In this document: piece by piece, positions 1-64,000 of the stretch
Position numbering within the stretch: the first letter of the stretch is position 1
How the letters are laid out: every line of letters starts with the position of its first letter
Sequence record: OR896824.1
From: Escherichia phage SmurfNell
Direction: 5' to 3' (one strand)
Length of the DNA stretch: 64,000 nucleotides
The notes under the pieces: generated by a model
Databases searched by the model: none
What the model was told of the DNA's origin: nothing
Seen by the model: only the letters and a program-made list of their open reading frames with translations
Made by a program: the position numbers and the translations under genes

Positions 1-2196
1 AACCAACATGACGATCTTCATCTCTTTTCCTAGACCCAGGGACAGGATTTCTTCATCAGCATCAATAGCACCTAACAGGAGACTGTCAGAAGATGCAGAC
101 TGAATGATTGCGTTAAATCCAGAACGGATTTCTTCACCCTGAACACCACGATCTTCAGAATGGATATTGTGCAGACGACGCTTACGACCAAAGTGACTGT
201 AGATGAATCCAAAGTTCTTGATCTGATCGTGGCACTTATCAATCCAACGCTTAAGCTGAGGGAATTGACCGAAGTAAGTTTCGATATAGTCCTTCGCATC
301 TGCAACGGTACATTCAACAAACGGTTCGCCTGTCTTAGCGGCCTGTTCCAGAAGAGCTTCATTAACAGAATGAGCAACTTTAGCTGGGCCAGAACCATAC
401 AAAATACCGAAGGTAATTGCCTTAGCAGCCTGACGCAGAGCTGGGAACAGCTTCTTAACATCACGTGGCTCACAGGTCAGTTTAAATACCATGTGTGCGA
501 TGTTAGAGTGGAAGTCAGGGTATTTATCCGGCTCATTCTTCATGTTGATAAATACTTGTTGCATGTTTCTGTCACCAGACAGTACAGCAGCGTAATAAAC
601 TTCCGCAGTTGTTAAGTCCCATGCGATTACACGGTATCCAGGAGGAGCTACTACACAACCCTTGATAATAGATTCATCACGTGGTAACTGTTGCAGGTTC
701 AGCTTACCAGAAGAACTCAGACGACCAGAAGTAGTCATATGTTCATGGAAACCAGTACGAATGCAACCATCTGCATCAATGCTCAGAAGAATCTTCTCAA
801 CATAAGTAGAGATCAGCTTAGTCAGCTTACGAATCTCTAGCAGAGTCTTAGCAATTGGATGCTGAGTAGCCAGTTCGTTCAGAGCTTCTGCGTTTGTAGA
901 ATCTGCACCTGTATCCGTCAGTTTACCAGTTGGAGTCAAACCAACATAATCAAACAGAAGAACACGGAGTTGCTTAACAGAGTTCGGGTTAAACGCTTCG
1001 TTCTGATCCTTCTCCAGCTGAACGACTTCTGGATAAGTATACAGCTTCTCACGAGCCTTGTTCAGGTTGTGAGTTAACTGATACTGAGCTTCTTTCAAGC
1101 GATCAACAGAAATTGGTACACCACGATCTTCAACACGTTGCAGGAATACGCAACCAGGCATCAGAACATCATAGTATAGACTGCGAAGTTTTTCATTCTT
1201 CTCAATTTTCGGTAAGAAGAAGTTATGCAGACGCAGAGTAGCATCGGTATCTTTTGCAGCATAAGGCCACATAATATCAAATGGAATCAGATCATAGCTG
1301 AAATCTTCTTTCTTGATTTTATGTGCTTTGCAATAATCATCCTTGAACTTATCCAGTTCAAAGTCGTAATCGCCCATGTCAGTATACTTCATAGCCAGAG
1401 ATTTCAAGCCGTGAGTACCACGACGTTCATCGAGAACATAGTGTTGTAACATGGTATCATGAAGTCTACGCTCTTTATGTGCTTTCTCGAAGGAAAGTCC
1501 TAGATGATAGGAGTAAAAGTGCATATCAAACTTCAAGTTATGAAAAACGATCTGATGATTCTTGCTATCCAGAATTTTCTGGAGATAATGTACAGCTACT
1601 TCGGTGATACTGTCAGAGTCAATATAGACACCCTGATACTCTTGGTGAGACATAGAAACACCAAGCAGATAACCATCACGAGCATACAGAGCCGAGGTTT
1701 CGGAGTCGAATGCGATAGGCCCGATAACCATGTTATACACCATCTTGATGTATTCTTCAGCTTCATCTGGATCAGTAATAGGACGATAGTCACCGGCTTT
1801 TGCAATCTTCTCGCGACCATTAATAATGTCGTGAATACTTTCTACAGTTGCTTCAAAGACCGGTTTCATTTCAGGCTTAAAGTGTAGCTGAGCTGGACTG
1901 ATACTTGCAATCCAGTTGGCGTAGCCACCATGCTCTACACGTTTACCAGTATAATCACCGATACCTTTCTTACCTGCGAAATACAGGAAAGGTTCAGCAC
2001 CAACTAGTACCACAAAATCGTAATCGTTCGGATCGAACGGGTTATCTGGAGTTCCGATTGTAATATGCTTTTTCAGCAAACGACCAGATAACTTCTCGTT
2101 ACACATATGGAATACATCAACTTCCTCACCATAAAGCTGGAAGTGTTTATCATAACGAGTGTTATTTAGAGCTTTATCAACTACTGCAATTTTCAA
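1..2196 (-). CDS. DNA polymerase, family A with 3'-5' exonuclease domain (N-terminal part; C-terminus lies beyond window start)
   Basis: Minus-strand reading frame open from 2196 to the window edge; N-terminus MKIAVVDKALNNTRYDK... matches the T5 DNA polymerase as I recall it; TTG start at 2196 with GGAGA RBS 7 nt upstream. Not in ORF track because it lacks an in-window stop. Confidence 0.85.
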   Translation of the reverse strand, partial: MKIAVVDKALNNTRYDKHFQLYGEEVDVFHMCNEKLSGRLLKKHITIGTPDNPFDPNDYDFVVLVGAEPFLYFAGKKGIGDYTGKRVEHGGYANWIASISPAQLHFKPEMKPVFEATVESIHDIINGREKIAKAGDYRPITDPDEAEEYIKMVYNMVIGPIAFDSETSALYARDGYLLGVSMSHQEYQGVYIDSDSITEVAVHYLQKILDSKNHQIVFHNLKFDMHFYSYHLGLSFEKAHKERRLHDTMLQHYVLDERRGTHGLKSLAMKYTDMGDYDFELDKFKDDYCKAHKIKKEDFSYDLIPFDIMWPYAAKDTDATLRLHNFFLPKIEKNEKLRSLYYDVLMPGCVFLQRVEDRGVPISVDRLKEAQYQLTHNLNKAREKLYTYPEVVQLEKDQNEAFNPNSVKQLRVLLFDYVGLTPTGKLTDTGADSTNAEALNELATQHPIAKTLLEIRKLTKLISTYVEKILLSIDADGCIRTGFHEHMTTSGRLSSSGKLNLQQLPRDESIIKGCVVAPPGYRVIAWDLTTAEVYYAAVLSGDRNMQQVFINMKNEPDKYPDFHSNIAHMVFKLTCEPRDVKKLFPALRQAAKAITFGILYGSGPAKVAHSVNEALLEQAAKTGEPFVECTVADAKDYIETYFGQFPQLKRWIDKCHDQIKNFGFIYSHFGRKRRLHNIHSEDRGVQGEEIRSGFNAIIQSASSDSLLLGAIDADEEILSLGLGKEMKIVMLV

Positions 2197-2258
2197 ATTT
2201 AGTCTCCTTTTGGTAAGTAAGTATAACTTCAGTGTTTCTTCTCTAACTTACCAATATA

Positions 2259-3149
2259 TTATACCAAATCTTTGAGCGATTCGGCAACTAAAATTTCAAT
2301 ACGTTGAGCCAACATATCGATCTCTTCTTTATTTAAATCACCCGGGTCTTTACCTTCTGGAAGAAGGAAGTTACCAATTACAGGTGTTAAACGTGTTTTT
2401 GTACGAATTAGCTTCGCCAATGCTTGCGCAGCTTTATTACCAGAAGCATCGTTATCTAGCAAGATAACTACTACTCTTACTCCAGCAATAATGTAAGGAC
2501 TGAACTTATCGGCAATGTTATCAGATGTAAACTGATGTGTACCAAAGCAGCAAGAAGCATAATCCACACCGTTATCTTCTAGATTTAACATATCAAAGAT
2601 ACCTTCAACTAGAACAAGAACTGGTGTATTATATCGTACAGGGAAAATCGGTGGTGAAACTTGTTTTGGTTTTACTAAGTATTTAGGAGGGGCAGAACTG
2701 TTTATAGAACGTCCCAGGAATAGGATATTGCGTCCAACAGCATCTGTTATTGGGAATACAATTCTGCCTTCCCAGTCTGCTTGATGTTGGAAAGCAAAAT
2801 ATTTCTTCAAGGTCTTAGAACTGATACCTCGGAAATCACCTTCGAAAAGGTAAGCAGATTCAGGAATTGCAAGATTCGTAGATCCATTCCTAATCTCTGA
2901 AATCTTTTTACGTACTTGTGACAATCTTGGGGACTGTCTGTACTGAGTCTCATTAAAATAATGGTAAATGCTCGGTATTCCTCTACCGAAGCCACAGCTC
3001 AAGCAATGCATAATACCTGATTCAGGATCAATACGCAAGCTTGGGTGTTTATCATCATGATCTGGATTGAGACAACAGATGAGGATGTCCCCACCTGTGT
3101 CTTTGTATTCAATGCCTTTCAGATCAAGTAGTTCTGTTATTCTACTCAT
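2259..3149 (-). CDS. DNA primase (DnaG-like, zinc-binding N-term plus TOPRIM)
   Basis: CxxH...CxxC zinc motif (CCLNPDHDDKHPSLRID...CLSCGFGRG) and TOPRIM-like VLVLVEGIFDM; sits between helicase and polymerase. Confidence 0.75.
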   Translation of the reverse strand: MSRITELLDLKGIEYKDTGGDILICCLNPDHDDKHPSLRIDPESGIMHCLSCGFGRGIPSIYHYFNETQYRQSPRLSQVRKKISEIRNGSTNLAIPESAYLFEGDFRGISSKTLKKYFAFQHQADWEGRIVFPITDAVGRNILFLGRSINSSAPPKYLVKPKQVSPPIFPVRYNTPVLVLVEGIFDMLNLEDNGVDYASCCFGTHQFTSDNIADKFSPYIIAGVRVVVILLDNDASGNKAAQALAKLIRTKTRLTPVIGNFLLPEGKDPGDLNKEEIDMLAQRIEILVAESLKDLV

Positions 3150-4618
3150 ATATCGCTGGCCTGTTCACCTGTTGAATTTTCAGCTTTGTCTTTCTTAGCA
3201 CGTTTAGGTTGAGCTGGTTTATCCTTTTCAATAGGAATAACGAACTCAGCTTCCATTTGCGCAATATCTTCCATTGCTAGGTTGGTAGTGTTATCCATTC
3301 GCAGAGTTTCCCAGTTCATCTTAGGCATAAACTTCACACTATCAGAGGAACGAGTCTTAACGAAGTCAAACATAATAGCACCTTGACCATTATCAGCTTT
3401 TGCAGCATTAAGATTAGCAGCCATATCTGCGGAATCAAGAATCCCTTTAGACATACGCGTTCTACCATCTTGGTCAATCTGGTAAGGAGCAACACCAGCC
3501 ACGTTATGTTTCTGGCAGATAGATTTGAAAGACGAACTAACAACCATCTGTTCTTTCCAGTCATACATGTCAATGGTCTTTGAATCTGGAAGTCTTGTTT
3601 GGTTAATATAGTCTAGAAGAGCTACAGTAACCTTATCACCATACTTAGCAACTAGTTTATTTAATTCTACGTCAACCGTCGTAATAGACAGTTCAGGATC
3701 GTAAACGATGATCATAGGAGTGTGAAGCTCATAGCCTTCAAGGAGTTTACTTTCCATATCATAGAAGTCACTCATTTTAGCCATAGTGTATTGCTTAACG
3801 AAGTTATCGAAAAGCTCTTCACCACCATTAAACATCCTAGCCCTAGTTCTAGCTAATCTCAACAGAGCAGCACCTTCAAGAGTGTTATTACGCATTGCTA
3901 ATGCAGATACTCCAGCTAACATAGCCAGATTACGTCTAAACACTTCGTGCTCTTTCATCTCAATTGAGAAATATGGAGCAATGTCTCCATTCAAATATTG
4001 CTGAACCTGTATGTTTGAACAGATAATGGATTTACCAGTACCACGCCAACCACCAAGCAGTAACGTTTCTGTGCGAGCTAAACCAATTTGAGCGTCGAAC
4101 TCATTACAAATACCAAGAGCGATCAAGTTCAGTTTGGTATCTTCTTCTCTCTGGAAAATACGCATTGTGTCTGCGTTGAATACCTTTCCAGTATTCGTTA
4201 CTTTCTCTTCTAATTTTAAGTGAAGGGAGGCAACTCGGTTGAGAATTTCTCCCTGATCCAGCATTGTTAAATCTTGAAGCACGTCTGTTTCTAGAAGTTT
4301 CAGGAATAGATCCTGTGTATATTCGGCTTCTAGGACTTCAAGCGCCTGTTCCATGCTCACTTCTGGAATTTGAGTGTTAGCTAAGACGACAAGAGCTTGA
4401 GAAAGGCGGGCGTTCCTATTGGCCTCAAGCATCAGTGCGTCAATGGACGGCATTGCGTTATATTTCTTATAATAATTCTGGACGGCTTGGTAAATTGAGG
4501 AGAAAGCGTCATTAAAATGATCTTTATGCAGTTTTGAGAATGTTTCCAATGCTTCTTGCTTCTGTTCAGAAGCAAGAAGCATCTTCAACACTACAGCTTG
4601 CACGTTAAACAAGGTCAT
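3146..4618 (-). CDS. Replicative DNA helicase (DnaB-like); start uncertain (ORF extends to 4669)
   Basis: Walker A GGWRGTGKS and DnaB-like architecture; ATG at 4618 has an AAGGAG RBS, whereas the ORF-track start at 4669 lies inside the upstream terminator hairpin. Confidence 0.75.
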   Translation of the reverse strand: MTLFNVQAVVLKMLLASEQKQEALETFSKLHKDHFNDAFSSIYQAVQNYYKKYNAMPSIDALMLEANRNARLSQALVVLANTQIPEVSMEQALEVLEAEYTQDLFLKLLETDVLQDLTMLDQGEILNRVASLHLKLEEKVTNTGKVFNADTMRIFQREEDTKLNLIALGICNEFDAQIGLARTETLLLGGWRGTGKSIICSNIQVQQYLNGDIAPYFSIEMKEHEVFRRNLAMLAGVSALAMRNNTLEGAALLRLARTRARMFNGGEELFDNFVKQYTMAKMSDFYDMESKLLEGYELHTPMIIVYDPELSITTVDVELNKLVAKYGDKVTVALLDYINQTRLPDSKTIDMYDWKEQMVVSSSFKSICQKHNVAGVAPYQIDQDGRTRMSKGILDSADMAANLNAAKADNGQGAIMFDFVKTRSSDSVKFMPKMNWETLRMDNTTNLAMEDIAQMEAEFVIPIEKDKPAQPKRAKKDKAENSTGEQASDI

Positions 4619-4650
4619 TCTCCTTTGCACGCTTTCGTGCCTTCTAAATG

Positions 4651-4682
4651 CAAAAAGGGGAAGGAGCATAGCCCCCTCCCCT
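4651..4682 (-). terminator. rho-independent terminator (minus strand)
   Basis: GC-rich hairpin GGGGAGG...CCTTCCCC followed by U-run on the minus-strand transcript, just after the stop of gene 4701-5468. Confidence 0.5.
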
Positions 4683-4700
4683 TAGGTTTAATTTACCAGA

Positions 4701-5468
4701 TTATTCAGCAGCCGCAGCTTTTGCATCCAGTTTAGCACGCTTAGCGGCACCATCATAGTCCTTAGCAACCAGACCACGACGAGACAGCATAGATTTAACA
4801 CCGCGCTCAGACTTACCAGTTTTCTCAGCGATCTCAGCAACAGTCATGTTAGCCAGATCCAGACCTTCTAACAGATCTTCACGAGTTTTAGCACTTGAAG
4901 TTTCCTGTACCGGCATAGCAGCGATACGACCTTCACGAAGCAGACTCAGAGCTTTACCACGGATCTGCTTAATATTGCGACCGAAGTGAGCAGCGATAGC
5001 TTCAATAGTAGCACCAGCAACAACCTGATTAACGAAATCAGTTTCTTCGTCAGGAGTGAAGGAACGAACAGCAGCAGCTTTTTCGGTTGGCTTAACAGAA
5101 GCAGTCATTTCCAGACTCAGGATCTTACCCTGTACCTGCTTAGCACCGAACTGACCACCAGCTACAGCAGCAGCGATTTCAGCGTAAGTATACTGACCAG
5201 CATGAGCGTTCAGGAAATCAACCAGTTCAGCTTCCTGCTCAGGAGTCCACGGGGATTTCTGTACTTCGTTAGCTTTCTGTACTTCGAAACCTTCTTTACG
5301 CAGCTTAGATCCAACAGAGCGAGCGGTAACGTCTTTACCAGTCTCGGTAGCCAGTTCAGCAGCGATAGCAGCTACTTGTTCTTGAGAGATTACAGCAACA
5401 CCCAGAGCAGTGGCTTTTGCTTTCAGAGACTCGGTTACACCTTCTACGTTCCAGTTCAGTTTAGACAT
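4701..5468 (-). CDS. Ala-rich putative DNA-binding protein with three HTH-like repeats
   Basis: 255-aa ORF with three repeated HTH-like modules (YAEIAAAVAGG, IEAIAAHFGRN, VAEIAEKTGKS); codon usage resembles highly expressed E. coli genes. Confidence 0.6.
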   Translation of the reverse strand: MSKLNWNVEGVTESLKAKATALGVAVISQEQVAAIAAELATETGKDVTARSVGSKLRKEGFEVQKANEVQKSPWTPEQEAELVDFLNAHAGQYTYAEIAAAVAGGQFGAKQVQGKILSLEMTASVKPTEKAAAVRSFTPDEETDFVNQVVAGATIEAIAAHFGRNIKQIRGKALSLLREGRIAAMPVQETSSAKTREDLLEGLDLANMTVAEIAEKTGKSERGVKSMLSRRGLVAKDYDGAAKRAKLDAKAAAAE

Positions 5469-6243
5469 TATTATTTTTCTCCAATAGTTCTTTAATCGAC
5501 AGGATTTCTATCCCATTCGTTTCGGCTTTCTTATAAGATGAGGAAGAACGTTTTGATTCATCCTCACAGATTAGGTATTTGACGTCTTTGGTAACGGACT
5601 TCTTAACCGTATATCCTAGACTTTCTAAATAGTTTGTTGCATCCGTTCGATTTGCAAAATCTTGCAAAGATCCGGTAATACAGACCGTGATTCCATTTGG
5701 CTGGGCAACTAAATCATCTGTAATGATGATATCCGCTTTAGCACCTCGAATACCCGTTGAGAATTTCCACGGTAATTCAATAACATCCTTGCCTTGTGGG
5801 GAATTTAGCCAGGTTTTGTAATTTTCTCCAGCCTTGCCGTCAGCCTTCACATCGTGGAAGCTAGTGCAATTTTGGGACAGTTTCTTTGCTGCAACCTCTC
5901 CAATAAGAGGAATTCCTAAAGAACCGAGAACTGAACCAAAGTCAATGTCTCCGCGAACCTTAGTATTTAACTCGCTAATCAATTTAGCGGCAACCTTGCT
6001 ACCCACAGCTCCGACCAAATCTTCTTCGGTCAGGTAAAACAGTTCTGAGATCTTAGTCAGCTCCAGCTTCTCAATAGTTTTCGGGCCAAAGCCCTTTAAC
6101 TTCATTTTTGTGCAGAAGTTCTCGATTAACTTACTTGATTGCGCTGGACAGTTGGACTTATTCCTACAGAATAATTGCCCGTTGACAAGATCTAGCTTAG
6201 AACCACAAGAGGGACATTGTGTTGGAATTTCGATTTTCATCAA
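5461..6243 (-). CDS. ligB: NAD-dependent DNA ligase, C-terminal subunit (Zn finger, HhH, BRCT)
   Basis: CPSCGSKLDLVNGQLFCRNKSNCPAQ zinc finger and BRCT-like C-terminus typical of the LigA C-terminal half; own promoter and RBS upstream. Confidence 0.75.
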   Translation of the reverse strand: MMKIEIPTQCPSCGSKLDLVNGQLFCRNKSNCPAQSSKLIENFCTKMKLKGFGPKTIEKLELTKISELFYLTEEDLVGAVGSKVAAKLISELNTKVRGDIDFGSVLGSLGIPLIGEVAAKKLSQNCTSFHDVKADGKAGENYKTWLNSPQGKDVIELPWKFSTGIRGAKADIIITDDLVAQPNGITVCITGSLQDFANRTDATNYLESLGYTVKKSVTKDVKYLICEDESKRSSSSYKKAETNGIEILSIKELLEKNNNV

Positions 6244-6270
6244 ATTTCTTCCTTATCAATTTATATAAAT

Positions 6271-6299
6271 ATTATAGCAAGTATTTAAGCATTTAGCAA
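6271..6299 (-). promoter_or_regulatory. T5-type sigma70 promoter upstream of ligB (minus strand)
   Basis: Reverse complement reads TTGCTA-17 nt-TATAAT; lies in the gap between ligA and ligB. Confidence 0.6.
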
Positions 6300-6442
6300 C
6301 TACAATTTTAACTAACTTTGCTTACCCTCGCCATAACTTTCTATCCCTCAACTGAATGATAATAGTATATACCTAAGCGGCGAAAATGTCAATAACCACT
6401 TTATAATTCCGACATGGTAAACGGGTAGCAAAGGGTTACGAA

Positions 6443-7414
6443 TTAGTCGTATACTCGCTCTACTATACAAGGGATTACACCACCAGCACGAATCACTCGA
6501 ATCTGGCAACCGATCTCTAAATCGAGAGCGTTAATATAATCAACGTTATTAAGAGTTGCTTTAACAATTGTGGCATCATCAATAATCACCGGCTCGAAAT
6601 AACCAACTGGAGTTACTTTACCAGAAGCCCCTACTTGCCATTCAACTTTAACAAGTGTGGTAATTTCGCCTTCTTCATCCTCTTTAATAGCAAATGCACC
6701 ACGAGGAAATTTATTAGTCCAACCTTCGCGATAGAATTTGTTGTTGTCATTAATACGAACAACTTTACCATCCGTCGGAATCCACTTAAAGAAGGAACGC
6801 ACGTTAACAACTGTTAAGAAGTTCTCATTCTCTAACCAAAGCATATCTTTTAAATAGGCTTCTGTAATACCGACTGTTTCCGCTGAACACTGGATACCAT
6901 ATGCAACGAAGATTAACCCACCTTCACCAATACGTTGCATGAAATCATCACTGTCTTTCAGGTTAATAGCACCAGAAGCGTAGTTACGCTTGTTCTCTAC
7001 TTCTTTAGTAATGAGAACTTCACCAGTGATTTGAGTTGGTACTTTTTGGGAAATAGTTTTGGGGATGTTCAGCATTTTAACATTATTCGTTACATCATTC
7101 CCTAGAATACCGTTACCACGAGTTAACGCTTGAACAAATTCACCATTAATGTATAATAGAGAAATCGCACAACCATCTAACTTATCAGTTTCAACCTGAC
7201 CTAATGGATTAAACGGAGCTTTATCACCACGATCGTAATAGACTTTCTGTAAAGAATACATACGATACAAATGAGGAATATCACCTTTCGGCCCGATTTC
7301 TTCCTCTAACGGGAATCTTTTAATCAGACGATCATATTCTTCATCGGAAATAAGACTCATTCCCTGGTAGTACGCTTCTTGACAACGTTTGATAAAGTCT
7401 TTTACATTATTCAT
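6443..7414 (-). CDS. ligA: NAD-dependent DNA ligase, N-terminal adenylation/OB subunit
   Basis: KxDG adenylation motif (ETDKLDGCAIS) and N-terminal Ia-like region (YYQGMSLISDEEYD); encoded separately from the C-terminal half. Confidence 0.75.
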   Translation of the reverse strand: MNNVKDFIKRCQEAYYQGMSLISDEEYDRLIKRFPLEEEIGPKGDIPHLYRMYSLQKVYYDRGDKAPFNPLGQVETDKLDGCAISLLYINGEFVQALTRGNGILGNDVTNNVKMLNIPKTISQKVPTQITGEVLITKEVENKRNYASGAINLKDSDDFMQRIGEGGLIFVAYGIQCSAETVGITEAYLKDMLWLENENFLTVVNVRSFFKWIPTDGKVVRINDNNKFYREGWTNKFPRGAFAIKEDEEGEITTLVKVEWQVGASGKVTPVGYFEPVIIDDATIVKATLNNVDYINALDLEIGCQIRVIRAGGVIPCIVERVYD

Positions 7415-7625
7415 CGTCTGCTATTTCCATTTTGAGTTCTTTATTATACTGAGCAGCCATACCAGCTAAATCAGCAGCTTCTTTCAACCACGCATCTTTG
7501 TACGCTTTCTGGTTTGGAGTGCCGATACTATCCTGGTAATTGATTCTTGCTATGGAGAGCAAATTAAGTTTTGCTTGAATCTTTGGAAGTGTTATTGTCA
7601 TTGCCATAATTGATCCTCTCATCAA
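7407..7625 (-). CDS. hypothetical protein (72 aa)
   Basis: ORF directly downstream of a minus-strand T5-type promoter at 7637-7665. Confidence 0.5.
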   Translation of the reverse strand: MMRGSIMAMTITLPKIQAKLNLLSIARINYQDSIGTPNQKAYKDAWLKEAADLAGMAAQYNKELKMEIADDE

Positions 7626-7636
7626 TTTATATAAAT

Positions 7637-7665
7637 ATTATATATGAAAACTGAGTCGAAAGCAA
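7637..7665 (-). promoter_or_regulatory. T5-type sigma70 promoter (minus strand)
   Basis: Reverse complement reads TTGCTT-17-TATAAT followed by the conserved ATTTATATAAATTGATG leader. Confidence 0.6.
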
Positions 7666-7692
7666 GTACATTTATAAAGAAAAAGCCAAGAA

Positions 7693-8001
7693 CTAGGCAT
7701 TCTTGGCTTTGAGTTCTTCAGCTCGTTTCTGTACTTCATGCAAGACCTCGGATTCACTGAGGATTTGCGTAAAAGCGTAGAATAGCTGTGATGTAGTTTC
7801 TAGGGTATAAGGAAAAGAGAAGCCGGATTTCGTTGGAAACCACTCTCCAGTAATATCTTGGAGCCAGTAACGAATTCCCATGTATAGATTCCCACGAAAT
7901 TCAGATACGGTTAGTCTTACTTGTTCCCCCTCCTTCTCCCAAAGCATGATGGACTGGTCGTCAACGTGTCCTTCATAGTTTTGATTTACCTGATCGCTCA
8001 T
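7693..8001 (-). CDS. hypothetical protein (102 aa)
   Basis: ORF in the minus-strand operon; a minus-strand terminator follows at 8021-8042. Confidence 0.5.
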   Translation of the reverse strand: MSDQVNQNYEGHVDDQSIMLWEKEGEQVRLTVSEFRGNLYMGIRYWLQDITGEWFPTKSGFSFPYTLETTSQLFYAFTQILSESEVLHEVQKRAEELKAKNA

Positions 8002-8020
8002 TTACATATCCCAAATACAC

Positions 8021-8042
8021 AAAAAGCCCCCTATAGGGGGCT
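8021..8042 (-). terminator. rho-independent terminator (minus strand)
   Basis: AGCCCCC-TATA-GGGGGCT hairpin followed by UUUUU on the minus-strand transcript. Confidence 0.65.
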
Positions 8043-8052
8043 AATTGGTTTC

Positions 8053-8349
8053 TTATCGGCCTACTGGAGAAGCACGATCTAACTCTGACTGGAGGCTCGT
8101 CACACGGCGAACTTTCGCAACAGGAATGAAACGGAAGCTATCGTTAGTACGAGAGAAAACGAGGATTTCATCTTCTTTCGGCTTACGGATGCGCTCACGT
8201 TTAATACGCTCAGCCAGGTATTTATCCTGAGCTGGATCAAATTCCATAGTACCCTGAAGGTATGTAGTTCCTTTCTGACGAAGTTTTTCGTAATGAAGAT
8301 AAAACTCACCAAATTTTTCGCATTGAGCAATAATTTCAGCTTTATTCAT
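8053..8349 (-). CDS. hypothetical protein (98 aa)
   Basis: ORF in the compact minus-strand early operon. Confidence 0.5.
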   Translation of the reverse strand: MNKAEIIAQCEKFGEFYLHYEKLRQKGTTYLQGTMEFDPAQDKYLAERIKRERIRKPKEDEILVFSRTNDSFRFIPVAKVRRVTSLQSELDRASPVGR

Positions 8350-8385
8350 AACTGTATTCCTTGTGTTGGTGGATTTATCTAAGAA

Positions 8386-8796
8386 TTACTTAGTGATAGC
8401 TCGGATAGCTTCTGCCAGATGAGCAGCTGCTTTACCGGTCAGCTTGTCGATGATTGCGTCGTCCAGGAAGTCCGGTGCTAAGCCAGCATCAGAGAATGCA
8501 GAGCGAAGATCGGAGTGAGCCTGAGCTTTGGAAGTACGAGAACCACCAGAAGCTTTTTCTCCAGTAGATGCGTTTGATTTAGAAGTAGAGCCAGCAGCTT
8601 TCTTGATATACAGACCTGCTTTGGTCAGCTTCATACGGAAACCGTTCGGAGTTACACCATTTTCCTGAGCAATTTCGCTAACAATTTCCATGCTAACGCC
8701 CGGACGCTCATCTTCTGGGAATTGCTCCATACGAGCAACGTAGTCGGAAGACATTTTTTCGAACAGTTCATCAGTCCACTGAGTTGGAGTAGTCAT
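8386..8796 (-). CDS. hypothetical Ala/Ser-rich protein (136 aa)
   Basis: ORF downstream of minus-strand promoter at 8855-8883; host-like codon usage. Confidence 0.55.
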   Translation of the reverse strand: MTTPTQWTDELFEKMSSDYVARMEQFPEDERPGVSMEIVSEIAQENGVTPNGFRMKLTKAGLYIKKAAGSTSKSNASTGEKASGGSRTSKAQAHSDLRSAFSDAGLAPDFLDDAIIDKLTGKAAAHLAEAIRAITK

Positions 8797-8854
8797 ATTT
8801 TTCGATTTCCTTAATTAAGAATTAAACAGAATAGTTCTTTCAAACTATGAGAAT

Positions 8855-8883
8855 ATTATATCAAGAATTACAGGATTAAGCAA
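8855..8883 (-). promoter_or_regulatory. T5-type sigma70 promoter (minus strand)
   Basis: Reverse complement reads TTGCTT-17-TATAAT. Confidence 0.6.
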
Positions 8884-8903
8884 CTGAAATTTTTCAGTAA
8901 CTG

Positions 8904-9158
8904 CTACACATCTAGTTCAACGATCTCCCAATCGTCGGCCAGAGCTTCGTCTAGAGTTAGCTCAGTGGTTTTCCACGATGCATCGTCTAGCGTGAGTTTA
9001 GTACGCCCATCTTTAGACCACCACCAAGTAAATTCTATAATGTCGTTATTATCAACATCTACTTTGATGATAGTGGTAGAATAAGTATTATTTTCCCAGC
9101 TATCTCGCTGGAGATATTTTACGTCTCCAGCTTTTAACAGACCAGTTAGTTTACTCAC
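8904..9158 (-). CDS. hypothetical protein (84 aa)
   Basis: ORF overlapping the upstream gene by 8 nt (translational coupling). Confidence 0.5.
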   Translation of the reverse strand: MSKLTGLLKAGDVKYLQRDSWENNTYSTTIIKVDVDNNDIIEFTWWWSKDGRTKLTLDDASWKTTELTLDEALADDWEIVELDV

Positions 9159-9855
9159 GGCGTTTTCCTTTCTCTTTATCGAGTTTCAAGGCAGCTTTAA
9201 CAGCTTCATTAACCAATGTGATAACTTCTTCACGGCTCCACTTAAAGCCCAGAGCCTTAACATCAACTCCCAGCTTTTCCAGATGTTTAACAGAAGCTAA
9301 TTCGTAGTGCATATAGTGAACGTTCTGTTGTTTACCTTCTGATAACAACCAAACACGATAGCAACCAACTGGGTTAGTCATTGCTTTCTTGATTTCACCA
9401 ATACACTGATAGCCAGGAACCCAAACAAGTTCACCAACTTCAAATTCCTCTGCCATTGCATCATCAGGAATCAATGGAGGATTCAATGGATCAACAATAT
9501 CATTTAAACGAAGCAGAGCACCGTAACGTTCCAGGACAGATTTAATCATCGCTACAGAACGATAATTACGATCAGCAATTTCTTCAAAAGAATCACCAGA
9601 AAGATACTGTTCAATTACGTTTGCAAGCTCAACACCTTCAATCAGTGTTCCACGCTTCTTCTTTTTCATTTCCGCAACTTGAACCTGACGATCTCTCCAT
9701 TCCTCGATCATTCGTTCCATAGTTGGGTTAGAAGAAACACCGAGCATTTCACATGCTACTTTCTTAGTACCACCATTCTCCAGATGTTCAATGACCTTTT
9801 TAAAGGTTTCATCAGGGATTTCATGGATAAGTTTCTTTCTACGAGAACCAGCCAT
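9151..9855 (-). CDS. putative HTH DNA-binding protein (234 aa)
   Basis: N-terminal HTH-like segment (GGTKKVACEMLGVSSNPTMERMIEEW); first gene downstream of the P_N25-like promoter. Confidence 0.55.
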   Translation of the reverse strand: MAGSRRKKLIHEIPDETFKKVIEHLENGGTKKVACEMLGVSSNPTMERMIEEWRDRQVQVAEMKKKKRGTLIEGVELANVIEQYLSGDSFEEIADRNYRSVAMIKSVLERYGALLRLNDIVDPLNPPLIPDDAMAEEFEVGELVWVPGYQCIGEIKKAMTNPVGCYRVWLLSEGKQQNVHYMHYELASVKHLEKLGVDVKALGFKWSREEVITLVNEAVKAALKLDKEKGKRRE

Positions 9856-9886
9856 ATTTAAACTCCTCTCTCAAATTTATGAATCT

Positions 9887-9915
9887 ATTATACAGAAAAT
9901 TTTTCCTGAAAGCAA
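9887..9915 (-). promoter_or_regulatory. T5 P_N25-like early promoter (minus strand)
   Basis: Reverse complement AAAATTTATTTGCTTTCAGGAAAATTTTTCTGTATAATAGATTCATAAATTTGAGAGAGGAG matches the classic T5 P_N25 sequence as I recall it. Confidence 0.8.
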
Positions 9916-9923
9916 ATAAATTT

Positions 9924-10382
9924 TTAAGCTGGATATAGCTCGGCTTTGAAAGCAGCTCTAACTTCTATTGCCTCTTCTAACGAATTGCATTGTTGGTACT
10001 TACGAGTATTTCCTTTTTGCATAAGTACACAGTATTTTTCACCGCGCATATAGATATTAGATTCTCCTAACTTATTGTCCTTTCTCACATCTATATTATG
10101 CATTTGATCAGATCTATTGGAATCTTCTAGATTCTCTATGAAATTACAATCCTTAATTCTGTTCTTGTGGTCTATCTCCTCAGGAATATATCCTTTATGA
10201 TACAGAAAGACTAACTGATGTTCTCCCCATTTCTTGCCTTTGAAACCAATCCTGATATACCCTTTGTGCTTCCCACCCGCAAACTGCCCTATTAACCTCT
10301 TTTGGTTAGTTTTCCTCCATTTGAGGTGGCCAGTTTCTGGATCATATTCAAAGGCTTCTCTAACCTCTTCTTGAGTTATCAT
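9924..10382 (-). CDS. HNH homing endonuclease
   Basis: N-terminal EYDPETGHLKWR motif shared with the other HNH ORFs in this window, plus YHKGYIPEEIDHKNRIKDCN HNH core. Confidence 0.7.
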   Translation of the reverse strand: MITQEEVREAFEYDPETGHLKWRKTNQKRLIGQFAGGKHKGYIRIGFKGKKWGEHQLVFLYHKGYIPEEIDHKNRIKDCNFIENLEDSNRSDQMHNIDVRKDNKLGESNIYMRGEKYCVLMQKGNTRKYQQCNSLEEAIEVRAAFKAELYPA

Positions 10383-10611
10383 CTTCTTTAATTAATTCTC
10401 CTAATTCCTTATAAACACGTTCTAACTCAAAAGGGATACGTAAGGATACTCGTACCTTACGTTGTTTTAATAGCCATATAGATACGTTCGGAATACCAGC
10501 CAATCTGGGAGGGACCACTCGGCATAGTTTCTCCGCAGTATCGTAAACAGAAGTTTTACGTTCTTTTACGTAAAACTTCCTTGTTTCCCACTTTTTATTC
10601 TTCGCTGTCAT
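10360..10611 (-). CDS. hypothetical basic protein (about 83 aa)
   Basis: Small ORF between the HNH gene and the 929-aa gene; start at 10611 chosen to minimise overlap, uncertain. Confidence 0.35.
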   Translation of the reverse strand: MTAKNKKWETRKFYVKERKTSVYDTAEKLCRVVPPRLAGIPNVSIWLLKQRKVRVSLRIPFELERVYKELGELIKEDDNSRRG

Positions 10612-13384
10612 TTCTAGCCCCCAATTCAGCAAGAGCTTCCTCATGCATCTGACGTTCTTCATCTGTCATAAACTTAACTGGAATCGGCATACATTCGATC
10701 TTACAGTAAGTTCTGTACCAGTCCACAATCTTTTCCGTATCCAGATCTTTACCGATACCCATCATGCCAAGATACATACGAGCATATTTTGGGTTAGCGC
10801 TCTGACCTGTCTTAAGGAAGAAATCCTTCTTCTTATTCTTAAGAGCTTCGATAAACGGTTTGATTGTTACGTTTGAACACTTTTTAATATCTTCCCAGAA
10901 CATGTCGTGCATCTTATGGAAGAATGCAGCTCTATCGTTTGGTTTATCCTTGATATACTGTTCAACGTGTTCCACTGTTACATCTTTAATAGAATCCAGA
11001 TGATAATAGCGAACCAGAAGCAATTTAGCTTCATAGGCATCTGCATGACGTGGTGCGCAATATTCAGGAGTTGAGTGCAAAATAGCTTTGATTCGCTCTT
11101 CTGTATACTCTTTGCCTGCACCTTCGATAGTTCCCCAGCTTTCACTGAAAATATCAATAGTTGCACCCTGATCAAGCAGATAATAACGCAAAGTACTAGT
11201 ATAGTTTCTGGACTCCAGTTCACGACGACGTGCATACAGCTGCTGAGCTAACTCAACCCAACCCTCATCAATATTATATTGCTCGGAACCCGCAGAAAAT
11301 CCACTCGTAGATTTATCAATAAAATAATAAATGTTCTGAGCACCACGGTCGCGCCTGATTGCTTGGAAACGCATGTTTGGCGCTTGGTTTGAGGTTCTAG
11401 TGATAACAAATACGTTATCAAAATAGTTAAAGTCAACGCCACTCGTTACAGATGGACTACATAACAAACAATCAATCTGTTGATCAATTAGCTCATTAGT
11501 AGTGTAATCCAGAATACGTCGGATATCTACATCAGACGTAGAGTTTGAGTGAATTTCTTTAACTAACGCACCAGTGTTACGACGTAACGCCATCCCCTTT
11601 TCATTCAGTTCATCTGGCCCACAGTCAGATACTAGGATTGATTTCTCCCCCATCTCTAGTGAAGTCTGGAGTGCGACCCAAATACTGGATTCATCAGGGA
11701 ACTCATATGCATGAGCTTTTGCCAGCATTTTACGGTGATGATTATAGAACGCGACCGGTTTATCAAAATCAATCAAAGAACCATAGGCTTCAATCGTTTC
11801 TGCACTGATATCACCATCAGATAAGATAACCGTTTTTGCAGTAATAAGAATATCGCGAAGAACCTGAATACATTCACGACGGTTTTTAACAACCGGGGCG
11901 AATAACAGATCATTCATTACTGCGTCACATTCATCAATAAAGATCGTATCAATCTGACCCACAAAGCTCTTGAACTTATGGATAGAGTGAATAGTTGAAG
12001 ACATACGATCAATAGCACCACGTTTGAAGTTCAGCATATCAACTGACTTATCATACTGACCAGCACCGAATTTCTTCGCGTTTGAAGATACAAGTGCCCT
12101 AGTATTCGTGATTGCAATAAAGTTTCCTGGAAGAACACCTGCATCTAGCCACTTAGTTACTGCTGTGGTTTTACCTGTACCAAGACTTGCCTTAACAAAT
12201 GTTAAATGTCCTTTTGGGGGTACAATGTTAATCTTCAAGTATGGAACTTCTGGCGGTGAATCTGTGTCCAGACGCTTTAGTGGTACACCTTTTAAGTTGG
12301 GTGGAATCTCACGTTTGGAGTTATTCACAAAGGCTTTTAGAGCCTGCTTACGACCGTTATTAAAGTAATCTTGAATATTACGACTATTATCTTTAGTTGC
12401 AATATATTCAGATAAAGCTGGTTTAATCTCACGTTCTAACCACGTAAAGTCAACACCATCTTCTAACGCTCTGTGATAAAGTTTTGGGATAATACGCAGG
12501 TACACCCCATCCTCAGCTTCTTCTAGTTCGCTGATGGTTTCTTCCACTTTATCAGATGCAGCCTTCTTGCCTTTAATTTGGTCAAGTAAGGAGTAGAATT
12601 CTTCTTTAAACTCACCTCTAGTTGTTTCAAAGTCAACTAGGTTATTGGGTAGATTCACTTTCGAACCCTTAACATACACAAGACGTGGTTTATTCTCCGC
12701 TTTAAACGGATCGACTATACCATCATCAAATAAGGGATCTGCGAAATAGTGAAGCTGAACAGAAGAATAATAAGCTAAGTCAGCAATATCAAAGCCATAC
12801 TTTTGCTTACTACTGTCATTGATGGATGTAAATAAGAATTTTAATTGCCCCTGCGTTACCTTGACATTAGATTCTAGCATTAAGTGCATTCGGATACCTG
12901 GTTTTAATCCAGCCGAAGACGATGCATGAGCAATAAACCCTGCATCAAGAGGAAACATATCCTCACTAATACTATTCAACATCTTAATAATATGACGTGC
13001 CATGCCAACAAGATTAAACTTGTCATAGCCACCAGTATCTACAATACCATCCACGTCCATAGCAATAATATGACTAGGATTGGATACGTTAAAGTTTCCC
13101 CTGGTACGACGCACATTATCTTTTGGAGCTAAACATTTACCACGAATAGCTACAATATGCGGGTCTTTGGTAAGACGACGCATGATAGGTAACATTTCAG
13201 CAAGGTTTTGCGGGTCAAGTTCTTCAAGTACATCAAATTTGAAGGGCATGGAAGCTGGTTTACCTTCTGGATGCTCTTTAGAGAATCGCTTTGCAAAGGT
13301 GTAATCTTCCACTTTGATCTCTTTCCAGATGCCAGTGGCTTTATCTCTGGAAAATCCTGCGTGACCTTGTAGGATTGAGAACAC
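10595..13384 (-). CDS. putative replication origin-binding / helicase-like protein (929 aa from GTG 13384)
   Basis: Walker A LGTGKTT and Walker B FIDECD in the central region; GTG start at 13384 has an AGGAG RBS 8 nt upstream, while the ORF-track ATG at 13507 adds an implausible Cys-rich N-terminus. Confidence 0.65.
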   Translation of the reverse strand: MFSILQGHAGFSRDKATGIWKEIKVEDYTFAKRFSKEHPEGKPASMPFKFDVLEELDPQNLAEMLPIMRRLTKDPHIVAIRGKCLAPKDNVRRTRGNFNVSNPSHIIAMDVDGIVDTGGYDKFNLVGMARHIIKMLNSISEDMFPLDAGFIAHASSSAGLKPGIRMHLMLESNVKVTQGQLKFLFTSINDSSKQKYGFDIADLAYYSSVQLHYFADPLFDDGIVDPFKAENKPRLVYVKGSKVNLPNNLVDFETTRGEFKEEFYSLLDQIKGKKAASDKVEETISELEEAEDGVYLRIIPKLYHRALEDGVDFTWLEREIKPALSEYIATKDNSRNIQDYFNNGRKQALKAFVNNSKREIPPNLKGVPLKRLDTDSPPEVPYLKINIVPPKGHLTFVKASLGTGKTTAVTKWLDAGVLPGNFIAITNTRALVSSNAKKFGAGQYDKSVDMLNFKRGAIDRMSSTIHSIHKFKSFVGQIDTIFIDECDAVMNDLLFAPVVKNRRECIQVLRDILITAKTVILSDGDISAETIEAYGSLIDFDKPVAFYNHHRKMLAKAHAYEFPDESSIWVALQTSLEMGEKSILVSDCGPDELNEKGMALRRNTGALVKEIHSNSTSDVDIRRILDYTTNELIDQQIDCLLCSPSVTSGVDFNYFDNVFVITRTSNQAPNMRFQAIRRDRGAQNIYYFIDKSTSGFSAGSEQYNIDEGWVELAQQLYARRRELESRNYTSTLRYYLLDQGATIDIFSESWGTIEGAGKEYTEERIKAILHSTPEYCAPRHADAYEAKLLLVRYYHLDSIKDVTVEHVEQYIKDKPNDRAAFFHKMHDMFWEDIKKCSNVTIKPFIEALKNKKKDFFLKTGQSANPKYARMYLGMMGIGKDLDTEKIVDWYRTYCKIECMPIPVKFMTDEERQMHEEALAELGARNDSEE

Positions 13385-13880
13385 AACAATACTCCTATGT
13401 TGGTTATTCGGATATCTTTCTTTAGGACTATTCAAAAGAATAGAACAACTATTACTACCATTTACACAAACATTAATCATCATCAAGCAGTATGAATAAG
13501 TTATCATACCTCAGTGCTGCGCTCTCTTAACTCTTATCCAGATCAGAACCTAGGTCATTGGCCGCTAAGCCGATTCTGATTGCCCTCACTATCCTATTGG
13601 TAGGTGGCTACTGGACGTGTCACCATTCGCTGCTCTTTTCGTTCGCACCCCCATATAAAGCTCTGCCTATATAACGAGCTAAATATGCACGGTTTGGATT
13701 TACCTTTCCGAATTCAGGGTACGCAGATCACTTAATTGATAATTAACTAATGCAGTATAAACACTAGTAATAGTTAAAACAACCCTTAATGGGGCAGCCT
13801 AACTGTTCCGTATTGCGGATTGTAAACAAGAAAAATTAGCAAAATCAATTTTTACTAATGTCTCTCAATTCAATATAAAT
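13385..13880 (-). other. long ORF-free leader / possible structured RNA upstream of the 929-aa helicase-like gene
   Basis: About 500 nt between minus-strand promoter 13881-13909 and the GTG start at 13384 with no ORF of 60 aa or more on either strand; locally GC-rich segment at 13540-13660. Confidence 0.3.
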
Positions 13881-13909
13881 ATTATATCAAGATTTTGAGC
13901 ATCCTGCAA
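13881..13909 (-). promoter_or_regulatory. T5-type sigma70 promoter with ~500-nt leader (minus strand)
   Basis: Reverse complement reads TTGCAG-17-TATAAT; nearest downstream start is the GTG at 13384. Confidence 0.5.
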
Positions 13910-14000
13910 GTAAAATTTTTCCGAAGGTGCTATCAGTGTCCTTGAGCACAGAGAAAACCGAGTCATTTTGACTCGGTAATCAGGATTGAGCTAATGAAAA

Positions 14001-14396
14001 TCAATCATCATTTAGGCCTGGGACATAGATTCCAATGCGATTTAATTGACCTTTAGCTTCTTCGAGAATATCTTCGGTGTACTCCCAAATATCATCTTCT
14101 ACTTGCAAAAGATAAGGGGATTCACCAGTTTCGGGGTCACGTGTAATGGCTAAGCCACGTGGATGGAATATAGAGAAGTTGAGGGCAACAATCAAGCCCA
14201 TGCTGGACAATTCATTCCAGTCAGCTTCCCAACCATCATCTTCATCTTCGTCCACAAAGACACCTACACTAGGGTCTGTTACAGAAGTAAACGGAAATGT
14301 TACACTAACCTTGTCAACCCCCAACCAACGTGCAAGGAGCCCTTCAGCACGCTCTACCAAACTAGGATCTATCTGACGCCAAAATACTTGTTCCAT
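14001..14396 (-). CDS. hypothetical protein, paralog A (131 aa)
   Basis: Shares conserved segments with the adjacent 142-aa ORF (W.EL..MGL..ALN...F.P....I.....TGE.P). Confidence 0.55.
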   Translation of the reverse strand: MEQVFWRQIDPSLVERAEGLLARWLGVDKVSVTFPFTSVTDPSVGVFVDEDEDDGWEADWNELSSMGLIVALNFSIFHPRGLAITRDPETGESPYLLQVEDDIWEYTEDILEEAKGQLNRIGIYVPGLNDD

Positions 14397-14405
14397 TCTG
14401 CCTCC

Positions 14406-14834
14406 TTAAGCAGTTAAACCTGGGATCATATACCCGAAACGACGAAGTTTCTGAATCCCCTCATTTACTTCTTCGGGCGAATATGACCAGCCCTCACGTT
14501 CATTTACCTGGAAAGCAGGAGCTTCACCAGTGCGATAGTTTACAATAAGACGGTGATTTGCAGGCATAAACAGCTTATGGTTCAAGGCAAAAACCAGACC
14601 CATTTCATCTAGTTCTTTCCAGTCTACAATTTCTTCTACTCTCTCACCTAAATCCACGCTAACTCCAATACATGGAGCTTCCTCTAGTGGGCCTTTAAAG
14701 GATAGGAAGATATCGTTATTCTCACACCAAATCTTAAGCAGATTGATGGTTTCATTATACATACCATTAGGGAGAGAACGCCAGAAGTTGAGGAGCATAG
14801 GGTTTACCTCTTTCATGAAAAGATTATCGAACAT
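14406..14834 (-). CDS. hypothetical protein, paralog B (142 aa)
   Basis: Tandem paralog of 14001-14396. Confidence 0.55.
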   Translation of the reverse strand: MFDNLFMKEVNPMLLNFWRSLPNGMYNETINLLKIWCENNDIFLSFKGPLEEAPCIGVSVDLGERVEEIVDWKELDEMGLVFALNHKLFMPANHRLIVNYRTGEAPAFQVNEREGWSYSPEEVNEGIQKLRRFGYMIPGLTA

Positions 14835-14836
14835 AT

Positions 14837-15376
14837 TTACACCTTAAGTTTCTGAAGAGCCTTACACATTTCAAGATCTGGACTAAACTCCAGCATATAG
14901 CTGATAGCATTTAAATCTTGAAGGTTTATTCCAGTCCTGCCATTTACAATAACAGTAGGGAATTGGTACATCATAGCACCAGCATCATCTAGGACACACC
15001 AATGCTTGAGCTTATATTTTTCGACGAAACGTAAAACAGAATTACCCCGAGATAAACCACCTCCAGTAAAATCTGTTGTACCAAGGAAACGATCGATCAA
15101 ACCGAGCCCGGTCATAATCTGAACGTTCTCCATCTCATTTCGTACAGAAAACCATGAAGATACCCCAACAATCATTATTGGGGATGGCTTAAGAAAGTTC
15201 TGAAAAGCCTGGAGTAATGGCTTGTAAACCCAATCACCACCAAAGAATAGCTTCTCACTATCTGGAGCATGATGGTGAGAGATGCTCGAATTGAGCACCC
15301 CATCAATATCCAGGAAAATCACAGGAGTATTACTTATTTCCACCAGTAGCATCCCACGTCCAGACTTTAACTTCAT
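14837..15376 (-). CDS. HAD-superfamily-like hydrolase (putative nucleotidase/phosphatase)
   Basis: HAD motif I FLDIDGVLN near the N-terminus and conserved downstream Asp (WCVLDD). Confidence 0.55.
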   Translation of the reverse strand: MKLKSGRGMLLVEISNTPVIFLDIDGVLNSSISHHHAPDSEKLFFGGDWVYKPLLQAFQNFLKPSPIMIVGVSSWFSVRNEMENVQIMTGLGLIDRFLGTTDFTGGGLSRGNSVLRFVEKYKLKHWCVLDDAGAMMYQFPTVIVNGRTGINLQDLNAISYMLEFSPDLEMCKALQKLKV

Positions 15377-15515
15377 CAGTAAAAGGAACTGGAACCTTCA
15401 ATTCACCTTTACCCCACATAACAGATAGGAACAGAGAATAAATGGTAATCATACCGATTAGGTTGACAAACCATACTAGACCTTTCCAGATACCCTTAAA
15501 AATCTTCTTCACCAT
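15330..15515 (-). CDS. small membrane protein (about 61 aa)
   Basis: Internal ATG of ORF 15330-15638 yields a hydrophobic peptide (LVWFVNLIGMITIYSLFLSVMW); fits the gap between Sir2 and the HAD gene. Confidence 0.35.
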   Translation of the reverse strand: MVKKIFKGIWKGLVWFVNLIGMITIYSLFLSVMWGKGELKVPVPFTDEVKVWTWDATGGNK

Positions 15516-15663
15516 ATTCTCCCTCCTTAATAAGGAACTCTTTCCATTCTGCTGTATCCTCATAGATAACGCAGAAATCATCACTCTTCCATGAGAAGTC
15601 ATCAGTAGCAAATTCGAAACGGTAGCACCAACTACCATCTGGCCATACTAAAAGATCACACAT
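15496..15663 (-). CDS. small acidic protein (about 55 aa)
   Basis: ATG at 15663 overlaps the Sir2 stop (ATGTGTGA arrangement). Confidence 0.35.
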   Translation of the reverse strand: MCDLLVWPDGSWCYRFEFATDDFSWKSDDFCVIYEDTAEWKEFLIKEGEYGEEDF

Positions 15664-16507
15664 GCTTTTCTGGGACATAAATATTTCCCTCCATAAAAGC
15701 TTCAACTTGATCAATAAAGTGTTTATTACCAAAAACTTCGGCAGCTCCAGCACGCCATACAGTAACACCACGTTTCTCATACTCAAGCTGTTCGTCATAA
15801 CGAACTTGTGGGTTAACAACCATCATCTTAGTTCCACGACATACAGCAGGAAATAATTCCCAGTTGAAGTTGATAACTTGGTTACTACAACCCACCACAA
15901 TAACCATGTCATTGCTAGTAAGAGTATCAAACAGGTTGATTTGACCCATGTACCACGGAGCTGTCTCACCAAAGAACACCACGTTTGGTTTTACCCATTC
16001 GTAATCTTCAGGGGCAATCGCAGTATACCCAACATCTTCGATGATTTGATTGCGACCCTGATGATAGATCACCTCTTTCAAGTACCCGTGAGCGTGAATG
16101 ATTTCATCACGAGGGATACCAGCACGTTCCAGAAGGTCATCAACGTTAGTAGTGAAGTTCTTCACGCTACCCGCATCATAACGCTGGAACCATTCTGCAA
16201 TTCGCAGATGGGCAATGTTAGGCTCAACAGTCTGTAGTTCCTGACGACGCATGTTGTAGAACTCATGAGTCTTGAGATACAGATCGTTACCATCTTCATC
16301 AATGCCAGGGAAACGAGCGCTGAAGTAGTTAGGATCATCTTCACCACAGAAGCGACGGAAGCCAGCTTCAAAGTTAGGCAAGCTACATACTTCCTCTAGA
16401 TCGTACTCATCCCACAAAGATTTTCCACTAGCAGTATCAGTACGGAAAGCACGAACACCACTATCTACACTCAAACCTGCACCACTAACAACAATTAGTC
16501 TACGCAT
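15656..16507 (-). CDS. Sir2-family (sirtuin-like) NAD-dependent protein
   Basis: Sirtuin signature GAGLSVDSGVRAFR near the N-terminus and TNVDDLLERAG...HG central motif. Confidence 0.7.
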   Translation of the reverse strand: MRRLIVVSGAGLSVDSGVRAFRTDTASGKSLWDEYDLEEVCSLPNFEAGFRRFCGEDDPNYFSARFPGIDEDGNDLYLKTHEFYNMRRQELQTVEPNIAHLRIAEWFQRYDAGSVKNFTTNVDDLLERAGIPRDEIIHAHGYLKEVIYHQGRNQIIEDVGYTAIAPEDYEWVKPNVVFFGETAPWYMGQINLFDTLTSNDMVIVVGCSNQVINFNWELFPAVCRGTKMMVVNPQVRYDEQLEYEKRGVTVWRAGAAEVFGNKHFIDQVEAFMEGNIYVPEKHV

Positions 16508-16701
16508 TATACGATTCCTTGCTTGAATCCTTCGATGATATTTTGGAGCAGAATTGCTTCTTCTGGGCGAACCTTCTCTTGCTTAATAAGCATATCCAAA
16601 CCAGCAATACAGGTAGCTACTCCAGCATTATACCCAGCATTCCACTGCTCCATAAGCATATTTTCTAAATTACTTTTTAGATTCTGATTCAAGAAGTCCA
16701 T
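16507..16701 (-). CDS. hypothetical protein (64 aa)
   Basis: ATG at 16701 preceded by a strong GGAGG RBS. Confidence 0.45.
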   Translation of the reverse strand: MDFLNQNLKSNLENMLMEQWNAGYNAGVATCIAGLDMLIKQEKVRPEEAILLQNIIEGFKQGIV

Positions 16702-16873
16702 AAAGTTTTTCCTCCAATTCCATAATACGATTTTCGTAAGAAGCACGCAGCTTCTCGATGGACAAAGCACGAACTGTAACTTCATCTGAATTGATCGCTA
16801 GCTGAGCTAGATCTTCTGTTTCCATACGTCCGTTGTAAATTAAGCGATATTTAAGATGTTTTACGTTTTTCAT
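16670..16873 (-). CDS. hypothetical protein (67 aa)
   Basis: ORF with AAGGA RBS. Confidence 0.45.
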   Translation of the reverse strand: MKNVKHLKYRLIYNGRMETEDLAQLAINSDEVTVRALSIEKLRASYENRIMELEEKLYGLLESESKK

Positions 16874-16882
16874 TCTTGTTCC

Positions 16883-17164
16883 TTAGTTCTGTACTGTAAA
16901 TTCATTCTTATCACAGTGAGCATAATAATATCCATACATACGATAAATTTTCACAGCCTTAGTAGACCCCTTCGATTCTTCATAATCAATCCAGAGCCAC
17001 TTGTCTTTACCTACATAATGTACCCGAAACTTCTTAACTTTCTTATCATTCCATGTTGCAACAACACGACGATAATCAAATCCGCCCAACCAATCTAGAG
17101 CCTTACGTTCTTCACTAGGCTCTCCAAGATAGGAAACATCTACTTTCGGAAGCAATTCGCTCAT
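16883..17164 (-). CDS. hypothetical protein (93 aa)
   Basis: First ORF downstream of minus-strand promoter 17193-17221; GAGAGGAG RBS. Confidence 0.55.
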   Translation of the reverse strand: MSELLPKVDVSYLGEPSEERKALDWLGGFDYRRVVATWNDKKVKKFRVHYVGKDKWLWIDYEESKGSTKAVKIYRMYGYYYAHCDKNEFTVQN

Positions 17165-17192
17165 AGCTTTCTCCTCTCAAATTTATAAATCA

Positions 17193-17221
17193 ATTATACA
17201 TAAGTTTTAGCTCGAAAGCAA
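17193..17221 (-). promoter_or_regulatory. T5-type sigma70 promoter (minus strand)
   Basis: Reverse complement reads TTGCTT-17-TATAAT followed by TGATTTATAAATTTGAGAGGAG leader. Confidence 0.6.
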
Positions 17222-17256
17222 ATAAAATAAAAGCCAGGTCGACTAGCAACCTGGCT
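17221..17256 (-). terminator. rho-independent terminator downstream of nrdD (minus strand)
   Basis: AGCCAGGT...ACCTGGCT hairpin followed by UUUAUUUUAUU on the minus-strand transcript. Confidence 0.6.
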
Positions 17257-17262
17257 GATTCA

Positions 17263-19137
17263 TTATTTAGCGCGAATGTCCTGATGTTTCACTCGACCCA
17301 TAACCTCATGTTGTTTACCTGGGTTAAATGGACGAGCACCTGGATTTCCGAGATATCCACAAACTCGACGAGTTACCTCAAGAGTCTCAGGATCATGGTT
17401 GCCACAAATTGGGCATTTGAAACCATCCTCAGAAGCTATAGTTTCACCCAAGAACCCACATTCCCCACAAGAGTCTACTGGAGTATTAATACCAAAGTAA
17501 TGAACTTTACTTGCGGCATAGTTAATAACCCATTCCAGTGCATCTGGGAATCGTTTCATATCCGGCAATTCCACATAGGAAATGCATCCACCAGAAGCAA
17601 TTGGAGTAAAGTTAGACTCATAATCGAACTTCACGTTTGGAGCAACCTTACGTTCTACATCAAGGTGATGGGAATTAGTGTAATATCCTTTAGCCAGAAT
17701 ATCTTCATGCTCTGGAAAATACTCACGGTCTAGGCGACAGAAGCGATCACATAGAGATTCAGATGGTGTAGCATATAGACTATACCCTAATTGAGTCTCT
17801 TCCTTCTTCTGATCAGCACGATCACGCATGTATTGTAGCACACGTTGAACGAACTTGACACAAGACTCAGACATTGTATCTACATCTTTACCAAACATGA
17901 ACTGCAACATTTCGTGGCAGCCTATATATCCTAGAGATACAGAAGCACGCTTGTAGAAATGATCAAACACATATTCATCTGGCCCCAGACGTAATCCAAA
18001 GGCTCCTGACATATAGAGGATGGGTGCAGCTTTAGCTTGGATGTATTTTAAGCGATCAACCCTCCACTCCAATGCTTTTAACGCGGTATCCACACGCAGC
18101 TCAAGTAGATCGAAGAATAGATCAATATTTCCTTCCGCTTCGATAGCGATTCGAGGAAGGTTTACGGAAACAACACCTAAGTTATTACGGCCAGAAGTTT
18201 CACCATCTTCCGCAGCAGCTAGGAATGATCGACAGCCCATAGAGACTTTGTAGTCTCCCGTAACTTCTACAACCTTATCATAACTGATGTAGTCAGGATA
18301 CATACGTTCAGCAGTACATTTCATAGCTAACTTCTTGATATCATAGTTAACATCACCAGGTTTCATATTTACGCCATCACGCAAAACAAATACCAGTTTA
18401 GGGAAGATAGCTGTACGTTTATTGATACCCAAACCATCCATACGCACTTCTAAGATTGCTTTCTGTACAAGACGTGCTTCCCAGGAAGTTCCTAGACCAA
18501 AACCAAAGGTAATAAATGGACTCTGACCATTAGAGTTGAACATCGTATTGATTTCATACTCTAGACCTTGACAGGCATCGTAAACTTCTTTCTCAGTCAT
18601 TTCCGTAGCCATTACAGATGCTTTGGCTTCATCCTTAGTCCAACGCTTTGCAAACGCATGATTCTTATCATAAGACTTACGAACATAAGGAGCCAGTACT
18701 TCATCTAATCGGTCTACAGAAGTACCACCATATTGATGGGAGCTAACCTGAGTAATAATCTGAGCTGTAATAGCAGCCGCAGTAGTAATGGAGTTTGGCG
18801 TACTGATTTCAGCATTACCAACCTTCATACCGTTTTTCAACATATCTTCCAAAGCAACCAGGCAACAGTTAGTCATACCTAACACAGCGTAATCAGCATC
18901 ATGGAAGTGAATATCACCAATCATGTGAGCATTTCGAATCTGGATTGGCATTTCTTCCAGAATCAGATATTTACTCAATTCCCCTGCAAGCATGTCCCTT
19001 TGTGTAGGGAAACGTTCTGAGGGCTTATTGGCATTATTAAACAGCAGCTCTTCATCTGCTGACCCTTCGATAATCTCTTTGCAGTTTCTAATTAACGCCT
19101 GCATTTCTTTATACTTTAGTTCTTCATTGCGATTCAT
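17263..19137 (-). CDS. nrdD: anaerobic ribonucleoside-triphosphate reductase (class III RNR)
   Basis: C-terminal glycyl-radical motif RVCGYLG preceded by a Cys4 zinc ribbon (CGECGF...CPICG); 624 aa. Confidence 0.9.
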   Translation of the reverse strand: MNRNEELKYKEMQALIRNCKEIIEGSADEELLFNNANKPSERFPTQRDMLAGELSKYLILEEMPIQIRNAHMIGDIHFHDADYAVLGMTNCCLVALEDMLKNGMKVGNAEISTPNSITTAAAITAQIITQVSSHQYGGTSVDRLDEVLAPYVRKSYDKNHAFAKRWTKDEAKASVMATEMTEKEVYDACQGLEYEINTMFNSNGQSPFITFGFGLGTSWEARLVQKAILEVRMDGLGINKRTAIFPKLVFVLRDGVNMKPGDVNYDIKKLAMKCTAERMYPDYISYDKVVEVTGDYKVSMGCRSFLAAAEDGETSGRNNLGVVSVNLPRIAIEAEGNIDLFFDLLELRVDTALKALEWRVDRLKYIQAKAAPILYMSGAFGLRLGPDEYVFDHFYKRASVSLGYIGCHEMLQFMFGKDVDTMSESCVKFVQRVLQYMRDRADQKKEETQLGYSLYATPSESLCDRFCRLDREYFPEHEDILAKGYYTNSHHLDVERKVAPNVKFDYESNFTPIASGGCISYVELPDMKRFPDALEWVINYAASKVHYFGINTPVDSCGECGFLGETIASEDGFKCPICGNHDPETLEVTRRVCGYLGNPGARPFNPGKQHEVMGRVKHQDIRAK

Positions 19138-19166
19138 TATACTCTCCTTCTCTAACTAAGACTACT

Positions 19167-19195
19167 ATTATAACTCATTCGAGGGCGGATGTCAA
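19167..19195 (-). promoter_or_regulatory. consensus sigma70 promoter upstream of nrdD (minus strand)
   Basis: Reverse complement reads TTGACA-17-TATAAT, a perfect consensus. Confidence 0.6.
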
Positions 19196-19264
19196 TATAA
19201 TTTTTCTCTTAGACATTGTATTTTGATCTGTGCTAAGAAAATTGATCAGAATGTCAAAATTTTA

Positions 19265-19291
19265 TTGACACCACCATAACTTTTGTATAAG
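19265..19291 (+). promoter_or_regulatory. sigma70-like promoter upstream of the HNH gene at 19331
   Basis: TTGACA-15-TGTATAAG (extended -10). Confidence 0.45.
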
Positions 19292-19330
19292 ATATACACA
19301 TAACTTAAAAATTTTGACAAGGAAATAAAA

Positions 19331-19822
19331 ATGAATACTGAAATAACACAAGACCTACTAAGAACCTACTTTGACTATAAAGATGGAGAATTGTTTTACA
19401 AACCAACCTATAAAACCCCTGCGGGAAGAATATCCAAAAAAGCAGGTAAATCTGCCAGACTAACTCCGTGTAACGGGTACTATCGTATAAATGTACCAAG
19501 AATAGGTGTACAGAAAGAACATAGGATGATTTTCCTATATCATGAAGGATACCTACCAGAAGTAGTAGATCATATTGATAGGGATAAAGAAAATAATAGG
19601 ATAGAGAACCTTAGGGCATCTAATCTTCAGGATAACGCTATTAATCGCTCCATAAGTAAGAGTAATACCTCTGGTATTGTGGGTGTACATTATGATGAAT
19701 CATATGGTAAGTGGGTTGTAACGTATAGGGGTAAGTACTTTGGAAGATTCGATACTAAAGAAGAAGCTGCCGAAGTTAATGCTAATGTTCGTGCCCTTGA
19801 TCAAACCCGTATAAATAGTTGA
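19331..19822 (+). CDS. HNH homing endonuclease
   Basis: YLPEVVDHIDRDKENNRIENLR HNH core and N-terminal FDYKDGELFYKP motif; free-standing between nrdD and phoH. Confidence 0.7.
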   Translation: MNTEITQDLLRTYFDYKDGELFYKPTYKTPAGRISKKAGKSARLTPCNGYYRINVPRIGVQKEHRMIFLYHEGYLPEVVDHIDRDKENNRIENLRASNLQDNAINRSISKSNTSGIVGVHYDESYGKWVVTYRGKYFGRFDTKEEAAEVNANVRALDQTRINS

Positions 19823-19905
19823 GTATCTAGTACCACACATCTCCCAATAAAAGCAAGCAAATTTTTTATTTAAAAGCAATATCATAGGCTTATTTAAAAT
19901 TGTAG

Positions 19906-19934
19906 TTGCTTTCTCCCGTATATATTGGTATAAT
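19906..19934 (+). promoter_or_regulatory. T5-type sigma70 promoter upstream of phoH
   Basis: TTGCTT-17-TATAAT. Confidence 0.55.
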
Positions 19935-20007
19935 ATATTTGTAAGTTGATAAACAAGATCTTTTTGTTGATCCTCTGTTAGCGAAGTACACTATAGGAGT
20001 GTTATTT

Positions 20008-20760
20008 ATGGGAAAAGCACGTCAAAAAAGAGAGAACCGCAATGGTTCAAGAAAGCGTGGCAACAAGTACGAGAGCAACGTAATTCAAGCAGATTTCTCT
20101 GGTGATTACGCCAATCCAGTTGCTAAACCCCTAGTTGGTAAAAACCGTGAGCAAAAATCATATATCAATATGATCAAGAACAACACAGTGACTGTGGGTA
20201 TTGGTGAACCAGGTACTGGTAAAACCTTTATTCCATCCGTTCTTGCAGCTCAGGAACTCGTAGACATTCACTCAGATATTGAGCAAGTGATCCTCGTGCG
20301 TCCGAACGAACCTCTAGGTAAATCTCTTGGTATGCTCCCAGGTGATCTGGCAGAAAAGCTAGAGCCTTGGTTAGAGCCAATAGCTGATGGCATGAAATGG
20401 GCAATCGGTGATCACGCCTACAAAGGATATGTCGAACGTCAGAAAATTAAATTCCTGGCTATCGAACATGCCCGTGGCCGAACTTTCAACAACTCCTATG
20501 TAATTGTCGATGAAGCTCAGAATATCTCCGTTGAAGCAATGATCTGTCTCCTGACTCGTGTAGGACAAGATTGTCGTTTAATTATCTGTGGGGATATAGC
20601 GCAGAAAGACATCAAGGGTGATTCAGGTCTAGCACTTCTTATGGAAGTCTATGAGAAGTATGAAAACTCTCCTTTCTCTATGATCGAACTGATCGACAAC
20701 GTTCGCTCACCAGAGTCTAAAGCATTCTACGATATCTTTAAGGATATGGGGAAGGTGTAA
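20008..20760 (+). CDS. phoH: PhoH-like ATPase
   Basis: Walker A GEPGTGKTF and Walker B YVIVDEAQN; ATG 20008 with TAGGAG RBS. Confidence 0.85.
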   Translation: MGKARQKRENRNGSRKRGNKYESNVIQADFSGDYANPVAKPLVGKNREQKSYINMIKNNTVTVGIGEPGTGKTFIPSVLAAQELVDIHSDIEQVILVRPNEPLGKSLGMLPGDLAEKLEPWLEPIADGMKWAIGDHAYKGYVERQKIKFLAIEHARGRTFNNSYVIVDEAQNISVEAMICLLTRVGQDCRLIICGDIAQKDIKGDSGLALLMEVYEKYENSPFSMIELIDNVRSPESKAFYDIFKDMGKV

Positions 20761-20761
20761 T

Positions 20762-21004
20762 ATGGGAAACGTCGTACATCTGCACCGCAAAACTAAGATC
20801 CACCGTACTTCACTGAGTGCTGCTAATATGATTACACGTAAGGAAGGGGAAGAAAGTCCTAAGACTACCCTAGCGTGGAAAATTGTAGCCTCTAATCCAA
20901 ATCGGCCTTTTAATTATAATGAACTTTCAACATCAGTAGATATTCTTCTGAGGGCGAATGCGAAAGCAAAAGTAATTAATCAAGCCGAAAAACTAGACTG
21001 GTAA
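20762..21004 (+). CDS. hypothetical protein (80 aa)
   Basis: ORF immediately following phoH. Confidence 0.45.
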   Translation: MGNVVHLHRKTKIHRTSLSAANMITRKEGEESPKTTLAWKIVASNPNRPFNYNELSTSVDILLRANAKAKVINQAEKLDW

Positions 21005-21057
21005 TATAGAAGGCCTGGGTATGAAAATATCCGGGCTCTTTTTATCTGTAAAATTGT

Positions 21058-21086
21058 ACTTGCAAAATGACCCAAAACAAAGTAGA
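21058..21086 (+). promoter_or_regulatory. sigma70-like promoter upstream of nrdA
   Basis: TTGCAA-17-TAGAAT, about 40 nt upstream of the nrdA RBS. Confidence 0.45.
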
Positions 21087-21126
21087 ATATTTCCTAAATC
21101 CTGATAACTACAAAAAGGAAAGCCAA

Positions 21127-23457
21127 ATGAGCCATCGCATAGAAAAAGTAATTAAACGTGACGGTACTGTAGAAGACTTTGCTCCTGAAAAACTCAATGG
21201 TTGGGCAGTGTATGGCTGCAAAACAGTTGATGTAAGCTGGTCATCCATCACTATGGCTGCTCAAAAAACTCTACCTAAAGGTGTTGTAGACTCCGACACC
21301 CTAATGGATGCGTTAATTAAAGCCGCTGAAGGTCTTATCAAAGATAACCCAGCATATGACGTGCCGGCTAAGGAATTACGTCTTGCGCAGATGCGTAAAC
21401 GTCTATATGATTCCTTCGAGCCTCCTTCTCTGCGTTTCTTCCACGATCATATGGTTAGTGTTGGAGCTTGGGAAGACATGAGTGCATGGATTACTGATGA
21501 ACAATTTGAAGCTCTGAATCAAGTTATCGACCATGATCGTGATCGTTTATTCACCAGTGGTGGACTGAAACAGTTCTTCGACAAGTATTCCCGTCGTAAT
21601 ATTGCAACTGGTGAAATTTATGAAACTCCGCAGTTTGCCTACATGGGTATGGCAATGGCGATGCTATCTCAACCTAACTGGACAATTCTAGATGCAATCG
21701 ACCTCTACAATGCAATGTCGCTCCACAAAATCAACGTTCCTACGCCGCCACTGGTTGGCCTGCGCTCTAGTGACCGTGGATTTGCTAGTTGCTGCCTCGT
21801 GGATTCCACTGACACGCTGGATTCAATCGACACAGCCGAGCACATCGTCTTCAAAATGGTCGCAGCCAGAGCGGGAATCGGGTATCATCTTGAAAGCCGA
21901 TCAATTGCTGATCCGGTGCGAAATGGGGCATTCCCGCATTCCGGAAAACTGCCATATTATAGACACATTGACCGATCAGTAAAAGCTAACACTCAGCAAA
22001 CCCGTGGTGGTTCTGCTACTGTGTCTTACCCATACTTCGATCCTGAAATCATTCAGTTGATGCAGGTTAAACAGCAACGTGCTACAGACGAGAATAAAAT
22101 CGATAAGATGGATTACTCTCTGAGCTTTAACAACCTTCTGTTAAAACGTTACCTGAAAAACGAAGATATTACGCTAATGTCCTACTTCTACGCACCAGAA
22201 GTTCATAAAGCGTTTTATGGTGAAGATGAGGCTAAGTTTGAAGAAATCTACGTGGCAGCGGAGAAACGTGTGGCATCTCTTACAAAGATCGACCACGAAG
22301 GAAAAACAATTCCAGCAGCTCCTAGAATCTCTGCAAAAGAAATCCTAGATACTTGGTTACGTATCCGTATGGAAACAGGGCGTATGTATGCTCATCACAT
22401 TGGTGAATCTAACCGTCATGGTAACTTCCTTGACCCGATTCGTATGACCAACCTTTGTGTTGAAATTACTCAGCCAACCCGTCCATTCCATCACATTACG
22501 GAACTGTATAAGACCCAAGATCAGTTAGACGATATGCGTCCAGAAGATATTGGTGAAGTATCTTTGTGTAACTTAGGTGGTGTTGTACTAGGTCGCATGG
22601 AATCTCTAGCTGAATGGGAGAAAACTTGCTACATCCTTCTGAAATTCGTTGATACAATCATCGAGATTCAGGACTACCCATTCCCAACCATGGAATACAC
22701 GGCTAAGAAACGTCGTAACGTTGGTATTGGTCTGATGAACGCGGCAGGTGCAATGGCAGCAGAAGGTTTGGCTTACGAAGGTGTTGAAGCCCGTAACTGG
22801 ATTCACCGTGAAGCTGAAAAGCTGTCCTACTTCCTGCACAAAGCCTCTGTACGTCTGGCTAAAGAACAAGGTGCATGTGACTGGTTTAATCGTACTAAAC
22901 CATCCAAAGGAACTCTGGTAATCGACACGTACAAGAAAACTGTTGATGAACTGGTAACTGTAGGTCTAGAAATGGATTGGGAATCTCTGCGTGCAGATAT
23001 TCTGAAATATGGTATGCGCAACTCTGTTCTGACTGCTCAGATGCCGGGAGAAAGTTCCTCTGTACTGCTAGGTGTTACTAACTCTATCGAGCCGCCTCGT
23101 AAGATTGTATCTATCAAGGGTAGTGCAGTGAATAAAGTAATTGCAATTGCTCCAGGTGCAACCGATTGGGATACATTAATGAGTTATAAACTGGCTTATG
23201 ATGTAGATCGTATCGAGTGGATCAAATGGGTAGCAACCATGCAGAAATTCTTCAGTCAGTCTATCAGTACGAATATGTACTATGACTACACCAAGTTTGA
23301 GAATGAAATCATTCCTGGTCCAGTAGTAGTTCGTGATTTCATGACTGCTGTTAAGTACGGCTGGAAAACTTGGTACTACGCTAACTTCAACACTGAAAAT
23401 GGTGGTGGAGCTGGTGAAGAAGCAGCAGGTTGTGCATCAGGTGGTTGTACTATTTAA
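21127..23457 (+). CDS. nrdA: ribonucleoside-diphosphate reductase alpha subunit (class Ia)
   Basis: ATP-cone N-terminus (IEKVIKRDGTVEDF) and long RNR catalytic body; start 21127 has AAAGGAAAG RBS, while the ORF-track ATG at 21067 falls inside the promoter. Confidence 0.85.
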   Translation: MSHRIEKVIKRDGTVEDFAPEKLNGWAVYGCKTVDVSWSSITMAAQKTLPKGVVDSDTLMDALIKAAEGLIKDNPAYDVPAKELRLAQMRKRLYDSFEPPSLRFFHDHMVSVGAWEDMSAWITDEQFEALNQVIDHDRDRLFTSGGLKQFFDKYSRRNIATGEIYETPQFAYMGMAMAMLSQPNWTILDAIDLYNAMSLHKINVPTPPLVGLRSSDRGFASCCLVDSTDTLDSIDTAEHIVFKMVAARAGIGYHLESRSIADPVRNGAFPHSGKLPYYRHIDRSVKANTQQTRGGSATVSYPYFDPEIIQLMQVKQQRATDENKIDKMDYSLSFNNLLLKRYLKNEDITLMSYFYAPEVHKAFYGEDEAKFEEIYVAAEKRVASLTKIDHEGKTIPAAPRISAKEILDTWLRIRMETGRMYAHHIGESNRHGNFLDPIRMTNLCVEITQPTRPFHHITELYKTQDQLDDMRPEDIGEVSLCNLGGVVLGRMESLAEWEKTCYILLKFVDTIIEIQDYPFPTMEYTAKKRRNVGIGLMNAAGAMAAEGLAYEGVEARNWIHREAEKLSYFLHKASVRLAKEQGACDWFNRTKPSKGTLVIDTYKKTVDELVTVGLEMDWESLRADILKYGMRNSVLTAQMPGESSSVLLGVTNSIEPPRKIVSIKGSAVNKVIAIAPGATDWDTLMSYKLAYDVDRIEWIKWVATMQKFFSQSISTNMYYDYTKFENEIIPGPVVVRDFMTAVKYGWKTWYYANFNTENGGGAGEEAAGCASGGCTI

Positions 23458-23465
23458 TAAAAACA

Positions 23466-23492
23466 AGGAGATCTTCGGGTCTCCTTTTTCTT
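23466..23492 (+). terminator. rho-independent terminator downstream of nrdA
   Basis: GGAGATC-TTCG-GGTCTCC hairpin followed by TTTTTCTTT. Confidence 0.7.
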
Positions 23493-23502
23493 TGAAATTT
23501 TA

Positions 23503-23531
23503 CTTGCTAATCGCTACCAGATTTGCTATAA
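23503..23531 (+). promoter_or_regulatory. T5-type sigma70 promoter abutting the nrdA/nrdB intergenic HNH gene
   Basis: TTGCTA-17-TGCTATAAT; the HNH ATG lies 8 nt after the -10. Confidence 0.55.
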
Positions 23532-23538
23532 TATCTAT

Positions 23539-24036
23539 ATGAAATTAACACAGAGTAGATTAAAAGAGCTAATCTCCTATGACCCTGAAACTGGCGAATT
23601 TACCTGGCTCCCAAGAAAAACTTTAGCAAAGCATTTATGGAACGCTAAAGCAGGAACCTATGATAAATTAGGGTATCTTCGTATAAAAGTTGAAGGAGTT
23701 CAATATTTAGCTCATCGCCTAGCCTTCTTGTATATGACTGGAGAAATACCAGAAGGAAAAATTGACCATAAAGATACTAATCCGTCTAATTGCGCCTGGG
23801 ATAATCTCCGTGAAGCCACGAGTTCTCAAAATTCTATGAACTCGTGTGCAAGATCGGATAACCAGCTTGGAATGAAAAATATTCGTGTAAAAGGCACTTC
23901 ATTTCAGGTTAGGATAGGCAAAGACGGCAAATCTTATACAAAAACTTTTAAAACCCTAGAAGAAGCTATAGAATGGAGAGACACCAAACTACTAGAACTT
24001 CATGGGGACTTTGCAAACAACGGAGAAGCTAAATGA
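23539..24036 (+). CDS. HNH homing endonuclease (inserted between nrdA and nrdB)
   Basis: N-terminal ELISYDPETGEFTWL motif and EGKIDHKDTNPSNCAWDNLR HNH core. Confidence 0.7.
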   Translation: MKLTQSRLKELISYDPETGEFTWLPRKTLAKHLWNAKAGTYDKLGYLRIKVEGVQYLAHRLAFLYMTGEIPEGKIDHKDTNPSNCAWDNLREATSSQNSMNSCARSDNQLGMKNIRVKGTSFQVRIGKDGKSYTKTFKTLEEAIEWRDTKLLELHGDFANNGEAK

Positions 24037-25178
24037 CTACTTTACTTAACTTAGAATGGGAACATACTAACGCTGATCTTTTCCTCGGTGATTCTTTGGG
24101 TATCGCAGATTATGTGCGTGTGGCACACCCCGAACTAGAGCGATTAGCTCTGTTGCAGCGTTCCCAGTTCTGGACTGAAACTGAAATTAGTCTTGAAGCT
24201 GATAAAAAGCAGTGGGGTAATCTCCCGCGTGATATTCAGGAAATTACTCTCCTGAACTTAGCATGGCAAACCCAAACAGATTCTTTCATTAGTCGTGCTC
24301 CTGAAGCAGCTATTATGCCACTTGTAAGCCGTCCTGAACTGGAAGGTATGCTCAAGCAGTGGAGCTACTTCGAAGATCTGCACAGCCGTGCGTATAGTAA
24401 TATTATTCGTAACGTTCTGACTGATCCAGCAGAATTTATTGATTCTGTAACTAAAAACCAAGAAGCATTTGCACGTATCGCAGATTCTGTTGAACTGTTT
24501 GATGAATTGTATCTGTTAGGTCAGTATTTCCTTGCAGTACGTGATCATCGTGGTGATAATACTTATCCAGAAACTGAGTTCCCTGAAGTTAAACGTGAAA
24601 CTCAGGCTAAGCTGTTAGATGCTTACTTTGCAATCTACGGTCTGGAAGCAATGCAGTTCTACGCATCCTTTGCATGTACCTTTGCTCTAGCAGAGAACGA
24701 TATTCTGCAAGGTATTGCCAAGAACCTGCAACTAATTGCTAAAGATGAAGCTCTGCACACTCAAATGTCTAAAGCTATCATCCAGATTATGTTTCAGCAA
24801 TTTGATAAAGATCTGGTAGATGAAGCATTAGCTAAAGCACCAGCACAACTCCTAAAAACTCTGAAAACTGAGATTGAATGGGGTCACTTTATCTTTAAAG
24901 GCCGTAGTCTGATTGGTTTGAACGCAGAACTGCTTGAAGAATATCTTTACTTTGTAGGACGTAACGCATTTATGCACATTGGTGTAGAATGGCCAAGCCA
25001 CTTACCTGTAATTACTAAGAACCCTATTCCGTGGATTATGAACTGGTTGGATACTACATCTTTACAACCTGCTCCGCAAGAGATTCAGATTGGTGCAGCA
25101 TATCGTGTAGGTCAGGTAACTGAAACCTCTGCTGATACTCTGAAAGATCTTGGCAACGAATTTGAGGGTATGTTCTAA
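24033..25178 (+). CDS. nrdB: ribonucleoside-diphosphate reductase beta subunit
   Basis: Di-iron ligand motifs (YFEDLHSRAYS; EALHTQ) typical of R2 proteins. Confidence 0.8.
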   Translation: MTTLLNLEWEHTNADLFLGDSLGIADYVRVAHPELERLALLQRSQFWTETEISLEADKKQWGNLPRDIQEITLLNLAWQTQTDSFISRAPEAAIMPLVSRPELEGMLKQWSYFEDLHSRAYSNIIRNVLTDPAEFIDSVTKNQEAFARIADSVELFDELYLLGQYFLAVRDHRGDNTYPETEFPEVKRETQAKLLDAYFAIYGLEAMQFYASFACTFALAENDILQGIAKNLQLIAKDEALHTQMSKAIIQIMFQQFDKDLVDEALAKAPAQLLKTLKTEIEWGHFIFKGRSLIGLNAELLEEYLYFVGRNAFMHIGVEWPSHLPVITKNPIPWIMNWLDTTSLQPAPQEIQIGAAYRVGQVTETSADTLKDLGNEFEGMF

Positions 25179-25708
25179 TGATAGCAGCAATCTATGCAAC
25201 TGGGCCGAATGGGGAGTTCGGCCTCAATGGTAAACTCCCTTGGGGTTCTTTCAAAGAAGAACTAGATATCTTCTATGCTACTTTGGATTCTCTAGCACCT
25301 GACAATATTATTGTAGGAGCAGGAACTTGGTTAGCATTCCCTGAGACTCTGCAAAAAAGAATACTAGGAGATTCTGACCTATTTATTTATGCAAATAGAC
25401 CACTACCTAACTCTGTAGGATCAGCCACACGCATAAGTAACATTGGATACAGTCTACCTGATTTCCTCAAGGAAGAAGTAACTGTAGTATTAGGGGGAGC
25501 AACTCTGCTTCTTGAAATGTATGTCAAAAATCATCTAGATATGGCGTATATCTCTACTATTACTTCAGCTACACCATTATCTGCTGATGTACATCTGCAT
25601 CATCACATTACTTTAACTAATTCAATGGCAACTAGAATGGACTATGTGGCAGGACAGAATGCAGATAAAACGCTTTCATTCTTACAAGAATTGGTGATAT
25701 TTAAATGA
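25178..25708 (+). CDS. dihydrofolate reductase
   Basis: N-terminal [22 protein letters not shown] is DHFR-like; located between nrdB and thyA. Confidence 0.75.
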
Positions 25709-26559
25709 AGCAATATATTGAAACTGGAAAACGTATTCTTGAAGAGGGTGTATGGGTAACGAATCCTAGAACAGGGGTTCGTTGCCTAACCATTATTGAT
25801 GCAGACTTTACCTTTAACGTAGGAGCAGGAGAACTGCCGCTAGTAACTACTCGTAAAGCATTTGCTAAACAAGCAATAATGGAAATGATCGGATATCTCC
25901 GTGGGTACGACTCAGCAGCACAATTCCGCGCTATTGGTGTTAATACATGGAATGCTAATGCAAATGAAAATATTGCCTGGCTAGGTAATCCATTCCGTAA
26001 AGGCGAGGATGATATGGGACGAGTCTATGGTGTTCAAGGACGTCATTGGACTAATTCTGATGGTATGGTATTTGATCAGTTAGCCAAAGTCTATCATAAT
26101 TTGAAAAGAGGGATTGACGATCGTGGAGAAATTTTAACTTTTTGGAACCCTGGGGAATTTCGTAGAGGATGCCTACGTCCGTGTATGCATACCCATCAAT
26201 TCTCTATTTTAGGTGATACACTATACCTAAACTCTTTCCAGAGGTCTAATGATTTCTTGCTGGGCCAAGTATTTAATATGGTGCAATGCTATGCACTTCT
26301 AGCTATTATGGCACAGATTACAGGTCTTAAGCCAGGTATTGCTCGTCAAAAGATTATTAATCTTCATATCTATGAAGATCAGTATAATGTTCTGATGGAG
26401 CACAAGCAATTCGATCGTGAACCTTTTGCACCTCCTACTTTAGAAATCAATCCAAATATTAGAACTTTGGATGATGTATTAACGTGGGTAAGTAAGGATG
26501 ATTTTACTGTTCGTGGCTATGAACACCATCCTGCTATTGCATACCCATTCACAGTCTAA
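25705..26559 (+). CDS. thyA: thymidylate synthase
   Basis: ThyA-like N-terminus ([15 protein letters not shown]), PLVTTRK motif and catalytic-Cys region ([10 protein letters not shown]); overlaps DHFR stop (ATGA). Confidence 0.8.
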
Positions 26560-26565
26560 TTCAAA

Positions 26566-26590
26566 TAGCCCTTCGGGGCTATTATATTTA
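26566..26590 (+). terminator. putative terminator downstream of thyA
   Basis: TAGCCC-TTCG-GGGCTA hairpin followed by an interrupted T-run (TTATATTTA). Confidence 0.45.
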
Positions 26591-26598
26591 AATTTCAT

Positions 26599-26627
26599 TT
26601 GCTTACTGAGTGAAATTCAAATATAAT
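26599..26627 (+). promoter_or_regulatory. T5-type sigma70 promoter
   Basis: TTGCTT-17-TATAAT. Confidence 0.55.
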
Positions 26628-26657
26628 ATACTTCTAATTTGACAGAAGGATTTAATA

Positions 26658-27236
26658 ATGACAGCCATAGTAGCATTTAAATATAAAGATAAAGTATACT
26701 TAGCTGGTGATCGTATGGGTTCTAATGGCTATACGAAACTGCTGGTTAAAAATCCGAAAGTATTCAAAATCTCTGATGATTTGTACTTCGGATACACTAG
26801 TTCCTTCTACATGGGACAATTACTAGAGCATAGCTTTACTGTACCACCACGTTTAGCAGATATTTCCGATGATAAATATTTATATACGGAAATAGTACCT
26901 AAATTACGTGATATGTTTAACCAGAAAGACTTTGGCGAAAAGAAAAATGAAAAATATGCTGAACCTAATCTGGGACAATTTATTATGCTCTACAAAGGAA
27001 GAATCTTTATTTTCCAATCTAATGCTTCTATTCTAGAAGTTGAATATGCCGGTGTAGGCTGTGGAGGAGAAGATGTACTTTCCAGTATTCGTACAGGTTT
27101 AGCTATTGCGGATTGTCGAGCCACAGATTTAGATGTAGATGATATATTTGAAATCATTGATCTGGCTTTTACGCATTGTGCAGATTATATGTGTGGTGTA
27201 TCTTCCCAACATGATGTTTTAGTAATTGGAGAATAA
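26658..27236 (+). CDS. HslV/proteasome-beta-like Ntn-hydrolase protein
   Basis: N-terminus MTAIVAFKYKDKVYLAGDRMGSNG aligns by eye with HslV ([23 protein letters not shown]), including Thr1 after Met removal. Confidence 0.5.
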   Translation: MTAIVAFKYKDKVYLAGDRMGSNGYTKLLVKNPKVFKISDDLYFGYTSSFYMGQLLEHSFTVPPRLADISDDKYLYTEIVPKLRDMFNQKDFGEKKNEKYAEPNLGQFIMLYKGRIFIFQSNASILEVEYAGVGCGGEDVLSSIRTGLAIADCRATDLDVDDIFEIIDLAFTHCADYMCGVSSQHDVLVIGE

Positions 27237-27238
27237 AT

Positions 27239-27508
27239 ATGTCTATTCTTTTATCTGCTTTAGAAGCAAAACAAAATACTATTGCTAGTATTAAAAAGGA
27301 AGTAATTGACTTAGAGTCACTTATTGCCGTAGAGATTGACAAAGCCATCAAAGATAAAGAATTTAATTGCCACATCCAGGGACTGACTGAATACTCAGAA
27401 AACGCTAGAAATAGCGTTATGCAAAAACTTAGCAAACTAGGTTATGTTGTGGAAGCTAAGTATGAACAGCGTGAAGGTTTTTGGCTTGAAATTGATTGGA
27501 GCAAATAA
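27239..27508 (+). CDS. hypothetical protein (89 aa)
   Basis: ORF tightly packed between the HslV-like gene and rnh. Confidence 0.45.
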   Translation: MSILLSALEAKQNTIASIKKEVIDLESLIAVEIDKAIKDKEFNCHIQGLTEYSENARNSVMQKLSKLGYVVEAKYEQREGFWLEIDWSK

Positions 27509-27984
27509 TGTCGGTTTTCCACATATATACAGATGGTGCATGTAAAGGCAATCCTGGTTTAGGTGCGTGGGGATTCGTTGTCTATAATGATAATGATGAT
27601 CGTATTGGCTCTAAATCTGGCTTCAGCCCTAAAACTACTAATAACGAAATGGAACTTACTGCAATTGTAGAAGTTCTTCGTTGGTCTACTAAGAAAGATA
27701 ATCGTCCAGTAATTATCTACACTGATTCTGCTTACTGCAAAAATGGTATGGAAAGCTGGATGTGGTCTTGGCAGAAGAAAGGCTGGAAGAAGGGAGATGG
27801 TGAAACTCCTCTTAATCTAGAACTCTGGCAAGAAGCATTTAAACTAACTCAACAGTATATTAACTTCCATGATACCAATCCAACCTTTGTTAAGGTTAAA
27901 GGTCACTCAGGTATTCGTGGTAATGAAGAAGTTGATGCTCTATGCAATACTGTAATTACTGAGCAAGAACTTGCTGAGATGTAA
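27496..27984 (+). CDS. rnhA: ribonuclease H (RNase HI family)
   Basis: IYTDGACKGNPGLGAWG, TNNEMELTAIVEVL and IIYTDSAY motifs of RNase HI. Confidence 0.85.
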   Translation: MEQIMSVFHIYTDGACKGNPGLGAWGFVVYNDNDDRIGSKSGFSPKTTNNEMELTAIVEVLRWSTKKDNRPVIIYTDSAYCKNGMESWMWSWQKKGWKKGDGETPLNLELWQEAFKLTQQYINFHDTNPTFVKVKGHSGIRGNEEVDALCNTVITEQELAEM

Positions 27985-28004
27985 TAAATAATTTAAAAAT
28001 TCAC

Positions 28005-28033
28005 TTACTTAAAGCCCTCGAATTTAGTATAAT
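28005..28033 (+). promoter_or_regulatory. T5-type sigma70 promoter
   Basis: TTACTT-17-TATAAT with upstream A-tract. Confidence 0.5.
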
Positions 28034-28060
28034 ATTCGTATTGAAAGTGAGGAGGGCTTT

Positions 28061-28339
28061 ATGCGAATTTACAACTCAAATTCATTAGGATTTAAACCTT
28101 TGAGAAAACGCGCACAATCTCCGCGTCAGATCAGAAAGGCAAATATTGGTGAGCCAGAAACTAGGCTTCCACCACCTCCGGAGCAGCGTCTAGTTTATCT
28201 AGATGAAGAATTAGCCGAAAGGGAACGCAAAGCTCAAGAAGAAATTGAGCGTAAGAAACTGTGTACTGCTCCTGCATATAACAAGGGTGGTTATCAGTAC
28301 GTTTCCAGTGAGGAACAAGCTAAGATGATCGGCAGATAA
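28061..28339 (+). CDS. hypothetical protein (92 aa)
   Basis: First ORF after promoter 28005-28033. Confidence 0.5.
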   Translation: MRIYNSNSLGFKPLRKRAQSPRQIRKANIGEPETRLPPPPEQRLVYLDEELAERERKAQEEIERKKLCTAPAYNKGGYQYVSSEEQAKMIGR

Positions 28340-28355
28340 TTTTTAAAAAATTCAT

Positions 28356-28384
28356 TTGCTAAACGCTTCAAAATTTCGTATAAT
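28356..28384 (+). promoter_or_regulatory. T5-type sigma70 promoter
   Basis: AAAAATTCATTTGCTA-17-CGTATAATAT plus conserved CATAAATTGAT leader. Confidence 0.65.
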
Positions 28385-28422
28385 ATATCTCATAAATTGA
28401 TCAACAAAAAGGAAAACAAATA

Positions 28423-28938
28423 ATGGCTAAGCAGAAAAACGCAAAAACTCAGGCAGCTCCGGCAGTTAAAACTTTCGCTCAGACCGAAGCCAATCGTAAG
28501 GCTCGTCTGGAACGTCATCTGCGTAAGCATCCTACTGATGCTCAGGCTCAGACTGCCCTGAAGTCTGCGGCTCCGGTTCGCCAGAAGCCGAAGGCCAAGA
28601 ACTCTACTCGCGCAACTGCTAAGCAGGTTGTGTTCATCAAGGGTGAAGGTCATAAGTCTGTACCGGTAACTCTGAGCTTTAACGGCGGTGCTGAGATGTT
28701 CGCCCGCAACGGTATGGCTCTGAAAGACTACGAAAAAGCAGTCAATCAGAAGCGTAAGCCAATGGCTGACGTAATGCGTGAATCCCGTGGACAGTTTGGC
28801 TCCGTTAAACCGAATATTTTCGGTGTAGAGTATAGCCGTGACAACGTTCGCGCTCTGTGCTACGGTATCGGTATTAAGTTTACTGGTGCTTCTGATCGTA
28901 AATCCGCTAAACCTACTCGTAAGCGTAAAGCGAAGTAA
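28423..28938 (+). CDS. hypothetical highly basic protein (171 aa)
   Basis: Downstream of promoter 28356-28384; Lys/Arg-rich with markedly host-like optimal codons (CGT, CTG, GCT). Confidence 0.6.
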   Translation: MAKQKNAKTQAAPAVKTFAQTEANRKARLERHLRKHPTDAQAQTALKSAAPVRQKPKAKNSTRATAKQVVFIKGEGHKSVPVTLSFNGGAEMFARNGMALKDYEKAVNQKRKPMADVMRESRGQFGSVKPNIFGVEYSRDNVRALCYGIGIKFTGASDRKSAKPTRKRKAK

Positions 28939-28999
28939 TGATTGATGGGGCGAAAGCCCCATATACTAACTCTTTCTCTGACTAATTAAGGATATTTTT

Positions 29000-29215
29000 A
29001 TGTTCTCTAAGAAACCACGTTCCGTTACTGAAATCGTTGCTTCCTTTACCACTATTACTGATGAACTTCAAGCTCGTATTGAAGCTGACCAGAAAACTGC
29101 TGCTGATATTCAGAAACAGCAGGAAGAACTCGCTCTGAAACTGGCTGAAACCAATAAGAGTGAAAAATCTGCTCAAACTATTAAGGAAAATATCCTTAAA
29201 CTGCTGGGCAAGTAA
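29000..29215 (+). CDS. hypothetical coiled-coil protein (71 aa)
   Basis: ORF with RBS, followed by a terminator hairpin at 29224-29247. Confidence 0.5.
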   Translation: MFSKKPRSVTEIVASFTTITDELQARIEADQKTAADIQKQQEELALKLAETNKSEKSAQTIKENILKLLGK

Positions 29216-29223
29216 TTTAAATC

Positions 29224-29247
29224 AGGGGGCGAAAGCCCCTCTTATTT
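29224..29247 (+). terminator. putative terminator
   Basis: AGGGGGC-GAAA-GCCCCT hairpin followed by CTTATTT; a similar GGGGC-GAAA-GCCCC hairpin at 28947-28960 lacks a T-run. Confidence 0.45.
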
Positions 29248-29256
29248 GGAGAAACT

Positions 29257-29469
29257 ATGCGTAACTTCGTTGCAAAGAATGATTTTAACCGTGCTAGCAC
29301 TCACAAGTCTGCTAGAGACTACACTCGTCTTTCTAAACATGAGCTTCTAGAAGAAATCATGGAAGAAAACTGGGATGTTAGTGAAAATGGAACAGACCTG
29401 TTTGAAGAAGAGGAACTTCCTCTGAAAGACCCCAAACAGTGGGAGTCTATTAAAGAGACAGCTCTTTAA
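29257..29469 (+). CDS. hypothetical acidic protein (70 aa)
   Basis: ORF with GGAGA RBS. Confidence 0.5.
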   Translation: MRNFVAKNDFNRASTHKSARDYTRLSKHELLEEIMEENWDVSENGTDLFEEEELPLKDPKQWESIKETAL

Positions 29470-29499
29470 TAGTTTTCTACAACAATAAAGGACATAATT

Positions 29500-30201
29500 A
29501 TGAAATTCAAGCCCTTTGGTATGCTGGACATTGAATCTCTAGGTACTCCAGGAAATTGCGGTACTACTCATATTGCAATGCCTTCTTTCGCTTTTGTAGC
29601 GATGCACGGAATTGATAAAGATCCTGATCTGGTATTCGTTACTCTAGACGTTCAAGATCAGCTTAATGCGGGTGCTAAGGTAACTGCCTCTACTATTGCA
29701 TTCTGGATGGATCAAGCTAAAAACAGTCCATCTGCGCTCCATATTATGGAGGCTCTAAATGGTCGTAATCCTAAGCTGATTGCCTTCCGTGATGGTAAGC
29801 ATCACTGCACTAATGACGTAGGCTCTAATTATGCTGCCTTCTCTATGGCTCAGAACATTATGGAATTGTCTCTAGGAGATAATGCTCTGTATTACGGCAA
29901 TGGCCCAGAGTTTGATATGACAATCTACTCTGCAAATACGTTCCATGCCGGAACCCATGAAGAAATAGTTCCGTGGAAATTCTGGAACTTAGGTAACGTT
30001 CGATCTTTCCGTAATCAGTGGATGCAAGCTGGTTATAGCTATAAAGATCTAGAAGCCGAAGGTGCTAGCTGGGCAAAAGCTAAAATGGAAAAGATGGACA
30101 CCATTCGTTATGGAATCTATCCTGTGAAGCATGATCCAGCATTCGATGCTTTAGTTGAAAGTTATTGTGTAGCCGTCATGATCGAAAAAATCAAAATTTG
30201 A
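29500..30201 (+). CDS. putative DEDD-type 3'-5' exonuclease
   Basis: Exo I-like MLDIESLGT, Exo II-like GPEFDM and Exo III-like HDPAFDALVESY motifs. Confidence 0.5.
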   Translation: MKFKPFGMLDIESLGTPGNCGTTHIAMPSFAFVAMHGIDKDPDLVFVTLDVQDQLNAGAKVTASTIAFWMDQAKNSPSALHIMEALNGRNPKLIAFRDGKHHCTNDVGSNYAAFSMAQNIMELSLGDNALYYGNGPEFDMTIYSANTFHAGTHEEIVPWKFWNLGNVRSFRNQWMQAGYSYKDLEAEGASWAKAKMEKMDTIRYGIYPVKHDPAFDALVESYCVAVMIEKIKI

Positions 30202-30202
30202 T

Positions 30203-30231
30203 TTGCTTTCAGCTCCAAAATTCTGTATAAT
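30203..30231 (+). promoter_or_regulatory. T5-type sigma70 promoter
   Basis: TTGCTT-17-TGTATAATAT plus ATTCATAAATTTGAGAGAA leader. Confidence 0.65.
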
Positions 30232-30271
30232 ATATTCATAAATTTGAGAGAACAACAAAAGGAAAATAATT

Positions 30272-30454
30272 ATGCCAGTATCTAAAAACGTCCGTAAAAA
30301 TGGTAAAGTAGCAAAACGTAACCTGGGTCTGCGTCGTATGGCTGAGCGTCAGTCCGGCATCCAGAAAATCTTTAATGTACTGAATCGCGCCAACCCGAAT
30401 ATTGATAACAGTTCTGATACTGTTCTGCGCACTCTGCTGGCAATCGGTCTGTAA
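30272..30454 (+). CDS. hypothetical basic protein (60 aa)
   Basis: ORF after promoter 30203-30231; host-like codon usage. Confidence 0.5.
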   Translation: MPVSKNVRKNGKVAKRNLGLRRMAERQSGIQKIFNVLNRANPNIDNSSDTVLRTLLAIGL

Positions 30455-30508
30455 TAGGCCGTTTTTAAAACAAATTCAAATCTCAAACTTCATATAAGGA
30501 AGCAAATA

Positions 30509-31147
30509 ATGACTACTCGTATCTCTAAAACTCGTGCTCTGGCAACTATCAAGTCTCTGGAAGCTAAAATCCGTAAAGCTACTGAACAACAGCTTTTGAT
30601 CGCTGTTGGTGAAGGTAAGGACAAGAACCAAGTTGTCGTTGGCGCTGCAATCGAAGTAGATGCTCTGTCTACTCGTATTAAGACTGATTTCCAGTCTCTG
30701 CTGGATATGATGTCCCAGCGTGATCAGCTGAAAGCTGCGCTGATCAAGAGCAATGCTGAAACTGTTGTAGAGATCGGTTCTCGCTCTATGACTGTTGCGG
30801 AAGCAATCGAAGCTAAGCGTTCTATGGAACTCAAAGCTCAGTTGCTGGCTAACATGCGTAAGCAGTTCCATGCTGCTACTGTTAAGTTTAACACTCAGAA
30901 GGCTCAGTTTGACGCCAAGTATGAGCGTCTGCAGGATACCATGGCTACCCGCGACAAGAAGACTTCCGAGGATGAAGTTAAGATGCAGCTTAACCTGCTG
31001 GAACTCAAGAACACTCCGTTCCTGATCGATCCGCTGGAGCTAGAAAAGCTGATCAAGCAACACGACGAAGAATACCAGGACTTTGCAACTAACGTTGACT
31101 TTGTTCTGTCTGAGTCCAACGCCTCTACTTTCATCGAAGTAGAGTAA
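30509..31147 (+). CDS. hypothetical coiled-coil protein (212 aa)
   Basis: Long ORF with host-like optimal codon usage and AAGGAAG RBS. Confidence 0.6.
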   Translation: MTTRISKTRALATIKSLEAKIRKATEQQLLIAVGEGKDKNQVVVGAAIEVDALSTRIKTDFQSLLDMMSQRDQLKAALIKSNAETVVEIGSRSMTVAEAIEAKRSMELKAQLLANMRKQFHAATVKFNTQKAQFDAKYERLQDTMATRDKKTSEDEVKMQLNLLELKNTPFLIDPLELEKLIKQHDEEYQDFATNVDFVLSESNASTFIEVE

Positions 31148-31527
31148 TAATTTAAAAGACTAGTAAATCGGTAGACGAAAGCCCAAGCATCTTACCTCGC
31201 AGCAGCGGTTGAAATACGAGGTTAAATAAGACCGCTGACCATACTATAAAGTATAATCTATTGGAGATTATGTTTATTACACCAGCCTCTTAAGCTGAAC
31301 TGTAAAAACGGTCGTTGGTAGTACCAACACAACTTCAAAGATCAACGCTCAAGTATGAAAGCTGAAAAGTTAAAAGAACTCAAACTTCTAACCTTCTAAA
31401 GCTAAAAGATGCAAAGTATTCGTTGATGATTCAAACCCTAGATCAAAGGTACATGGCTCATAAGATATGGCCTGTGGCGCCTCTAGGCTGTTTATCGGTT
31501 CACTAGTCTCTCAATTTAAAAATGTAT

Positions 31528-31556
31528 TTGCTAATTAGTTTAGTTTTCTATATAAT
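31528..31556 (+). promoter_or_regulatory. T5-type sigma70 promoter
   Basis: TTGCTA-17-TATAATAT plus TTTTTAAATTGATGAGACGAGG leader. Confidence 0.65.
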
Positions 31557-31586
31557 ATATTTTTAAATTGATGAGACGAGGCTATT

Positions 31587-31904
31587 ATGATTTTTCATAT
31601 TCTGATTGATGATGTTCGTGACCTGCATGGGATGGATATTATCATTCGAACCCCCGAAGCCGCTATTGAGTTTCTGAATACAACCGATACCACCGGACAT
31701 TTCGTTTATATGGATAATGATCTGGCTGTAGATGGTATGGAAGGTTATCAAATTCTTCGTTTACTCCTAGAATTTGGACAGAGACCCAAGAAAGTGGTAC
31801 TAGTAACCTCGAACCCTGTAGCTAAGCAGAACATGCGTAATGATTTGCTTGACGAAGGGTATCAAGAAAGCCCTAATCGTATTGAGTACGATTGGCCGGA
31901 GTAA
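31587..31904 (+). CDS. hypothetical protein with receiver-domain-like features (105 aa)
   Basis: Downstream of promoter 31528-31556; ILIDDVRD ... YMDNDLAVDGMEG ... VVLVTS pattern resembles a CheY-like receiver fold. Confidence 0.4.
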   Translation: MIFHILIDDVRDLHGMDIIIRTPEAAIEFLNTTDTTGHFVYMDNDLAVDGMEGYQILRLLLEFGQRPKKVVLVTSNPVAKQNMRNDLLDEGYQESPNRIEYDWPE

Positions 31905-31909
31905 ATAAA

Positions 31910-32359
31910 ATGAAGGCAGCTTTGCTTCTAATAGCTGCCCTAACCTATAGCTTCAATAGTCATGCTACCTACGACTCAAAGCAGATTGATTGCATTGCAA
32001 AAAATATCTACTTCGAAGCACGAGGTGATGGCACAAAGGGAATGATTGCAGTTGCACAGGTTACTAAAAACCGTGTAAACTCCGGTAAATTCCCTGATTC
32101 TTACTGTAAAGTAGTATATCAGTCTAACCAATTCAGCTGGACAGCTAAAAAACCTAGGGTTGATAAAACAGATGAGACTTGGCAAGTTGCTAAGAACTTA
32201 GCTAGAGTGATATACTACGTTGATTTACCACAAGATCCAACACAGGGGGCGTTATACTTCCATAGCGGTAAAGATAAACCGTACTGGACAAAGAAGTTTA
32301 AGAAAACAACGAAGATTCAAGGCCATACGTTCTACAAGCCTGTGGTTAAGAAAACTTAA
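31910..32359 (+). CDS. secreted cell-wall hydrolase (SleB-like)
   Basis: Signal peptide MKAALLLIAALTYSFNSHA followed by IDCIAKNIYFEARGDG...AVAQVTKNRV, typical of SleB-type hydrolases; ATG 31910 has GGAG RBS. Confidence 0.65.
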   Translation: MKAALLLIAALTYSFNSHATYDSKQIDCIAKNIYFEARGDGTKGMIAVAQVTKNRVNSGKFPDSYCKVVYQSNQFSWTAKKPRVDKTDETWQVAKNLARVIYYVDLPQDPTQGALYFHSGKDKPYWTKKFKKTTKIQGHTFYKPVVKKT

Positions 32360-32367
32360 AAATTCGA

Positions 32368-32396
32368 TTGCTTAAAGACTTAAATTTCTGTATAAT
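32368..32396 (+). promoter_or_regulatory. T5-type sigma70 promoter
   Basis: TTGCTT-17-TGTATAATAC plus TTTCATAAATTAATGAGAGGAAG leader. Confidence 0.65.
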
Positions 32397-32427
32397 ACTT
32401 TCATAAATTAATGAGAGGAAGCGAAAT

Positions 32428-32598
32428 ATGAAATCAGTTGTAATTATTGGTGTTAATACCCGTGGTATCCGTACTACGAAAACAGTTAAAACTACTAACG
32501 TTGCTGAAATTACTACAAACCCTAAGAAGTTTGATTTCGCCAAAGTCTCGGCAGTTATGACAGAACAATCTTTTAACCAAGCACTGGGAATTAAATAA
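32428..32598 (+). CDS. hypothetical small protein (56 aa)
   Basis: Below ORF-track cutoff; GAGAGGAAG RBS directly downstream of promoter 32368-32396. Confidence 0.45.
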   Translation: MKSVVIIGVNTRGIRTTKTVKTTNVAEITTNPKKFDFAKVSAVMTEQSFNQALGIK

Positions 32599-33041
32599 TG
32601 GAAGAAAATATTCTAAATGTTTTGCGTAGGGCTTTGCAGGAATCTAAGATTGATGGCTCTGATAAAGAGGTAGCTAAAAGCTACCAGACCATAATCGAAG
32701 ATCTTCAGCGTGTTGATAAAGACTTCATTACTTCTGAACAGTTTGTGTCTTATCTCAAAGCTCAGCTGAAAAGCATTAATCAGACGAAAGCTAAACTTCA
32801 TGGTCAAGACCTTGATAATTATAGCTTGCAGTCTGCTCAGTATGAATATATACTGAACAAATGGCTACAACAGTATCTGCCGCCTCAGCTTTCTGATTCT
32901 GAGATTCGCAAATACTTTGCAGAATTAGTTAAGTTGAACCCTGGGATTACGAAGAGTATGCTGATGAAAGCGATTAAGGAAGAATTCCCTGGTCGTTATG
33001 ACGGTGGCATCGCTGCTCAGGTTGCTGGCGAATTTAACTAA
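32598..33041 (+). CDS. hypothetical protein (147 aa)
   Basis: ORF overlapping the preceding stop (ATAATGG). Confidence 0.55.
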   Translation: MEENILNVLRRALQESKIDGSDKEVAKSYQTIIEDLQRVDKDFITSEQFVSYLKAQLKSINQTKAKLHGQDLDNYSLQSAQYEYILNKWLQQYLPPQLSDSEIRKYFAELVKLNPGITKSMLMKAIKEEFPGRYDGGIAAQVAGEFN

Positions 33042-33049
33042 AAATTGAT

Positions 33050-33078
33050 TTGCTAAACGCTTCAAAATTCTGTATAAT
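33050..33078 (+). promoter_or_regulatory. T5-type sigma70 promoter driving the ORF-free 33.1-33.9 kb region and tRNA-Arg
   Basis: TTGCTA-17-TGTATAATAG plus ATTCATAAATTAGAGAACAG leader; no ORF for about 950 nt downstream. Confidence 0.65.
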
Positions 33079-33084
33079 AGATTC

Positions 33085-33937
33085 ATAAATTAGAGAACAG
33101 CGAGCCGATTACGCTGAGTGAGTTTAGTGATTCCTACTAGGATAGCTACTCCACTGAATAGAGTCGGTGAGTTGGAGACTAGTAAGTACTCTGAGAGAGG
33201 CTACGAGCTAACGCTTATTGCTATTGATAGGGAACTGAAAATCTGCGGAAAACTCGGGAGCTGTCCCGAAATCTCGTAAACTCTTCTCTAGTTTATGTTA
33301 GTGGGGTGTCGAACTGACTTATGTGATAACACTGCCGTCCTAGTATAAACGGTAATATCAAACCGTAACTGGTGGAAGATGCAGGTTCGAATCCTGCGGT
33401 CGGAAAGAATCAGATAACTCGGGCTTATACCGGATAAGCATTCGCTGCTGTAGTACATACTATGACGGTTCAGGAGGTACGCCTCCTGATCAGTATTAGG
33501 TTAGAATCGAAACAGCTAAACCACGAGGAAACCTGACGGCCTCAACCAAACTCGGAACTCGGGATCACTGCCTAGTGTGTACCCCGTTTAACCTGAGACT
33601 AGGCATCCAGCTTCGCATCGAAAATCGGAGGTGCGATTCTAACAGACCGCGTGAATATGAGAGTGGGAAACGCTGACATGAGAGATGTCACTAATGGTGC
33701 CCAATAGTACAGGTAATTCGCGATAATTCCTGTTGAGCGGCAGCAGTAGGCTGGGAGTCATGACCTAAGCCTAACCGAGTTCTTCACATACGGAGAACAT
33801 AACCACAAAGTCACCCTGACTTAAACTGGAAGATATTGTCTGACGGAAGGGCTGCAGAGCTTAATCTGAGGGGGCTGACCCTACCTACCGTCGGGTATCT
33901 TTAAGAGCTTTTATAAGAGTTCTTAAAAATACCTAAA
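33085..33937 (+). other. ORF-free transcribed region (putative ncRNA / tRNA precursor leader) containing a degenerate tRNA-like element
   Basis: About 850 nt downstream of promoter 33050-33078 with no ORF of 60 aa or more on either strand; ends at tRNA-Arg(TCT); contains several hairpins (e.g. CAGGAGG-TACG-CCTCCTG at 33487-33504). Confidence 0.35.
33346..33417 (+). other. degenerate tRNA-like element (canonical T-arm, 8-nt putative anticodon loop, imperfect acceptor stem)
   Basis: GCAGG-TTCGAAT-CCTGC T-arm and ACGGT/ACCGT hairpin with 8-nt loop; acceptor pairing has a U-U mismatch and no CCA. Confidence 0.25.
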
Positions 33938-34012
33938 CGGGGTGTAGTCTAAGGGATAGGCAGGAGTCTTCTAAATTCCTTTATGCAGGTTCGAATCCTG
34001 TCACCTCGGCCA
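33938..34012 (+). tRNA. tRNA-Arg (anticodon TCT)
   Basis: Hand-folded cloverleaf: acceptor CGGGGTG/CACCTCG, anticodon loop CTTCTAA, T-loop TTCGAAT, encoded CCA. Confidence 0.7.
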
Positions 34013-34038
34013 ATTTTATTAACTGCTAGGAAAATAAA

Positions 34039-34239
34039 GTGAAAACACGATATATAGTAAAAGTAGTAGGTGAACATTCACAAGTAAATACCACCGATGT
34101 TACAGCGCTAGCATTTGAAGTAGTCTCCGGTATAGTCATATTTCATAACGGAGATATCAAAGCTCCTGAATTTGCTGTGGATGCTAGCCTGTTTATTTCT
34201 GCAACTAAAGTAACTGTAGTAGCTAACCCTTCTAAATAA
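34039..34239 (+). CDS. hypothetical protein (66 aa, GTG start)
   Basis: ORF immediately after tRNA-Arg with AGGAAA RBS. Confidence 0.4.
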   Translation: MKTRYIVKVVGEHSQVNTTDVTALAFEVVSGIVIFHNGDIKAPEFAVDASLFISATKVTVVANPSK

Positions 34240-34250
34240 TAAGGAAATAT

Positions 34251-35195
34251 ATGTTTACTAAAAACACTAAAGAACTGACTTCCGATCAAAAAGTAATTCG
34301 TACTATTAAACGTTGGGGCGTTGGTGCTGTAGTTGGTCTTGGCGCTCTTATTCTGGCTCTCAATTCCTATACAGTTGTTCAGGACGGTACGGTTAAAACT
34401 CAGACTTTCCTGGGTAAAGTTAGTCCTAATCCTGTATTGCCGGGGTTCCATATTGTCAACCCATTCGCCTCTTTTGATACTTTTAGTACGAAAGATATTT
34501 CTATGAAACTGGATAAACTTCAGGTTCCTAGCCAGGATAAGTTTAAGTCCACTGTTGACATTACCGTTATGTTGCAGTTTGATGGTGCTAAAGCTCCTAT
34601 GAACCGTGTTAACGCAGGTACTCAGGATCAAGCTCTGAACAAGTACGTTGAAGAGAAGATGCTATCTACGATTCGTGAGTTTGGTAAGTCTGTACCAAAA
34701 GCACAAGATCTGTTCGACGCTAAGATTCAGGCTCAACTGCAAACTGCTATTCAGCAAGAAGTAGAAGAGTACGCGCGTCCTTATGGTTACACGGTTAAGC
34801 AAGTATTCCTTCAGGATATTACTCTGCCACCTGTAATCATGGAACAGGTACAAAACACAAAAGTTCGTGAAGAACAAGTTAACGCCGCTAAAGCTGAATT
34901 GGCTCGTGTTGAACAAGAAGCACAGCAGAAAGTTAAGCAAGCTGAAGCTGATCGTTCTGCTCGTGAAAACATGGCAGTAGCTAACGAACGTGACGCAGAT
35001 GCTAAACTGTACGCAGCTAAGAAAGAAGCTGAAGCTAACGCCGCGCTGCAACGTACCATTACTCCTGAAATGATTCGTTGGAAGCAGCTGGAAGTTGAAA
35101 TGCTTCGTGCTGAAAAATACCAAGGTGGTGTACCGCAGACTATTGTTGGTACTGGCTACGATGGTCAAATGATCATGGATATGCGTAACAAGTAA
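34251..35195 (+). CDS. SPFH/band-7 (prohibitin/HflKC-like) membrane protein
   Basis: N-terminal transmembrane helix (WGVGAVVGLGALILAL) followed by an SPFH-like domain and a long coiled coil; terminator at 35219-35260. Confidence 0.65.
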   Translation: MFTKNTKELTSDQKVIRTIKRWGVGAVVGLGALILALNSYTVVQDGTVKTQTFLGKVSPNPVLPGFHIVNPFASFDTFSTKDISMKLDKLQVPSQDKFKSTVDITVMLQFDGAKAPMNRVNAGTQDQALNKYVEEKMLSTIREFGKSVPKAQDLFDAKIQAQLQTAIQQEVEEYARPYGYTVKQVFLQDITLPPVIMEQVQNTKVREEQVNAAKAELARVEQEAQQKVKQAEADRSARENMAVANERDADAKLYAAKKEAEANAALQRTITPEMIRWKQLEVEMLRAEKYQGGVPQTIVGTGYDGQMIMDMRNK

Positions 35196-35218
35196 TAGTT
35201 ACACGTAATCTTCGAACC

Positions 35219-35260
35219 AAGCCCGCGTTTCCTCCGAGAGCGCGGGCTTTTCTGTATTTA
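35219..35260 (+). terminator. rho-independent terminator downstream of the SPFH gene
   Basis: AAGCCCGCG...CGCGGGCTT stem followed by TTCTGTATTT. Confidence 0.6.
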
Positions 35261-35407
35261 AGGCAAAAGAAAAGCCCATAAGTTATTCAACTAAGGTCTT
35301 TAGTATTTAATTCTTTAATTCTTTAGAATCATATACTATTATTGTAGCAACAACGTGCTACCACTAAATGCCTTGAGATTTTTCCACTAAAAAGTTTAAA
35401 AATTCGA

Positions 35408-35436
35408 TTGCTTGAACGCTAAATTCTCTGTATAAT
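35408..35436 (+). promoter_or_regulatory. T5-type sigma70 promoter upstream of nadR-pnuC
   Basis: TTGCTT-17-TGTATAATAT plus ATTTATAAATTTGAGAGAGGAATCAAAT leader. Confidence 0.7.
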
Positions 35437-35466
35437 ATATTTATAAATTTGAGAGAGGAATCAAAT

Positions 35467-36522
35467 ATGATTAAGACTGGTCTAGTAATTGGTAAGTTCG
35501 CGCCATTAACGCGTGGTCATATTAACCTAATAAACACAGCAGCAACTATGTGTGAACGAGTTATTGTTGTAGTTAGTCATGATAATCGTTGGCTGGATAA
35601 GCAGAACACACGTGATCAGGAAGTATTACAGTTAAAGAATCGACTTCGTTGGTTAGAACAAACTTACGCGGATATTGAGCACATTTCGGTAGAGTACATT
35701 ATTGAAGATGATATTCCTGAATATCCGAATGGTTGGCCGGAATATGCTAGAATCCTTAATGAAAATTACGGACATTTGCCTGAGATCACCGTTTTCTCTA
35801 GCGAACTAGACTATGATGCAGAATATAAGAAATATCTGCCGAAGTTTGGTCATTATATTGTAGATTCTGATCGGACTCGTGTTCCAATCTCAGCTACAAT
35901 GATTCGTAATGATCTTATGAAGTATTGGGAGTTTCTTCCTAGCGTAGTTCGTAAAGATTACGTGCGTAAGGTTGTAATCATTGGGACTGAAAGCTCGGGA
36001 AAGACTACTTTAACAAAATACCTTGCGAAGCTATACAACACTTCGTGGGTAGAAGAATATGGCCGAACGTATTGTGAAGTTGATCTAGTTGGTAACGAAA
36101 ATCTACTTATCAGTGAAGATTACAGTAAAATTGCGTTCAGACACAAAGAGCTAGAGTTTGAGGCAGAACGTACTGCAAATAAGATCATGTTTGTAGACAC
36201 AAATGCTTTTATTACTGAGTTCTACCACAGACTTTATGAACATCGTAAGAATCCTGTGGTTACAGCAATTGCAAAAGAAGAACATTACGATTTAGTAATT
36301 GTTCTAGCGCCTACTGTTAAGTGGGTAGATGATGGTTTACGTATTAACTCCGATCGTTCAATTACTTCTGAACTGTTCGAGCAGATGAAGAAAGAATTTC
36401 CAAATCAGTTCCCTGAAGGGCGTACTGTTTACATCGACTCCCCGGACTACAAAGTTCGTATGGACGAAGCAGTAAACGCAGTAGACTGGCTGATTCATCA
36501 CTTTAACGTTGGAGAGTTTTAA
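35467..36522 (+). CDS. nadR: NadR-like bifunctional NMN adenylyltransferase / ribosylnicotinamide kinase
   Basis: Cytidylyltransferase (H/T)xGH motif region (GKFAPLTRGHINLI) followed by a P-loop kinase domain (VVIIGTESSGKTTL); start 35467 after GAGAGAGGAA RBS. Confidence 0.75.
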   Translation: MIKTGLVIGKFAPLTRGHINLINTAATMCERVIVVVSHDNRWLDKQNTRDQEVLQLKNRLRWLEQTYADIEHISVEYIIEDDIPEYPNGWPEYARILNENYGHLPEITVFSSELDYDAEYKKYLPKFGHYIVDSDRTRVPISATMIRNDLMKYWEFLPSVVRKDYVRKVVIIGTESSGKTTLTKYLAKLYNTSWVEEYGRTYCEVDLVGNENLLISEDYSKIAFRHKELEFEAERTANKIMFVDTNAFITEFYHRLYEHRKNPVVTAIAKEEHYDLVIVLAPTVKWVDDGLRINSDRSITSELFEQMKKEFPNQFPEGRTVYIDSPDYKVRMDEAVNAVDWLIHHFNVGEF

Positions 36523-36523
36523 T

Positions 36524-37201
36524 ATGACTAACTATCTTGTAAATGACTTTAAAAACTGGAAACCTTTGGAATATCTGTGGCTGTTTATAGCAGTCGCCTT
36601 TATTAGTTTAGCAAACTATAATGGTACAGCTCTAGATTGGGCTACTGCAATAACCAATGTGGTTTGTGTTATTCTGGTTGCAAAAGGACGTGTTTCCAAC
36701 TATATTTGGGGCTTAGTGGGTGTTCTTACATATGGTATTACAGCTTTAAACGCAGATCTTTATGGTAACGCTGCACTAAACCTGCTATACTACGTTCCTA
36801 TGCAGTTTTATGGAATGTACTTATGGCATAAAAATAAGCCAAGTAATCTGCCAGATGTTCCAACTAAGTTTCTGACTAAAGCCCAAGCTCTGCTGACTCT
36901 AGGGATTCTAGCAGTAGCCACGTTAGGGTATGGTAGTTTCTTAGCTACTACAGCTGATCCATTCCCAATGCTCGATGCATTTACTGCGGTTGGTAGTGTG
37001 ATCGCTATGTGGCTTATGGTTAAGCAGTATGCCGAGCAGTGGCTGATCTGGATTGCTATTAACATTGGTACTGTGTACATTTGGCTTGTAACTGCTCAAT
37101 CTACAGGTGCATCTTATGCAATCCTAGCAATGTGGCTAGTATTCTTAGGTAACTCTATTATGGGAGCCTATAAAGGATACTTTGTACGCGTTAACAAATA
37201 A
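36524..37201 (+). CDS. pnuC: PnuC-like nicotinamide riboside transporter
   Basis: About 225-aa polytopic membrane protein with Trp/Tyr-rich motifs (NYIWGLVGVLTYG, LYYVPMQFYGMYLW) typical of PnuC; overlaps nadR stop. Confidence 0.7.
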   Translation: MTNYLVNDFKNWKPLEYLWLFIAVAFISLANYNGTALDWATAITNVVCVILVAKGRVSNYIWGLVGVLTYGITALNADLYGNAALNLLYYVPMQFYGMYLWHKNKPSNLPDVPTKFLTKAQALLTLGILAVATLGYGSFLATTADPFPMLDAFTAVGSVIAMWLMVKQYAEQWLIWIAINIGTVYIWLVTAQSTGASYAILAMWLVFLGNSIMGAYKGYFVRVNK

Positions 37202-37207
37202 AGTAGT

Positions 37208-37236
37208 TATAGCCCTCGCTTAGAGGGCTATTATAC
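37208..37236 (+). terminator. putative terminator downstream of pnuC
   Basis: TAGCCCTC-GCTTA-GAGGGCTA hairpin followed by a weak T-run. Confidence 0.4.
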
Positions 37237-37248
37237 AGAAATTTTCAC

Positions 37249-37277
37249 TTGCTTAATATAGAAAATTTCTGTATAAT
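37249..37277 (+). promoter_or_regulatory. T5-type sigma70 promoter
   Basis: TTGCTT-17-TGTATAATAT plus ATTTATAAATTCGAGAGAGGAATCAAAC leader. Confidence 0.7.
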
Positions 37278-37307
37278 ATATTTATAAATTCGAGAGAGGA
37301 ATCAAAC

Positions 37308-37604
37308 ATGAAACGCATTGTACTTGCATTGACTCTAGTATCTACTTCTGTATTTGCTGCTCCGCAACAGGAACTTTGTCAAGTTCAGGTTTGTAATAAG
37401 CTAGAACGATTTACTCTAAACATTTGGTCCCATATTAAAGATAATATGGGTGAACAGTGTTTTGATATTGTTCTGCCAAAAGAACAGGCTATTCCTGGTG
37501 CTGTTCTTAGCTCAGAATCACGTTGGTGGCAGGGTTCTTCTATCAATCCAACTAAGAAGTCAGTGACACGTATCAAACAAGTATATCAGTGCAAGGTTCA
37601 GTAA
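37308..37604 (+). CDS. secreted hypothetical protein (98 aa)
   Basis: Signal peptide MKRIVLALTLVSTSVFAAP; downstream of promoter 37249-37277. Confidence 0.55.
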   Translation: MKRIVLALTLVSTSVFAAPQQELCQVQVCNKLERFTLNIWSHIKDNMGEQCFDIVLPKEQAIPGAVLSSESRWWQGSSINPTKKSVTRIKQVYQCKVQ

Positions 37605-37612
37605 AATTTCAC

Positions 37613-37641
37613 TTGCTTAATGTCGAAATTTTCTGTATAAT
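37613..37641 (+). promoter_or_regulatory. T5-type sigma70 promoter driving the first tRNA block
   Basis: TTGCTT-17-TGTATAATAT; tRNA-Ser starts 15 nt after the -10. Confidence 0.65.
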
Positions 37642-37655
37642 ATATTCATAAATTC

Positions 37656-37749
37656 GGAAGATTAACCCTAATGGTAAGGGAGCTGTTTGCTAAACAGCCA
37701 GTAGCTGTGGAGACACGGTGTGCCAGTTCGAATCTGGCATCTTCCTCCA
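37656..37749 (+). tRNA. tRNA-Ser (anticodon GCT), type II
   Basis: Acceptor GGAAGAT/ATCTTCC, anticodon stem-loop GCTGT-TTGCTAA-ACAGC, long variable arm, T-arm GCCAG-TTCGAAT-CTGGC, CCA. Confidence 0.7.
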
Positions 37750-37754
37750 GATTT

Positions 37755-37832
37755 GGTTCTCAAGCTCATTTGGTATGAGCCGTCGCCTCATAAGCGAAAG
37801 GTAGGTAGGTTCGAATCCTCCGGGAGCCACCA
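37755..37832 (+). tRNA. tRNA with CAT anticodon (Met or Ile2)
   Basis: Acceptor GGTTCTC/GGGAGCC with G-U pairs, D-stem GCTC/GAGC, anticodon loop CTCATAA, CCA; one mismatch in T-stem. Confidence 0.55.
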
Positions 37833-37849
37833 ATTAATTAGGAGACTAT

Positions 37850-38035
37850 ATGTCACGCTTTCGAGAAATTGCTCAAGAGCTAGAAGAATGTGCCTGCCCA
37901 AAATGCTTCGGAGCAGGTGAATGGAACGATGCTGAACCTGGTGATACATGGTATAATACATACGTTTGTACACATTGTAATAGTTCTGGTATTAATCCTG
38001 AATGCGGTATTTCTCTAGATATTGAGCGAGGCTAA
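37850..38035 (+). CDS. small Cys-rich zinc-ribbon protein (61 aa)
   Basis: CxxC...CxxC (CACPKCFGAG...CTHCNSSG); GGAG RBS. Confidence 0.5.
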   Translation: MSRFREIAQELEECACPKCFGAGEWNDAEPGDTWYNTYVCTHCNSSGINPECGISLDIERG

Positions 38036-38369
38036 GATGGATATCTACACTACACCAGCAGTAAACCTGATTGGCTCTTGCCTTGTGCATTTCCGCTTCT
38101 TCCAAACGGATGATAGCAAAGAGGAGTATACCTATCCTCTGATGGATTTTCAGATTGAGGACTTCTTCCGTGAAGTGCGTAATATCTCTGAGAACTTCTA
38201 TTATGGCATGGATAAGGAAGACTTTGACATTAAGTTCCCTATAATCTCTCGTTATTTCCTAGAGCAGTCCGATGCTCGGTTTGAGAAGATTGAACACATG
38301 GAAGTAGCCTGGGCTATCCAGTTCGAAATTACTGGCTTTGCTCGATACATTCAAGGTTACGAACTATGA
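38022..38369 (+). CDS. hypothetical protein (115 aa)
   Basis: ORF overlapping the upstream gene. Confidence 0.5.
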   Translation: MSEAKMDIYTTPAVNLIGSCLVHFRFFQTDDSKEEYTYPLMDFQIEDFFREVRNISENFYYGMDKEDFDIKFPIISRYFLEQSDARFEKIEHMEVAWAIQFEITGFARYIQGYEL

Positions 38370-38461
38370 AATTAAAAGATTATTATATTGGTTGGTTTGT
38401 AGGACTAATAGTAGGATTTTCACTGGGCTACAACTTGTATCAACTGATAAACTGATTACAT

Positions 38462-38538
38462 GGGGGTGTAATCGAATTGGCATAGGTACTGGACTTAAAA
38501 TTCAGGTTTTGTGGGTTCGAATCCCACCACCCCTACCA
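38462..38538 (+). tRNA. tRNA with TAA anticodon (Leu-type) but short variable loop
   Basis: Acceptor GGGGGTG/CACCCCT, anticodon stem-loop CTGGA-CTTAAAA-TTCAG, T-arm GTGGG-TTCGAAT-CCCAC, A73, CCA; D-arm pairing weak. Confidence 0.5.
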
Positions 38539-38554
38539 AATTAAGGAAATAAAA

Positions 38555-38677
38555 ATGAAAGCTATTAAGAAAGCACTACGTAAATTTATGTACTGTCGTT
38601 TTCATAGCATCAAGTCTTCGACTAATGGTACGACTTATGATCGCTATGATCCTAAGTTTGGCTTACATTCTAAATAA
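38555..38677 (+). CDS. hypothetical small protein (40 aa)
   Basis: Short ORF with AAGGAAAT RBS right after tRNA 38462-38538. Confidence 0.3.
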   Translation: MKAIKKALRKFMYCRFHSIKSSTNGTTYDRYDPKFGLHSK

Positions 38678-38690
38678 CTGGAGAAAACAA

Positions 38691-38897
38691 ATGGCTAATC
38701 CTGAAATTACAGCACAACGCTTTATGCTGAAAGGAATTATTGCTGAAGCAGGCATGACAGAAGAAGTTGCAGATTTTCAAAAGCAATTCCTCAATATTCT
38801 CACTCAAGCCAAAGAGCTAGGAGAGAAAGAACATGACGCAGCTGTTATGGCAATCACGTTGGTTGGGCTTGATCTGGCAGAAGAATCAGGAGTTTAA
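38691..38897 (+). CDS. hypothetical protein (68 aa)
   Basis: ATG 38691 with GGAG RBS; the ORF-track start 38625 gives an unlikely hydrophobic extension. Confidence 0.45.
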   Translation: MANPEITAQRFMLKGIIAEAGMTEEVADFQKQFLNILTQAKELGEKEHDAAVMAITLVGLDLAEESGV

Positions 38898-38926
38898 CTC
38901 CTCCAAGCAGAAATTTTAAAAATGTA

Positions 38927-38956
38927 CTTGCTTTTTACTTAAGATTTCTGCTATAA
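38927..38956 (+). promoter_or_regulatory. T5-type sigma70 promoter
   Basis: TTGCTT-18-TGCTATAATAG plus TTATATAAATTGATGAAGGAG leader. Confidence 0.6.
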
Positions 38957-38987
38957 TAGTTATATAAATTGATGAAGGAGTTAACGA

Positions 38988-39263
38988 ATGTCAAAACGTG
39001 TTACTGCAACTGGTGTTGAAAGTGCTGTTTGTAAATCCTGGGGTGGCTGGGAAGGTGAGATTGAATGGCTTTATTTCTACGACGTAGAACTTCTGCCGGA
39101 AGTCAAAGCTAAATGTGTGGAAGCCGGTATGGCTCCTGATGCAAAGGCTGATATCGAAATCACCATGCCTAAGCTAGAAGGTCGTGTAATTACGCTCAAT
39201 GATGATTATGAAGAAGTGTTCGAGCTTCCCTTCAAACTGAGTGTCACTCCTAGCTTCGAGTAA
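38988..39263 (+). CDS. hypothetical protein (91 aa)
   Basis: Downstream of promoter 38927-38956; GAAGGAG RBS. Confidence 0.55.
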   Translation: MSKRVTATGVESAVCKSWGGWEGEIEWLYFYDVELLPEVKAKCVEAGMAPDAKADIEITMPKLEGRVITLNDDYEEVFELPFKLSVTPSFE

Positions 39264-39299
39264 CTGATATAGCACTGAGCAAGTTCTTTAAAATTTGAC

Positions 39300-39328
39300 T
39301 TGCTCAGTCCTTCAAATCTTGATATAAT
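39300..39328 (+). promoter_or_regulatory. T5-type sigma70 promoter upstream of the tRNA-Tyr block
   Basis: TTGACTTGCTC ... GATATAATAG; -35 either TTGACT or TTGCTC at 17-nt spacing. Confidence 0.55.
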
Positions 39329-39391
39329 AGTTATCTAATTTGGAAACATATTTAAAAGTGTTTAAACTAGTATTTGAATATTTCTAAATAT

Positions 39392-39482
39392 GTTGGATTA
39401 GTATCGTAGAGGTAGCGAAGCAGACTGTAAATCTGCCGACTCGGAAGGGTCTCGGGTGGTTCGACTCCATCATCCAACACCA
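39392..39482 (+). tRNA. tRNA-Tyr (anticodon GTA), type II
   Basis: Anticodon arm GCAGACTGTAAATCTGC identical to E. coli tRNA-Tyr as recalled; perfect acceptor GTTGGAT/ATCCAAC; long variable arm; CCA. Confidence 0.8.
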
Positions 39483-39489
39483 AATTTAA

Positions 39490-39566
39490 GTCCTGTTAGA
39501 CAAACTGGTAAAGTCACTACCCTTTCAAGGTAGGATTTGCGGGTTCGATCCCCGCACAGGACGCCA
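39490..39566 (+). tRNA. tRNA-Glu (anticodon TTC)
   Basis: Acceptor GTCCTGT/ACAGGAC, anticodon stem-loop CTACC-CTTTCAA-GGTAG, T-arm GCGGG-TTCGATC-CCCGC, CCA. Confidence 0.75.
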
Positions 39567-39573
39567 ATTTCTG

Positions 39574-39651
39574 CATTCCTAGAGTGTTACTGGACAGCAT
39601 GTCGGTCTCCAAAACCGTACGGTCTAGGTTCGAGTCCTAGTAGGTTTGCCA
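39574..39651 (+). tRNA. candidate tRNA-Trp (anticodon CCA); acceptor stem imperfect
   Basis: T-arm CTAGG-TTCGAGT-CCTAG and anticodon hairpin CGGT-CTCCAAA-ACCG are clear, but 5'/3' acceptor pairing has two U-U mismatches. Confidence 0.3.
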
Positions 39652-39657
39652 ATATTT

Positions 39658-39732
39658 GCGACTTTAGCTGAGATGGATTAGCGTCTCCCTGAAAAGGAGA
39701 AGAGGTACGATCGTTACGTACAGGTTGCACCA
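39658..39732 (+). tRNA. tRNA-Phe (anticodon GAA)
   Basis: Acceptor GCGACTT/AGGTTGC, anticodon stem-loop TCTCC-CTGAAAA-GGAGA, CCA; unusual T-loop ATCGTTA. Confidence 0.65.
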
Positions 39733-39749
39733 ATTTGAAGGAGATGCTG

Positions 39750-40022
39750 ATGCATCCTGAAAACTTCTTTATTTACTGTGCGGATAAGTCATTAAAACGC
39801 AGAATTAACAAAGTCTACCATTATCGTGCTAGTCAACAGCCTTATGTTTATGCTTTTGATGGAGAAACCATTCCACTAAAGCAGTTGGCATGTGATTACA
39901 TGGTCTTGAAGAACTTTGATGAGACAAAGATCTCAAGCGTTCATAATCGACAGAATCCATTAACGTGGAAGTATAAGAAGAAAAAGAAAGGCATCAAATT
40001 TCTGAAAAATGTAGTTGCTTAA
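39750..40022 (+). CDS. hypothetical protein (about 90 aa)
   Basis: ORF after tRNA-Phe; AAGGAG RBS. Confidence 0.45.
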   Translation: MHPENFFIYCADKSLKRRINKVYHYRASQQPYVYAFDGETIPLKQLACDYMVLKNFDETKISSVHNRQNPLTWKYKKKKKGIKFLKNVVA

Positions 40023-40043
40023 ATCCTTAAAGTTCTGTATAAT
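40015..40043 (+). promoter_or_regulatory. T5-type sigma70 promoter
   Basis: TTGCTT-17-TGTATAATTA plus TTACATAAATTGAACTGGAG leader. Confidence 0.6.
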
Positions 40044-40072
40044 TATTACATAAATTGAACTGGAGAAGCAAC

Positions 40073-40297
40073 ATGACAGAACAAGAATTAAAAGAACGTA
40101 AGCTGGTAATGCTTCGCTTACTAAACATTTTCTCTGGTATGGATGGTGGTATTGACTTCGTTCAACTACGCACTTTTGTAGAAGAAGCTGAAGGCGAATC
40201 TATTACTAAAATCCTTAAACATATGGGTTTATTACTAGACGCTGCTAATGTAGCTACTGAATATAAATTAGAAGATCTACCGGAGCGTGTTTCATGA
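40073..40297 (+). CDS. hypothetical protein (74 aa)
   Basis: Downstream of promoter 40015-40043; CTGGAGAAG RBS. Confidence 0.5.
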   Translation: MTEQELKERKLVMLRLLNIFSGMDGGIDFVQLRTFVEEAEGESITKILKHMGLLLDAANVATEYKLEDLPERVS

Positions 40298-40485
40298 AAA
40301 TGTTAGTTAAATTTAAGTGTTGTGGTTCTGAACATATTTTCACTCGTTATAGAGAGTTTAAGATGTGTGAGTGTGGTAAGTCAGGCTATGATGCTGGAGA
40401 TGGCTATTATGCTAGATCTATAGGACATTCTAAAGATCTAGAGTTTACTAATCTCGAAAAGCAAGATAAATCGACCGTTGGCTGA
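40294..40485 (+). CDS. small Cys-rich protein (63 aa)
   Basis: CCGSEH...CECGKSG zinc-ribbon-like; overlaps previous stop; 3' end overlaps tRNA-Cys by 14 nt. Confidence 0.45.
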   Translation: MKMLVKFKCCGSEHIFTRYREFKMCECGKSGYDAGDGYYARSIGHSKDLEFTNLEKQDKSTVG

Positions 40486-40547
40486 ATGGCTTAGGCGGAG
40501 GCCTGCAAAACCTCCTTATGTGAGTTCGAATCTCATGCGGTCGTCCA
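40472..40547 (+). tRNA. tRNA-Cys (anticodon GCA)
   Basis: Acceptor CGACCGT/GCGGTCG, anticodon loop CTGCAAA, U73 discriminator as in bacterial tRNA-Cys, CCA. Confidence 0.65.
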
Positions 40548-40554
40548 AATTTTA

Positions 40555-40637
40555 GGGTCGTTAGCCAAGCGGTTTGGCGGTGGACTGTTAATCCATGTCG
40601 AAAGACAACGTAGGTTCGAATCCTACACGGCCCGCCA
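40555..40637 (+). tRNA. tRNA with GTT anticodon (Asn-type) carrying a 13-nt variable arm
   Basis: Acceptor GGGTCGT/ACGGCCC, D-arm GCCA-AGCGGTT-TGGC, anticodon stem-loop GTGGA-CTGTTAA-TCCAT, variable arm GTCGAAAGACAAC, T-arm GTAGG-TTCGAAT-CCTAC, CCA. Confidence 0.6.
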
Positions 40638-40739
40638 TATTCTGTGTAGAGTTAAGTAAACCGGTAGCCAACCAGCTATCATTACTGATATTGAATTCAG
40701 TCACAGATACCATTTTCATTAATAACTGAGGAAATAGAT

Positions 40740-40925
40740 ATGACAACTCGTGCAATTGCTCGACTAGAAGCTGATCGTGATAGTCTGATTAATAATATTA
40801 AGGTTTGGGATCAAGAAATTGAAAACCAAAAACTGACATTAATTCAAGATATGCAGCAACAGAATGCCCGTCGTGAAGCTCTAAAAGAGGTTGAGGAAGC
40901 TATCGAAAAACTCAAAACTGAGTAA
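40740..40925 (+). CDS. hypothetical coiled-coil protein (61 aa)
   Basis: ORF with GAGGAAA RBS between tRNA genes. Confidence 0.45.
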   Translation: MTTRAIARLEADRDSLINNIKVWDQEIENQKLTLIQDMQQQNARREALKEVEEAIEKLKTE

Positions 40926-40933
40926 ATAAATTA

Positions 40934-41010
40934 TGCGATCGGGGCTGGCTTGGTAATGGTACTCCCCTGTCACGGGAGAAAATGTGGGTTCGAATCCCAT
41001 CGGTCGCGCC
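40934..41010 (+). tRNA. tRNA-Asp (anticodon GTC)
   Basis: Acceptor GCGATCG/CGGTCGC, anticodon stem-loop CTCCC-CTGTCAC-GGGAG, T-loop TTCGAAT, G73, CCA. Confidence 0.7.
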
Positions 41011-41087
41011 AATTTTTGCAGGACGCTGGTATAGATAACCACCGCGTGGGAAGTGTCTATATTTAGAGCACTGCAAAACATAATAAT

Positions 41088-41163
41088 ACATCCATAGCTC
41101 AATGGTTAGAGCTACCGCCTCTTAAGCGGAGGGTTCTAGGTTCAAGTCCTAGTGGGTGTACCA
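41088..41163 (+). tRNA. tRNA-Lys (anticodon CTT)
   Basis: Acceptor ACATCCA/TGGGTGT, D-arm GCTC-AATGGTTA-GAGC, anticodon loop CTCTTAA, T-arm CTAGG-TTCAAGT-CCTAG, CCA. Confidence 0.65.
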
Positions 41164-41169
41164 AACATC

Positions 41170-41370
41170 AGAGTAGCGTGATGTACTGCAAAGACCCAAA
41201 GTCCGGGGTGGACTTCTTGATTCAAAGGAGCAGGCATTAATTATCATTCTAGCGTGGTGGAGAGGGGACACCAGCTTGCCGAGGGTAGAAGCTCGTTCGA
41301 TTCGAGTGAAAGAATGGTTCTCGTAAATCCGCACAAGTGATAGCAGGTTCAAGTCCTGCCTAGATTGACT
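41170..41370 (+). other. unresolved tRNA-like / structured RNA region between tRNA-Lys(CTT) and tRNA-Gly(GCC)
   Basis: Contains two T-arm-like hairpins (CTCG-TTCGATT-CGAG; GCAGG-TTCAAGT-CCTGC) and a TGGTG...CACCA hairpin, but no cloverleaf could be folded by hand. Confidence 0.3.
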
Positions 41371-41376
41371 TATTAT

Positions 41377-41450
41377 GCGTTCGTAGTTAAAAGGTATAAT
41401 TTTTGGTTGCCAACCAGAAGTTGAGGGTTCGATTCCCTCCGACCGCACCA
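41377..41450 (+). tRNA. tRNA-Gly (anticodon GCC)
   Basis: Acceptor GCGTTCG/CGACCGC (one U-C mismatch), anticodon stem-loop TTTGG-TTGCCAA-CCAGA, T-arm GAGGG-TTCGATT-CCCTC, CCA. Confidence 0.65.
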
Positions 41451-41698
41451 AATTTAGGTTTCTGCTTCCTAGAGAACTGACGCCTAGATAAACAAGGCGA
41501 TGAGTTTCCGGCCGGTTCTAGTCGCTGAAAATCCTCCCGACCAGGTAGGTGTAAGTAAACGAAAGTTTACTTATTAAGTAAGTCCGACACATCGGCGGGT
41601 GTGTTCTAGTACTTAAAGAAGGTCTCGCAAACTTTCTCGCTAGCATGAGTTGATAGCTCGGTGACTTACCTAATAAGTAAATTTATTAAAAAATGTAG

Positions 41699-41727
41699 TT
41701 GCTATTTAGCTTAATTCTCTGTATAAT
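41699..41727 (+). promoter_or_regulatory. T5-type sigma70 promoter upstream of the tRNA-Pro block
   Basis: TTGCTA-17-TGTATAATAT. Confidence 0.65.
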
Positions 41728-41759
41728 ATATTTTATAAAGTGAGTTAACAAAGAATATT

Positions 41760-41837
41760 CTCCGTGTAGCTCAGTTTGGCCAGAGCGTTTCGTTTGGGGC
41801 GATAGGGTCGGGGGTTCAAATCCTCCCACGGAGACCA
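41760..41837 (+). tRNA. tRNA-Pro (anticodon TGG)
   Basis: Acceptor CTCCGTG/CACGGAG, D-arm GCTC...GAGC, anticodon loop TTTGGGG, T-loop TTCAAAT, CCA; begins about 33 nt downstream of promoter -10. Confidence 0.6.
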
Positions 41838-41843
41838 AACAAT

Positions 41844-41921
41844 TGCGGGTTAGATCTCTGGTAGAGATCGCTAGTCTCATAAGCTAGAAAGAGGTAGGTT
41901 CGATTCCTGCACCCGCTTCCA
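41844..41921 (+). tRNA. tRNA with CAT anticodon (Met or Ile2), U1-U72 mismatch
   Basis: Palindromic D-stem GATC/GATC, anticodon stem-loop CTAGT-CTCATAA-GCTAG, T-loop TTCGATT, CCA; terminal acceptor pair unpaired. Confidence 0.55.
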
Positions 41922-41942
41922 ATTTAATAGAAGGATTTCTAA

Positions 41943-42107
41943 ATGAAATTGTTTCGTTTAAAAGTAAGTGATATACGTTCTAGTAAAGATCGTAAGAAGT
42001 ATCCACTAGCTCACTACGGTAAAGATGAAAACGAAGTGATGGCGGAATTTGGTATTAATCATCCTTACTTGAAAATATACTCTATCAAAGAAGTATACAT
42101 GTATTAA
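41943..42107 (+). CDS. hypothetical small protein (54 aa)
   Basis: Short ORF between two tRNAs, below track cutoff. Confidence 0.3.
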   Translation: MKLFRLKVSDIRSSKDRKKYPLAHYGKDENEVMAEFGINHPYLKIYSIKEVYMY

Positions 42108-42109
42108 AT

Positions 42110-42188
42110 AGATCGCTAGCTCAATTGGTTTAGCAGCACCCGGCTTTTAACCGGAAGGTTCTGGGTTCGAGTCCCAGGCGGTCTACCA
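42110..42188 (+). tRNA. tRNA-Lys (anticodon TTT)
   Basis: Acceptor AGATCGC/GCGGTCT, anticodon hairpin CCGG-CTTTTAA-CCGG, T-arm CTGGG-TTCGAGT-CCCAG, CCA. Confidence 0.65.
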
Positions 42189-42205
42189 ATTTAAAGGAAT
42201 TTGTT

Positions 42206-42523
42206 ATGAATATTAACAAAGTTCTAGAAACAATATCAGAAATGTCTGGTAGAGCTGGAAAACGCTTTACTGAACTATGTATTAAAAATCAAAAAATACC
42301 AGAACATCAATGTCATTATTGTCGAGACTGTGAACAATACCATGAAATGTGTGTGGTTGAAGATTGGATCTGGGATCAGATAAGAAAAGAACAATCCAAA
42401 GATATTGTTCTATGTTTTACTTGTATGGAACGACGTTTAGGACGTAAAATTACTCTTAAAGATCTTAAACATGTTCCCTGTAACGCTCCTTACTTCATTG
42501 GTTTTAGAATGGAGAGATTTTGA
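42206..42523 (+). CDS. Cys-rich putative zinc-binding protein (105 aa)
   Basis: CHYCRDCEQYHEMC...CFTCMERR; AAGGAA RBS. Confidence 0.5.
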   Translation: MNINKVLETISEMSGRAGKRFTELCIKNQKIPEHQCHYCRDCEQYHEMCVVEDWIWDQIRKEQSKDIVLCFTCMERRLGRKITLKDLKHVPCNAPYFIGFRMERF

Positions 42524-42666
42524 TGATAATCTGGTTTTACTTAATGAAACAAAAAGTCAAGCAGTACAACGTATTTTCTGCTGATTTTACTATTGGAATG
42601 TTCTTAGCAGGATTATGTGAGTTTCTGTTTGAAGCATTCTTAATCGGAAGTCTTTTGCTCGGTTAG
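42523..42666 (+). CDS. small hydrophobic protein (47 aa)
   Basis: ATGA overlap with upstream gene; predicted single TM; 3' end overlaps tRNA-Val. Confidence 0.3.
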   Translation: MIIWFYLMKQKVKQYNVFSADFTIGMFLAGLCEFLFEAFLIGSLLLG

Positions 42667-42730
42667 TTTAATGGGAGAACCCCGTCTTTACACGGCGGTT
42701 GCGATAGTTCGATTCTATCACCGAGTACCA
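42657..42730 (+). tRNA. tRNA-Val (anticodon TAC)
   Basis: Acceptor GCTCGGT/ACCGAGT, D-stem GTTT/GAAC, anticodon stem-loop CCGTC-TTTACAC-GGCGG, T-arm GATAG-TTCGATT-CTATC, CCA. Confidence 0.7.
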
Positions 42731-42749
42731 ATTAACTCAAAATAAGGAA

Positions 42750-43109
42750 TTGCAAATGCAATTATCAAGCAAGGTTCAAGGCTACTTCGGTCATGTAACA
42801 ATGGAGTTCGCTATCTCTAAAGGTTGGGACTTCGAACAAGATTTAGCTGAGTTCTACAAAGATATTGATCTGAACGTACCGTACATGGGACTCTCTACTG
42901 GTCAGGAAATCACAGAAGCCGATGTATTCAAGGCAAGTCAAGGTGAGATAACACCTAGTTTTGCCGAGTTCTGGTTAGGAATTACTCTGAAAGATGATGC
43001 ACCGGATGGTGGTGTGGTTATGCAGAGTATGCACTCTGGAAGCTCTGATTACCTTTTCGTTAGCGACGTTAAGGAAATACAAGAAATCTGCAAAAATGTA
43101 CTTGCTTGA
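42750..43109 (+). CDS. hypothetical protein (119 aa)
   Basis: ORF with AAGGAA RBS after tRNA-Val. Confidence 0.55.
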   Translation: MQMQLSSKVQGYFGHVTMEFAISKGWDFEQDLAEFYKDIDLNVPYMGLSTGQEITEADVFKASQGEITPSFAEFWLGITLKDDAPDGGVVMQSMHSGSSDYLFVSDVKEIQEICKNVLA

Positions 43110-43131
43110 TACTTAATTTCTTGTTATAATA
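43103..43131 (+). promoter_or_regulatory. T5-type sigma70 promoter upstream of an ORF-free region and the tRNA-Ala pair
   Basis: TTGCTT-17-TGTTATAATAT plus TTATATAAATTGATGAGGAG leader. Confidence 0.65.
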
Positions 43132-43392
43132 TTTATATAAATTGATGAGGAGAAATCCTCATCAAAGTTCACTAAGGTATTAGCTCGACCTAGGACTGGC
43201 TGCCAAAAAGCACGGTTGCAATTAGACCCCTAATGGCGGGGGATACTTTGCAAGAAGTTCTAGATTAGTCCACTAGATTCAGCGGCAACTGAATAGTGTA
43301 TCGGGTTTGTGAAGAGCGGTTATCCTCTACTGGCTAATGTCTGAGGGTAATACGCACGCCGAGCTAATAGCCTTAGTAAACTTAAAGATTTT

Positions 43393-43466
43393 GGGGATAT
43401 AGTTTAATGGTAGAACATCTGCTTTGCACGCAGAAGACGAGGGTTCAACTCCCCCTTTCTCCACCA
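43393..43466 (+). tRNA. tRNA-Ala (anticodon TGC)
   Basis: Anticodon arm TCTGC-TTTGCAC-GCAGA as in E. coli tRNA-Ala; G3-U70 identity pair; CCA. Confidence 0.7.
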
Positions 43467-43472
43467 AAATTT

Positions 43473-43548
43473 GGGGTCATAGGTTATTTGGTTAAACTTA
43501 CTGCCTTGCAAGCAGTGGAACTCAGTTCAATTCTGAGTGACTCCACCA
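43473..43548 (+). tRNA. tRNA-Ala (anticodon TGC), second copy
   Basis: Acceptor GGGGTCA/TGACTCC with G3-U70, D-stem GGTT/AACT, anticodon stem-loop ACTGC-CTTGCAA-GCAGT, T-arm CTCAG-TTCAATT-CTGAG, CCA. Confidence 0.65.
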
Positions 43549-43561
43549 AATTAGAGGAAGC

Positions 43562-44023
43562 ATGGCTAGAACAGATATATTGGAAAGAAAGGATGAAATT
43601 CTTCTCTGGATAGAAGAAAATCAACCCAAAGCTGAAATTGCTAGAAGATTACGCTGCAAAGTTGATACACTGAATACTTATCTGAAAAAGATGGGAATAC
43701 AATATTCAGGTAACTCTGCTAGAAAAGGTTTTATACGTTCTGAGATACAGGATGGGTATATTCCGGCAGTGAATTACTTTTACAAAAATAGCCCAATATC
43801 TTCTAGTCAGCTTAGAATAAAGATACTACGTGATGGCTTAAAACCTCACAAATGTGAAAATTGTAATTTATCTGAATGGATGGGAGTTCCAATCCCCTTA
43901 GAGTTAGAGCATAAAGATGGTGATCATTATAATAATGAGTGGGATAATTTAGCTTTATTATGTCCCAACTGTCATACACTAACAGATACACATTCAGGTA
44001 AGAATAAAGGAACATACGCGTGA
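43562..44023 (+). CDS. HNH homing endonuclease (inside tRNA cluster)
   Basis: HNH core LELEHKDGDHYNNEWDNLALLCPNCH; flanked by tRNA genes on both sides. Confidence 0.7.
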   Translation: MARTDILERKDEILLWIEENQPKAEIARRLRCKVDTLNTYLKKMGIQYSGNSARKGFIRSEIQDGYIPAVNYFYKNSPISSSQLRIKILRDGLKPHKCENCNLSEWMGVPIPLELEHKDGDHYNNEWDNLALLCPNCHTLTDTHSGKNKGTYA

Positions 44024-44094
44024 TTGATGGAATTGGCATACATACCGTCCTTAGAAGTCGGGTTTTGAGGGTTCGAATCCCTTGTCACGCACCA
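44018..44094 (+). tRNA. tRNA with TAG anticodon (Leu-type) but short variable loop
   Basis: Acceptor GCGTGAT/GTCACGC, anticodon stem-loop CCGTC-CTTAGAA-GTCGG (one U-U), T-arm GAGGG-TTCGAAT-CCCTT, CCA; overlaps the HNH stop codon. Confidence 0.45.
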
Positions 44095-44111
44095 ATTTTG
44101 TAGTAAACAAC

Positions 44112-44203
44112 GGAAGAGCAAATCGATAGGTGACGAAAACCGCTTGGAAAGTGGCTGACTTGTGAAAGCAGGCTTGAGAGTTCGAATCTCTCTTCTTCCG
44201 CCA
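44112..44203 (+). tRNA. tRNA-Ser (anticodon GGA), type II
   Basis: Acceptor GGAAGAG/TTCTTCC, anticodon hairpin CCGC-TTGGAAA-GTGG, long variable arm, T-arm GAGAG-TTCGAAT-CTCTC, G73, CCA. Confidence 0.6.
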
Positions 44204-44209
44204 AACAAT

Positions 44210-44299
44210 AGAAGATAGGACGTAGTGGTACGTAACCGGTCTTGAAAACCGGCCCGCTGTAGTGATACGGTGATGGTTCGACTCCATTATCTTCTGCCA
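44210..44299 (+). tRNA. tRNA-Ser (anticodon TGA), type II
   Basis: Perfect acceptor AGAAGAT/ATCTTCT, anticodon stem-loop CCGGT-CTTGAAA-ACCGG, long variable arm, G73, CCA. Confidence 0.75.
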
Positions 44300-44450
44300 A
44301 ATCTTGAAGTATGCCGGAATCGGTAGACGGGGCTTCCTAAAGGGCGTAAGAGGAACATCCACTCCTCATAAGATACCCGAAAACGAGGCTGAGATAAATG
44401 GTCTATCTCGTGAAGGTTCAAGTCCTTCTGCTTCTTGATATTCAATGGCT
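44300..44450 (+). other. unresolved tRNA-like element (canonical T-arm GAAGG-TTCAAGT-CCTTC, no assignable acceptor stem)
   Basis: Perfect T-arm plus upstream 6-bp hairpin GAGATA-AATGGTC-TATCTC; about 130 nt between flanking tRNAs with no ORF. Confidence 0.3.
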
Positions 44451-44519
44451 CAAAGAGTAACGGTGCACCTTTCTAGAGAATTTTCTGGGCGAGAATCCAG
44501 AAGTAATCAACTAGTTGTT

Positions 44520-44626
44520 AGTGTGATGAGTTTCGGAGAGCCGCCACAATTGAAGTCTTTAGAATGGGTATCGCCCTTTAGCCCCTCCGAAAGGGATAAC
44601 TAGAGATTTCAATTGTGGCTATATCA
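44520..44626 (+). repeat. long-range inverted repeat (GCCACAATTGAA ... TTCAATTGTGGC) enclosing a hairpin and overlapping the 5' end of tRNA-His
   Basis: 12-bp perfect inverted repeat with arms around 44548-44559 and 44609-44620; internal hairpin CCCTTT...AAAGGG. Confidence 0.45.
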
Positions 44627-44691
44627 TAATTGGTTAATGATCCTGATTGTGAATCAGGCCTATGTGGATTCGAATTCCACTAGCCACCCCA
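44615..44691 (+). tRNA. tRNA-His (anticodon GTG)
   Basis: Acceptor GTGGCTA/TAGCCAC, D-stem TCAT/ATGA, anticodon stem-loop CCTGA-TTGTGAA-TCAGG, T-arm GTGGA-TTCGAAT-TCCAC, C73, CCA. Confidence 0.75.
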
Positions 44692-44697
44692 AATATT

Positions 44698-44772
44698 GCG
44701 TCCTTATTTCAATGGAAAGAATGTAAAGCTACGAACTTTACGATCGGGGTTCGATTCCCTGAGGATGCACCA
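44698..44772 (+). tRNA. tRNA-Arg (anticodon ACG)
   Basis: Acceptor GCGTCCT/AGGATGC, anticodon stem-loop TAAAG-CTACGAA-CTTTA, T-arm CGGGG-TTCGATT-CCCTG, CCA. Confidence 0.7.
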
Positions 44773-44796
44773 ATTAACTTATATAGGAAATAAAAT

Positions 44797-44997
44797 ATGG
44801 CTGATTTCTGCAAAGAATGCTCTATCGATATGTGGGGCAAAGATACTGGTGATCTTTCTGGTCTGATTACAGAAGCCGAAGTTAAAGAAGGCTATGGTGC
44901 TGTTGTAATCTGTGAAGGTTGTGGTATTATTCGTGTTGATCATAATGGTAAACGTCTAGAAGAACCAGATCCAATTGCCACGGTTCCTGTAGAATAA
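44797..44997 (+). CDS. small Cys-rich zinc-ribbon protein (66 aa)
   Basis: CKEC...CEGCG motifs; AGGAAA RBS. Confidence 0.5.
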   Translation: MADFCKECSIDMWGKDTGDLSGLITEAEVKEGYGAVVICEGCGIIRVDHNGKRLEEPDPIATVPVE

Positions 44998-45004
44998 AAA
45001 TTAT

Positions 45005-45080
45005 TGGGATGTAGATCAATTGGCAGATCGTCGGCCTCTGACTCCGAAGGTTCCACGTTCGATCCGTGGCATCCCAGCCA
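45005..45080 (+). tRNA. tRNA-Gln (anticodon CTG)
   Basis: U1-A72 and G73 as in E. coli tRNA-Gln; D-arm GATC-AATTGGCA-GATC; anticodon loop CTCTGAC; T-arm CCACG-TTCGATC-CGTGG; CCA. Confidence 0.7.
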
Positions 45081-45086
45081 AATACT

Positions 45087-45162
45087 TGGAGAGTAGTGTA
45101 ACGGTTAGCACAACGGCCTTTGACTCCGTTAATGGTAGGTTCGATTCCTCCTTCTCCAGCCA
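45087..45162 (+). tRNA. tRNA-Gln (anticodon TTG)
   Basis: U1-A72, G73; anticodon loop CTTTGAC; CCA; one mismatch in T-stem. Confidence 0.65.
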
Positions 45163-45168
45163 ATTTAT

Positions 45169-45243
45169 GCGTGATTAGTTCAGTGGCTAGAATAACTGGC
45201 TTCCAACCAGTAGACACGAGTTCGACTCTCGTATCCCGCACCA
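45169..45243 (+). tRNA. tRNA-Gly (anticodon TCC)
   Basis: Acceptor GCGTGAT/ATCCCGC (U4-C69 mismatch), D-arm GTTC-AGTGGCTA-GAAT, anticodon stem-loop ACTGG-CTTCCAA-CCAGT, T-arm ACGAG-TTCGACT-CTCGT, CCA. Confidence 0.65.
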
Positions 45244-45259
45244 AATATAAGAAAACGTT

Positions 45260-45481
45260 ATGGACGTTTTTGAGTTTCGTAATAAAAACCCTAGTAGACG
45301 AGTTTTAATTATTGGTGAAACATATCGAGCTTATGAGCAAGAAGATGGTTCGGTTTTATTAAATGATGAAAAGCAAGGCTATAGTTTTCATCCAGAAGAA
45401 ACATATGAGGAATTTCGTACTAAGTTTCTTTTACCAGACTGGCTAGCAATAGCTGAGCAAAGAGAACCCGAAGATGGCTGA
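45260..45481 (+). CDS. hypothetical acidic protein (73 aa)
   Basis: ORF after tRNA-Gly. Confidence 0.45.
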   Translation: MDVFEFRNKNPSRRVLIIGETYRAYEQEDGSVLLNDEKQGYSFHPEETYEEFRTKFLLPDWLAIAEQREPEDG

Positions 45482-45510
45482 TAATCTAAAGCTAAAGGTA
45501 GATAAACAAA

Positions 45511-45639
45511 TGAAGTGCGTTGAGGTTGAGTTGGGTGAAGAACGTTTAAAACTCTCCTTCGAATTCTTACAACAGTTGGCTATGACAGTAATGTCTGATA
45601 AGTCTCCTGTATTTGAAAAAGAAATTCCGTTGAAATAAC
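45511..45639 (+). CDS. hypothetical small protein (42 aa)
   Basis: Short ORF ending just before tRNA-Thr. Confidence 0.3.
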
Positions 45640-45647
45640 GGGTTTAT

Positions 45648-45722
45648 TGCTCCTAAAGCATTGCTGGCGATGCAGTTGCCTTGTAAGCATCTGAACCGGG
45701 TTCGATTCCTGGTGGGAGCACC
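45648..45722 (+). tRNA. tRNA-Thr (anticodon TGT)
   Basis: Acceptor GCTCCTA/TGGGAGC, D-arm GCAT-TGCTGGCG-ATGC, anticodon loop CTTGTAA, T-arm CCGGG-TTCGATT-CCTGG, CCA. Confidence 0.7.
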
Positions 45723-45737
45723 AAATTTAAAAATTCA

Positions 45738-45766
45738 TTTGCCTTCTCTCTTATTTCTTGTTATAA
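45738..45766 (+). promoter_or_regulatory. T5-type sigma70 promoter
   Basis: TTGCCT-17-TGTTATAATAT plus TTATATAAATTAATGAGAGGG leader. Confidence 0.6.
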
Positions 45767-45797
45767 TATTTATATAAATTAATGAGAGGGAAACCAA

Positions 45798-46091
45798 ATG
45801 AAACGTTATCTTTCTGTCGTGTTCCAAACTGGTGGTCAACGCTACACTTATGAATTTCCTGAGTCCTGGAAAATTAAAGAAGGTGATCAAGTTGTTGTAT
45901 TAACACCTCGTGAAGGCTTCAAAGTAGTAACGGTTAAACAAGTATTTCCAAAAGATCACGAACCATCTAAGTCTATTCAGTACAAGATGATTCATGGTCT
46001 AGTTCGTAAAGTACCACGAACTGAGGTAGAAGTAGATAAGACTGGTGAAGCTAAATACCAGTATACTTCTTACTTAGATGAAATGATGTAA
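45798..46091 (+). CDS. hypothetical protein (97 aa)
   Basis: Downstream of promoter 45738-45766; GAGAGGGAAA RBS. Confidence 0.55.
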   Translation: MKRYLSVVFQTGGQRYTYEFPESWKIKEGDQVVVLTPREGFKVVTVKQVFPKDHEPSKSIQYKMIHGLVRKVPRTEVEVDKTGEAKYQYTSYLDEMM

Positions 46092-46092
46092 T

Positions 46093-46168
46093 GCTCTGAT
46101 AGTTCAACAGGTTAGAACAGGCGACCGATAATCGTCAAATCTTGGTTCGATCCCAAGTCGGAGTACCA
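46093..46168 (+). tRNA. tRNA-Ile (anticodon GAT)
   Basis: Acceptor GCTCTGA/TCGGAGT, D-arm GTTC-AACAGGTTA-GAAC, anticodon stem-loop GGCGA-CCGATAA-TCGTC (C at position 33), T-arm CTTGG-TTCGATC-CCAAG, CCA. Confidence 0.6.
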
Positions 46169-46174
46169 AATTAT

Positions 46175-46247
46175 AGTTAGTTGGCAGAGCGGTTATGCAC
46201 CTCCTTCATACGGAGCGACTACAGTGGTTCAAATCCACTACTAACTA
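46175..46247 (+). tRNA. tRNA with CAT anticodon (Met-type), CCA not encoded
   Basis: Perfect acceptor AGTTAGT/ACTAACT, anticodon hairpin CTCC-TTCATAC-GGAG, T-arm AGTGG-TTCAAAT-CCACT; 3' end followed by CTA rather than CCA. Confidence 0.55.
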
Positions 46248-46619
46248 CTAAACAGAGGATCAGGTAATTGTACCAGATCCTGCTGAGAAGAGAGTCCACA
46301 TTCTATAAATGGCCGGGCGTGACAGCAGGAAGTAGACTGCAACTCCATGCTATCCAGGAGTATAAATGTAGAAGCTAAGACTTTAGATAGCCATTGTCTT
46401 AGCGTGAGCAATCACGTAGTTGCAACAGACCTGGAAGATCGCAACGTTAAAATCAAAGTTCCAGTGCTTATTTATCTAATCGAGACCATCAATCTCACCG
46501 GAATGCTAGCACCCCAACAGTAGCTAGTGATTAGATAATAAGCAAGCCTGCCTTCCAGTTTTTATCTTGCTTCTGGGTTAACAAAAAGCTGAGCCAAATT
46601 CTAACATCAGGGAGATCTA

Positions 46620-46988
46620 ATGAAAGCATATCAAAGTCTTAAGTCTGGCGTAATTAACATTGTTCATAACAATCAGATCATTCAACTATACTCTAAAGAT
46701 GGTGAACTTAAACAGAAAGTTCTAGTTGAAGATCTAGAAGGTATCACACCTCACTTTGACCCTGAGGCCTTTCGCATTGTAGATGTGGAAGTGGTTCCCC
46801 AAGTCGAGGGTGGTCAGCACCTAAATGTCAATGTGTTAAGCCGTGATCAGCTTTTGGATGCGCAGAAACATCCTGAAAAATATCCTCAGTTGACCATCCG
46901 TGTCTCTGGCTATGCTGTTCGATTTAACGCATTGACGCGTGAACAACAGAACGACGTTATTAGTCGTACATTTACTCAGGCGATATAA
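46620..46988 (+). CDS. grcA: autonomous glycyl radical cofactor (GrcA/YfiD-like)
   Basis: C-terminal [57 protein letters not shown] is near-identical to E. coli GrcA as I recall it, including the RVSGYAV glycyl-radical motif. Confidence 0.85.
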
Positions 46989-47069
46989 TGGGGTTTGGAT
47001 ACGATTTCTCCCAGCTACGCAAGGTAGTCGAGCAAACTCCATTTATCTCCCAAGTTTTAGGAGAAATGT

Positions 47070-47363
47070 GTGGATCGAGCATTAAGACGCCATCACTGGC
47101 AACGTGTGAAAAACAACCGAAAGAAGTATTGGACAGTATTCCCTCATGAAGAAAGTCCTAAGCGGTTAGGCATTATTACTACCACGCCTTGCATCTGTTC
47201 TTGTTGGATGTGTGGGAATCCTCGCAAATACTATAAGAATAGTAAAGCAGGTATGAAAATCTCGGAGATTAAAAAGATGGATGCAATGATCTTAGGTATC
47301 GGATACGGCGAAGGTATTTCAAATGATGAATTTGATGGCTTCGTAGGTTTCGGTGAAGGTTAA
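47070..47363 (+). CDS. hypothetical Cys-containing protein (97 aa)
   Basis: ORF (probable GTG start) followed by a terminator at 47372-47410. Confidence 0.45.
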   Translation: MDRALRRHHWQRVKNNRKKYWTVFPHEESPKRLGIITTTPCICSCWMCGNPRKYYKNSKAGMKISEIKKMDAMILGIGYGEGISNDEFDGFVGFGEG

Positions 47364-47371
47364 TTAATAAT

Positions 47372-47410
47372 AAACCCCGGCTATTGAATAAGTAGTCTGG
47401 GGTTTTCTTG
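47372..47410 (+). terminator. rho-independent terminator
   Basis: AAACCCCGG...CTGGGGTTT stem followed by TCTTG. Confidence 0.55.
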
Positions 47411-47427
47411 TATATAGGATTTTCGAA

Positions 47428-47613
47428 ATGAAAATTTTTAAAGTGAACTATAGCGGCCTGTGGTTAGGTGGTACAGCTATTGTTGTTGCGGAAACTGCAG
47501 AAGAAGCAATCGAACTGGCTAGAAATCATAGAAGTTCTATAGAATTCGAGAATGTGACAGTAGAAGAACTCCCTAGCAGTGGGGTAGTATACAACGACAA
47601 CGGAGATTACTAA
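47428..47613 (+). CDS. hypothetical protein (61 aa)
   Basis: ORF after terminator. Confidence 0.4.
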   Translation: MKIFKVNYSGLWLGGTAIVVAETAEEAIELARNHRSSIEFENVTVEELPSSGVVYNDNGDY

Positions 47614-47671
47614 TGTTATATTTTGAAGTTCGTCCACATTAAGTTAATTTAAAAGACTTAATGGAGGTAAT

Positions 47672-48067
47672 ATGAGCCGTACATATCGTAAACAATCTGG
47701 TGATCGTCACTGGCGTGATGCACATCGTTCTACTTATAATTTTCATAGCACTAATATCCGTATTCCGTATATCTACACGGATAGGGATGGTAAGCAGTGG
47801 AAATATTATCAAGTTCGATCCAATGAAGCATGGGCTAAAACTTGGGATGAAATTGAGAAGGAGATTCAGGAAAATATCATTCGTAACGAGAAGAAAGATG
47901 GGCACTGGTGGGATTCTATTAGTAGAAGTGTTAAGTGGCATTCTAACAAAATGGTTCGTCAGGGAAACCGTCGTGAACTTCACCGTGTGATGAAAGATCC
48001 AGAAAATTACGACTATAATCGTGATCATGACCTGCGTAAGCGTGGGTTATGGTGGGTTTACGACTAA
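47672..48067 (+). CDS. hypothetical basic protein (131 aa)
   Basis: ORF with GGAGG RBS. Confidence 0.55.
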   Translation: MSRTYRKQSGDRHWRDAHRSTYNFHSTNIRIPYIYTDRDGKQWKYYQVRSNEAWAKTWDEIEKEIQENIIRNEKKDGHWWDSISRSVKWHSNKMVRQGNRRELHRVMKDPENYDYNRDHDLRKRGLWWVYD

Positions 48068-48084
48068 TTTCATAAATAATTCAT

Positions 48085-48113
48085 TTGCTAAAACCCTCTC
48101 CTTTTGATATAAT
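48085..48113 (+). promoter_or_regulatory. T5-type sigma70 promoter
   Basis: TTGCTA-17-GATATAATAT plus TTATATAAATTGATGAGAGGG leader. Confidence 0.65.
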
Positions 48114-48143
48114 ATTTATATAAATTGATGAGAGGGCTTTGAA

Positions 48144-48416
48144 ATGAAAGAAGCAGAAATTAATGAAATGGCTAGAATATTCATCGTTTCCTATATGCAA
48201 GGCAGTTGCAATAGTTTATTCGAGTCTGCTATAGTATTTCAGGAAATGTTAGCCGAGAAAGGCGTACATATGGAAGATACTGAAATTGAAGATCTTCTAA
48301 TGGAAACTTGTAGTAGTGCTGAAGTCTTCCAGTGTGGTAACTGTAATTGGTGGTGTCCAGAGCATGATCGTTCTGAAGAAGGTTCCTACTGTTCCGATTG
48401 TGAAGGAGAAGAATAA
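48144..48416 (+). CDS. Cys-rich putative zinc-binding protein (90 aa)
   Basis: Downstream of promoter 48085-48113; CGNCNWWC...CSDC. Confidence 0.55.
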   Translation: MKEAEINEMARIFIVSYMQGSCNSLFESAIVFQEMLAEKGVHMEDTEIEDLLMETCSSAEVFQCGNCNWWCPEHDRSEEGSYCSDCEGEE

Positions 48417-48715
48417 TGAATAAGTTTATTATTGCTCTAGTAATTTCAGCAGTTAGTTTCGGTTCTCTGGCATCTACCAAAGTTTCTATGAAAAATGGTA
48501 ATGTTAAAGTTCAGCAGAATGGCATTACCACCGAATATGGTAAAGTACGTGATGTAAAAGAACGTAATGGCAAAGTAGAAATATATACTAATAAAAACTT
48601 CTCTACTCCGGCTGTTACTGTTAGTAAACGTGGTGAAATCACTACTCAACGTACTAATAGTTCTGATTCTTTTACTTGCCGTTATGACTGCGGCTTTGAA
48701 GGTGAAGATGAGTAA
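48416..48715 (+). CDS. secreted hypothetical protein (99 aa)
   Basis: Signal peptide MNKFIIALVISAVSFGSLAS. Confidence 0.55.
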   Translation: MNKFIIALVISAVSFGSLASTKVSMKNGNVKVQQNGITTEYGKVRDVKERNGKVEIYTNKNFSTPAVTVSKRGEITTQRTNSSDSFTCRYDCGFEGEDE

Positions 48716-49127
48716 TTTAGACCCTAGAATTAAACATGCAGTTGAAGAAATCCAAGATCAAATCGATGAGGATTTCACTGTTTGGTCAAGATTTGGTAAT
48801 GGTGAAGGTTGTCAGCTTTATAGCATGAAAATGGGTATCTCGATTGAACTTAGTATCAATCCCGAGGGTAACGTAGAAGCCCAACCCATGTTCAGTGTTC
48901 CAGGCTTCTCTGGATTTGTTATGGGCATGAAACTATGTCTACCAAATAAACATCTTTACCGTGTTATCTGTCAGCTAGAAACAATTAAACATTTCTTGCC
49001 AGAAGATAACATTAATGACTACTATCATGAAGTTGTAGCAGCTTACATGATGAAAGAACGCAAACGTCGGAGAGCAGAACGTGAAAGAGCTAAATCTCAA
49101 CAGTCTAGTACAGATTCCAGCAACTGA
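48708..49127 (+). CDS. hypothetical protein (about 139 aa)
   Basis: ATG 48708 overlapping previous stop; the ORF-track start 48630 would overlap the upstream gene extensively. Confidence 0.45.
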   Translation: MSNLDPRIKHAVEEIQDQIDEDFTVWSRFGNGEGCQLYSMKMGISIELSINPEGNVEAQPMFSVPGFSGFVMGMKLCLPNKHLYRVICQLETIKHFLPEDNINDYYHEVVAAYMMKERKRRRAERERAKSQQSSTDSSN

Positions 49128-49377
49128 TGCTGTACTAGACTTCCTCAAGCAGGAACATATTAAGTTCTGGACTAACTATGCAGAACAGTACGAAGAAACT
49201 TCTAGTGCAATAACATTCGCGGATAAACGAATAGCTGAGTATACAGATCCTAGAGTTAAAAATGGTATGATTACCTTACCACTTTGGGATGTAATGGAAA
49301 AGTTTGGTAAAGATTTGTGCCCAGGTTGTATACCATTGTTTGTTACTATTCTAATTGACGAAAAGGATCTTAAATGA
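49081..49377 (+). CDS. hypothetical protein (98 aa, start uncertain)
   Basis: ORF with GTG start overlapping the previous gene by 47 nt. Confidence 0.35.
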   Translation: MKELNLNSLVQIPATDAVLDFLKQEHIKFWTNYAEQYEETSSAITFADKRIAEYTDPRVKNGMITLPLWDVMEKFGKDLCPGCIPLFVTILIDEKDLK

Positions 49378-49658
49378 TTATCTCTCCATTTGCTTTGTGG
49401 TTTGTTATTGGTGCAGTTGTCGCGATTTACAGTCTGATTGATGATCTGTATATCTCTAAAAATAAAGATGTTATTCTTTATGTTATAAACAAATATCGTC
49501 CGCCAGAATTAGCAGAATTTGACGATGAAAAGATGTTCAAATTCATTATGTCAGGTATGCTTATTATGGACACCTTGTTCGGGCCAGTAGCTACTTACTT
49601 CTTCTTCCGTAAAACTCGTAAGATGAAAAAGTTTCGCGCTGAAATGCAGAGCAAGTAA
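49374..49658 (+). CDS. small membrane protein (94 aa)
   Basis: Two predicted TM segments; ATGA overlap with the upstream gene. Confidence 0.5.
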   Translation: MIISPFALWFVIGAVVAIYSLIDDLYISKNKDVILYVINKYRPPELAEFDDEKMFKFIMSGMLIMDTLFGPVATYFFFRKTRKMKKFRAEMQSK

Positions 49659-49774
49659 AGAACTCGCGTAGGACCGAGTTGCGTCACCTGCAACTGTTAC
49701 GGATAAGGGAGTCGTGCCCCTTAGTGCGGTAAGTGGTGAGTTGGTCGCTGACCTCAACTTTAACTGGAGATATC

Positions 49775-50125
49775 ATGAGCTTTATTTTATTCATTGTAGC
49801 AGCATGGTTTATTATTGGTTTAGGCTATGCTATTGCAGTTATTCGTCATCTGGATGAATATTCTGCTGAATGGTTTATTAAGTACCTACGTTTAGACGAT
49901 CAAGAACACGAGTTCGACAGTGCTGAGGAAAGACAGGCTGTCCAGTCAATGACTCCCAAAGAATGCTTGCTATACATGCGTGTTATTGGCTTCTTTGGTT
50001 TACTGGTTCTAGGGCCGATCGGTTCCACCATCGCCCCATACAAAGAAACAGTTGCCGACATTAAATTATGGAGAACTGCCGGGTCGCTACGTCGTGCTAG
50101 AGAATTGAGTACCAAAGAAGATTGA
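49775..50125 (+). CDS. membrane protein (about 116 aa)
   Basis: ATG 49775 with GGAG RBS; two hydrophobic segments. Confidence 0.5.
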   Translation: MSFILFIVAAWFIIGLGYAIAVIRHLDEYSAEWFIKYLRLDDQEHEFDSAEERQAVQSMTPKECLLYMRVIGFFGLLVLGPIGSTIAPYKETVADIKLWRTAGSLRRARELSTKED

Positions 50126-50161
50126 CATCAAGTCAACTTACTAGCAAAATAATAATGACAA

Positions 50162-50197
50162 AGCCCAGCCTGCACTTTTGCGACTGGGCTATTTTTG
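50162..50197 (+). terminator. rho-independent terminator
   Basis: AGCCCAG...CTGGGCT stem followed by ATTTTTG. Confidence 0.55.
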
Positions 50198-50211
50198 TAA
50201 TAAAATTTTAG

Positions 50212-50240
50212 TTGCATAGATGCCCAAACTTTTGTATAAT
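50212..50240 (+). promoter_or_regulatory. T5-type sigma70 promoter
   Basis: TTGCAT-17-TGTATAATAT. Confidence 0.6.
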
Positions 50241-50271
50241 ATGTTTATAGATTGAGGCAAGAGGATTAAAT

Positions 50272-50970
50272 ATGAGAATCATTTCTAAATTCGCCGATGT
50301 GTATGACTTGCAGAACAGTTTATTCGACCCCGATCGTGTGTGGGAGCGTAAAACTGAAGAGTTACTGGTAAAAGTAACTGATGATGCAGAAAAGAACATT
50401 GTGCATAATCGCCAAGTATTTCGTGATGGTTCACTATCTTTCCGTGGCGACTTCGAATACTTTGTAAACCCACTGTTTGTTGCAGGTGAAGTTTACTGGT
50501 TACATGAGCTATACTGCTGGCATCCAGCATTTAGTTTCAAAACGTTCAACCTCGACGCTATGTTCGATAAAATGGAAGAGATGGGATTACATGCTCGCTC
50601 TTACCTACTGGATAAGAGTCGTGTGGATGTTCGTGAAACAATGCGTGATTTGCTTGTTGAAGCAAAACCTAAAGCAGAACGTATCTTGTCCGAGCTGCGT
50701 GTACCGATTGCATATGTGAAAGGTATTAAGAAGAACGATAACGACGATGTTCGTAACTTCGTGATTCAGACTAACATTCGTTTCCATCAGTCCGGTATTC
50801 CGTGGCAGGAAATTGAAAGTAACTTATACCGTTTACACCAAGTTCTCGAACAGTATATCTTCGGTGTACTAGGAACTGGTGAGCCTGATATGATTAAAGT
50901 ATCAGATAAAGACAGGTTAGCAGCACATGGATTTGATACAAAAACTTCTTTCAGGAATATGGCAAGGTAA
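50272..50970 (+). CDS. hypothetical protein (232 aa)
   Basis: Downstream of promoter 50212-50240; AAGAGGA RBS. Confidence 0.6.
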   Translation: MRIISKFADVYDLQNSLFDPDRVWERKTEELLVKVTDDAEKNIVHNRQVFRDGSLSFRGDFEYFVNPLFVAGEVYWLHELYCWHPAFSFKTFNLDAMFDKMEEMGLHARSYLLDKSRVDVRETMRDLLVEAKPKAERILSELRVPIAYVKGIKKNDNDDVRNFVIQTNIRFHQSGIPWQEIESNLYRLHQVLEQYIFGVLGTGEPDMIKVSDKDRLAAHGFDTKTSFRNMAR

Positions 50971-51376
50971 GTGGTATATCCTGGGAGCAGGTATAGCGAT
51001 AGGCATCGGATTCGGTGCTTATCACTTAGTAAATAAGGTAGAAACTCTAGCAGGTGATCTTGCAGTAGCTACTAAAAAGATCTCTTCTCTAGAGACTTCT
51101 CTTAATAATGTGAAAGCTGAGAGCGAACTTCGTGAGACTCGTATGAATCAGTATTTCACAATGAATAATGTTTCCCAAGCAGATCTAGACAAGAAAATTA
51201 GTCAGCTTGATAAAGCGCTTAGTCGTCAAGACATTATAGCTGCAAAGCCTGGATTGGTTACATTAATTGCTAAAAAGCAGAGTAAGGAGTTCGAGGAAAG
51301 ATTAGCATGTTTAACTGGAAACTTGGAGTACTGCTCGCAGCCGCAATCACAATCACAGGCTGTGCAGAAGAAATAA
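50927..51376 (+). CDS. putative i-spanin-like membrane protein (N-terminal TM plus coiled coil)
   Basis: N-terminal TM (WYILGAGIAIGIGFGAY) followed by coiled coil; overlaps the downstream lipoprotein gene in another frame. Confidence 0.45.
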   Translation: MDLIQKLLSGIWQGKWYILGAGIAIGIGFGAYHLVNKVETLAGDLAVATKKISSLETSLNNVKAESELRETRMNQYFTMNNVSQADLDKKISQLDKALSRQDIIAAKPGLVTLIAKKQSKEFEERLACLTGNLEYCSQPQSQSQAVQKK

Positions 51377-51660
51377 AACCAGAGCCTTCACATGAGTTAA
51401 AGCAAGCTCATGTTGACTGGCCCAAAGGACTTCAGCCGTGTAGCTTTGATTTCAAATTCGAAAAGAAATTAGCTACAAATGGTGAAGATGGCGTAGTAGT
51501 TGTTGTACCATACAAAGATTGGAATGCAAAAGCAAAATGCGAGGAAGCAGTTTACTCTTACATTTCACGGCTGACTAGTATGGTTTGCTTCTACCGCCAA
51601 GATTTACAAGAAAAACGTTGCTTAGTTTACTATCCACCCATTACAAATAGGAAAGATTAA
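51307..51660 (+). CDS. putative o-spanin-like lipoprotein
   Basis: Lipobox signal peptide (LLAAAITITGC); embedded/overlapping arrangement with the upstream membrane protein. Confidence 0.45.
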   Translation: MFNWKLGVLLAAAITITGCAEEIKPEPSHELKQAHVDWPKGLQPCSFDFKFEKKLATNGEDGVVVVVPYKDWNAKAKCEEAVYSYISRLTSMVCFYRQDLQEKRCLVYYPPITNRKD

Positions 51661-52409
51661 TGTCAGTATTAGTCGGTTTACATGGTGAGGCTGGTGCAGG
51701 GAAAGATACCGTTGCAAAATTAATGATTGACTGGTGCAATGACACGTATCCAACGTGTTTATCCCGTCGTTACAGTTTTGCTAAACCCGTTTACGAACTT
51801 GCATCCGTAATCCTCGGGGTAACTCCAGAGTTTCTGGGAGAGCGCAGGGGAAAAGAGATTAGTCAATGGTTTACAGTGACTCAATCTCAATTGGAGCGAG
51901 CTAGAGACGTATGGTTTAAGTACGGTATTGATAAGTTTGAGGACTTCTCGTACATTTGGCCGATTTTTGAAGGAAAATACCTTGATCCTCAGCAATTGAT
52001 TGGACAAGAAGATGATGCACTCTATAGTGTGTTTATCTCCCCAAGAAAGATGCTACAGCTTGTAGGTACTGAGTTAGGAAGGCAGCTGGTGCATGAACGC
52101 ATTTGGCTCATAATTCTGGAGCAATCCATCGCTAAAGACGACCCAGACGTCGCAATAGTTACAGATGTGAGATTCCCTAATGAAGGAGAGTTAATCCGAG
52201 AAACCAATCATCTAGATATGGATTCTTTGTTGATAAATGTAGTACCAGCAGAGCAGGAATACACTATTAAGACAGATCATCCGTCTGAAAAAGGTATCCC
52301 AGCTAAATACATAATCCATGAACTGGTGAATCCGTTCATCGGTATGGATAACCTTAAACTAGAAGTGTATAACTTCTGTGACTTAGAGCTAGAACCACTA
52401 GTTGGATAA
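51660..52409 (+). CDS. dnk: deoxynucleoside monophosphate kinase
   Basis: N-terminal P-loop GLHGEAGAGKDTVAK typical of phage dNMP kinases. Confidence 0.65.
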   Translation: MSVLVGLHGEAGAGKDTVAKLMIDWCNDTYPTCLSRRYSFAKPVYELASVILGVTPEFLGERRGKEISQWFTVTQSQLERARDVWFKYGIDKFEDFSYIWPIFEGKYLDPQQLIGQEDDALYSVFISPRKMLQLVGTELGRQLVHERIWLIILEQSIAKDDPDVAIVTDVRFPNEGELIRETNHLDMDSLLINVVPAEQEYTIKTDHPSEKGIPAKYIIHELVNPFIGMDNLKLEVYNFCDLELEPLVG

Positions 52410-52421
52410 TTAAGGATCACT

Positions 52422-53021
52422 ATGACTAATAAGAAAGAAGAAAAGACTAACCTGTTCCACTCCGTTCACCAATCTAACGAGTATACTTTTTTCTTTGACG
52501 AGGAACTCGGGCCAGCAGATGAGTATCGTGACTTATCTATGATCCTGGTGCAGGCTAATGAAGGAGATGTCATTAATCTGATGATTAATGGGCCTGGTGG
52601 TTATGTTGATACTGCTGCACAGCTATCTAACCTGATCGCTAACTGTCGTGGAACGGTTATTGGACACCTGCTCGGTCCTAGTGCTTCTGCTTACTGCACA
52701 ATCTTCCTGTCTTGCCACGGTTGGGTTGTTCATCCACACTCTACGCTTATGGGACATACGTTCTCTGGCGGATTCTGTGAGAAGGGTCAAGAAATCAAGA
52801 AAGCCTATGAATCTTACAATCAGTTTGTAGAAGATATGATGCTCGATATCTACTTCCCGTTCTTCTCCATCGAAGAAATTGAGGATATGGTAAAAGAGAA
52901 CAAGAATATCTATCTCAACAGCAAGGAAATCAATAAGCGTATTGAGAAATTGGCAGCATACCGCGAGGAGCAATTCAGCAAAGCTCAATGTCCTCACCCT
53001 GAGGAACATGGAGAAGTGTAA
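52422..53021 (+). CDS. ClpP-like serine peptidase
   Basis: INGPGG, GPSASA (Ser) and VVHPHSTLMGH (His) segments resemble the ClpP catalytic motifs. Confidence 0.5.
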   Translation: MTNKKEEKTNLFHSVHQSNEYTFFFDEELGPADEYRDLSMILVQANEGDVINLMINGPGGYVDTAAQLSNLIANCRGTVIGHLLGPSASAYCTIFLSCHGWVVHPHSTLMGHTFSGGFCEKGQEIKKAYESYNQFVEDMMLDIYFPFFSIEEIEDMVKENKNIYLNSKEINKRIEKLAAYREEQFSKAQCPHPEEHGEV

Positions 53022-53031
53022 GTAGTTTTAA

Positions 53032-53063
53032 GCCAGAGTTTAACGACTCTGGCTTTTCTTTTG
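53032..53063 (+). terminator. rho-independent terminator downstream of the ClpP-like gene
   Basis: AGCCAGAG-TTTAACGA-CTCTGGCT hairpin followed by TTTCTTTT. Confidence 0.7.
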
Positions 53064-53177
53064 CCTAAAATTCTTCTTGACAACGACAAAATTTTGTGCT
53101 CCAGAAGTGATCTTTAAAAACACGTTGTAATTTTCCTCTAGAATTAGTATAATGGTAATGGTTAGAGGAGGTTACAA

Positions 53178-53834
53178 GTGGAAAAGTTTCTACAACTATT
53201 AACGGTACTGCTCCAAGAAGCGAAAGATCCAGCATCGCTTCTTAAACGTCTGCTAACTATCTTAGTTGCTGTCATTATTTTCTTATTTGTTAGTAATACT
53301 AGCGAGGTGATGTCGTTCTTAAAGACTTTCTCCACGTCTGCGGTTTTACAGGATGTTCAAACCCAAAGGATAGATAACTTTCCTAATATAGCGAGAGAAA
53401 AGAGCATGGTTCTTTTCTCCCAGACGGGTGCGGATGCTGTTTTTGTAGTCAAGTATAAACCCGATGCTATCAATGATTATTCCAACATTATTGCATGGGA
53501 AAGCAATGCGCAATTAGATAGGGCTGACTTGGCCGATAAAGCAGTAAATAAGACGTCTGAGATGTATAGACGTCACCTAGAAGGTTTTAACTACGCTTCG
53601 GATTTAACTGTAAAGATTAATAAATACATGGGGGCAAATATCCCTTCGTTTAAAAACGTAACATTTAATTATATTTACACGTGTCCGTACTTCAACCTAA
53701 ACAACATCTATGCTGGATATATTGGTGTTGCTTGGAAGGATAAACCCGTAGATAATGCCGACTCGGAACAATTTAACGAGTACTTAACAAAGCTCTGTTC
53801 ACCACAGCAGAGATCATTAGGTAGATCAATATGA
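53178..53834 (+). CDS. holin (T5-type, 218 aa)
   Basis: Single TM (LLTILVAVIIFLFV); immediately upstream of and overlapping the endolysin gene; length matches the T5 holin as I recall it. Confidence 0.6.
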   Translation: MEKFLQLLTVLLQEAKDPASLLKRLLTILVAVIIFLFVSNTSEVMSFLKTFSTSAVLQDVQTQRIDNFPNIAREKSMVLFSQTGADAVFVVKYKPDAINDYSNIIAWESNAQLDRADLADKAVNKTSEMYRRHLEGFNYASDLTVKINKYMGANIPSFKNVTFNYIYTCPYFNLNNIYAGYIGVAWKDKPVDNADSEQFNEYLTKLCSPQQRSLGRSI

Positions 53835-54244
53835 GTTTTAAATTTGGTAAAAATAGTGAAAAACAATTAGCTACTGTTAAGCCTGAGCTACAAAAAGTAG
53901 CTCGTAGGGCTTTAGAACTATCTCCGTATGACTTCACAATCGTACAAGGTATTCGTACAGTAGCACAAAGTGCCCAAAACATTGCTAACGGTACTTCATT
54001 CTTGAAAGACCCTAGCAAGAGTAAGCATGTGACTGGAAATGCCCTCGATTTCGCACCATATATTAATGGTAAGATTGACTGGAAAGATCTAGAAGCATTT
54101 TGGGCAGTTAAGAAGGCTTTTGAACAAGCTGGAAAAGAACTTGGTATCAAACTTCGTTTTGGTGCTGACTGGAATGCCTCAGGGGATTATCATGACGAAA
54201 TCGATCGTGGTACCTATGACGGCGGTCATGTAGAATTGGTTTAA
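53831..54244 (+). CDS. endolysin (L-alanyl-D-glutamate peptidase, T5-type)
   Basis: 137 aa; H...D...H zinc-peptidase arrangement (SKHVTGNALDF...DGGHVEL); terminator at 54256-54278. Confidence 0.75.
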   Translation: MSFKFGKNSEKQLATVKPELQKVARRALELSPYDFTIVQGIRTVAQSAQNIANGTSFLKDPSKSKHVTGNALDFAPYINGKIDWKDLEAFWAVKKAFEQAGKELGIKLRFGADWNASGDYHDEIDRGTYDGGHVELV

Positions 54245-54255
54245 ATAGTAAGTTA

Positions 54256-54278
54256 AGGCGGGCTTGTCCCGCCTTTTA
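54256..54278 (+). terminator. rho-independent terminator downstream of endolysin
   Basis: AGGCGGG-CTTGT-CCCGCCT hairpin followed by TTTT. Confidence 0.7.
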
Positions 54279-54319
54279 AAGCAAAGGGGGCTTTAAAAAC
54301 TTAATGATAGGAGAAAGCC

Positions 54320-54736
54320 ATGTTTGCAGAACTATTCACCATGATATTACTAGGAGTATGGAAAATAAGCCTAGTAGTTTTCATCTTAATGATAATTCTC
54401 ACTGTTGTCGCACTAGTTACCCAAAATGATACATTAAAGAAAGTCGTTCATGGGCTAGAGTATATAATTATGGGCACATTCGGCGTTTGCAAATGCAACT
54501 GCCAGAGGAATACGAAATATTGTTGGCTTTGGATGGAGTTAGAGAACTGCATCACAGTAGCCCTGGCTGTCTCATTCGGTATGATTCTTATGGCCCTTAC
54601 TCTAGCATTGATACCACTAATGTTAGCTGGGGGAGTCACGGCTTATTTCACCCTTTTCTCCCCTATACTTATGTATTCAATATATCCAATAACTATGTAC
54701 TTAGTTAGGAAGAGATTCCCACATCAAGCACACTAA
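54320..54736 (+). CDS. polytopic membrane protein (138 aa)
   Basis: Three to four hydrophobic helices. Confidence 0.5.
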   Translation: MFAELFTMILLGVWKISLVVFILMIILTVVALVTQNDTLKKVVHGLEYIIMGTFGVCKCNCQRNTKYCWLWMELENCITVALAVSFGMILMALTLALIPLMLAGGVTAYFTLFSPILMYSIYPITMYLVRKRFPHQAH

Positions 54737-54749
54737 TATAAAAAAGTAG

Positions 54750-54778
54750 TTGACTTTCCACTGAAATTTTTATATAAT
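54750..54778 (+). promoter_or_regulatory. T5-type sigma70 promoter
   Basis: TTGACT-17-TATATAATAT plus TTGTATAAATTGAATCAGAGGAG leader. Confidence 0.65.
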
Positions 54779-54811
54779 ATTTGTATAAATTGAATCAGAG
54801 GAGTTTCACAA

Positions 54812-55222
54812 ATGTCAGATCGTTACTATACTCAGATGGCTAACCATTACAATATGGCTCCGTATGAATTGAACATCGCATTACGTGACCTCGATTCACC
54901 AGAGCGTGCAAAACTTGAGAAAAAGGCGGGAATTCGTATGTCTAGCAAGGGCAAGAAACTTACTCGTATTGACTTAAATACCATGCTAATGGAAGAGCTT
55001 GGCGTGAATATTGAAGGTCAGAAGTTGCCTCTCAATGTTCTTGAAACGATGCTGGATAAAGTCAAAAAGAAAACCTATAAGAAAGTACAAGTACCGGAAG
55101 GCAGGCTAAAAGCCCCTTATCAGGCTGCTGTATCTGAGTGCTTAGGTGCTACCTTAGATCTTAGCACTGCAACTGTTAAAGTGATGAAGGCATTTTTGGA
55201 GGCCATTAATAAACATGAGTAA
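54812..55222 (+). CDS. hypothetical protein (136 aa)
   Basis: Downstream of promoter 54750-54778; CAGAGGAG RBS. Confidence 0.55.
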   Translation: MSDRYYTQMANHYNMAPYELNIALRDLDSPERAKLEKKAGIRMSSKGKKLTRIDLNTMLMEELGVNIEGQKLPLNVLETMLDKVKKKTYKKVQVPEGRLKAPYQAAVSECLGATLDLSTATVKVMKAFLEAINKHE

Positions 55223-55505
55223 ATTAGTATATCTACTGAAGGGATCTACCTGCAATCCTTGTAAACTTTTCGAGCCTGTATTCGATAAAGTAGTACAGGA
55301 CTACAGTCTAGAAGTTCATAAAGAGACTGATAACACAGAACTTATGCAGAAATTTGGCGTTCGTCAGGTTCCTGTAGTAGTTCTAGCAGATCGTCTCCCT
55401 AATGGTCGTGTGGAAGCCAACCACATTCTGATTGGTCGTCAACTTCGTAAAGAAACTATGCATGACGCAATAAAAAACTTCCTGGAAGATAATCCAGAAG
55501 ATTAA
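55215..55505 (+). CDS. thioredoxin/glutaredoxin-like protein
   Basis: CxxC active-site motif (STCNPCK) near the N-terminus in a 96-aa protein; terminator at 55515-55542. Confidence 0.55.
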   Translation: MSKLVYLLKGSTCNPCKLFEPVFDKVVQDYSLEVHKETDNTELMQKFGVRQVPVVVLADRLPNGRVEANHILIGRQLRKETMHDAIKNFLEDNPED

Positions 55506-55514
55506 TAAATCTAA

Positions 55515-55542
55515 CCCAGATCTTAGCTGATCTGGGTTTTTT
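55515..55542 (+). terminator. rho-independent terminator
   Basis: CCCAGATC-TTAGCT-GATCTGGG hairpin followed by TTTTTT. Confidence 0.75.
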
Positions 55543-55547
55543 ATTAC

Positions 55548-55576
55548 TTGCTTTCTGCTAAAAATTTTGATATAAT
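55548..55576 (+). promoter_or_regulatory. T5-type sigma70 promoter
   Basis: TTGCTT-17-GATATAATAT plus ATGTATAAATTGATGAGAGGAG leader. Confidence 0.65.
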
Positions 55577-55607
55577 ATATGTATAAATTGATGAGAGGAG
55601 TATCACA

Positions 55608-55988
55608 TTGAATTACGCATATCTTATAATACATAACAACGTGGTCTGTGGTACTCGTGCTGTAGAGATGGGAATCACAGAAGAAAAGTATAACTCTTTG
55701 TCTAAATCGGAGCAAGAATACTATGTTGAACAGGCTGCTTGGGAATATGCTGAGGCTTATCCCGAAGAACGTGAAGGCCGTGTTACTATTGTTGTTACTT
55801 TGGGGCTGGTGGGCTGTGATACCGAAGTTGATACAGATCTAGAAACACTTGAAGAATGGGAAGAATTGGATATTGCAGAACAAAATGCTATCATCCGTCA
55901 ATCTTTCTGGGAAGCAGTAGACTGTCACGTTGTCTTTGAGCCAAATGATACAGAAGCTGAAAAACACACTAATTGGATGACTCGATAA
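55608..55988 (+). CDS. hypothetical acidic protein (126 aa, TTG start)
   Basis: Downstream of promoter 55548-55576. Confidence 0.5.
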   Translation: MNYAYLIIHNNVVCGTRAVEMGITEEKYNSLSKSEQEYYVEQAAWEYAEAYPEEREGRVTIVVTLGLVGCDTEVDTDLETLEEWEELDIAEQNAIIRQSFWEAVDCHVVFEPNDTEAEKHTNWMTR

Positions 55989-56851
55989 TGAAAAAAGAAT
56001 TTAACCTGCACGAAATGTTAGTAGTACCAGACGATGTTAACCTGTTCTTCGTAGGAGATATTCACGGCTGTAATGATATGCTGGAAGATGCTCTTAAACT
56101 AGCAGGATATAAAGAAAAGCGTGACTATGTTGTCTGTGTTGGCGACTTAATTGACCGTGGCCCGCAGAACTTACAGGTTCTAGCCAAATTCTTATATAAC
56201 CCACGCTTCCGCAGCGTTCGTGGCAACCATGATCAGTTTATGATTGCTGGTGACTACGCCAACTGGATGTATAATGGTGGAATGTGGGCAATGAATGATC
56301 TGGATACCGATACAATTAAAGGTATCGCAGAAGATATGGCAGTTAAAATGCCAGTATTCATGACTGTACTCCATCGTGGCAAGAAATACGGTGTTGTTCA
56401 TGGTGGAATACCATTCCAATATAAAGATGCGGGATTCGATGTACATACACCTAATTGGGACGATATTATTGATCATATCGCTGCAAGTGAAAATGATCAT
56501 AATGATCATCCTAGTTATTACATTGAGCCATATCTATGGGATCGTGATGTAATTCAGGAAATTGGTTTTCATCTGTCTAAGCAAGGTGCAGAGCACCCCT
56601 ATTTCCAGCGTTATGCAGGATTTAAAGATGAACTGACTGTGGAAGTGCCAGAAGTTGAAAGTGTAGATTTCGTATTCCATGGTCACACTGGTGTTCCTTA
56701 CCCAATTCTGTACAAGAACCGTGTTTATCTCGATACTGGCGGTGTTTTCAACGGGCAGTTGACGGTTGCGCAAGTTAATGATGAAGCCGGTAAAATCATG
56801 ACATTTACCACAGATAAAAATGATAGCTGTGGTGTACAGAGGATTCTATAA
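55973..56851 (+). CDS. Ser/Thr protein phosphatase (PPP-family metallophosphoesterase)
   Basis: GDIHGC, GDLIDRG and RGNHD metallophosphatase motifs. Confidence 0.8.
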   Translation: MDDSIMKKEFNLHEMLVVPDDVNLFFVGDIHGCNDMLEDALKLAGYKEKRDYVVCVGDLIDRGPQNLQVLAKFLYNPRFRSVRGNHDQFMIAGDYANWMYNGGMWAMNDLDTDTIKGIAEDMAVKMPVFMTVLHRGKKYGVVHGGIPFQYKDAGFDVHTPNWDDIIDHIAASENDHNDHPSYYIEPYLWDRDVIQEIGFHLSKQGAEHPYFQRYAGFKDELTVEVPEVESVDFVFHGHTGVPYPILYKNRVYLDTGGVFNGQLTVAQVNDEAGKIMTFTTDKNDSCGVQRIL

Positions 56852-57219
56852 TGGAACGTGAAGAACGTTATGTAGTTATAAAGCTATCTGATATTGAGAA
56901 AGCCATAGAATTAGGGCATATCACTCAAAGTAACTTTACTACTTTGGAGCATATCTTGTCCAAACTATGGTATAGTCGAGCACAACGTGGTAAAGAGGAT
57001 CTTAAAACAGTCGTAGTAGAGCATGATTGGCCAGAGTACGAAGAAGTCTGGAAGATGCTAGAGAATCGTGTTGAATTTGAACAAGCACGACAGGAAGAGG
57101 TTGACAAAGGCTACCAAGAAGCGAAAGAGCACCATGAGGTTTATGATGAAATATTCAAACTTCGTGGTATTAGTAGTTATTGTCAGGGTTGGAATAAATA
57201 TGCGGAGGAAGTTCTGTAA
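56851..57219 (+). CDS. hypothetical protein (122 aa)
   Basis: ORF overlapping the previous stop (ATAATGG). Confidence 0.5.
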   Translation: MEREERYVVIKLSDIEKAIELGHITQSNFTTLEHILSKLWYSRAQRGKEDLKTVVVEHDWPEYEEVWKMLENRVEFEQARQEEVDKGYQEAKEHHEVYDEIFKLRGISSYCQGWNKYAEEVL

Positions 57220-57425
57220 TGAAGAGATTACTACTATTATCAGTACTAATACTAGCTGGATGTGATTCCTACGACGATAATATGAGATTTACTGCAGAAG
57301 ATACAAAACACTTATGTGATGTAGCTGGAGGTGAGCTAGATTATTCCAGTATTCAAATTGGACTCACAAAAGGTATATTCTACGATAGTTATACTATTAC
57401 ATCCACATGTGTAAGGAATAAATAA
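57219..57425 (+). CDS. small lipoprotein (68 aa)
   Basis: Lipobox signal peptide MKRLLLLSVLILAGC. Confidence 0.5.
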   Translation: MKRLLLLSVLILAGCDSYDDNMRFTAEDTKHLCDVAGGELDYSSIQIGLTKGIFYDSYTITSTCVRNK

Positions 57426-58009
57426 TGAAAGTTAAATTCTGGAGTGAACTCCACTTAGACCACCCAGGGATTCTTCGTTTTCGCCCCTGGTTTAAGAACA
57501 TGAAAGAGCACGATGAGTATATCCTAGATACTTTGTCCAAGCACATTGGCAAGCGTACAAAACTTGTGCTGCTAGGAGATAGTGCCGTGGGGCGAGAAGG
57601 GTTGGCCAAGTTGAAGTCGGTTATCCACAACGTGCCTAACCAACTAATTATGGGAAACCACGATGCTGAGCGTCAGGGTCTGCATATTAAAGATCTTGTA
57701 GACGTTTATGATGATATTCAGGCTCTAGGTAAGCAAACAGGTGGTGGCAAGAAGTTTTGGCTGTCACATTGTCCATTGCACGAAGCAGAACTTCGTGGTA
57801 GGCTAAACATTCACGGACATGTGCACACCAATTCTGTACGTGACCAACGCTATATCAACGTCTCCTTTGAAATGAGTAAGACACCTATTTCCTTGGAAGA
57901 TATCGTATCTGGCAAGTTTCAGACGTGGAACAAGATTGTTGATCCAGTAACTGGTGTTGTATCTGAAATTGATGCTGGCGATTTGGCGATGGGAGTATAC
58001 GATGTTTGA
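57425..58009 (+). CDS. calcineurin-like metallophosphoesterase
   Basis: LLGDS, GNHD and GHVH motifs. Confidence 0.65.
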   Translation: MKVKFWSELHLDHPGILRFRPWFKNMKEHDEYILDTLSKHIGKRTKLVLLGDSAVGREGLAKLKSVIHNVPNQLIMGNHDAERQGLHIKDLVDVYDDIQALGKQTGGGKKFWLSHCPLHEAELRGRLNIHGHVHTNSVRDQRYINVSFEMSKTPISLEDIVSGKFQTWNKIVDPVTGVVSEIDAGDLAMGVYDV

Positions 58010-58111
58010 TTTTGATGGAATGACTCGTGATATAGTTGTAGCAGCAGCAATAATTGTTGTTGTTTCTTTCTTACTTGGCGTAGGAATAGGTATTTTATTA
58101 TAAAAATTCAG

Positions 58112-58140
58112 TTGCTAAAATACCTTAATTTCTGTATAAT
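58112..58140 (+). promoter_or_regulatory. T5-type sigma70 promoter
   Basis: TTGCTA-17-TGTATAATTA plus CTTTATAAATTGATGAGAAGG leader. Confidence 0.65.
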
Positions 58141-58170
58141 TACTTTATAAATTGATGAGAAGGAATCAAA

Positions 58171-58602
58171 ATGCAAAAGATTGATAAAGCACTTTTAATC
58201 GCAACAGCAGATAAGTTTGAGCAAGTTAAAGCTACTTTTAAGGCAGTCTTTCAGTCCTATGTTCAAGACAAATCTAACCCTATTTCTGAGCGTTTGATGA
58301 TGTGGGAATGTTTTGCTTGCAATGCTCTGCTAATTTCCGATTATAATGGAGAAGTATCTGAGGAATTGCATGAGATCTTTATTAATGAGGATACTCCACG
58401 CTATCAGTTAGTGAACTTCCAAGATCTAGCTGAGCAAGTTATTCCTGATGATCTTTGGGACAAGTATTACGGTGATCCTGAAGAAGATGGTATGGAACCT
58501 GAGAAGTGCATCGAACTGATCTGTAAGGATCACATTGAAATTGCTGAGAAATTTGAGCTAGTATTTGCTTCTGAGTTCTCAGGTTTCGTTAACGATTGGT
58601 AA
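58171..58602 (+). CDS. hypothetical acidic protein (143 aa)
   Basis: Downstream of promoter 58112-58140; GAAGGAA RBS. Confidence 0.55.
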   Translation: MQKIDKALLIATADKFEQVKATFKAVFQSYVQDKSNPISERLMMWECFACNALLISDYNGEVSEELHEIFINEDTPRYQLVNFQDLAEQVIPDDLWDKYYGDPEEDGMEPEKCIELICKDHIEIAEKFELVFASEFSGFVNDW

Positions 58603-58619
58603 GTAAATAAAAAATTCAG

Positions 58620-58648
58620 TTGCTTCTAGCTTTAAAATTCTGTATAAT
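58620..58648 (+). promoter_or_regulatory. T5-type sigma70 promoter
   Basis: TTGCTT-17-TGTATAATAA plus GTTCATAAATTAATGAGAGAGG leader. Confidence 0.65.
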
Positions 58649-58680
58649 AAGTTCATAAATTAATGAGAGAGGAAATTCTA

Positions 58681-58932
58681 ATGGAAAACATGACTAAAAC
58701 TGAAATGGCTAACGTTCTGGCAATTCTCCTCGATATGCAGGGTTTTGAAGGTCAGCTCATGAAGATGTCTATTCCGGCAATGAAAAAGATGTATGATTCT
58801 CTGAACAAGAATGCTATGGCATTCAACCTTGCGAAACAAGAAGCACGTTTTGCGAAAGAGCATCAGGCAACTGCCGAACGTCGTGCAGCATCTTTTGAGC
58901 GTGAAGTTAAGCAACTGAAAGGTAAGAAATAA
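58681..58932 (+). CDS. hypothetical protein (83 aa)
   Basis: Downstream of promoter 58620-58648; ATG 58681 after GAGAGAGG RBS. Confidence 0.5.
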   Translation: MENMTKTEMANVLAILLDMQGFEGQLMKMSIPAMKKMYDSLNKNAMAFNLAKQEARFAKEHQATAERRAASFEREVKQLKGKK

Positions 58933-59330
58933 TGACTAACGGAAAATTCTTACTTGTACTAGGGCTGAATGCCCTAGTCTCCCTAGCTATCACACTCGGT
59001 GTTAGTGACTTTATGCTTAATCAGCATGAGAAGAAAGAAGCTCTTGAACAAGTATACATTAGCCCGGAAGTCAAAGAACAAGCAAAACGTAATAAAATGC
59101 TCGCAGAAGCAAACCTTGTGCTTAATCAAGCAGAGTTTGATATAGCTCTCTCAAAATATTCCGGTGCTAAAGTAAAAGATGCACACGTTATGAAAGACTT
59201 GGAAGAAATAAAGCATCAAATTGAAGAGGCCAAAAGATTTTGTAAATCAATTGACCAATCTTTAGAAAAAATCACGTTTTATAGAACTATAAGCCCATAT
59301 ATTGAATGTGGCAACGGAGTATTTAAATGA
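58932..59330 (+). CDS. membrane-anchored protein (132 aa)
   Basis: N-terminal TM; overlaps previous stop. Confidence 0.5.
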   Translation: MTNGKFLLVLGLNALVSLAITLGVSDFMLNQHEKKEALEQVYISPEVKEQAKRNKMLAEANLVLNQAEFDIALSKYSGAKVKDAHVMKDLEEIKHQIEEAKRFCKSIDQSLEKITFYRTISPYIECGNGVFK

Positions 59331-59608
59331 TTACAGAAATTTTAATTGGATTGCTGGTTCTCACGACTTTAGCAGCAATTGGTGGAATCATTGGCATTCT
59401 TAATGCTAATAAAAATATGGAGAGGATGCGCCTCACCAATGATGGGCTAGTTAAACGCCTTGTCGAACAGGAAGAAGATATCGAATTAGCCCAAAGACGT
59501 TCAGATCTCCTTAAAGAAAAGCTAATGAATATTGAAACTCTTGTTGGTAACACTAAACTTCCTATTAAAGTCCTGCGCGCTCAGGTAATCACGGAGATTA
59601 AGAAATGA
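59327..59608 (+). CDS. membrane-anchored coiled-coil protein (93 aa)
   Basis: N-terminal TM; ATGA overlap. Confidence 0.5.
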   Translation: MITEILIGLLVLTTLAAIGGIIGILNANKNMERMRLTNDGLVKRLVEQEEDIELAQRRSDLLKEKLMNIETLVGNTKLPIKVLRAQVITEIKK

Positions 59609-59850
59609 TGTTAATTATCTTAGCTTTTTATCTGGTTATTGTTGGTGTTCTGGTTACTAAGTATCATACCTGGACCCCGAAGAACGTTGGTAAAGTAGCA
59701 CTGTTTGTTCTGCCAGTTCCTATCATCATCGTTGCAATGCTGTTCACGATGTTGGCTGGTAAAGTGACAAAAACTGACGTTAAACGCATTGTAGACGAAC
59801 TACAGCAATCTTCTGACATGATCGAGGATATTCTGAAAGATGAAGCTTAA
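59605..59850 (+). CDS. small membrane protein (81 aa)
   Basis: Two TM helices; ATGA overlap. Confidence 0.5.
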   Translation: MMLIILAFYLVIVGVLVTKYHTWTPKNVGKVALFVLPVPIIIVAMLFTMLAGKVTKTDVKRIVDELQQSSDMIEDILKDEA

Positions 59851-60172
59851 TTTTAGTGAATTAACCCTGCTGGACGAGTTTCTAGGTTTTGTTACTGAAC
59901 GTGGGTTTATTAATGTAGATCCTCAGACACTAGAAGTCTTGCAATCCATCCAGAATAAAACTAAAACAGATCTGGAAGACTTATGGCGACCACTTTCTGA
60001 GCTAACTCCTCTTAATATGAAAGTGATTGTTAAAAATATTGAAACTGGTGAAGAACGTGAGATGGTTCGTAAAGAACTGGCTAATAGTTATTCTCCAGAG
60101 TCCCTAGTGATGCATCATGACGATGAACCAGAAACACTTTGGACAGCCCATTATATGTGGCGTCTGCCTTGA
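59840..60172 (+). CDS. hypothetical protein (110 aa)
   Basis: Overlapping ORF in a tightly packed operon. Confidence 0.5.
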   Translation: MKLNFSELTLLDEFLGFVTERGFINVDPQTLEVLQSIQNKTKTDLEDLWRPLSELTPLNMKVIVKNIETGEEREMVRKELANSYSPESLVMHHDDEPETLWTAHYMWRLP

Positions 60173-60272
60173 TTGATTTAACAACTGTTACGGCAATCCT
60201 AATCTTCGGTTTAGTGGTTGCCGTTTTCATAATCGTTGAGCAGGCCAAAGTAATACGGAGACTTAAAAATAG

Positions 60273-60473
60273 ATGATTAATTTTTATAACCCTAACTTGC
60301 AGAAAGCAACGTGGGATTACTTTATAATTCTACCAGCTTTTATGTTAAGTTGTGCAATCATTAACATTATGTATCAAGAAGCTGGTTGGACAGTCCAAGA
60401 TTTCCACATTTCACAAGTTCTTCCTTTCATGTATGAAGGCGTTATCGCAGCAATAAATGGAGTTCGTAAATGA
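60273..60473 (+). CDS. small membrane protein (66 aa)
   Basis: Hydrophobic ORF. Confidence 0.4.
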   Translation: MINFYNPNLQKATWDYFIILPAFMLSCAIINIMYQEAGWTVQDFHISQVLPFMYEGVIAAINGVRK

Positions 60474-60937
60474 CAGCACTGCAAAGATTACAGAATTACT
60501 GGTTTGATGGCCAATTTAATGATTTATTCATCCAGTTGTTTGTCGAAACGAACGGACGTTTTAATTACCGCTTCTTTAATACTTTCCATGAAACGAAGTT
60601 CTCGCATACAGAGATTAACGCAGCGATTCAAGATCTCACTGGTTCTAAGGTAATTCCTTATCGTGATGTAGATTTTGCACCTGACTGTTTTGGTTTTGAA
60701 CTGTTTAAGAAAGCATATAAGTTCGGTAAGTTCGAAGATGCACGACATTGGGTTCATGACTTCTGGTATAATACCGATATCGTCCCTAGCCGTGTACTGA
60801 TCCTCAACTGGATTGCTAAACAACATCCGCCGAAGGCACAATCGGCATTCCTTCCAACTGATACAGGAAATCTTTACCATGACACAAAAGAAAAATCCAG
60901 TGCTAGAGCAGATGAAGCAGTTGGAGAAGCAGATTGA
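60470..60937 (+). CDS. hypothetical protein (155 aa)
   Basis: ATGA overlap with upstream ORF. Confidence 0.5.
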   Translation: MTALQRLQNYWFDGQFNDLFIQLFVETNGRFNYRFFNTFHETKFSHTEINAAIQDLTGSKVIPYRDVDFAPDCFGFELFKKAYKFGKFEDARHWVHDFWYNTDIVPSRVLILNWIAKQHPPKAQSAFLPTDTGNLYHDTKEKSSARADEAVGEAD

Positions 60938-61262
60938 GGAAGGAAGCGTTGATGGACAGTCAATTGTCAATCATGCTTTTGATCTTACAGTAGGATGTGC
61001 TAATCCGCTGGTGGCAGGTGAAACAGCAGATATTCTTGGGCTTTTAATGGCAGTTGGCCAGTTAATCGAGATTACCCAAGAAGAGCTAGACAATGATGAA
61101 GAAGTAACTGTTCATGATGTTCTTGGTGCTCTAGATCTGATTGTTAATGCTTATGCCTATAAACGCCGCCACTCAATTGATGAATATCTAGTTTCTCGTG
61201 AGATTACCGAATCTCTTCTGGAAACTGCTGATATGGCCTTAAACGGCAAGCAACTTCACTAA
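60879..61262 (+). CDS. hypothetical acidic protein (about 127 aa)
   Basis: Internal ATG of ORF 60813-61262 chosen to reduce overlap; weak terminator hairpin follows at 61271-61298. Confidence 0.4.
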   Translation: MTQKKNPVLEQMKQLEKQIEEGSVDGQSIVNHAFDLTVGCANPLVAGETADILGLLMAVGQLIEITQEELDNDEEVTVHDVLGALDLIVNAYAYKRRHSIDEYLVSREITESLLETADMALNGKQLH

Positions 61263-61282
61263 TCCTAGAGGCCAGGACTTAA

Positions 61283-61825
61283 TTGTTCTGGCCTTTCGTG
61301 TATACTATGAGAGATAAAATAAACGAATTACTTTATGAGGAAGCATTACAGTTTCCCATAAATAGATTCACTAAATCAGATGGATCTATTAATAGAATTA
61401 AACTCAAACAACTTCATCCAGACTTCCAGCAAGATGCACTTAATCTAATCTTTATCAGGAGAGCTGTAGAAGCACATGGTAAGTTCTTTGGATATGAAAG
61501 AGTTAAGTATAGAACTATGCAACAGCAGGTTGAGATCTATTGCCCAGATCACGATGGTTACTTCTTACAAACTGCACGGTCTCACTTAGAAGGACATGGT
61601 TGCCGATTATGTGCTCATAAAGTTGTAACACGCTTAACAGAATATGGAGTGTATACCGTACCAGCACCTTTCCACAAATTTGTAGTTGACGGTGAGCACA
61701 TAATTTGGTATAATAAAGATCAAAAGTTAAAACAGGAGTTAAAGAAAGATGGAGTACGTAGTCTGGTCAAACCCCTTAGCTCTACTCTCCCACAAACTGT
61801 TCAAGACGACGTGGGGAAGGAATGA
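61283..61825 (+). CDS. hypothetical protein (180 aa)
   Basis: ORF containing a His/Cys cluster (CPDHDGY...HLEGHGCRLCAH). Confidence 0.5.
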   Translation: MFWPFVYTMRDKINELLYEEALQFPINRFTKSDGSINRIKLKQLHPDFQQDALNLIFIRRAVEAHGKFFGYERVKYRTMQQQVEIYCPDHDGYFLQTARSHLEGHGCRLCAHKVVTRLTEYGVYTVPAPFHKFVVDGEHIIWYNKDQKLKQELKKDGVRSLVKPLSSTLPQTVQDDVGKE

Positions 61826-62036
61826 GATAATTGTTAACGAGAGTCCTCTTAATCATCAACATCCTTTAGTTCCAGCTCTCTACAAGATTATTATAAATGG
61901 TACAGGATACCTAGTAGATGATTTCGGTAAAGAGTTTGTACAAAAAGCCATAGACAACAATAACATTTCTATGGGCGAATTAATTAATAGAGCATCTAAC
62001 TTTGATAAGAGTTGGATGTTAATTTGGAGTAACTAA
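61749..62036 (+). CDS. hypothetical protein (95 aa, start uncertain)
   Basis: Overlaps previous ORF by 77 nt; no alternative in-frame start found. Confidence 0.3.
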   Translation: MEYVVWSNPLALLSHKLFKTTWGRNEIIVNESPLNHQHPLVPALYKIIINGTGYLVDDFGKEFVQKAIDNNNISMGELINRASNFDKSWMLIWSN

Positions 62037-62269
62037 TGGAATATGTATTAATTATCTTAGCAATTGCATTAGTATTTGCTATTAACACTGCTGTGCATAA
62101 GACTCGTGAAGCCAATCAGGTTATTGACGATAACGTGAAGTTGCGTAGCAAAGTTACTAATCTCAAACAACAGCGTGAAGCTCTGAAGTTATTCGTGGCT
62201 CAAGGTAGCCTAGAGCATGCACCGGAAGACTTCATTGTTTATCTTAAACGTTACATGGGAATCAAATAA
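62036..62269 (+). CDS. membrane-anchored protein (77 aa)
   Basis: N-terminal TM; overlaps upstream stop. Confidence 0.45.
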   Translation: MEYVLIILAIALVFAINTAVHKTREANQVIDDNVKLRSKVTNLKQQREALKLFVAQGSLEHAPEDFIVYLKRYMGIK

Positions 62270-62454
62270 TGGAAACATTACTTCTTATATTACTGGGCGG
62301 TTCACTCTTAACCATTCTAGGCTTGATAATTGTATGTAGTCGCCTCAATGTTAAGAATCTAGAATTAGATAGTGAGAATCAGATTCTTAACCGAGAAATT
62401 AAACAACATAATATCGCAGCTCGTAAGCTGTTAGATAAACTGGAGAATAGATAA
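62269..62454 (+). CDS. small membrane protein (61 aa)
   Basis: N-terminal TM; overlapping stop/start. Confidence 0.45.
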   Translation: METLLLILLGGSLLTILGLIIVCSRLNVKNLELDSENQILNREIKQHNIAARKLLDKLENR

Positions 62455-63065
62455 TGTTTACACAACAAACCATTAAAGTAGTTGCAGATCATGAACTCGA
62501 CACATGGGATTACAGCTTTAAAGATCTGACTGCTACAGTACAGTTTAAATCTATGCAACTGTCGTTTTTGCACATTGATCTTCAGGCTTGCAAAGAGTTT
62601 CAGGCTAAGCTCATGAATGCTCGTAAGATCTTTGGCACGGCTCGCATCCCGGCTGATAATCTGATTAATGCACTAATCGATGCTGGATACAAACTCGTGA
62701 AGACTGAGGTGAACCGCCCGAGTACTCCAGTAACTATTCGAGATCCGTGGCAGTCAGGGCCAATCGCAATGCTGAATAATTCTGATAAAAGATTAATGTC
62801 GGATTTGCACAATGTTCCGTGTGGTGGCGTGGTAAGTAATACGCAATCATATAAGTTTGGGGAAGCATCTAGTGTAGACGAGTGGAATAAAGCTGGAGTT
62901 GCAATGATGAGTTTCGCAAAGGATCGCGGAGCACAGGAAGACTCCGGAGTTTCTAGGAATTCGTACACAATTCGTTTAAGCAATCCTAGCAAAGAAGGTG
63001 AGCTTGAAGAAATGTTAACGAAAGTATTCGAAGCTATTGATGCAGATAAGGCTAGAGGTCGTTAA
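62454..63065 (+). CDS. hypothetical protein (203 aa)
   Basis: ATAATG overlap with upstream ORF. Confidence 0.55.
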   Translation: MFTQQTIKVVADHELDTWDYSFKDLTATVQFKSMQLSFLHIDLQACKEFQAKLMNARKIFGTARIPADNLINALIDAGYKLVKTEVNRPSTPVTIRDPWQSGPIAMLNNSDKRLMSDLHNVPCGGVVSNTQSYKFGEASSVDEWNKAGVAMMSFAKDRGAQEDSGVSRNSYTIRLSNPSKEGELEEMLTKVFEAIDADKARGR

Positions 63066-63796
63066 TGAAAGATTTGGCAGTAAAATTTAAGAATATTCTA
63101 GCCCTCGCTAAGGGGGCTGATCATCGCTGTTTCTCTGATCTAACCGCTGGGGAGAAACATGCAGTAATGTTTGTTTGTGAGATGTTCCCTGCTAGATGGG
63201 AAGGTGGTAAGATTAAGTATGATAACAAAGCTGCAAAAGCTGACCTTGCTTACTCTTACGTTGATATGAATAAACTTCTCAAGTCTTTAGACCCAACTGC
63301 TAAAGGCCACATGGGAAACTATATTCACGTTATTATTGATGAACCTCTCCCAGCTTATAGAGAAACATCCGCTAGAGAAGCATTAGAAGCATATCCAGAA
63401 CAATTATACATTCCACCTAAGAAATGTAAGTTCGATCATCTTCCAACATTAGCATTTGAAACTAGCATCACATTTGAAGATATTTATAGAACGATTGGAG
63501 CTGTAGTAGCACGGATTGCAGTGGCACATTATCGTGATATAGAACTTACTACAGCGGAAGATTATATTCTATATGCTATTCATGATGAAAAGGATTCTTT
63601 CAAACGTTTAATGGATGCCCTAGGATTAGGTAGTCTCACTGCGCTTGTGCTTAACCAGGCTCCTAGAACCAAGCGTTATGCAAAAGGATCTATTACTCTC
63701 GAAGAAACAGGATCTACATCTTCATTCCTTGCTACATATATTTATCTAGCATCTAAAGGAATCTATCTAAAGGCTAGAAAGAATGTCACTATATAA
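63065..63796 (+). CDS. hypothetical protein (243 aa)
   Basis: Overlapping stop/start with upstream ORF. Confidence 0.55.
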   Translation: MKDLAVKFKNILALAKGADHRCFSDLTAGEKHAVMFVCEMFPARWEGGKIKYDNKAAKADLAYSYVDMNKLLKSLDPTAKGHMGNYIHVIIDEPLPAYRETSAREALEAYPEQLYIPPKKCKFDHLPTLAFETSITFEDIYRTIGAVVARIAVAHYRDIELTTAEDYILYAIHDEKDSFKRLMDALGLGSLTALVLNQAPRTKRYAKGSITLEETGSTSSFLATYIYLASKGIYLKARKNVTI

Positions 63797-63860
63797 AGTA
63801 TATATTCTTGCAAATAGGGATCTGACGAAGATCCCTAAGAGAACAAAGATCGGTATTAGT

Positions 63861-64000
63861 ATGAATCCACATAATAGGATTCAAACACTAAACTTAGATA
63901 AGATAGTTTATCGAGGTTTTGACGATCTATATGTGTATGGAATCTATGAAACCCACAATCCTAGAGATCTAGAAGCCGCTGCACATATCTACTTTAAGAA
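63861..64000 (+). CDS. hypothetical protein (N-terminal fragment, continues past window end)
   Basis: ATG 63861 opens a frame that stays open to the window edge. Confidence 0.3.
   Translation, partial: MNPHNRIQTLNLDKIVYRGFDDLYVYGIYETHNPRDLEAAAHIYFK

What the first reader, a model, noticed from the sequence alone, without database searches (positions are those of the whole stretch)
44520..44691. 12-bp long-range inverted repeat that sequesters the 5' acceptor strand of tRNA-His
GCCACAATTGAA (about 44548-44559) is perfectly complementary to TTCAATTGTGGC (about 44609-44620); the latter overlaps the first nucleotides of tRNA-His. Formation of this helix would compete with tRNA folding and could regulate processing, or the element is a structured RNA or recombination site in its own right.
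Basis: seen in the sequence. Interest (0 to 1): 0.45.

Follow-up and report, generated by a model that had tools for sequence, protein, structure and literature searches.

The report
Conserved processing helix locking phage tRNA-His
The inverted repeat is real and is the outer part of a conserved 20-base-pair RNA helix in T5-like phages. The helix encloses a small, interchangeable "RNA III" and holds the start of tRNA-His shut until the helix is cut, most likely by host RNase III; the locus is already annotated in phage T5, so this is an instructive variant, not a new kind of element.

Summary
**Observation.** Confirmed. GCCACAATTGAA (44543-44554) is perfectly complementary to TTCAATTGTGGC (44608-44619). 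The second arm covers U-1 and G1-C5 of tRNA-His. In RNA the helix extends to 20 bp (44543-44562 / 44600-44619, two G·U pairs).

**Identity.** The window is a T5-like phage. In the T5 and BF23 GenBank records this slot reads RNA1 – RNAI – RNAIII – tRNA-His, with the RNAs described as "stable RNA with unknown functions". The repeat is the closing helix of RNAIII. Its outer 8 bp pair the RNAI 3' GCCA plus a 4-nt spacer with the 5' end of tRNA-His.

**Conservation.** Across Demerecviridae I found 17 distinct helix versions around at least 6 unrelated RNAIII bodies, 16 to about 134 nt between the 12-bp arms.
- 96.8% of cells are paired.
- 12 of 20 pairs show changes on both sides.
- 0 of 500 shuffles reach the observed values.

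**Folding.** In the predicted precursor the helix has probability about 1 and the tRNA-His acceptor stem about 0.

**Mechanism (inferred).** The T5-annotated RNAIII ends sit inside the helix with a 2-nt 3' overhang, which is the RNase III signature. The best model is that RNase III excises RNAIII and so releases tRNA-His and the RNAI 3' end. This is untested.

**Verdict.** New variant of a known kind; moderate interest.

The parts
44543..44562 (+). 5' arm of the 20-bp helix (GCCACAAUUGAAGUCUUUAG). It is made of the RNAI discriminator G plus CCA (44543-44546), the spacer CAAU (44547-44550), and the first 12 nt of the RNAIII equivalent.
   Evidence: homology to T5
44600..44619 (+). 3' arm of the helix (CUAGAGAUUUCAAUUGUGGC). 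It is made of the last 14 nt of the RNAIII equivalent, then U-1 (44614) and G1-C5 (44615-44619) of tRNA-His.
44551..44613 (+). RNAIII equivalent, 63 nt. Ends are inferred by transferring the T5-annotated RNAIII ends. It has a 12-bp stem, two small internal hairpins and a 2-nt 3' overhang. The body is not homologous to T5 RNAIII.
   Evidence: fold at -21.1 kcal/mol with z = -3.0
44447..44546 (+). RNAI homolog, with a GGCUC...GAGCC closing stem followed by G-CCA at the 3' end. Its closing stem abuts the long helix with no unpaired nucleotide in between, so the two may stack coaxially.
44547..44550 (+). 4-nt spacer CAAU between the RNAI CCA and the RNAIII 5' end. It is paired within the helix and is presumably trimmed off RNAI after cleavage.
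   Evidence: T5 gap 853-856 of L001; inference
44614..44691 (+). tRNA-His(GUG), with a genome-encoded U at -1, C73 and an encoded CCA. Once separated from the helix it folds into a cloverleaf.
44303..44446 (+). RNA1-like tRNA-like RNA directly upstream (context). In the T5 annotation its 3' end is the nucleotide immediately before the RNAI 5' end.

Best explanation
The repeat is the outer part of a conserved helix of about 20 bp in the polycistronic tRNA-cluster transcript of T5-like phages. The helix closes the small stable RNA called RNAIII in phage T5. Its outer 8 bp pair the 3' tail of the upstream RNAI (G-CCA plus CAAU) with U-1 and G1-C5 of tRNA-His.

**Shown here**
- The helix exists and is conserved by covariation.
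- It is predicted to form instead of the tRNA-His acceptor stem in the precursor.
- The RNA body it encloses is interchangeable, and nearly dispensable in one phage.

**Inferred**
- Host RNase III makes a staggered cut inside the helix, after 44550 on the 5' strand and after 44613 on the 3' strand.
- That one event releases RNAIII with a 12-bp stem and a 2-nt 3' overhang.
- It leaves RNAI with a 4-nt trailer that exonucleases trim back to CCA.
- It frees the tRNA-His 5' strand, starting at U-1, so the tRNA can fold into the cloverleaf.

On this reading the helix is an obligatory processing and unlocking element for tRNA-His, and the slot it frames carries variable small-RNA cassettes.
For: **Anatomy**
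- 20-bp helix with two G·U pairs.
- T5 and BF23 annotate RNAI, RNAIII and tRNA-His in exactly this arrangement, and the 12-bp arms are identical in both.

**Cut geometry**
- In T5 the annotated RNAIII ends (L001 857 and 962) lie inside the helix. U857 pairs with A960, leaving A961-U962 as a 2-nt 3' overhang. This is the product geometry of RNase III (PMC1540722).
- The annotated RNAIII 5' end is 8 bp inside a continuous duplex, so a nuclease that acts on double-stranded RNA is the simplest way to make it.
- Two other T5 stable RNAs, RNAIV and RNA2H, also have annotated ends facing each other inside long helices, with 3' overhangs of 1 and 3 nt.

**Length and context**
- The helix is 19-21 bp in every cassette type. 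[quoted passage not shown]
- About 12 bp lie between the inferred cut and the inner end of the helix. [quoted passage not shown]
- The base pair next to the inferred scissile bond is U:A, not the inhibitory G:C or C:G (PMC1540722).

**Covariation**
- 17 distinct helices give 96.8% paired cells, 12 of 20 pairs changed on both sides, and 0 of 500 shuffles reaching the observed values. Slid controls give 32-44% pairing.
- Three of the covarying pairs (columns 5, 7 and 8) lie outside the mature RNAIII. Selection therefore acts on the precursor, not only on the mature RNA.

**Interchangeable body**
- At least 6 mutually unalignable bodies occupy the slot.
- Phage S124 keeps only a 42-nt hairpin.

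**Competition with the tRNA**
- Helix probability is about 1 and acceptor probability about 0; forcing the acceptor stem costs +9.1 kcal/mol; the released 78-nt fragment folds as a cloverleaf.

**Transcription**
- No convincing promoter or terminator lies between tRNA-Ser and tRNA-His.
Against: - There are no experimental data. The cut sites are transferred from GenBank annotation of T5 and BF23, and I could not verify whether those ends were measured. The -1 U of tRNA-His may have been assigned by convention.
- I found no paper in the searchable library on T5 RNAIII processing.
- In Klebsiella Sugarlandvirus phages the helix register relative to tRNA-His is shifted by 3 nt: the CCA pairs with U-1, G1 and G2. 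A cut measured from the inner end of the helix would therefore not land at -2/-1 in those phages. RNase III may only open the helix, with RNase P finishing the 5' end.
- phiLLS and Kpn13-P3 carry a C·A mismatch at base pair 9, next to the proposed cut.
- The RNAIV and RNA2H overhangs are 1 and 3 nt, not exactly 2.
- The energy model ignores tRNA tertiary structure, base modifications, proteins and folding kinetics.
Confidence: 0.6

Rival explanations
1. The helix is only the structural closing stem of an independent stable small RNA (RNAIII). Its reach into RNAI and tRNA-His is a by-product of tight gene packing. The tRNA-His 5' end is made by RNase P, and the RNAIII 5' end by a single-strand nuclease after the helix breathes.
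For: RNAIII is annotated as a stable RNA. The mature RNA keeps 12 bp of the helix. U at -1 is common upstream of phage tRNA-His genes even where no long helix exists, as in PM135 and Wc4-1. From my own knowledge, U at -1 is also the leader nucleotide that RNase P prefers. In the T5 annotation the RNAI 5' end follows directly on the RNA1 3' end, as expected for an RNase P cut.
Against: Base pairs outside the mature RNAIII (columns 5, 7 and 8) covary. Helix length is held at 19-21 bp while the body is swapped, or almost deleted in S124. The annotated RNAIII 5' end lies 8 bp inside a continuous duplex. The helix out-competes the acceptor stem by about 9 kcal/mol, so RNase P would lack its substrate fold.
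Confidence: 0.25
2. The helix is a regulatory folding trap. It tunes how much tRNA-His matures, for example in response to temperature, a protein or a helicase, and it is not itself a cleavage site.
For: There is strong predicted competition between the helix and the acceptor stem, and the helix is conserved.
Against: There is no alternative conserved structure or ligand-like pocket, and no Rfam match. The enclosed sequence is freely exchangeable. The annotated mature ends fall inside the helix.
Confidence: 0.08
3. The repeat is a DNA-level element: a homing-endonuclease target, or a recombination boundary for cassette exchange. It includes the palindrome CAATTG, and the tRNA cluster is rich in HNH endonuclease genes.
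For: Cassette boundaries coincide with the conserved arms. HNH homing endonuclease genes flank this region in T5 and its relatives.
Against: G·U pairs are tolerated on the + strand only; for example U·G occurs at column 15/34 in 13 of 17 versions. Compensatory double substitutions keep the pairing, which DNA recognition would not require. No cassette is an inversion of another. The arms are in any case constrained by the RNAI CCA end and the tRNA-His acceptor strand. This role is not exclusive of the RNA role.
Confidence: 0.05
4. The inverted repeat is a chance match.
For: About one perfect 12-mer inverted repeat per 64 kb is expected by chance.
Against: The 20-bp extension, the conservation across three Demerecviridae lineages, and the covariation.
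Confidence: 0.01

Closest known systems
Phage T5 / BF23 RNAIII (misc_RNA rnaIII, 'stable RNA with unknown functions', GenBank AY543070 and AJ604530)
   Same: Same slot, between RNAI and tRNA-His. The 12-bp arms GCCACAAUUGAA / UUCAAUUGUGGC are identical. The terminal helix is the same length, about 20 bp, and the flanking RNAI and tRNA-His are the same.
   Different: The enclosed body is not homologous: 53 nt between the arms here, against 96 nt in T5, and unalignable (local alignment score 16, which is background). The window type occurs in 68 of 505 matching phage records.
E. coli RNase III processing stems (pre-rRNA 16S/23S stems, T7 R1.1-type sites)
   Same: About two turns of duplex. The inferred staggered cut gives a 2-nt 3' overhang. 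There are about 12 bp from the cut to the helix end. The pairs next to the cut are A/U-rich. One double-strand cut releases the RNAs on both sides and the RNA enclosed by the helix (PMC1540722, PMC3867540).
   Different: Cleavage has not been demonstrated. One strand of the helix is itself the 5' acceptor strand of a tRNA, and the other contains the CCA end of the upstream RNA.
RNase III involvement in phage T4 tRNA-cluster maturation (McClain 1979, as cited in PMC4810235; details from my own memory)
   Same: It is a phage tRNA cluster transcribed as a polycistronic precursor that also holds small stable RNAs (T4 species 1 and 2). RNase III is reported to take part in T4 tRNA maturation. In my fold, the leader upstream of T4 tRNA-Gln pairs with the tRNA 5' strand.
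   Different: The T4 fold was not significant (z = -1.2), and I could not read the primary papers. There is no sequence homology. This is a lead, not a test.

Membership tests
T5 RNAIII locus (stable RNA III of Tequintavirus) | Lies between RNAI (ending in GCCA) and tRNA-His(GUG) in the early tRNA cluster | tested here: met
   Alignment to the annotated T5 and BF23 regions
T5 RNAIII locus (stable RNA III of Tequintavirus) | Terminal helix formed by GCCACAAUUGAA... with ...UUCAAUUGUGGC | tested here: met
   The arms are invariant between the window, T5 and BF23. All types fold with this helix.
T5 RNAIII locus (stable RNA III of Tequintavirus) | Sequence homology of the RNA body | tested here: not met
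   The interior is unalignable with T5 RNAIII. It is a different cassette.
T5 RNAIII locus (stable RNA III of Tequintavirus) | Accumulates as a discrete stable RNA in infected cells | not testable with these tools
   No expression data are available.
E. coli RNase III substrate | Duplex of about two helical turns (about 20-22 bp; coaxial stacking is allowed) | tested here: met
   20 bp here and 19-21 bp in all 17 versions. The RNAI closing stem abuts the helix. Criterion taken from PMC1540722 and PMC3867540.
E. coli RNase III substrate | Staggered cuts that leave 2-nt 3' overhangs | tested here: inconclusive
   The T5-annotated RNAIII ends give exactly 2 nt; RNAIV gives 1 nt and RNA2H 3 nt. 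I could not verify that these annotated ends were measured.
E. coli RNase III substrate | No G:C or C:G pair at the proximal-box position next to the scissile bond | tested here: met
   The adjacent pair is U44551:A44611, read from the sequence. Rule taken from PMC1540722.
E. coli RNase III substrate | Cleavage depends on rnc | not testable with these tools
   Needs in vivo or in vitro assays.
Any Rfam family | Covariance-model match at or near the gathering score | tested here: not met
   Only the tRNAs match. Nothing covers 44447-44613 or its homologs.
Intrinsic terminator | G+C-rich hairpin followed by a U run | tested here: not met
   The scan finds no terminator at the helix, and the 3' arm runs straight into the tRNA.

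The most novel reading that the evidence does not exclude
The 20-bp helix is a universal RNase III excision adaptor with two roles. First, it makes tRNA-His maturation depend on RNase III and produces a tRNA-His that starts at U-1 without the usual G-1/C73-guided RNase P cut. Second, it provides a plug-in slot from which unrelated small RNAs (at least 6 bodies) are released with defined ends, and these may be accessory or anti-defence RNAs that phages exchange.
Probability: 0.2. Interest if true: 0.65.

Novelty: new variant of a known kind. Interest (0 to 1): 0.42.

Why it matters
If the model is right, it assigns a concrete role to one of the T5 "stable RNAs with unknown functions". The conserved feature would be the processing helix, and the RNA body inside it a replaceable passenger.

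It would be an example of a tRNA whose 5' acceptor strand is held in a competing duplex until a double-strand-specific nuclease releases it. This bears on an open point: how a phage tRNA-His with U at -1, and no G-1:C73 pair, acquires its 5' end and is charged.

It also marks a mosaic hot spot where T5-like phages swap small non-coding RNAs. That is relevant now that phage tRNA clusters are being studied as counter-defence loci.

On the practical side, several genome records annotate a spurious ORF over this RNA region.

Tried and rejected
- **Rfam scans** of the window's tRNA cluster and of seven related loci found no family other than tRNA.
- **Literature searches** for T5 stable RNA, RNAIII or RNase III processing and for T5 tRNA-His -1 found nothing on this helix. 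The T4 genome review is not held.
- **T4 analogy.** A fold of the tRNA-Gln leader showed some pairing with the tRNA 5' strand but was not significant (z = -1.2). I kept it only as a lead.
- **Cassette inversion by the inverted arms** is rejected: there is no reverse-complement similarity between cassettes.
- **Origin of the window-type body** from elsewhere in the window: no second copy.
- **Terminator or promoter reading** is rejected.
- **Protein-coding reading** of ORF 44445-44603 (52 aa) is rejected. The ORF spans RNAI and the swappable cassette, and indels relative to T5 break the frame.
- **Metagenome and IMG/VR scans** with an RNAI 3'-end pattern recovered more copies of the known cassette types but no new type. 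Most metagenome hits were chance matches lacking RNAI.
- **One extraction artefact.** A wrong anchor in L011 was removed before the covariation count.

Full report
**1. The observation**

The two 12-mers exist and are perfectly complementary. GCCACAATTGAA is at 44543-44554 and TTCAATTGTGGC at 44608-44619.

ARAGORN and Rfam place tRNA-His(GUG) at 44615-44691. The 3' arm therefore covers G1-C5 and the nucleotide at -1 (U44614).

The complementarity does not stop at 12 bp. The repeat finder reports 20-nt arms, 44543-44562 and 44600-44619, at 90% complementarity. The two non-Watson-Crick positions are G·U in RNA, and the minimum-free-energy fold of 44300-44700 contains an uninterrupted 20-bp helix.

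A perfect 12-mer inverted repeat with a spacer of 120 nt or less is not rare. First-order Markov simulations of the window give about 1 hit, and the window holds 9 such helices. The case therefore rests on the extension to 20 bp and on comparative evidence. Among the 30 tRNAs of the window, tRNA-His is the only one whose 5' strand is engaged in a long helix with upstream sequence: 20 bp, against 8 bp or fewer for the rest.

**2. What the locus is**

The window is a T5-like phage of the Demerecviridae. The region 44300-44700 is 100% identical to Escherichia phage SuperGirl, and more than 500 phage records match it.

The curated GenBank records of T5 (AY543070) and BF23 (AJ604530) annotate the homologous stretch as follows:

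| Feature | Description in the record | Length |
|---|---|---|
| RNA1 | tRNA-like stable RNA | 144 nt |
| RNAI | stable RNA, ends in ...GAGAGCC-G-CCA | 107 nt |
| gap | unannotated | 4 nt |
| RNAIII | stable RNA with unknown functions | 106 nt |
| tRNA-His | annotated with one extra 5' nucleotide, U-1 | 78 nt |

In an alignment of the window with T5 and BF23, the two 12-bp arms are invariant. The sequence between them differs in both length and content, 53 nt here against 96 nt in T5.

Reading the T5 coordinates onto the helix:
- The 5' arm is RNAI G73-CCA, then the spacer CAAU, then the first 4 nt of RNAIII.
- The 3' arm is the last 6 nt of RNAIII, then U-1 and G1-C5 of tRNA-His.

Transferred to the window, the features are:

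| Feature | Window coordinates |
|---|---|
| RNA1-like | 44303-44446 |
| RNAI | 44447-44546 |
| spacer | 44547-44550 |
| RNAIII equivalent | 44551-44613 (63 nt) |
| tRNA-His | 44614/44615-44691 |

No Rfam family covers RNAI or RNAIII.

**3. Conservation and covariation**

I collected homologous loci from IMG/VR, from metagenomes and from annotated phage records.

Between the conserved RNAI 3' end and the tRNA-His 5' end there are at least six mutually unalignable RNAIII cassettes. Lengths below run from the discriminator-paired nucleotide to tRNA position +5.

| Cassette type | Length |
|---|---|
| S124 (bare hairpin) | 42 nt |
| Window type | 77 nt |
| T5 type | 120 nt |
| poul149 / bux type | 135 nt |
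| UTK0009 / bastian type | 147 nt |
| CRW-SP6 type | 157 nt |

The CRW-SP6 type is homologous to the one in Klebsiella Sugarlandvirus phages. Pectobacterium phage DU_PP_V (Mccorquodalevirinae) carries a further, weakly related body of 131 nt.

Every type folds with a terminal helix of 19-21 bp. The inner half of the helix has a different sequence in each type yet stays complementary. The outer 12 bp show compensatory changes too:
- GAG/CUC in the UTK0009 type.
- AAUUAAAG/CUUUAAUU in S124.
- CAAGUG/CACUUG in DU_PP_V.
- CCAAAUUUGAG/CUCAAAUUUGG in the Klebsiella phages.

On a helix-only alignment of 17 distinct versions:
- 96.8% of 340 cells are standard pairs.
- 12 of 20 pairs have changes on both sides.
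- 0 of 500 shuffles reach the observed pairing or covariation score.
- Sliding the partner strand by 1-3 columns drops pairing to 32-44%.

A caveat applies. The inner helix columns were aligned by position in the helix and not by homology, which favours the structure. The slid controls and the outer-helix substitutions do not depend on that choice.

Two points matter most:
- Pairs that lie outside the mature RNAIII (columns 5, 7 and 8) covary. Pairing is therefore selected in the precursor.
- G·U pairs are frequent on this strand (U·G at column 15/34 in 13 of 17 versions). The + strand RNA is therefore the selected molecule, not the DNA.

The window-type cassette is in 68 of 505 matching phage records. 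The S124 minimal hairpin occurs in one phage genome, present as two database records. This shows that the RNAIII body can be almost entirely lost while the helix is kept.

**4. Competition with tRNA folding**

For the precursor 44447-44691:
- ViennaRNA gives the helix pairs a probability of about 1.0 and the seven acceptor-stem pairs about 0.
- Forcing the acceptor stem costs 9.1 kcal/mol (-72.9 against -82.0).
- The helix can form as soon as its 3' arm (44600-44619) has been transcribed, well before the 3' acceptor strand at 44681-44687.
- The RNAI closing stem (GGCUC/GAGCC) abuts the helix with no unpaired nucleotide in between, so a coaxial stack is possible.
- Once separated at -2/-1, the 78-nt tRNA fragment folds into a cloverleaf (-23.5 kcal/mol).
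- RNAIII folds as a 12-bp stem with a 2-nt 3' overhang (z = -3.0).

These are energy-model predictions. They ignore tertiary structure, modifications and proteins.

**5. Mechanism**

In T5 the annotated RNAIII 5' end (U857 of L001) pairs with A960, and the annotated 3' end is U962. The ends therefore face each other inside the duplex with a 2-nt 3' overhang. This is the product geometry of RNase III, which cuts both strands to give 2-nt 3' overhangs, 5'-phosphate and 3'-OH (PMC1540722).

The RNAIII 5' end lies 8 bp inside a continuous helix. That location is the expected kind of site for a nuclease specific for double-stranded RNA.

Several other features fit what is described for E. coli RNase III substrates (PMC1540722, PMC3867540):
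- Total length of about two turns.
- 6-8 bp on the outer side; the minimal substrate tolerates 6 nt there.
- A U:A pair next to the scissile bond, not a G:C.

The same pattern recurs in T5 for RNAIV and RNA2H. Their annotated ends also lie opposite each other inside helices of 17-21 bp, with 3' overhangs of 1 and 3 nt. The window has the RNAIV-like helix at 41563-41584 / 41663-41684.

The model is therefore one staggered RNase III cut, after 44550 and after 44613, with three consequences:
- It releases RNAIII.
- It leaves RNAI with the trailer CAAU, to be trimmed back to CCA.
- It frees tRNA-His starting at U-1. The remaining 6-bp intermolecular duplex is weak (-10.7 kcal/mol as a bimolecular duplex).

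The cut itself, the enzyme and the fate of U-1 are inferred, not shown.

Points against the model:
- I could not verify that the T5 ends were measured at the RNA level.
- In the Klebsiella phages the helix is shifted by 3 nt relative to tRNA +1. A cut measured from the inner end would leave a short leader there, so RNase P may still finish the job.
- Two genomes have a C·A mismatch at base pair 9.

**6. Rivals**

- **Closing stem of a stable RNA only, with RNase P making the tRNA end.** This does not explain the covariation outside the mature RNAIII, the constant helix length around swapped or deleted bodies, or an RNA 5' end inside a duplex. I give it 0.25.
- **A regulatory folding switch without cleavage.** There is no conserved alternative structure, and the interior is freely exchangeable (0.08).
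- **A DNA-level recombination or homing site.** Cassette boundaries do coincide with the arms, and HNH endonuclease genes are nearby. However, the G·U asymmetry and the compensatory changes argue for RNA, and no cassette is an inverted copy of another. I give it 0.05; it is not exclusive of the RNA role.
- **Chance** is excluded.

**7. Relation to what is known**

The element sits in the T5 RNAIII slot and shares its helix, but its body is not homologous. It is a variant of a known but functionally unexplained locus.

It works like an RNase III processing stem, as in pre-rRNA stems and T7 R1.1-type sites, but with an unusual composition: one strand includes the CCA end of the upstream RNA and the other includes the acceptor 5' strand of a tRNA.

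RNase III has been reported to take part in T4 tRNA maturation (McClain 1979, cited in PMC4810235). My look at the T4 tRNA-Gln leader was inconclusive.

I found no paper in the searchable library that describes this helix or its processing. Older subscription literature from the 1980s may do so.

**8. Verdict**

The feature is real and conserved, and very probably functional at the RNA level. It is already annotated in T5 as part of RNAIII.

The new elements here are:
- The covariation evidence.
- The cassette polymorphism around an invariant helix.
- The inference that the helix is an RNase III-type processing lock on tRNA-His.

Interest is moderate, at 0.42. Novelty: new variant of a known kind.

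Noticed in passing
window 41563-41584 / 41663-41684: There is a second long closing helix here: 22-nt arms, 91% complementary, 78 nt apart. It is homologous to T5 stable RNA IV. In T5 the annotated RNAIV ends also lie opposite each other inside the helix, at a conserved A·C mismatch, with a 1-nt 3' overhang. T5 RNA2H shows the same pattern with a 3-nt overhang. Several T5 'stable RNAs' therefore look excised from long duplexes.
   Followed up: partly
window 39345-39366 / 39373-39394: An AU-rich 22-nt hairpin (82% complementary) lies just downstream of a TTGATATAAT-like promoter. Its 3' arm covers G1-U3 of tRNA-Tyr (39392). This may be another leader structure that overlaps a tRNA 5' end. It was not chosen in the MFE fold.
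   Followed up: no
window 44303-44446: This is an RNA1-like tRNA-like RNA. The T5 homolog scores 24 bits against the Rfam tRNA model. Its acceptor-like stem, GAAGUA/UGCUUC, differs from the T5 stem GGAAUA/UGUUCC by two compensatory changes. In Klebsiella phage Shiner the same slot holds an intact tRNA-Ser(GCU) (L038 843-929), so RNA1 looks like a degenerate tRNA-Ser carrying a large insertion.
   Followed up: partly
window 44447-44546: The RNAI homolog has a GGCUC/GAGCC terminal stem followed by G-CCA, a tRNA-like 3' end. In the T5 annotation its 5' end follows directly on the RNA1 3' end, as expected for an RNase P cut. Its function is unknown.
   Followed up: no
window 44445-44603: A 52-aa ATG ORF overlaps RNAI and RNAIII. 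Several related genome records (SuperGirl, Sepoy, TrudiGerster) annotate a 'hypothetical protein' here. It is probably a spurious call over non-coding RNA genes.
   Followed up: partly
window 44614; L038 1184 and 1258; L039; L040; L047 829: The nucleotide at -1 of tRNA-His is U, not the usual G, in every phage examined: T5-like, Sugarlandvirus, Hongcheonvirus, Novosibvirus and an Ounavirinae phage. The Klebsiella phage tRNA-His also has U rather than C at the discriminator position. How these tRNAs obtain a HisRS-competent 5' end is unclear.
   Followed up: partly
L041 (UTK0009), L032 (mar003J3), L031 (CRW-SP6): between RNA1 and RNAI: Some Epseptimavirus genomes carry an additional insert of about 115-150 nt in the RNA1 3' tail, just before the UCAAU|GGCUC junction. 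This slot therefore also accepts extra small cassettes.
   Followed up: no
L088 (metagenome contig OKVY01000028.1), downstream of the RNAIII 3' arm: A Sugarlandvirus-like contig has an insertion of about 150 nt between G2 and G3 of tRNA-His, flanked by a duplicated ATTTGG. It contains a promoter-like TTGACG...TATTGT. The helix keeps its UGG partner, but it is now detached from the tRNA.
   Followed up: no
window 44797-44997: A conserved 66-aa protein with two CxxC pairs (zinc-ribbon-like) lies between tRNA-Arg and tRNA-Gln. Homologs in relatives are annotated 'Phage conserved protein (FelixO1)'.
   Followed up: no
window 33334-33405: There is a weak Rfam tRNA match (29.3 bits, at the gathering score) that ARAGORN does not call. 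It may be a tRNA-like RNA or a pseudo-tRNA.
   Followed up: no

What the first reader, a model, noticed from the sequence alone, without database searches (positions are those of the whole stretch)
46620..46988. GrcA (YfiD) glycyl-radical spare-part homolog in a phage that also encodes NrdD
The C-terminal 60 residues are almost identical to E. coli GrcA including the RVSGYAV radical motif, which implies recent acquisition from an enterobacterial host. GrcA rescues oxygen-damaged pyruvate formate-lyase; in a phage that also carries class III RNR (nrdD, 17263-19137) this suggests investment in anaerobic or microaerobic metabolism during infection. No radical-SAM activase (NrdG/PflA-like) is evident in this window, so activation presumably relies on host enzymes.
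Basis: partly seen in the sequence, partly recalled or inferred. Interest (0 to 1): 0.6.

Follow-up and report, generated by a model that had tools for sequence, protein, structure and literature searches.

The report
Phage copy of PFL spare-part protein
This is a real, conserved gene of T5-like phages for a small "spare-part" protein that most likely repairs the host's oxygen-damaged pyruvate formate-lyase; the same kind of phage gene was shown to do this in phage T4 in 2001, so the finding is correct but ordinary, and it was not recently copied from the host.

Summary
The ORF at 46620-46988 (+, 122 aa) is real. Its C-terminal half is a PFL-type glycyl-radical module (Pfam Gly_radical E=4e-18) with the exact RVSGYAV loop. 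The best solved-structure match is E. coli GrcA/YfiD.

"Almost identical" is overstated. The last 62 residues are 79% identical to GrcA, 77% to PflB and 84% to TdcE, and the DNA is only 70-74% identical.

The window is a T5-like phage (Demerecviridae, Epseptimavirus). About 440 T5-like records carry the gene and about 1,585 phage records have a homolog. One is T4 vs.6 (Y06I), which was shown biochemically to be radicalised by host PFL activase and to restore oxygen-cleaved PFL.

Recent acquisition from the host is not supported:
- GC matches the phage background.
- dN/dS is 0.06-0.16.
- The gene predates the Epseptimavirus/Tequintavirus split.
- No bacterial sequence is closer than other phage homologs.

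NrdD is real. No NrdG- or PflA-like activase is found in the window or in the rest of two relatives' genomes.

One addition: in several other phage lineages the homolog sits inside nrdD-nrdG operons. This fits PFL supplying formate, the reductant of this NrdD type.

Verdict: already known, low interest.

The parts
46620..46988 (+). GrcA-like gene (122 aa plus stop): standalone PFL-type glycyl-radical 'spare part' protein, member of phage family phrog_1209
   Evidence: ORF. Pfam PF01228 E=4e-18. phrog_1209 E=7e-47, matched full length 1-122. PDB 6owr E=2e-29. dN/dS 0.06-0.16.
46610..46614 (+). Shine-Dalgarno sequence GGGAG, 5 nt upstream of the ATG
   Evidence: Read directly from the sequence.
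46620..46799 (+). N-terminal half (residues 1-60): divergent, phage-type counterpart of the YfiD N-terminal region that helps binding to cleaved PFL and radical installation
   Evidence: Not matched by the bacterial GrcA profile TIGR04365, which covers only residues 54-121, but covered by phrog_1209. Shares MKAYQ and DPE.F with T4 vs.6. dN/dS 0.06-0.14. AF2 predicts a beta-rich fold, as it does for a bacterial GrcA control. Role taken from PMC8683613.
46800..46985 (+). C-terminal PFL-mimic module (residues 61-122), equivalent to PflB residues 698-759
   Evidence: 77-84% identical to PflB, TdcE and GrcA C-termini. 36 invariant columns across phage and bacterial GrcAs. AF2 gives helix, beta-hairpin, helix. 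Best fold hit is YfiD 6owr.
46899..46919 (+). Gly loop RVSGYAV (residues 94-100), with radical glycine G97 at 46908-46910
   Evidence: Sequence. Identical to the heptapeptide that E. coli PFL-AE radicalises, whereas the NrdD loop RVCGYLG is not accepted (PMC13450708).
46988..47149 (+). 53-aa ORF whose ATG overlaps the GrcA-like stop codon (TAATG); possibly translationally coupled; function unknown
   Evidence: phrog_31464 E=3e-32. Annotated as a CDS in IrmaTschudi and DaisyDussoix.
17263..19137 (-). nrdD: class III (anaerobic, formate-type) ribonucleotide reductase without an ATP-cone; a functionally linked partner, not part of the GrcA-like gene
   Evidence: NCBIfam PRK09263 840.7 bits, cut-off 657. 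54% identical to E. coli NrdD. Conserves C175, M382, C384, the four Zn-site Cys and G681 of E. coli NrdD; alignment starts at E. coli residue 84.
17347..17367 (-). NrdD Gly loop RVCGYLG (residues 591-597, radical G594)
   Evidence: It differs from the RVSGYAV loop of the GrcA-like protein.

Best explanation
[quoted passage not shown] Proposed mechanism: during infection at low oxygen, oxygen cleaves the host's active pyruvate formate-lyase (PflB, possibly also TdcE) at the radical glycine G734. The 122-aa phage protein carries a copy of the lost C-terminal module. It docks onto the cleaved enzyme with the help of its N-terminal half. Host PflA (PFL activase) then puts a radical on its G97. This restores conversion of pyruvate to acetyl-CoA and formate without synthesis of a new 85-kDa subunit. 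The phage needs its own copy because T5-type infection shuts down and degrades the host genome, so host grcA cannot be induced (my inference from general knowledge of T5). The likely benefit is continued fermentative ATP production and, more specifically, a continued supply of formate, the reductant used by the phage's own formate-type NrdD for dNTP synthesis.

What is shown here: homology, the exact Gly loop, purifying selection, absence of a phage activase, and operon linkage to nrdD/nrdG in other phage lineages.

What is inferred: activation by PflA, binding to cleaved PFL, and the formate link to NrdD.
For: - The C-terminal 62 aa are 77-84% identical to PflB, TdcE and GrcA. RVSGYAV and 36 columns are invariant across phage and bacterial GrcAs.
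- The predicted fold of residues 75-117 matches the glycyl-radical domain; the best PDB hit is YfiD 6owr.
- The protein matches phrog_1209 over its full length, the same family as T4 vs.6. T4 Y06I (annotated GrcA in T4) is radicalised by PFL-AE and restores oxygen-cleaved PFL (Wagner 2001, as described in PMC8683613).
- PFL-AE accepts RVSGYAV but not the NrdD loop RVCGYLG (PMC13450708). The phage's own NrdD carries RVCGYLG.
- Both halves are under purifying selection, dN/dS 0.06-0.16. The gene is present in about 440 T5-like records.
- No activase is found in the phage.
- Homologs are embedded in nrdD-nrdG clusters in at least four other phage groups.
- NrdD keeps the Met-Gly-Cys thiyl loop of the E. 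coli formate-using enzyme. Formate is the hydrogen donor of E. coli NrdD (Mulliez 1995, cited in PMC13450708).
Against: - There are no biochemical or genetic data for the T5-type protein.
- It scores below NCBI's GrcA equivalog cut-off (118 against 170 bits), because its N-terminal half is the most divergent of the phage group. The validated T4 protein also fails that cut-off at 151 bits.
- In this window the gene is 27 kb from nrdD and on the opposite strand. No nrd gene lies within 10 kb of it in 29 T5-like loci. The RNR link therefore rests on other lineages.
- Two lineages place the gene next to the aerobic nrdAB genes rather than nrdD.
Confidence: 0.75

Rival explanations
1. Direct spare part for the phage (or host) class III ribonucleotide reductase: the protein would replace the oxygen-cleaved C-terminal Gly loop of NrdD rather than that of PFL.
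For: Homologs sit between nrdD and nrdG in several phage lineages. Some GenBank records call the protein 'ribonucleotide reductase subunit'. Reviews state that spare parts for glycyl-radical enzymes other than PFL have not been found but are conceivable (PMC8683613; PMC13450708).
Against: The whole 60-aa module, not only the loop, is conserved with PFL at 77-84% identity, with 36 invariant columns shared with bacterial GrcA. There is no detectable similarity to the C-terminus of the phage's own NrdD. The loop is RVSGYAV, not RVCGYLG. The T4 homolog was shown to act on PFL. T5-like phages lack NrdG, and the gene is far from nrdD.
Confidence: 0.04
2. Decoy or inhibitor: the protein soaks up host PflA or occupies PFL to reduce formate and acetyl-CoA production and redirect pyruvate during infection.
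For: The protein carries the PflA substrate loop but has a divergent N-terminal half. In YfiD that region controls binding to cleaved PFL and radical installation.
Against: Every residue invariant in functional GrcA and PFL C-termini is retained, including parts that contact the PFL core rather than PflA. The T4 homolog restores activity. Linkage with formate-consuming NrdD argues for making formate, not blocking it.
Confidence: 0.06
3. Spare part specialised for TdcE (2-ketobutyrate/pyruvate formate-lyase) or another PFL paralogue rather than PflB.
For: The C-terminal module is slightly closest to TdcE, 52/62 against 48/62 for PflB, and shares ALTREQQ and [10 protein letters not shown] with it.
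Against: The differences amount to four residues in a very conserved, short module. Other positions ([13 protein letters not shown]) match GrcA. TdcE and PflB share the Gly loop and the same activase (PMC13450708), so the two targets are not mutually exclusive.
Confidence: 0.1
4. Recently captured host gene fragment with no selected function in the phage (a passenger).
Against: Identity is only 70-76% at the DNA level. GC matches the phage background. dN/dS is 0.06-0.16. The gene is conserved in about 440 T5-like genomes of two genera. It has an intact start codon and Shine-Dalgarno sequence.
Confidence: 0.02

Closest known systems
Bacteriophage T4 Y06I (gene vs.6), autonomous glycyl radical cofactor
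   Same: It is a phage-encoded protein of about 120 aa in the same PHROG family, phrog_1209, matched over its full length. It has the same MKAYQ start, the same RVSGYAV loop and a PFL-like C-terminus. It depends on the host PFL activase. It was biochemically shown to be radicalised by PFL-AE and to restore oxygen-cleaved PFL (PMC8683613).
   Different: Overall identity is only 51%. The T4 3' half is 176/180 nt identical to E. coli grcA, indicating recent recombination with the host, whereas the T5-type gene is 70% identical and compositionally phage-like. T4 also encodes NrdG; T5-like phages do not. The genomic context differs: T4 has the gene in the tk-vs-regB region, while here it follows the tRNA cluster.
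E. coli GrcA (YfiD), NCBIfam TIGR04365, PDB 6owr
   Same: It is a standalone protein with a C-terminal 60-residue copy of the PFL glycyl-radical domain. Identity is 79% over 62 aa with the same Gly loop. It is the best structural match.
   Different: The N-terminal 50 residues are not alignable by phmmer or by the GrcA profile. The score of 118 bits is below the equivalog cut-off of 170. The gene is phage-encoded, with phage composition.
C-terminal glycyl-radical domain of PflB and TdcE (formate C-acetyltransferases)
   Same: 77% and 84% identity over the last 62 residues. RVSGYAV is identical.
   Different: The protein has only 122 aa and lacks the catalytic barrel of roughly 700 residues. 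TIGR01255 scores 84 bits against a cut-off of 994. GenBank names such as 'pyruvate formate-lyase' and '2-ketobutyrate formate-lyase' are therefore misleading.
GrcA-like genes inside nrdD-nrdG operons of jumbo phages (for example Klebsiella phage Muenster and Yersinia phage fHe-Yen9-03)
   Same: They are homologous over 74-89% of the query at 58-69% identity. They share the C-terminal signature LSRxQLxDAQK...DVISRTFT.
   Different: There the gene is operonic with nrdD and nrdG. In this T5-like window it is 27 kb from nrdD, and the phage has no nrdG.

Membership tests
Pfam PF01228 Gly_radical | Score above the gathering threshold of 22.2 bits | tested here: met
   66.3 bits, E=4.1e-18, residues 62-103.
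[quoted passage not shown] | Small standalone protein (about 120-127 aa) consisting of an N-terminal region plus a copy of the PFL C-terminal glycyl-radical module, without a catalytic barrel | tested here: met
   122 aa. Residues 61-121 align to PflB 698-758 and residues 50-121 to GrcA 53-126.
[quoted passage not shown] | Gly loop RVSGYAV, the PFL-AE substrate, with the radical glycine conserved | tested here: met
   Residues 94-100 are RVSGYAV, with G97. Specificity of PFL-AE for this loop is from PMC13450708.
[quoted passage not shown] | Radical installed by PFL activase, and activity restored to oxygen-cleaved PFL | not testable with these tools
   Shown only for E. coli YfiD and T4 Y06I (PMC8683613).
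NCBIfam TIGR04365 spare_glycyl (bacterial GrcA equivalog) | Whole-protein score at or above the curated cut-off of 170 bits | tested here: not met
   118.3 bits, only residues 54-121 matched. Controls: E. coli GrcA 234 bits; the validated T4 vs.6 scores 151.1 bits and also fails. The cut-off therefore defines the bacterial equivalog, not the function.
NCBIfam GrcA2 (NF008341) and GrcA3 (NF038360) short forms | Score at or above the cut-off (145 and 158 bits); protein of about 80 aa without the long N-terminal region | tested here: not met
   90.1 and 116 bits. The protein has a 60-aa N-terminal half.
PHROG phrog_1209 (phage GrcA-like proteins, including T4 vs.6) | Full-length match to the family profile | tested here: met
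   E=7.2e-47, residues 1-122 on profile positions 1-121 of 121. T4 vs.6 gives E=6e-62 over its full length. PHROGs v4 lists the family as 'unknown function'.
GrcA/YfiD N-terminal region | Homology of residues 1-60 to the YfiD N-terminal half, which aids binding to cleaved PFL | tested here: inconclusive
   There is no phmmer or TIGR04365 match before residue 50-54, and phmmer with residues 1-58 finds only the T5-like clade. However, phrog_1209 spans both this region and E. coli GrcA residues 21-127. The multiple alignment shows shared motifs. AF2 predicts a similar beta-rich N-half for this protein and for a bacterial GrcA.
Formate C-acetyltransferase (PflB/TdcE), as many GenBank records name it | Full catalytic enzyme of about 760 aa; TIGR01255 cut-off 994 bits | tested here: not met
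   84.4 bits, matching only profile positions 683-743. The protein is 122 aa.
Ribonucleotide reductase subunit, as some GenBank records name it | Homology to NrdD or NrdG, or an NrdD-type Gly loop RVCGYLG | tested here: not met
   There is no NrdD or NrdG family hit. The best local alignment to the phage NrdD is spurious, score 36, and lies outside the Gly loop.

The most novel reading that the evidence does not exclude
Phage GrcA-like proteins may be an accessory of the phage class III ribonucleotide reductase system. They would be kept mainly so that host PFL continues to make formate, the reductant of the formate-type NrdD, when oxygen intrudes during infection. That would explain why the gene is fused into nrdD-nrdG operons in several unrelated large phages and co-occurs with nrdD in T5-like and T4-like phages. 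In the most radical version, which I consider unlikely, the protein would act directly on oxygen-cleaved NrdD and be the first spare part for a glycyl-radical enzyme other than PFL.
Probability: 0.3. Interest if true: 0.5.

Novelty: already known. Interest (0 to 1): 0.2.

Why it matters
The gene shows that T5-like phages, like T4, invest in keeping host fermentative metabolism alive at low oxygen, the condition in the gut where these Salmonella and E. coli phages live. Both of their glycyl-radical proteins, NrdD and the spare part, depend entirely on host activases (NrdG and PflA).

Practically, the result corrects widespread misannotation. The same protein is called 'pyruvate formate-lyase', '2-ketobutyrate formate-lyase', 'ribonucleotide reductase subunit', 'acetyltransferase-related' or 'hypothetical' in hundreds of records, and PHROGs lists the family as having unknown function.

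The recurrent nrdD-grcA-nrdG operon in large phages offers a testable link between PFL repair and anaerobic dNTP synthesis. The basic biology was established in 2001, however.

Tried and rejected
- **Recent host acquisition.** Rejected on four grounds. blastn against 5,426 E. coli genomes finds only the 3' half, at about 75% identity. Ungapped comparison gives 70-74% nucleotide identity. GC and GC3 match the phage background. dS between T5-like genera is substantial.
- **Hidden activase.** A CxxxCxxC scan of all six frames, plus tblastn with E. coli PflA and NrdG, was run against the window and the rest of the STK8t and IrmaTschudi genomes. Nothing significant was found; the best hit was E=0.006 over 32 aa inside a tail-fibre gene. 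The 97-aa ORF at 47070-47363 contains CICSCWMC. It is too small for a radical-SAM enzyme and matches only phrog_4499, of unknown function.
- **The 93-aa ORF downstream of nrdD as an NrdG relic.** The only support is a 22-aa tblastn match at E=0.68. The ORF has no cysteine cluster and falls in phrog_7953, of unknown function. Not supported.
- **A folded N-terminal domain distinguishing the phage protein from disordered YfiD.** AF2 predicts beta strands at pLDDT 75-87. A control run on a bacterial GrcA gives an equally confident beta-rich N-half, although YfiD residues 1-60 are disordered by NMR. The prediction therefore does not discriminate.
- **N-terminal homology by single-sequence search.** phmmer with residues 1-58 found only the T5-like clade.
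- **RNA element in the 371-nt spacer upstream (46249-46619).** No Rfam match at E of 1 or below. Promoter and terminator scans were not above the shuffle background.
- **Phylogenetic placement of the C-terminal module.** It is too short and too conserved. The best non-clade identities are 53/61 (jumbo phage) against 52/61 (TdcE, Vibrio phage and one unnamed 127-aa homolog), which is not resolvable.
- **Literature on a T5 GrcA or a GrcA-NrdD link in phages.** Nothing was found in the held library. Wagner 2001, Bowman 2019 and the T4 genome review could not be read.

Full report
**1. The observation**

- An ORF runs from the ATG at 46620 to the TAA at 46986-46988 on the + strand and encodes 122 aa. 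GGGAG lies 5 nt upstream of the ATG.
- Residues 62-103 match Pfam Gly_radical at 66.3 bits, E=4e-18.
- Against all PDB sequences the best hits are E. coli GrcA/YfiD (6owr, E=2e-29, residues 50-121) and PflB (E=2e-26, residues 61-121 on PflB 698-758).
- The Gly loop RVSGYAV is at residues 94-100, with the radical glycine at G97.

The feature is therefore real and at the stated coordinates. The wording "almost identical to E. coli GrcA" is too strong. Over the last 62 residues identity is 79% to GrcA, 77% to PflB, 84% to TdcE and 76% to T4 vs.6. Nothing before residue 50 aligns to GrcA by phmmer.

**2. Where the window comes from**

- The 1.6 kb around the gene matches 443 phage records at 80-99% identity. 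These are nearly all Salmonella and Escherichia phages of 104-125 kb. The best is Salmonella phage STK8t at 98.7%.
- STK8t and IrmaTschudi are classified as Demerecviridae, Markadamsvirinae, Epseptimavirus. The window is therefore a T5-like phage.
- The gene is the first CDS after a cluster of 30 tRNA genes at 33938-46248.
- By tblastn, 1,585 phage records encode a homolog. About 440 are at 80% identity or more (the T5-like clade). The rest are mostly T4-like, jumbo and Vibrio or Aeromonas phages at 50-75%.
- A 121,750-bp IMG/VR contig, the length I recall for the T5 reference genome, carries the gene at 94% identity. The Tequintavirus DaisyDussoix carries it at 90%.
- Public annotations are inconsistent: "autonomous glycyl radical cofactor", "pyruvate formate-lyase", "2-ketobutyrate formate-lyase", "ribonucleotide reductase subunit", "acetyltransferase-related" and "hypothetical".

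**3. What is already known**

T4 gene vs.6, annotated GrcA in the T4 RefSeq record, is Y06I. According to Andorfer et al. 2021 (PMC8683613), Wagner et al. 2001 showed the following:
- E. coli YfiD and T4 Y06I are radicalised by the PFL activase.
- Both restore activity to oxygen-cleaved PFL.
- These are the only two validated spare-part proteins.

The window protein and T4 vs.6 both match phrog_1209 over their full length, at E=7e-47 and E=6e-62. They share the MKAYQ start and a DPE.F motif. The kind of gene is thus known, and the T5-type member is already deposited and often correctly named.

**4. Family membership**

- The protein passes Pfam Gly_radical.
- It fails NCBI's bacterial GrcA equivalog TIGR04365, scoring 118.3 bits against a cut-off of 170 with only residues 54-121 matched.
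- The validated T4 protein also fails that cut-off at 151.1 bits, whereas E. coli GrcA scores 234. The cut-off therefore delimits the bacterial equivalog rather than the function.
- The T5-type N-terminal half is the most divergent in the phage group. phmmer with residues 1-58 finds only its own clade.
- The protein is not a formate C-acetyltransferase: TIGR01255 scores 84 bits against a cut-off of 994.
- It has no similarity to the Gly loop of the phage's own NrdD.

**5. Recent acquisition from the host is not supported**

- blastn against 5,426 complete E. coli genomes finds only nucleotides 184-369, at about 75% identity. The best hits are pflB and tdcE rather than grcA.
- Ungapped identity over the last 186 nt is 70% to grcA and 74% to pflB and tdcE.
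- Gene GC is 41.2% and GC3 35%, against 40.1% for the window and 33-39% GC3 for nrdD and nrdA. E. coli grcA is 47.9%.
- Against the Tequintavirus DaisyDussoix, dS is 0.37 overall and 0.74 in the N-terminal half, with dN/dS 0.16. Against IrmaTschudi dN/dS is 0.06. The gene therefore predates the split of the two genera and is under purifying selection in both halves.
- In a search of 5.8 billion proteins, the T5-like clade (86-99% identity) is followed by a gap. The next hits are jumbo-phage proteins, and named bacterial GrcAs reach 73-76% over about 58% of the query.
- Over the 61-residue module, the best non-clade identity is 53/61 (jumbo phage SE_PL/Munch type). TdcE, a Vibrio phage protein and one unnamed 127-aa homolog reach 52/61.

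The contrast with T4 is instructive. The last 180 nt of T4 vs.6 are 176/180 identical to E. coli K-12 grcA, and identity collapses upstream.

**6. NrdD and the missing activases**

- The ORF at 17263..19137 (-) is a bona fide NrdD: PRK09263 840.7 bits against a cut-off of 657, and 54% identical to E. coli NrdD.
- It conserves the residues aligned with E. coli C175, M382, C384, the four Zn-site cysteines and G681, within the loop RVCGYLG. The alignment begins at E. coli residue 84, so the protein lacks the ATP-cone.
- No NrdG or PflA homolog and no plausible radical-SAM protein exists in the window. The same holds for the remaining 35 kb and 15 kb of STK8t and for the rest of IrmaTschudi.
- Dwivedi et al. 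2013 already noted that many phages, including T5, EPS7 and SPC35, carry nrdD with nrdAB but without nrdG (PMC3653736).

**7. Structure**

- AlphaFold2 with a 25-sequence alignment gives mean pLDDT 77. The C-terminal half has helix 75-83, hairpin 92-95/98-101 with G97 at the tip, and helix 107-117.
- The only significant PDB fold hit is YfiD 6owr (E=3e-6). Glycyl-radical domains of other enzymes follow at rmsd 0.6-2.7 Å over 43-50 residues.
- The N-terminal half is predicted to be beta-rich. A control on a bacterial GrcA gives the same result with higher confidence, although YfiD residues 1-60 are disordered in solution. No structural difference can be claimed.

**8. Mechanism**

- PFL-AE radicalises the heptapeptide RVSGYAV but not RVCGYLG. 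It also activates TdcE, which shares the loop (PMC13450708).
- The phage protein has the PFL loop and keeps all 36 columns that are invariant across phage and bacterial GrcAs.
- The best-supported mechanism is therefore the YfiD/Y06I one. The protein binds oxygen-cleaved host PFL, with its N-terminal half assisting as described for YfiD. Host PflA installs the radical on G97, and PFL activity is restored.

**9. The link to ribonucleotide reduction**

The GrcA-like gene sits in or beside RNR gene clusters in several other phage lineages:

| Phage or locus | Gene order |
|---|---|
| Klebsiella jumbo phage Muenster | nrdD, GrcA-like, one ORF, nrdG; tightly spaced |
| Yersinia phage fHe-Yen9-03 and three further ~350-kb phages | GrcA-like between nrdD and nrdG |
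| 104-kb contig (L019) | nrdD, GrcA-like, nrdG contiguous |
| 330-kb contig (L018) | GrcA-like 2.8 kb downstream of nrdG |
| 235-kb phage (L068) | nrdA, nrdB, nrdD, nrdG, GrcA-like within 3.7 kb |
| Vibrio-phage-like loci (L014, L015, L017) | GrcA-like adjacent to nrdAB |
| 29 T5-like loci and most T4-like loci | no nrd gene within 10 kb |

Formate, a product of PFL, is the hydrogen donor of E. coli NrdD (Mulliez 1995, cited in PMC13450708). The window's NrdD keeps the Met-Gly-Cys loop of that enzyme. I therefore propose that one selective benefit of the phage spare part is to keep formate available for the phage NrdD. I found no paper in the held library making this link for phages, but I could not read the 2001 paper or the T4 genome review. 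A direct role on NrdD is unlikely, because the whole module is conserved with PFL.

**10. Verdict**

The functional assignment, the presence of NrdD and the missing activase are right. The evolutionary inference is wrong. The feature is an already known and widely deposited kind of phage gene, so interest is low. A modest testable extension is the coupling of PFL repair to formate supply for NrdD.

Noticed in passing
L008:7558-7920 (T4 NC_000866.4 63557-63919, gene vs.6) against L005:2067-2450 (E. coli K-12 grcA): T4 vs.6 looks like a chimera. Its last 180 nt are 176/180 identical to E. coli grcA (59/62 aa identical). Upstream of that point identity drops to 9-16 per 30 nt, and GC falls from 46% to 34.5%. 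This suggests a recent recombination that overwrote the 3' half of a phage-type gene with host sequence.
   Followed up: partly
L013:4104-7070; L016:2785-7047; L019:3185-5830; L018:1-5366; L068; L049; L050; L052: In several large phages (Alcyoneusvirus-type jumbo phages, a 104-kb contig, a 330-kb contig and a 235-kb phage) the GrcA-like gene lies inside or directly after an nrdD-nrdG cluster. In Vibrio-phage-like loci (L014, L015, L017) it abuts nrdAB.
   Followed up: partly
window 16883-17164 (-): A 93-aa ORF sits immediately downstream of nrdD, where nrdG lies in other genomes. It belongs to phrog_7953 (unknown function) and has no cysteine cluster. Its only resemblance to E. coli NrdG is a 22-aa tblastn match at E=0.68.
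   Followed up: partly
window 17263-19137 (-): The phage NrdD aligns to E. coli NrdD only from residue 84 onward, so it lacks the N-terminal ATP-cone. Neither the window nor the rest of two close relatives' genomes encodes NrdG.
   Followed up: yes
window 47070-47363 (+): A 97-aa ORF two genes downstream has a basic N-terminus and a cysteine cluster TPCICSCWMCGNPRKYY, which fits CxxxCxxC. It belongs to phrog_4499 (unknown function), has no NCBIfam hit and is too small for a radical-SAM enzyme. Relatives annotate this stretch differently.
   Followed up: partly
window 46988-47149 (+): A 53-aa ORF has its ATG overlapping the stop codon of the GrcA-like gene (TAATG), which suggests translational coupling. 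It belongs to phrog_31464 (unknown function) and is conserved and annotated in IrmaTschudi and DaisyDussoix.
   Followed up: no
window 46249-46619: A 371-nt non-coding spacer lies between the last tRNA (Met) and the GrcA-like gene. It has no Rfam match at E of 1 or below and no promoter or terminator signal above the shuffle background. In some relatives (STK8t, SUT_E1620, PYC03) the homologous 1.6-kb stretch spans about 234 bp more, indicating an insertion somewhere in it that I did not locate.
   Followed up: partly
window 19331-19822 (+): A 163-aa ORF lies between nrdD and phoH. By eye it carries an HNH-like motif (HIDRDKENNRIENLR). IrmaTschudi annotates no CDS in its shorter nrdD-phoH gap of about 350 nt, against about 860 nt here. 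It is probably a free-standing homing endonuclease inserted next to nrdD.
   Followed up: no
window 15656-16507 (-): A 283-aa ORF lies 0.75 kb downstream of nrdD on the same strand. The corresponding gene in IrmaTschudi is annotated 'Sir2-like protein'.
   Followed up: no
GenBank records under hits H1-H75; PHROGs phrog_1209: Annotation of this gene is inconsistent. Identical or near-identical proteins are named pyruvate formate-lyase, 2-ketobutyrate formate-lyase, putative formate acetyltransferase, ribonucleotide reductase subunit, acetyltransferase-related protein or hypothetical protein. PHROGs v4 lists the family as 'unknown function', although it contains the biochemically characterised T4 vs.6.
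   Followed up: yes
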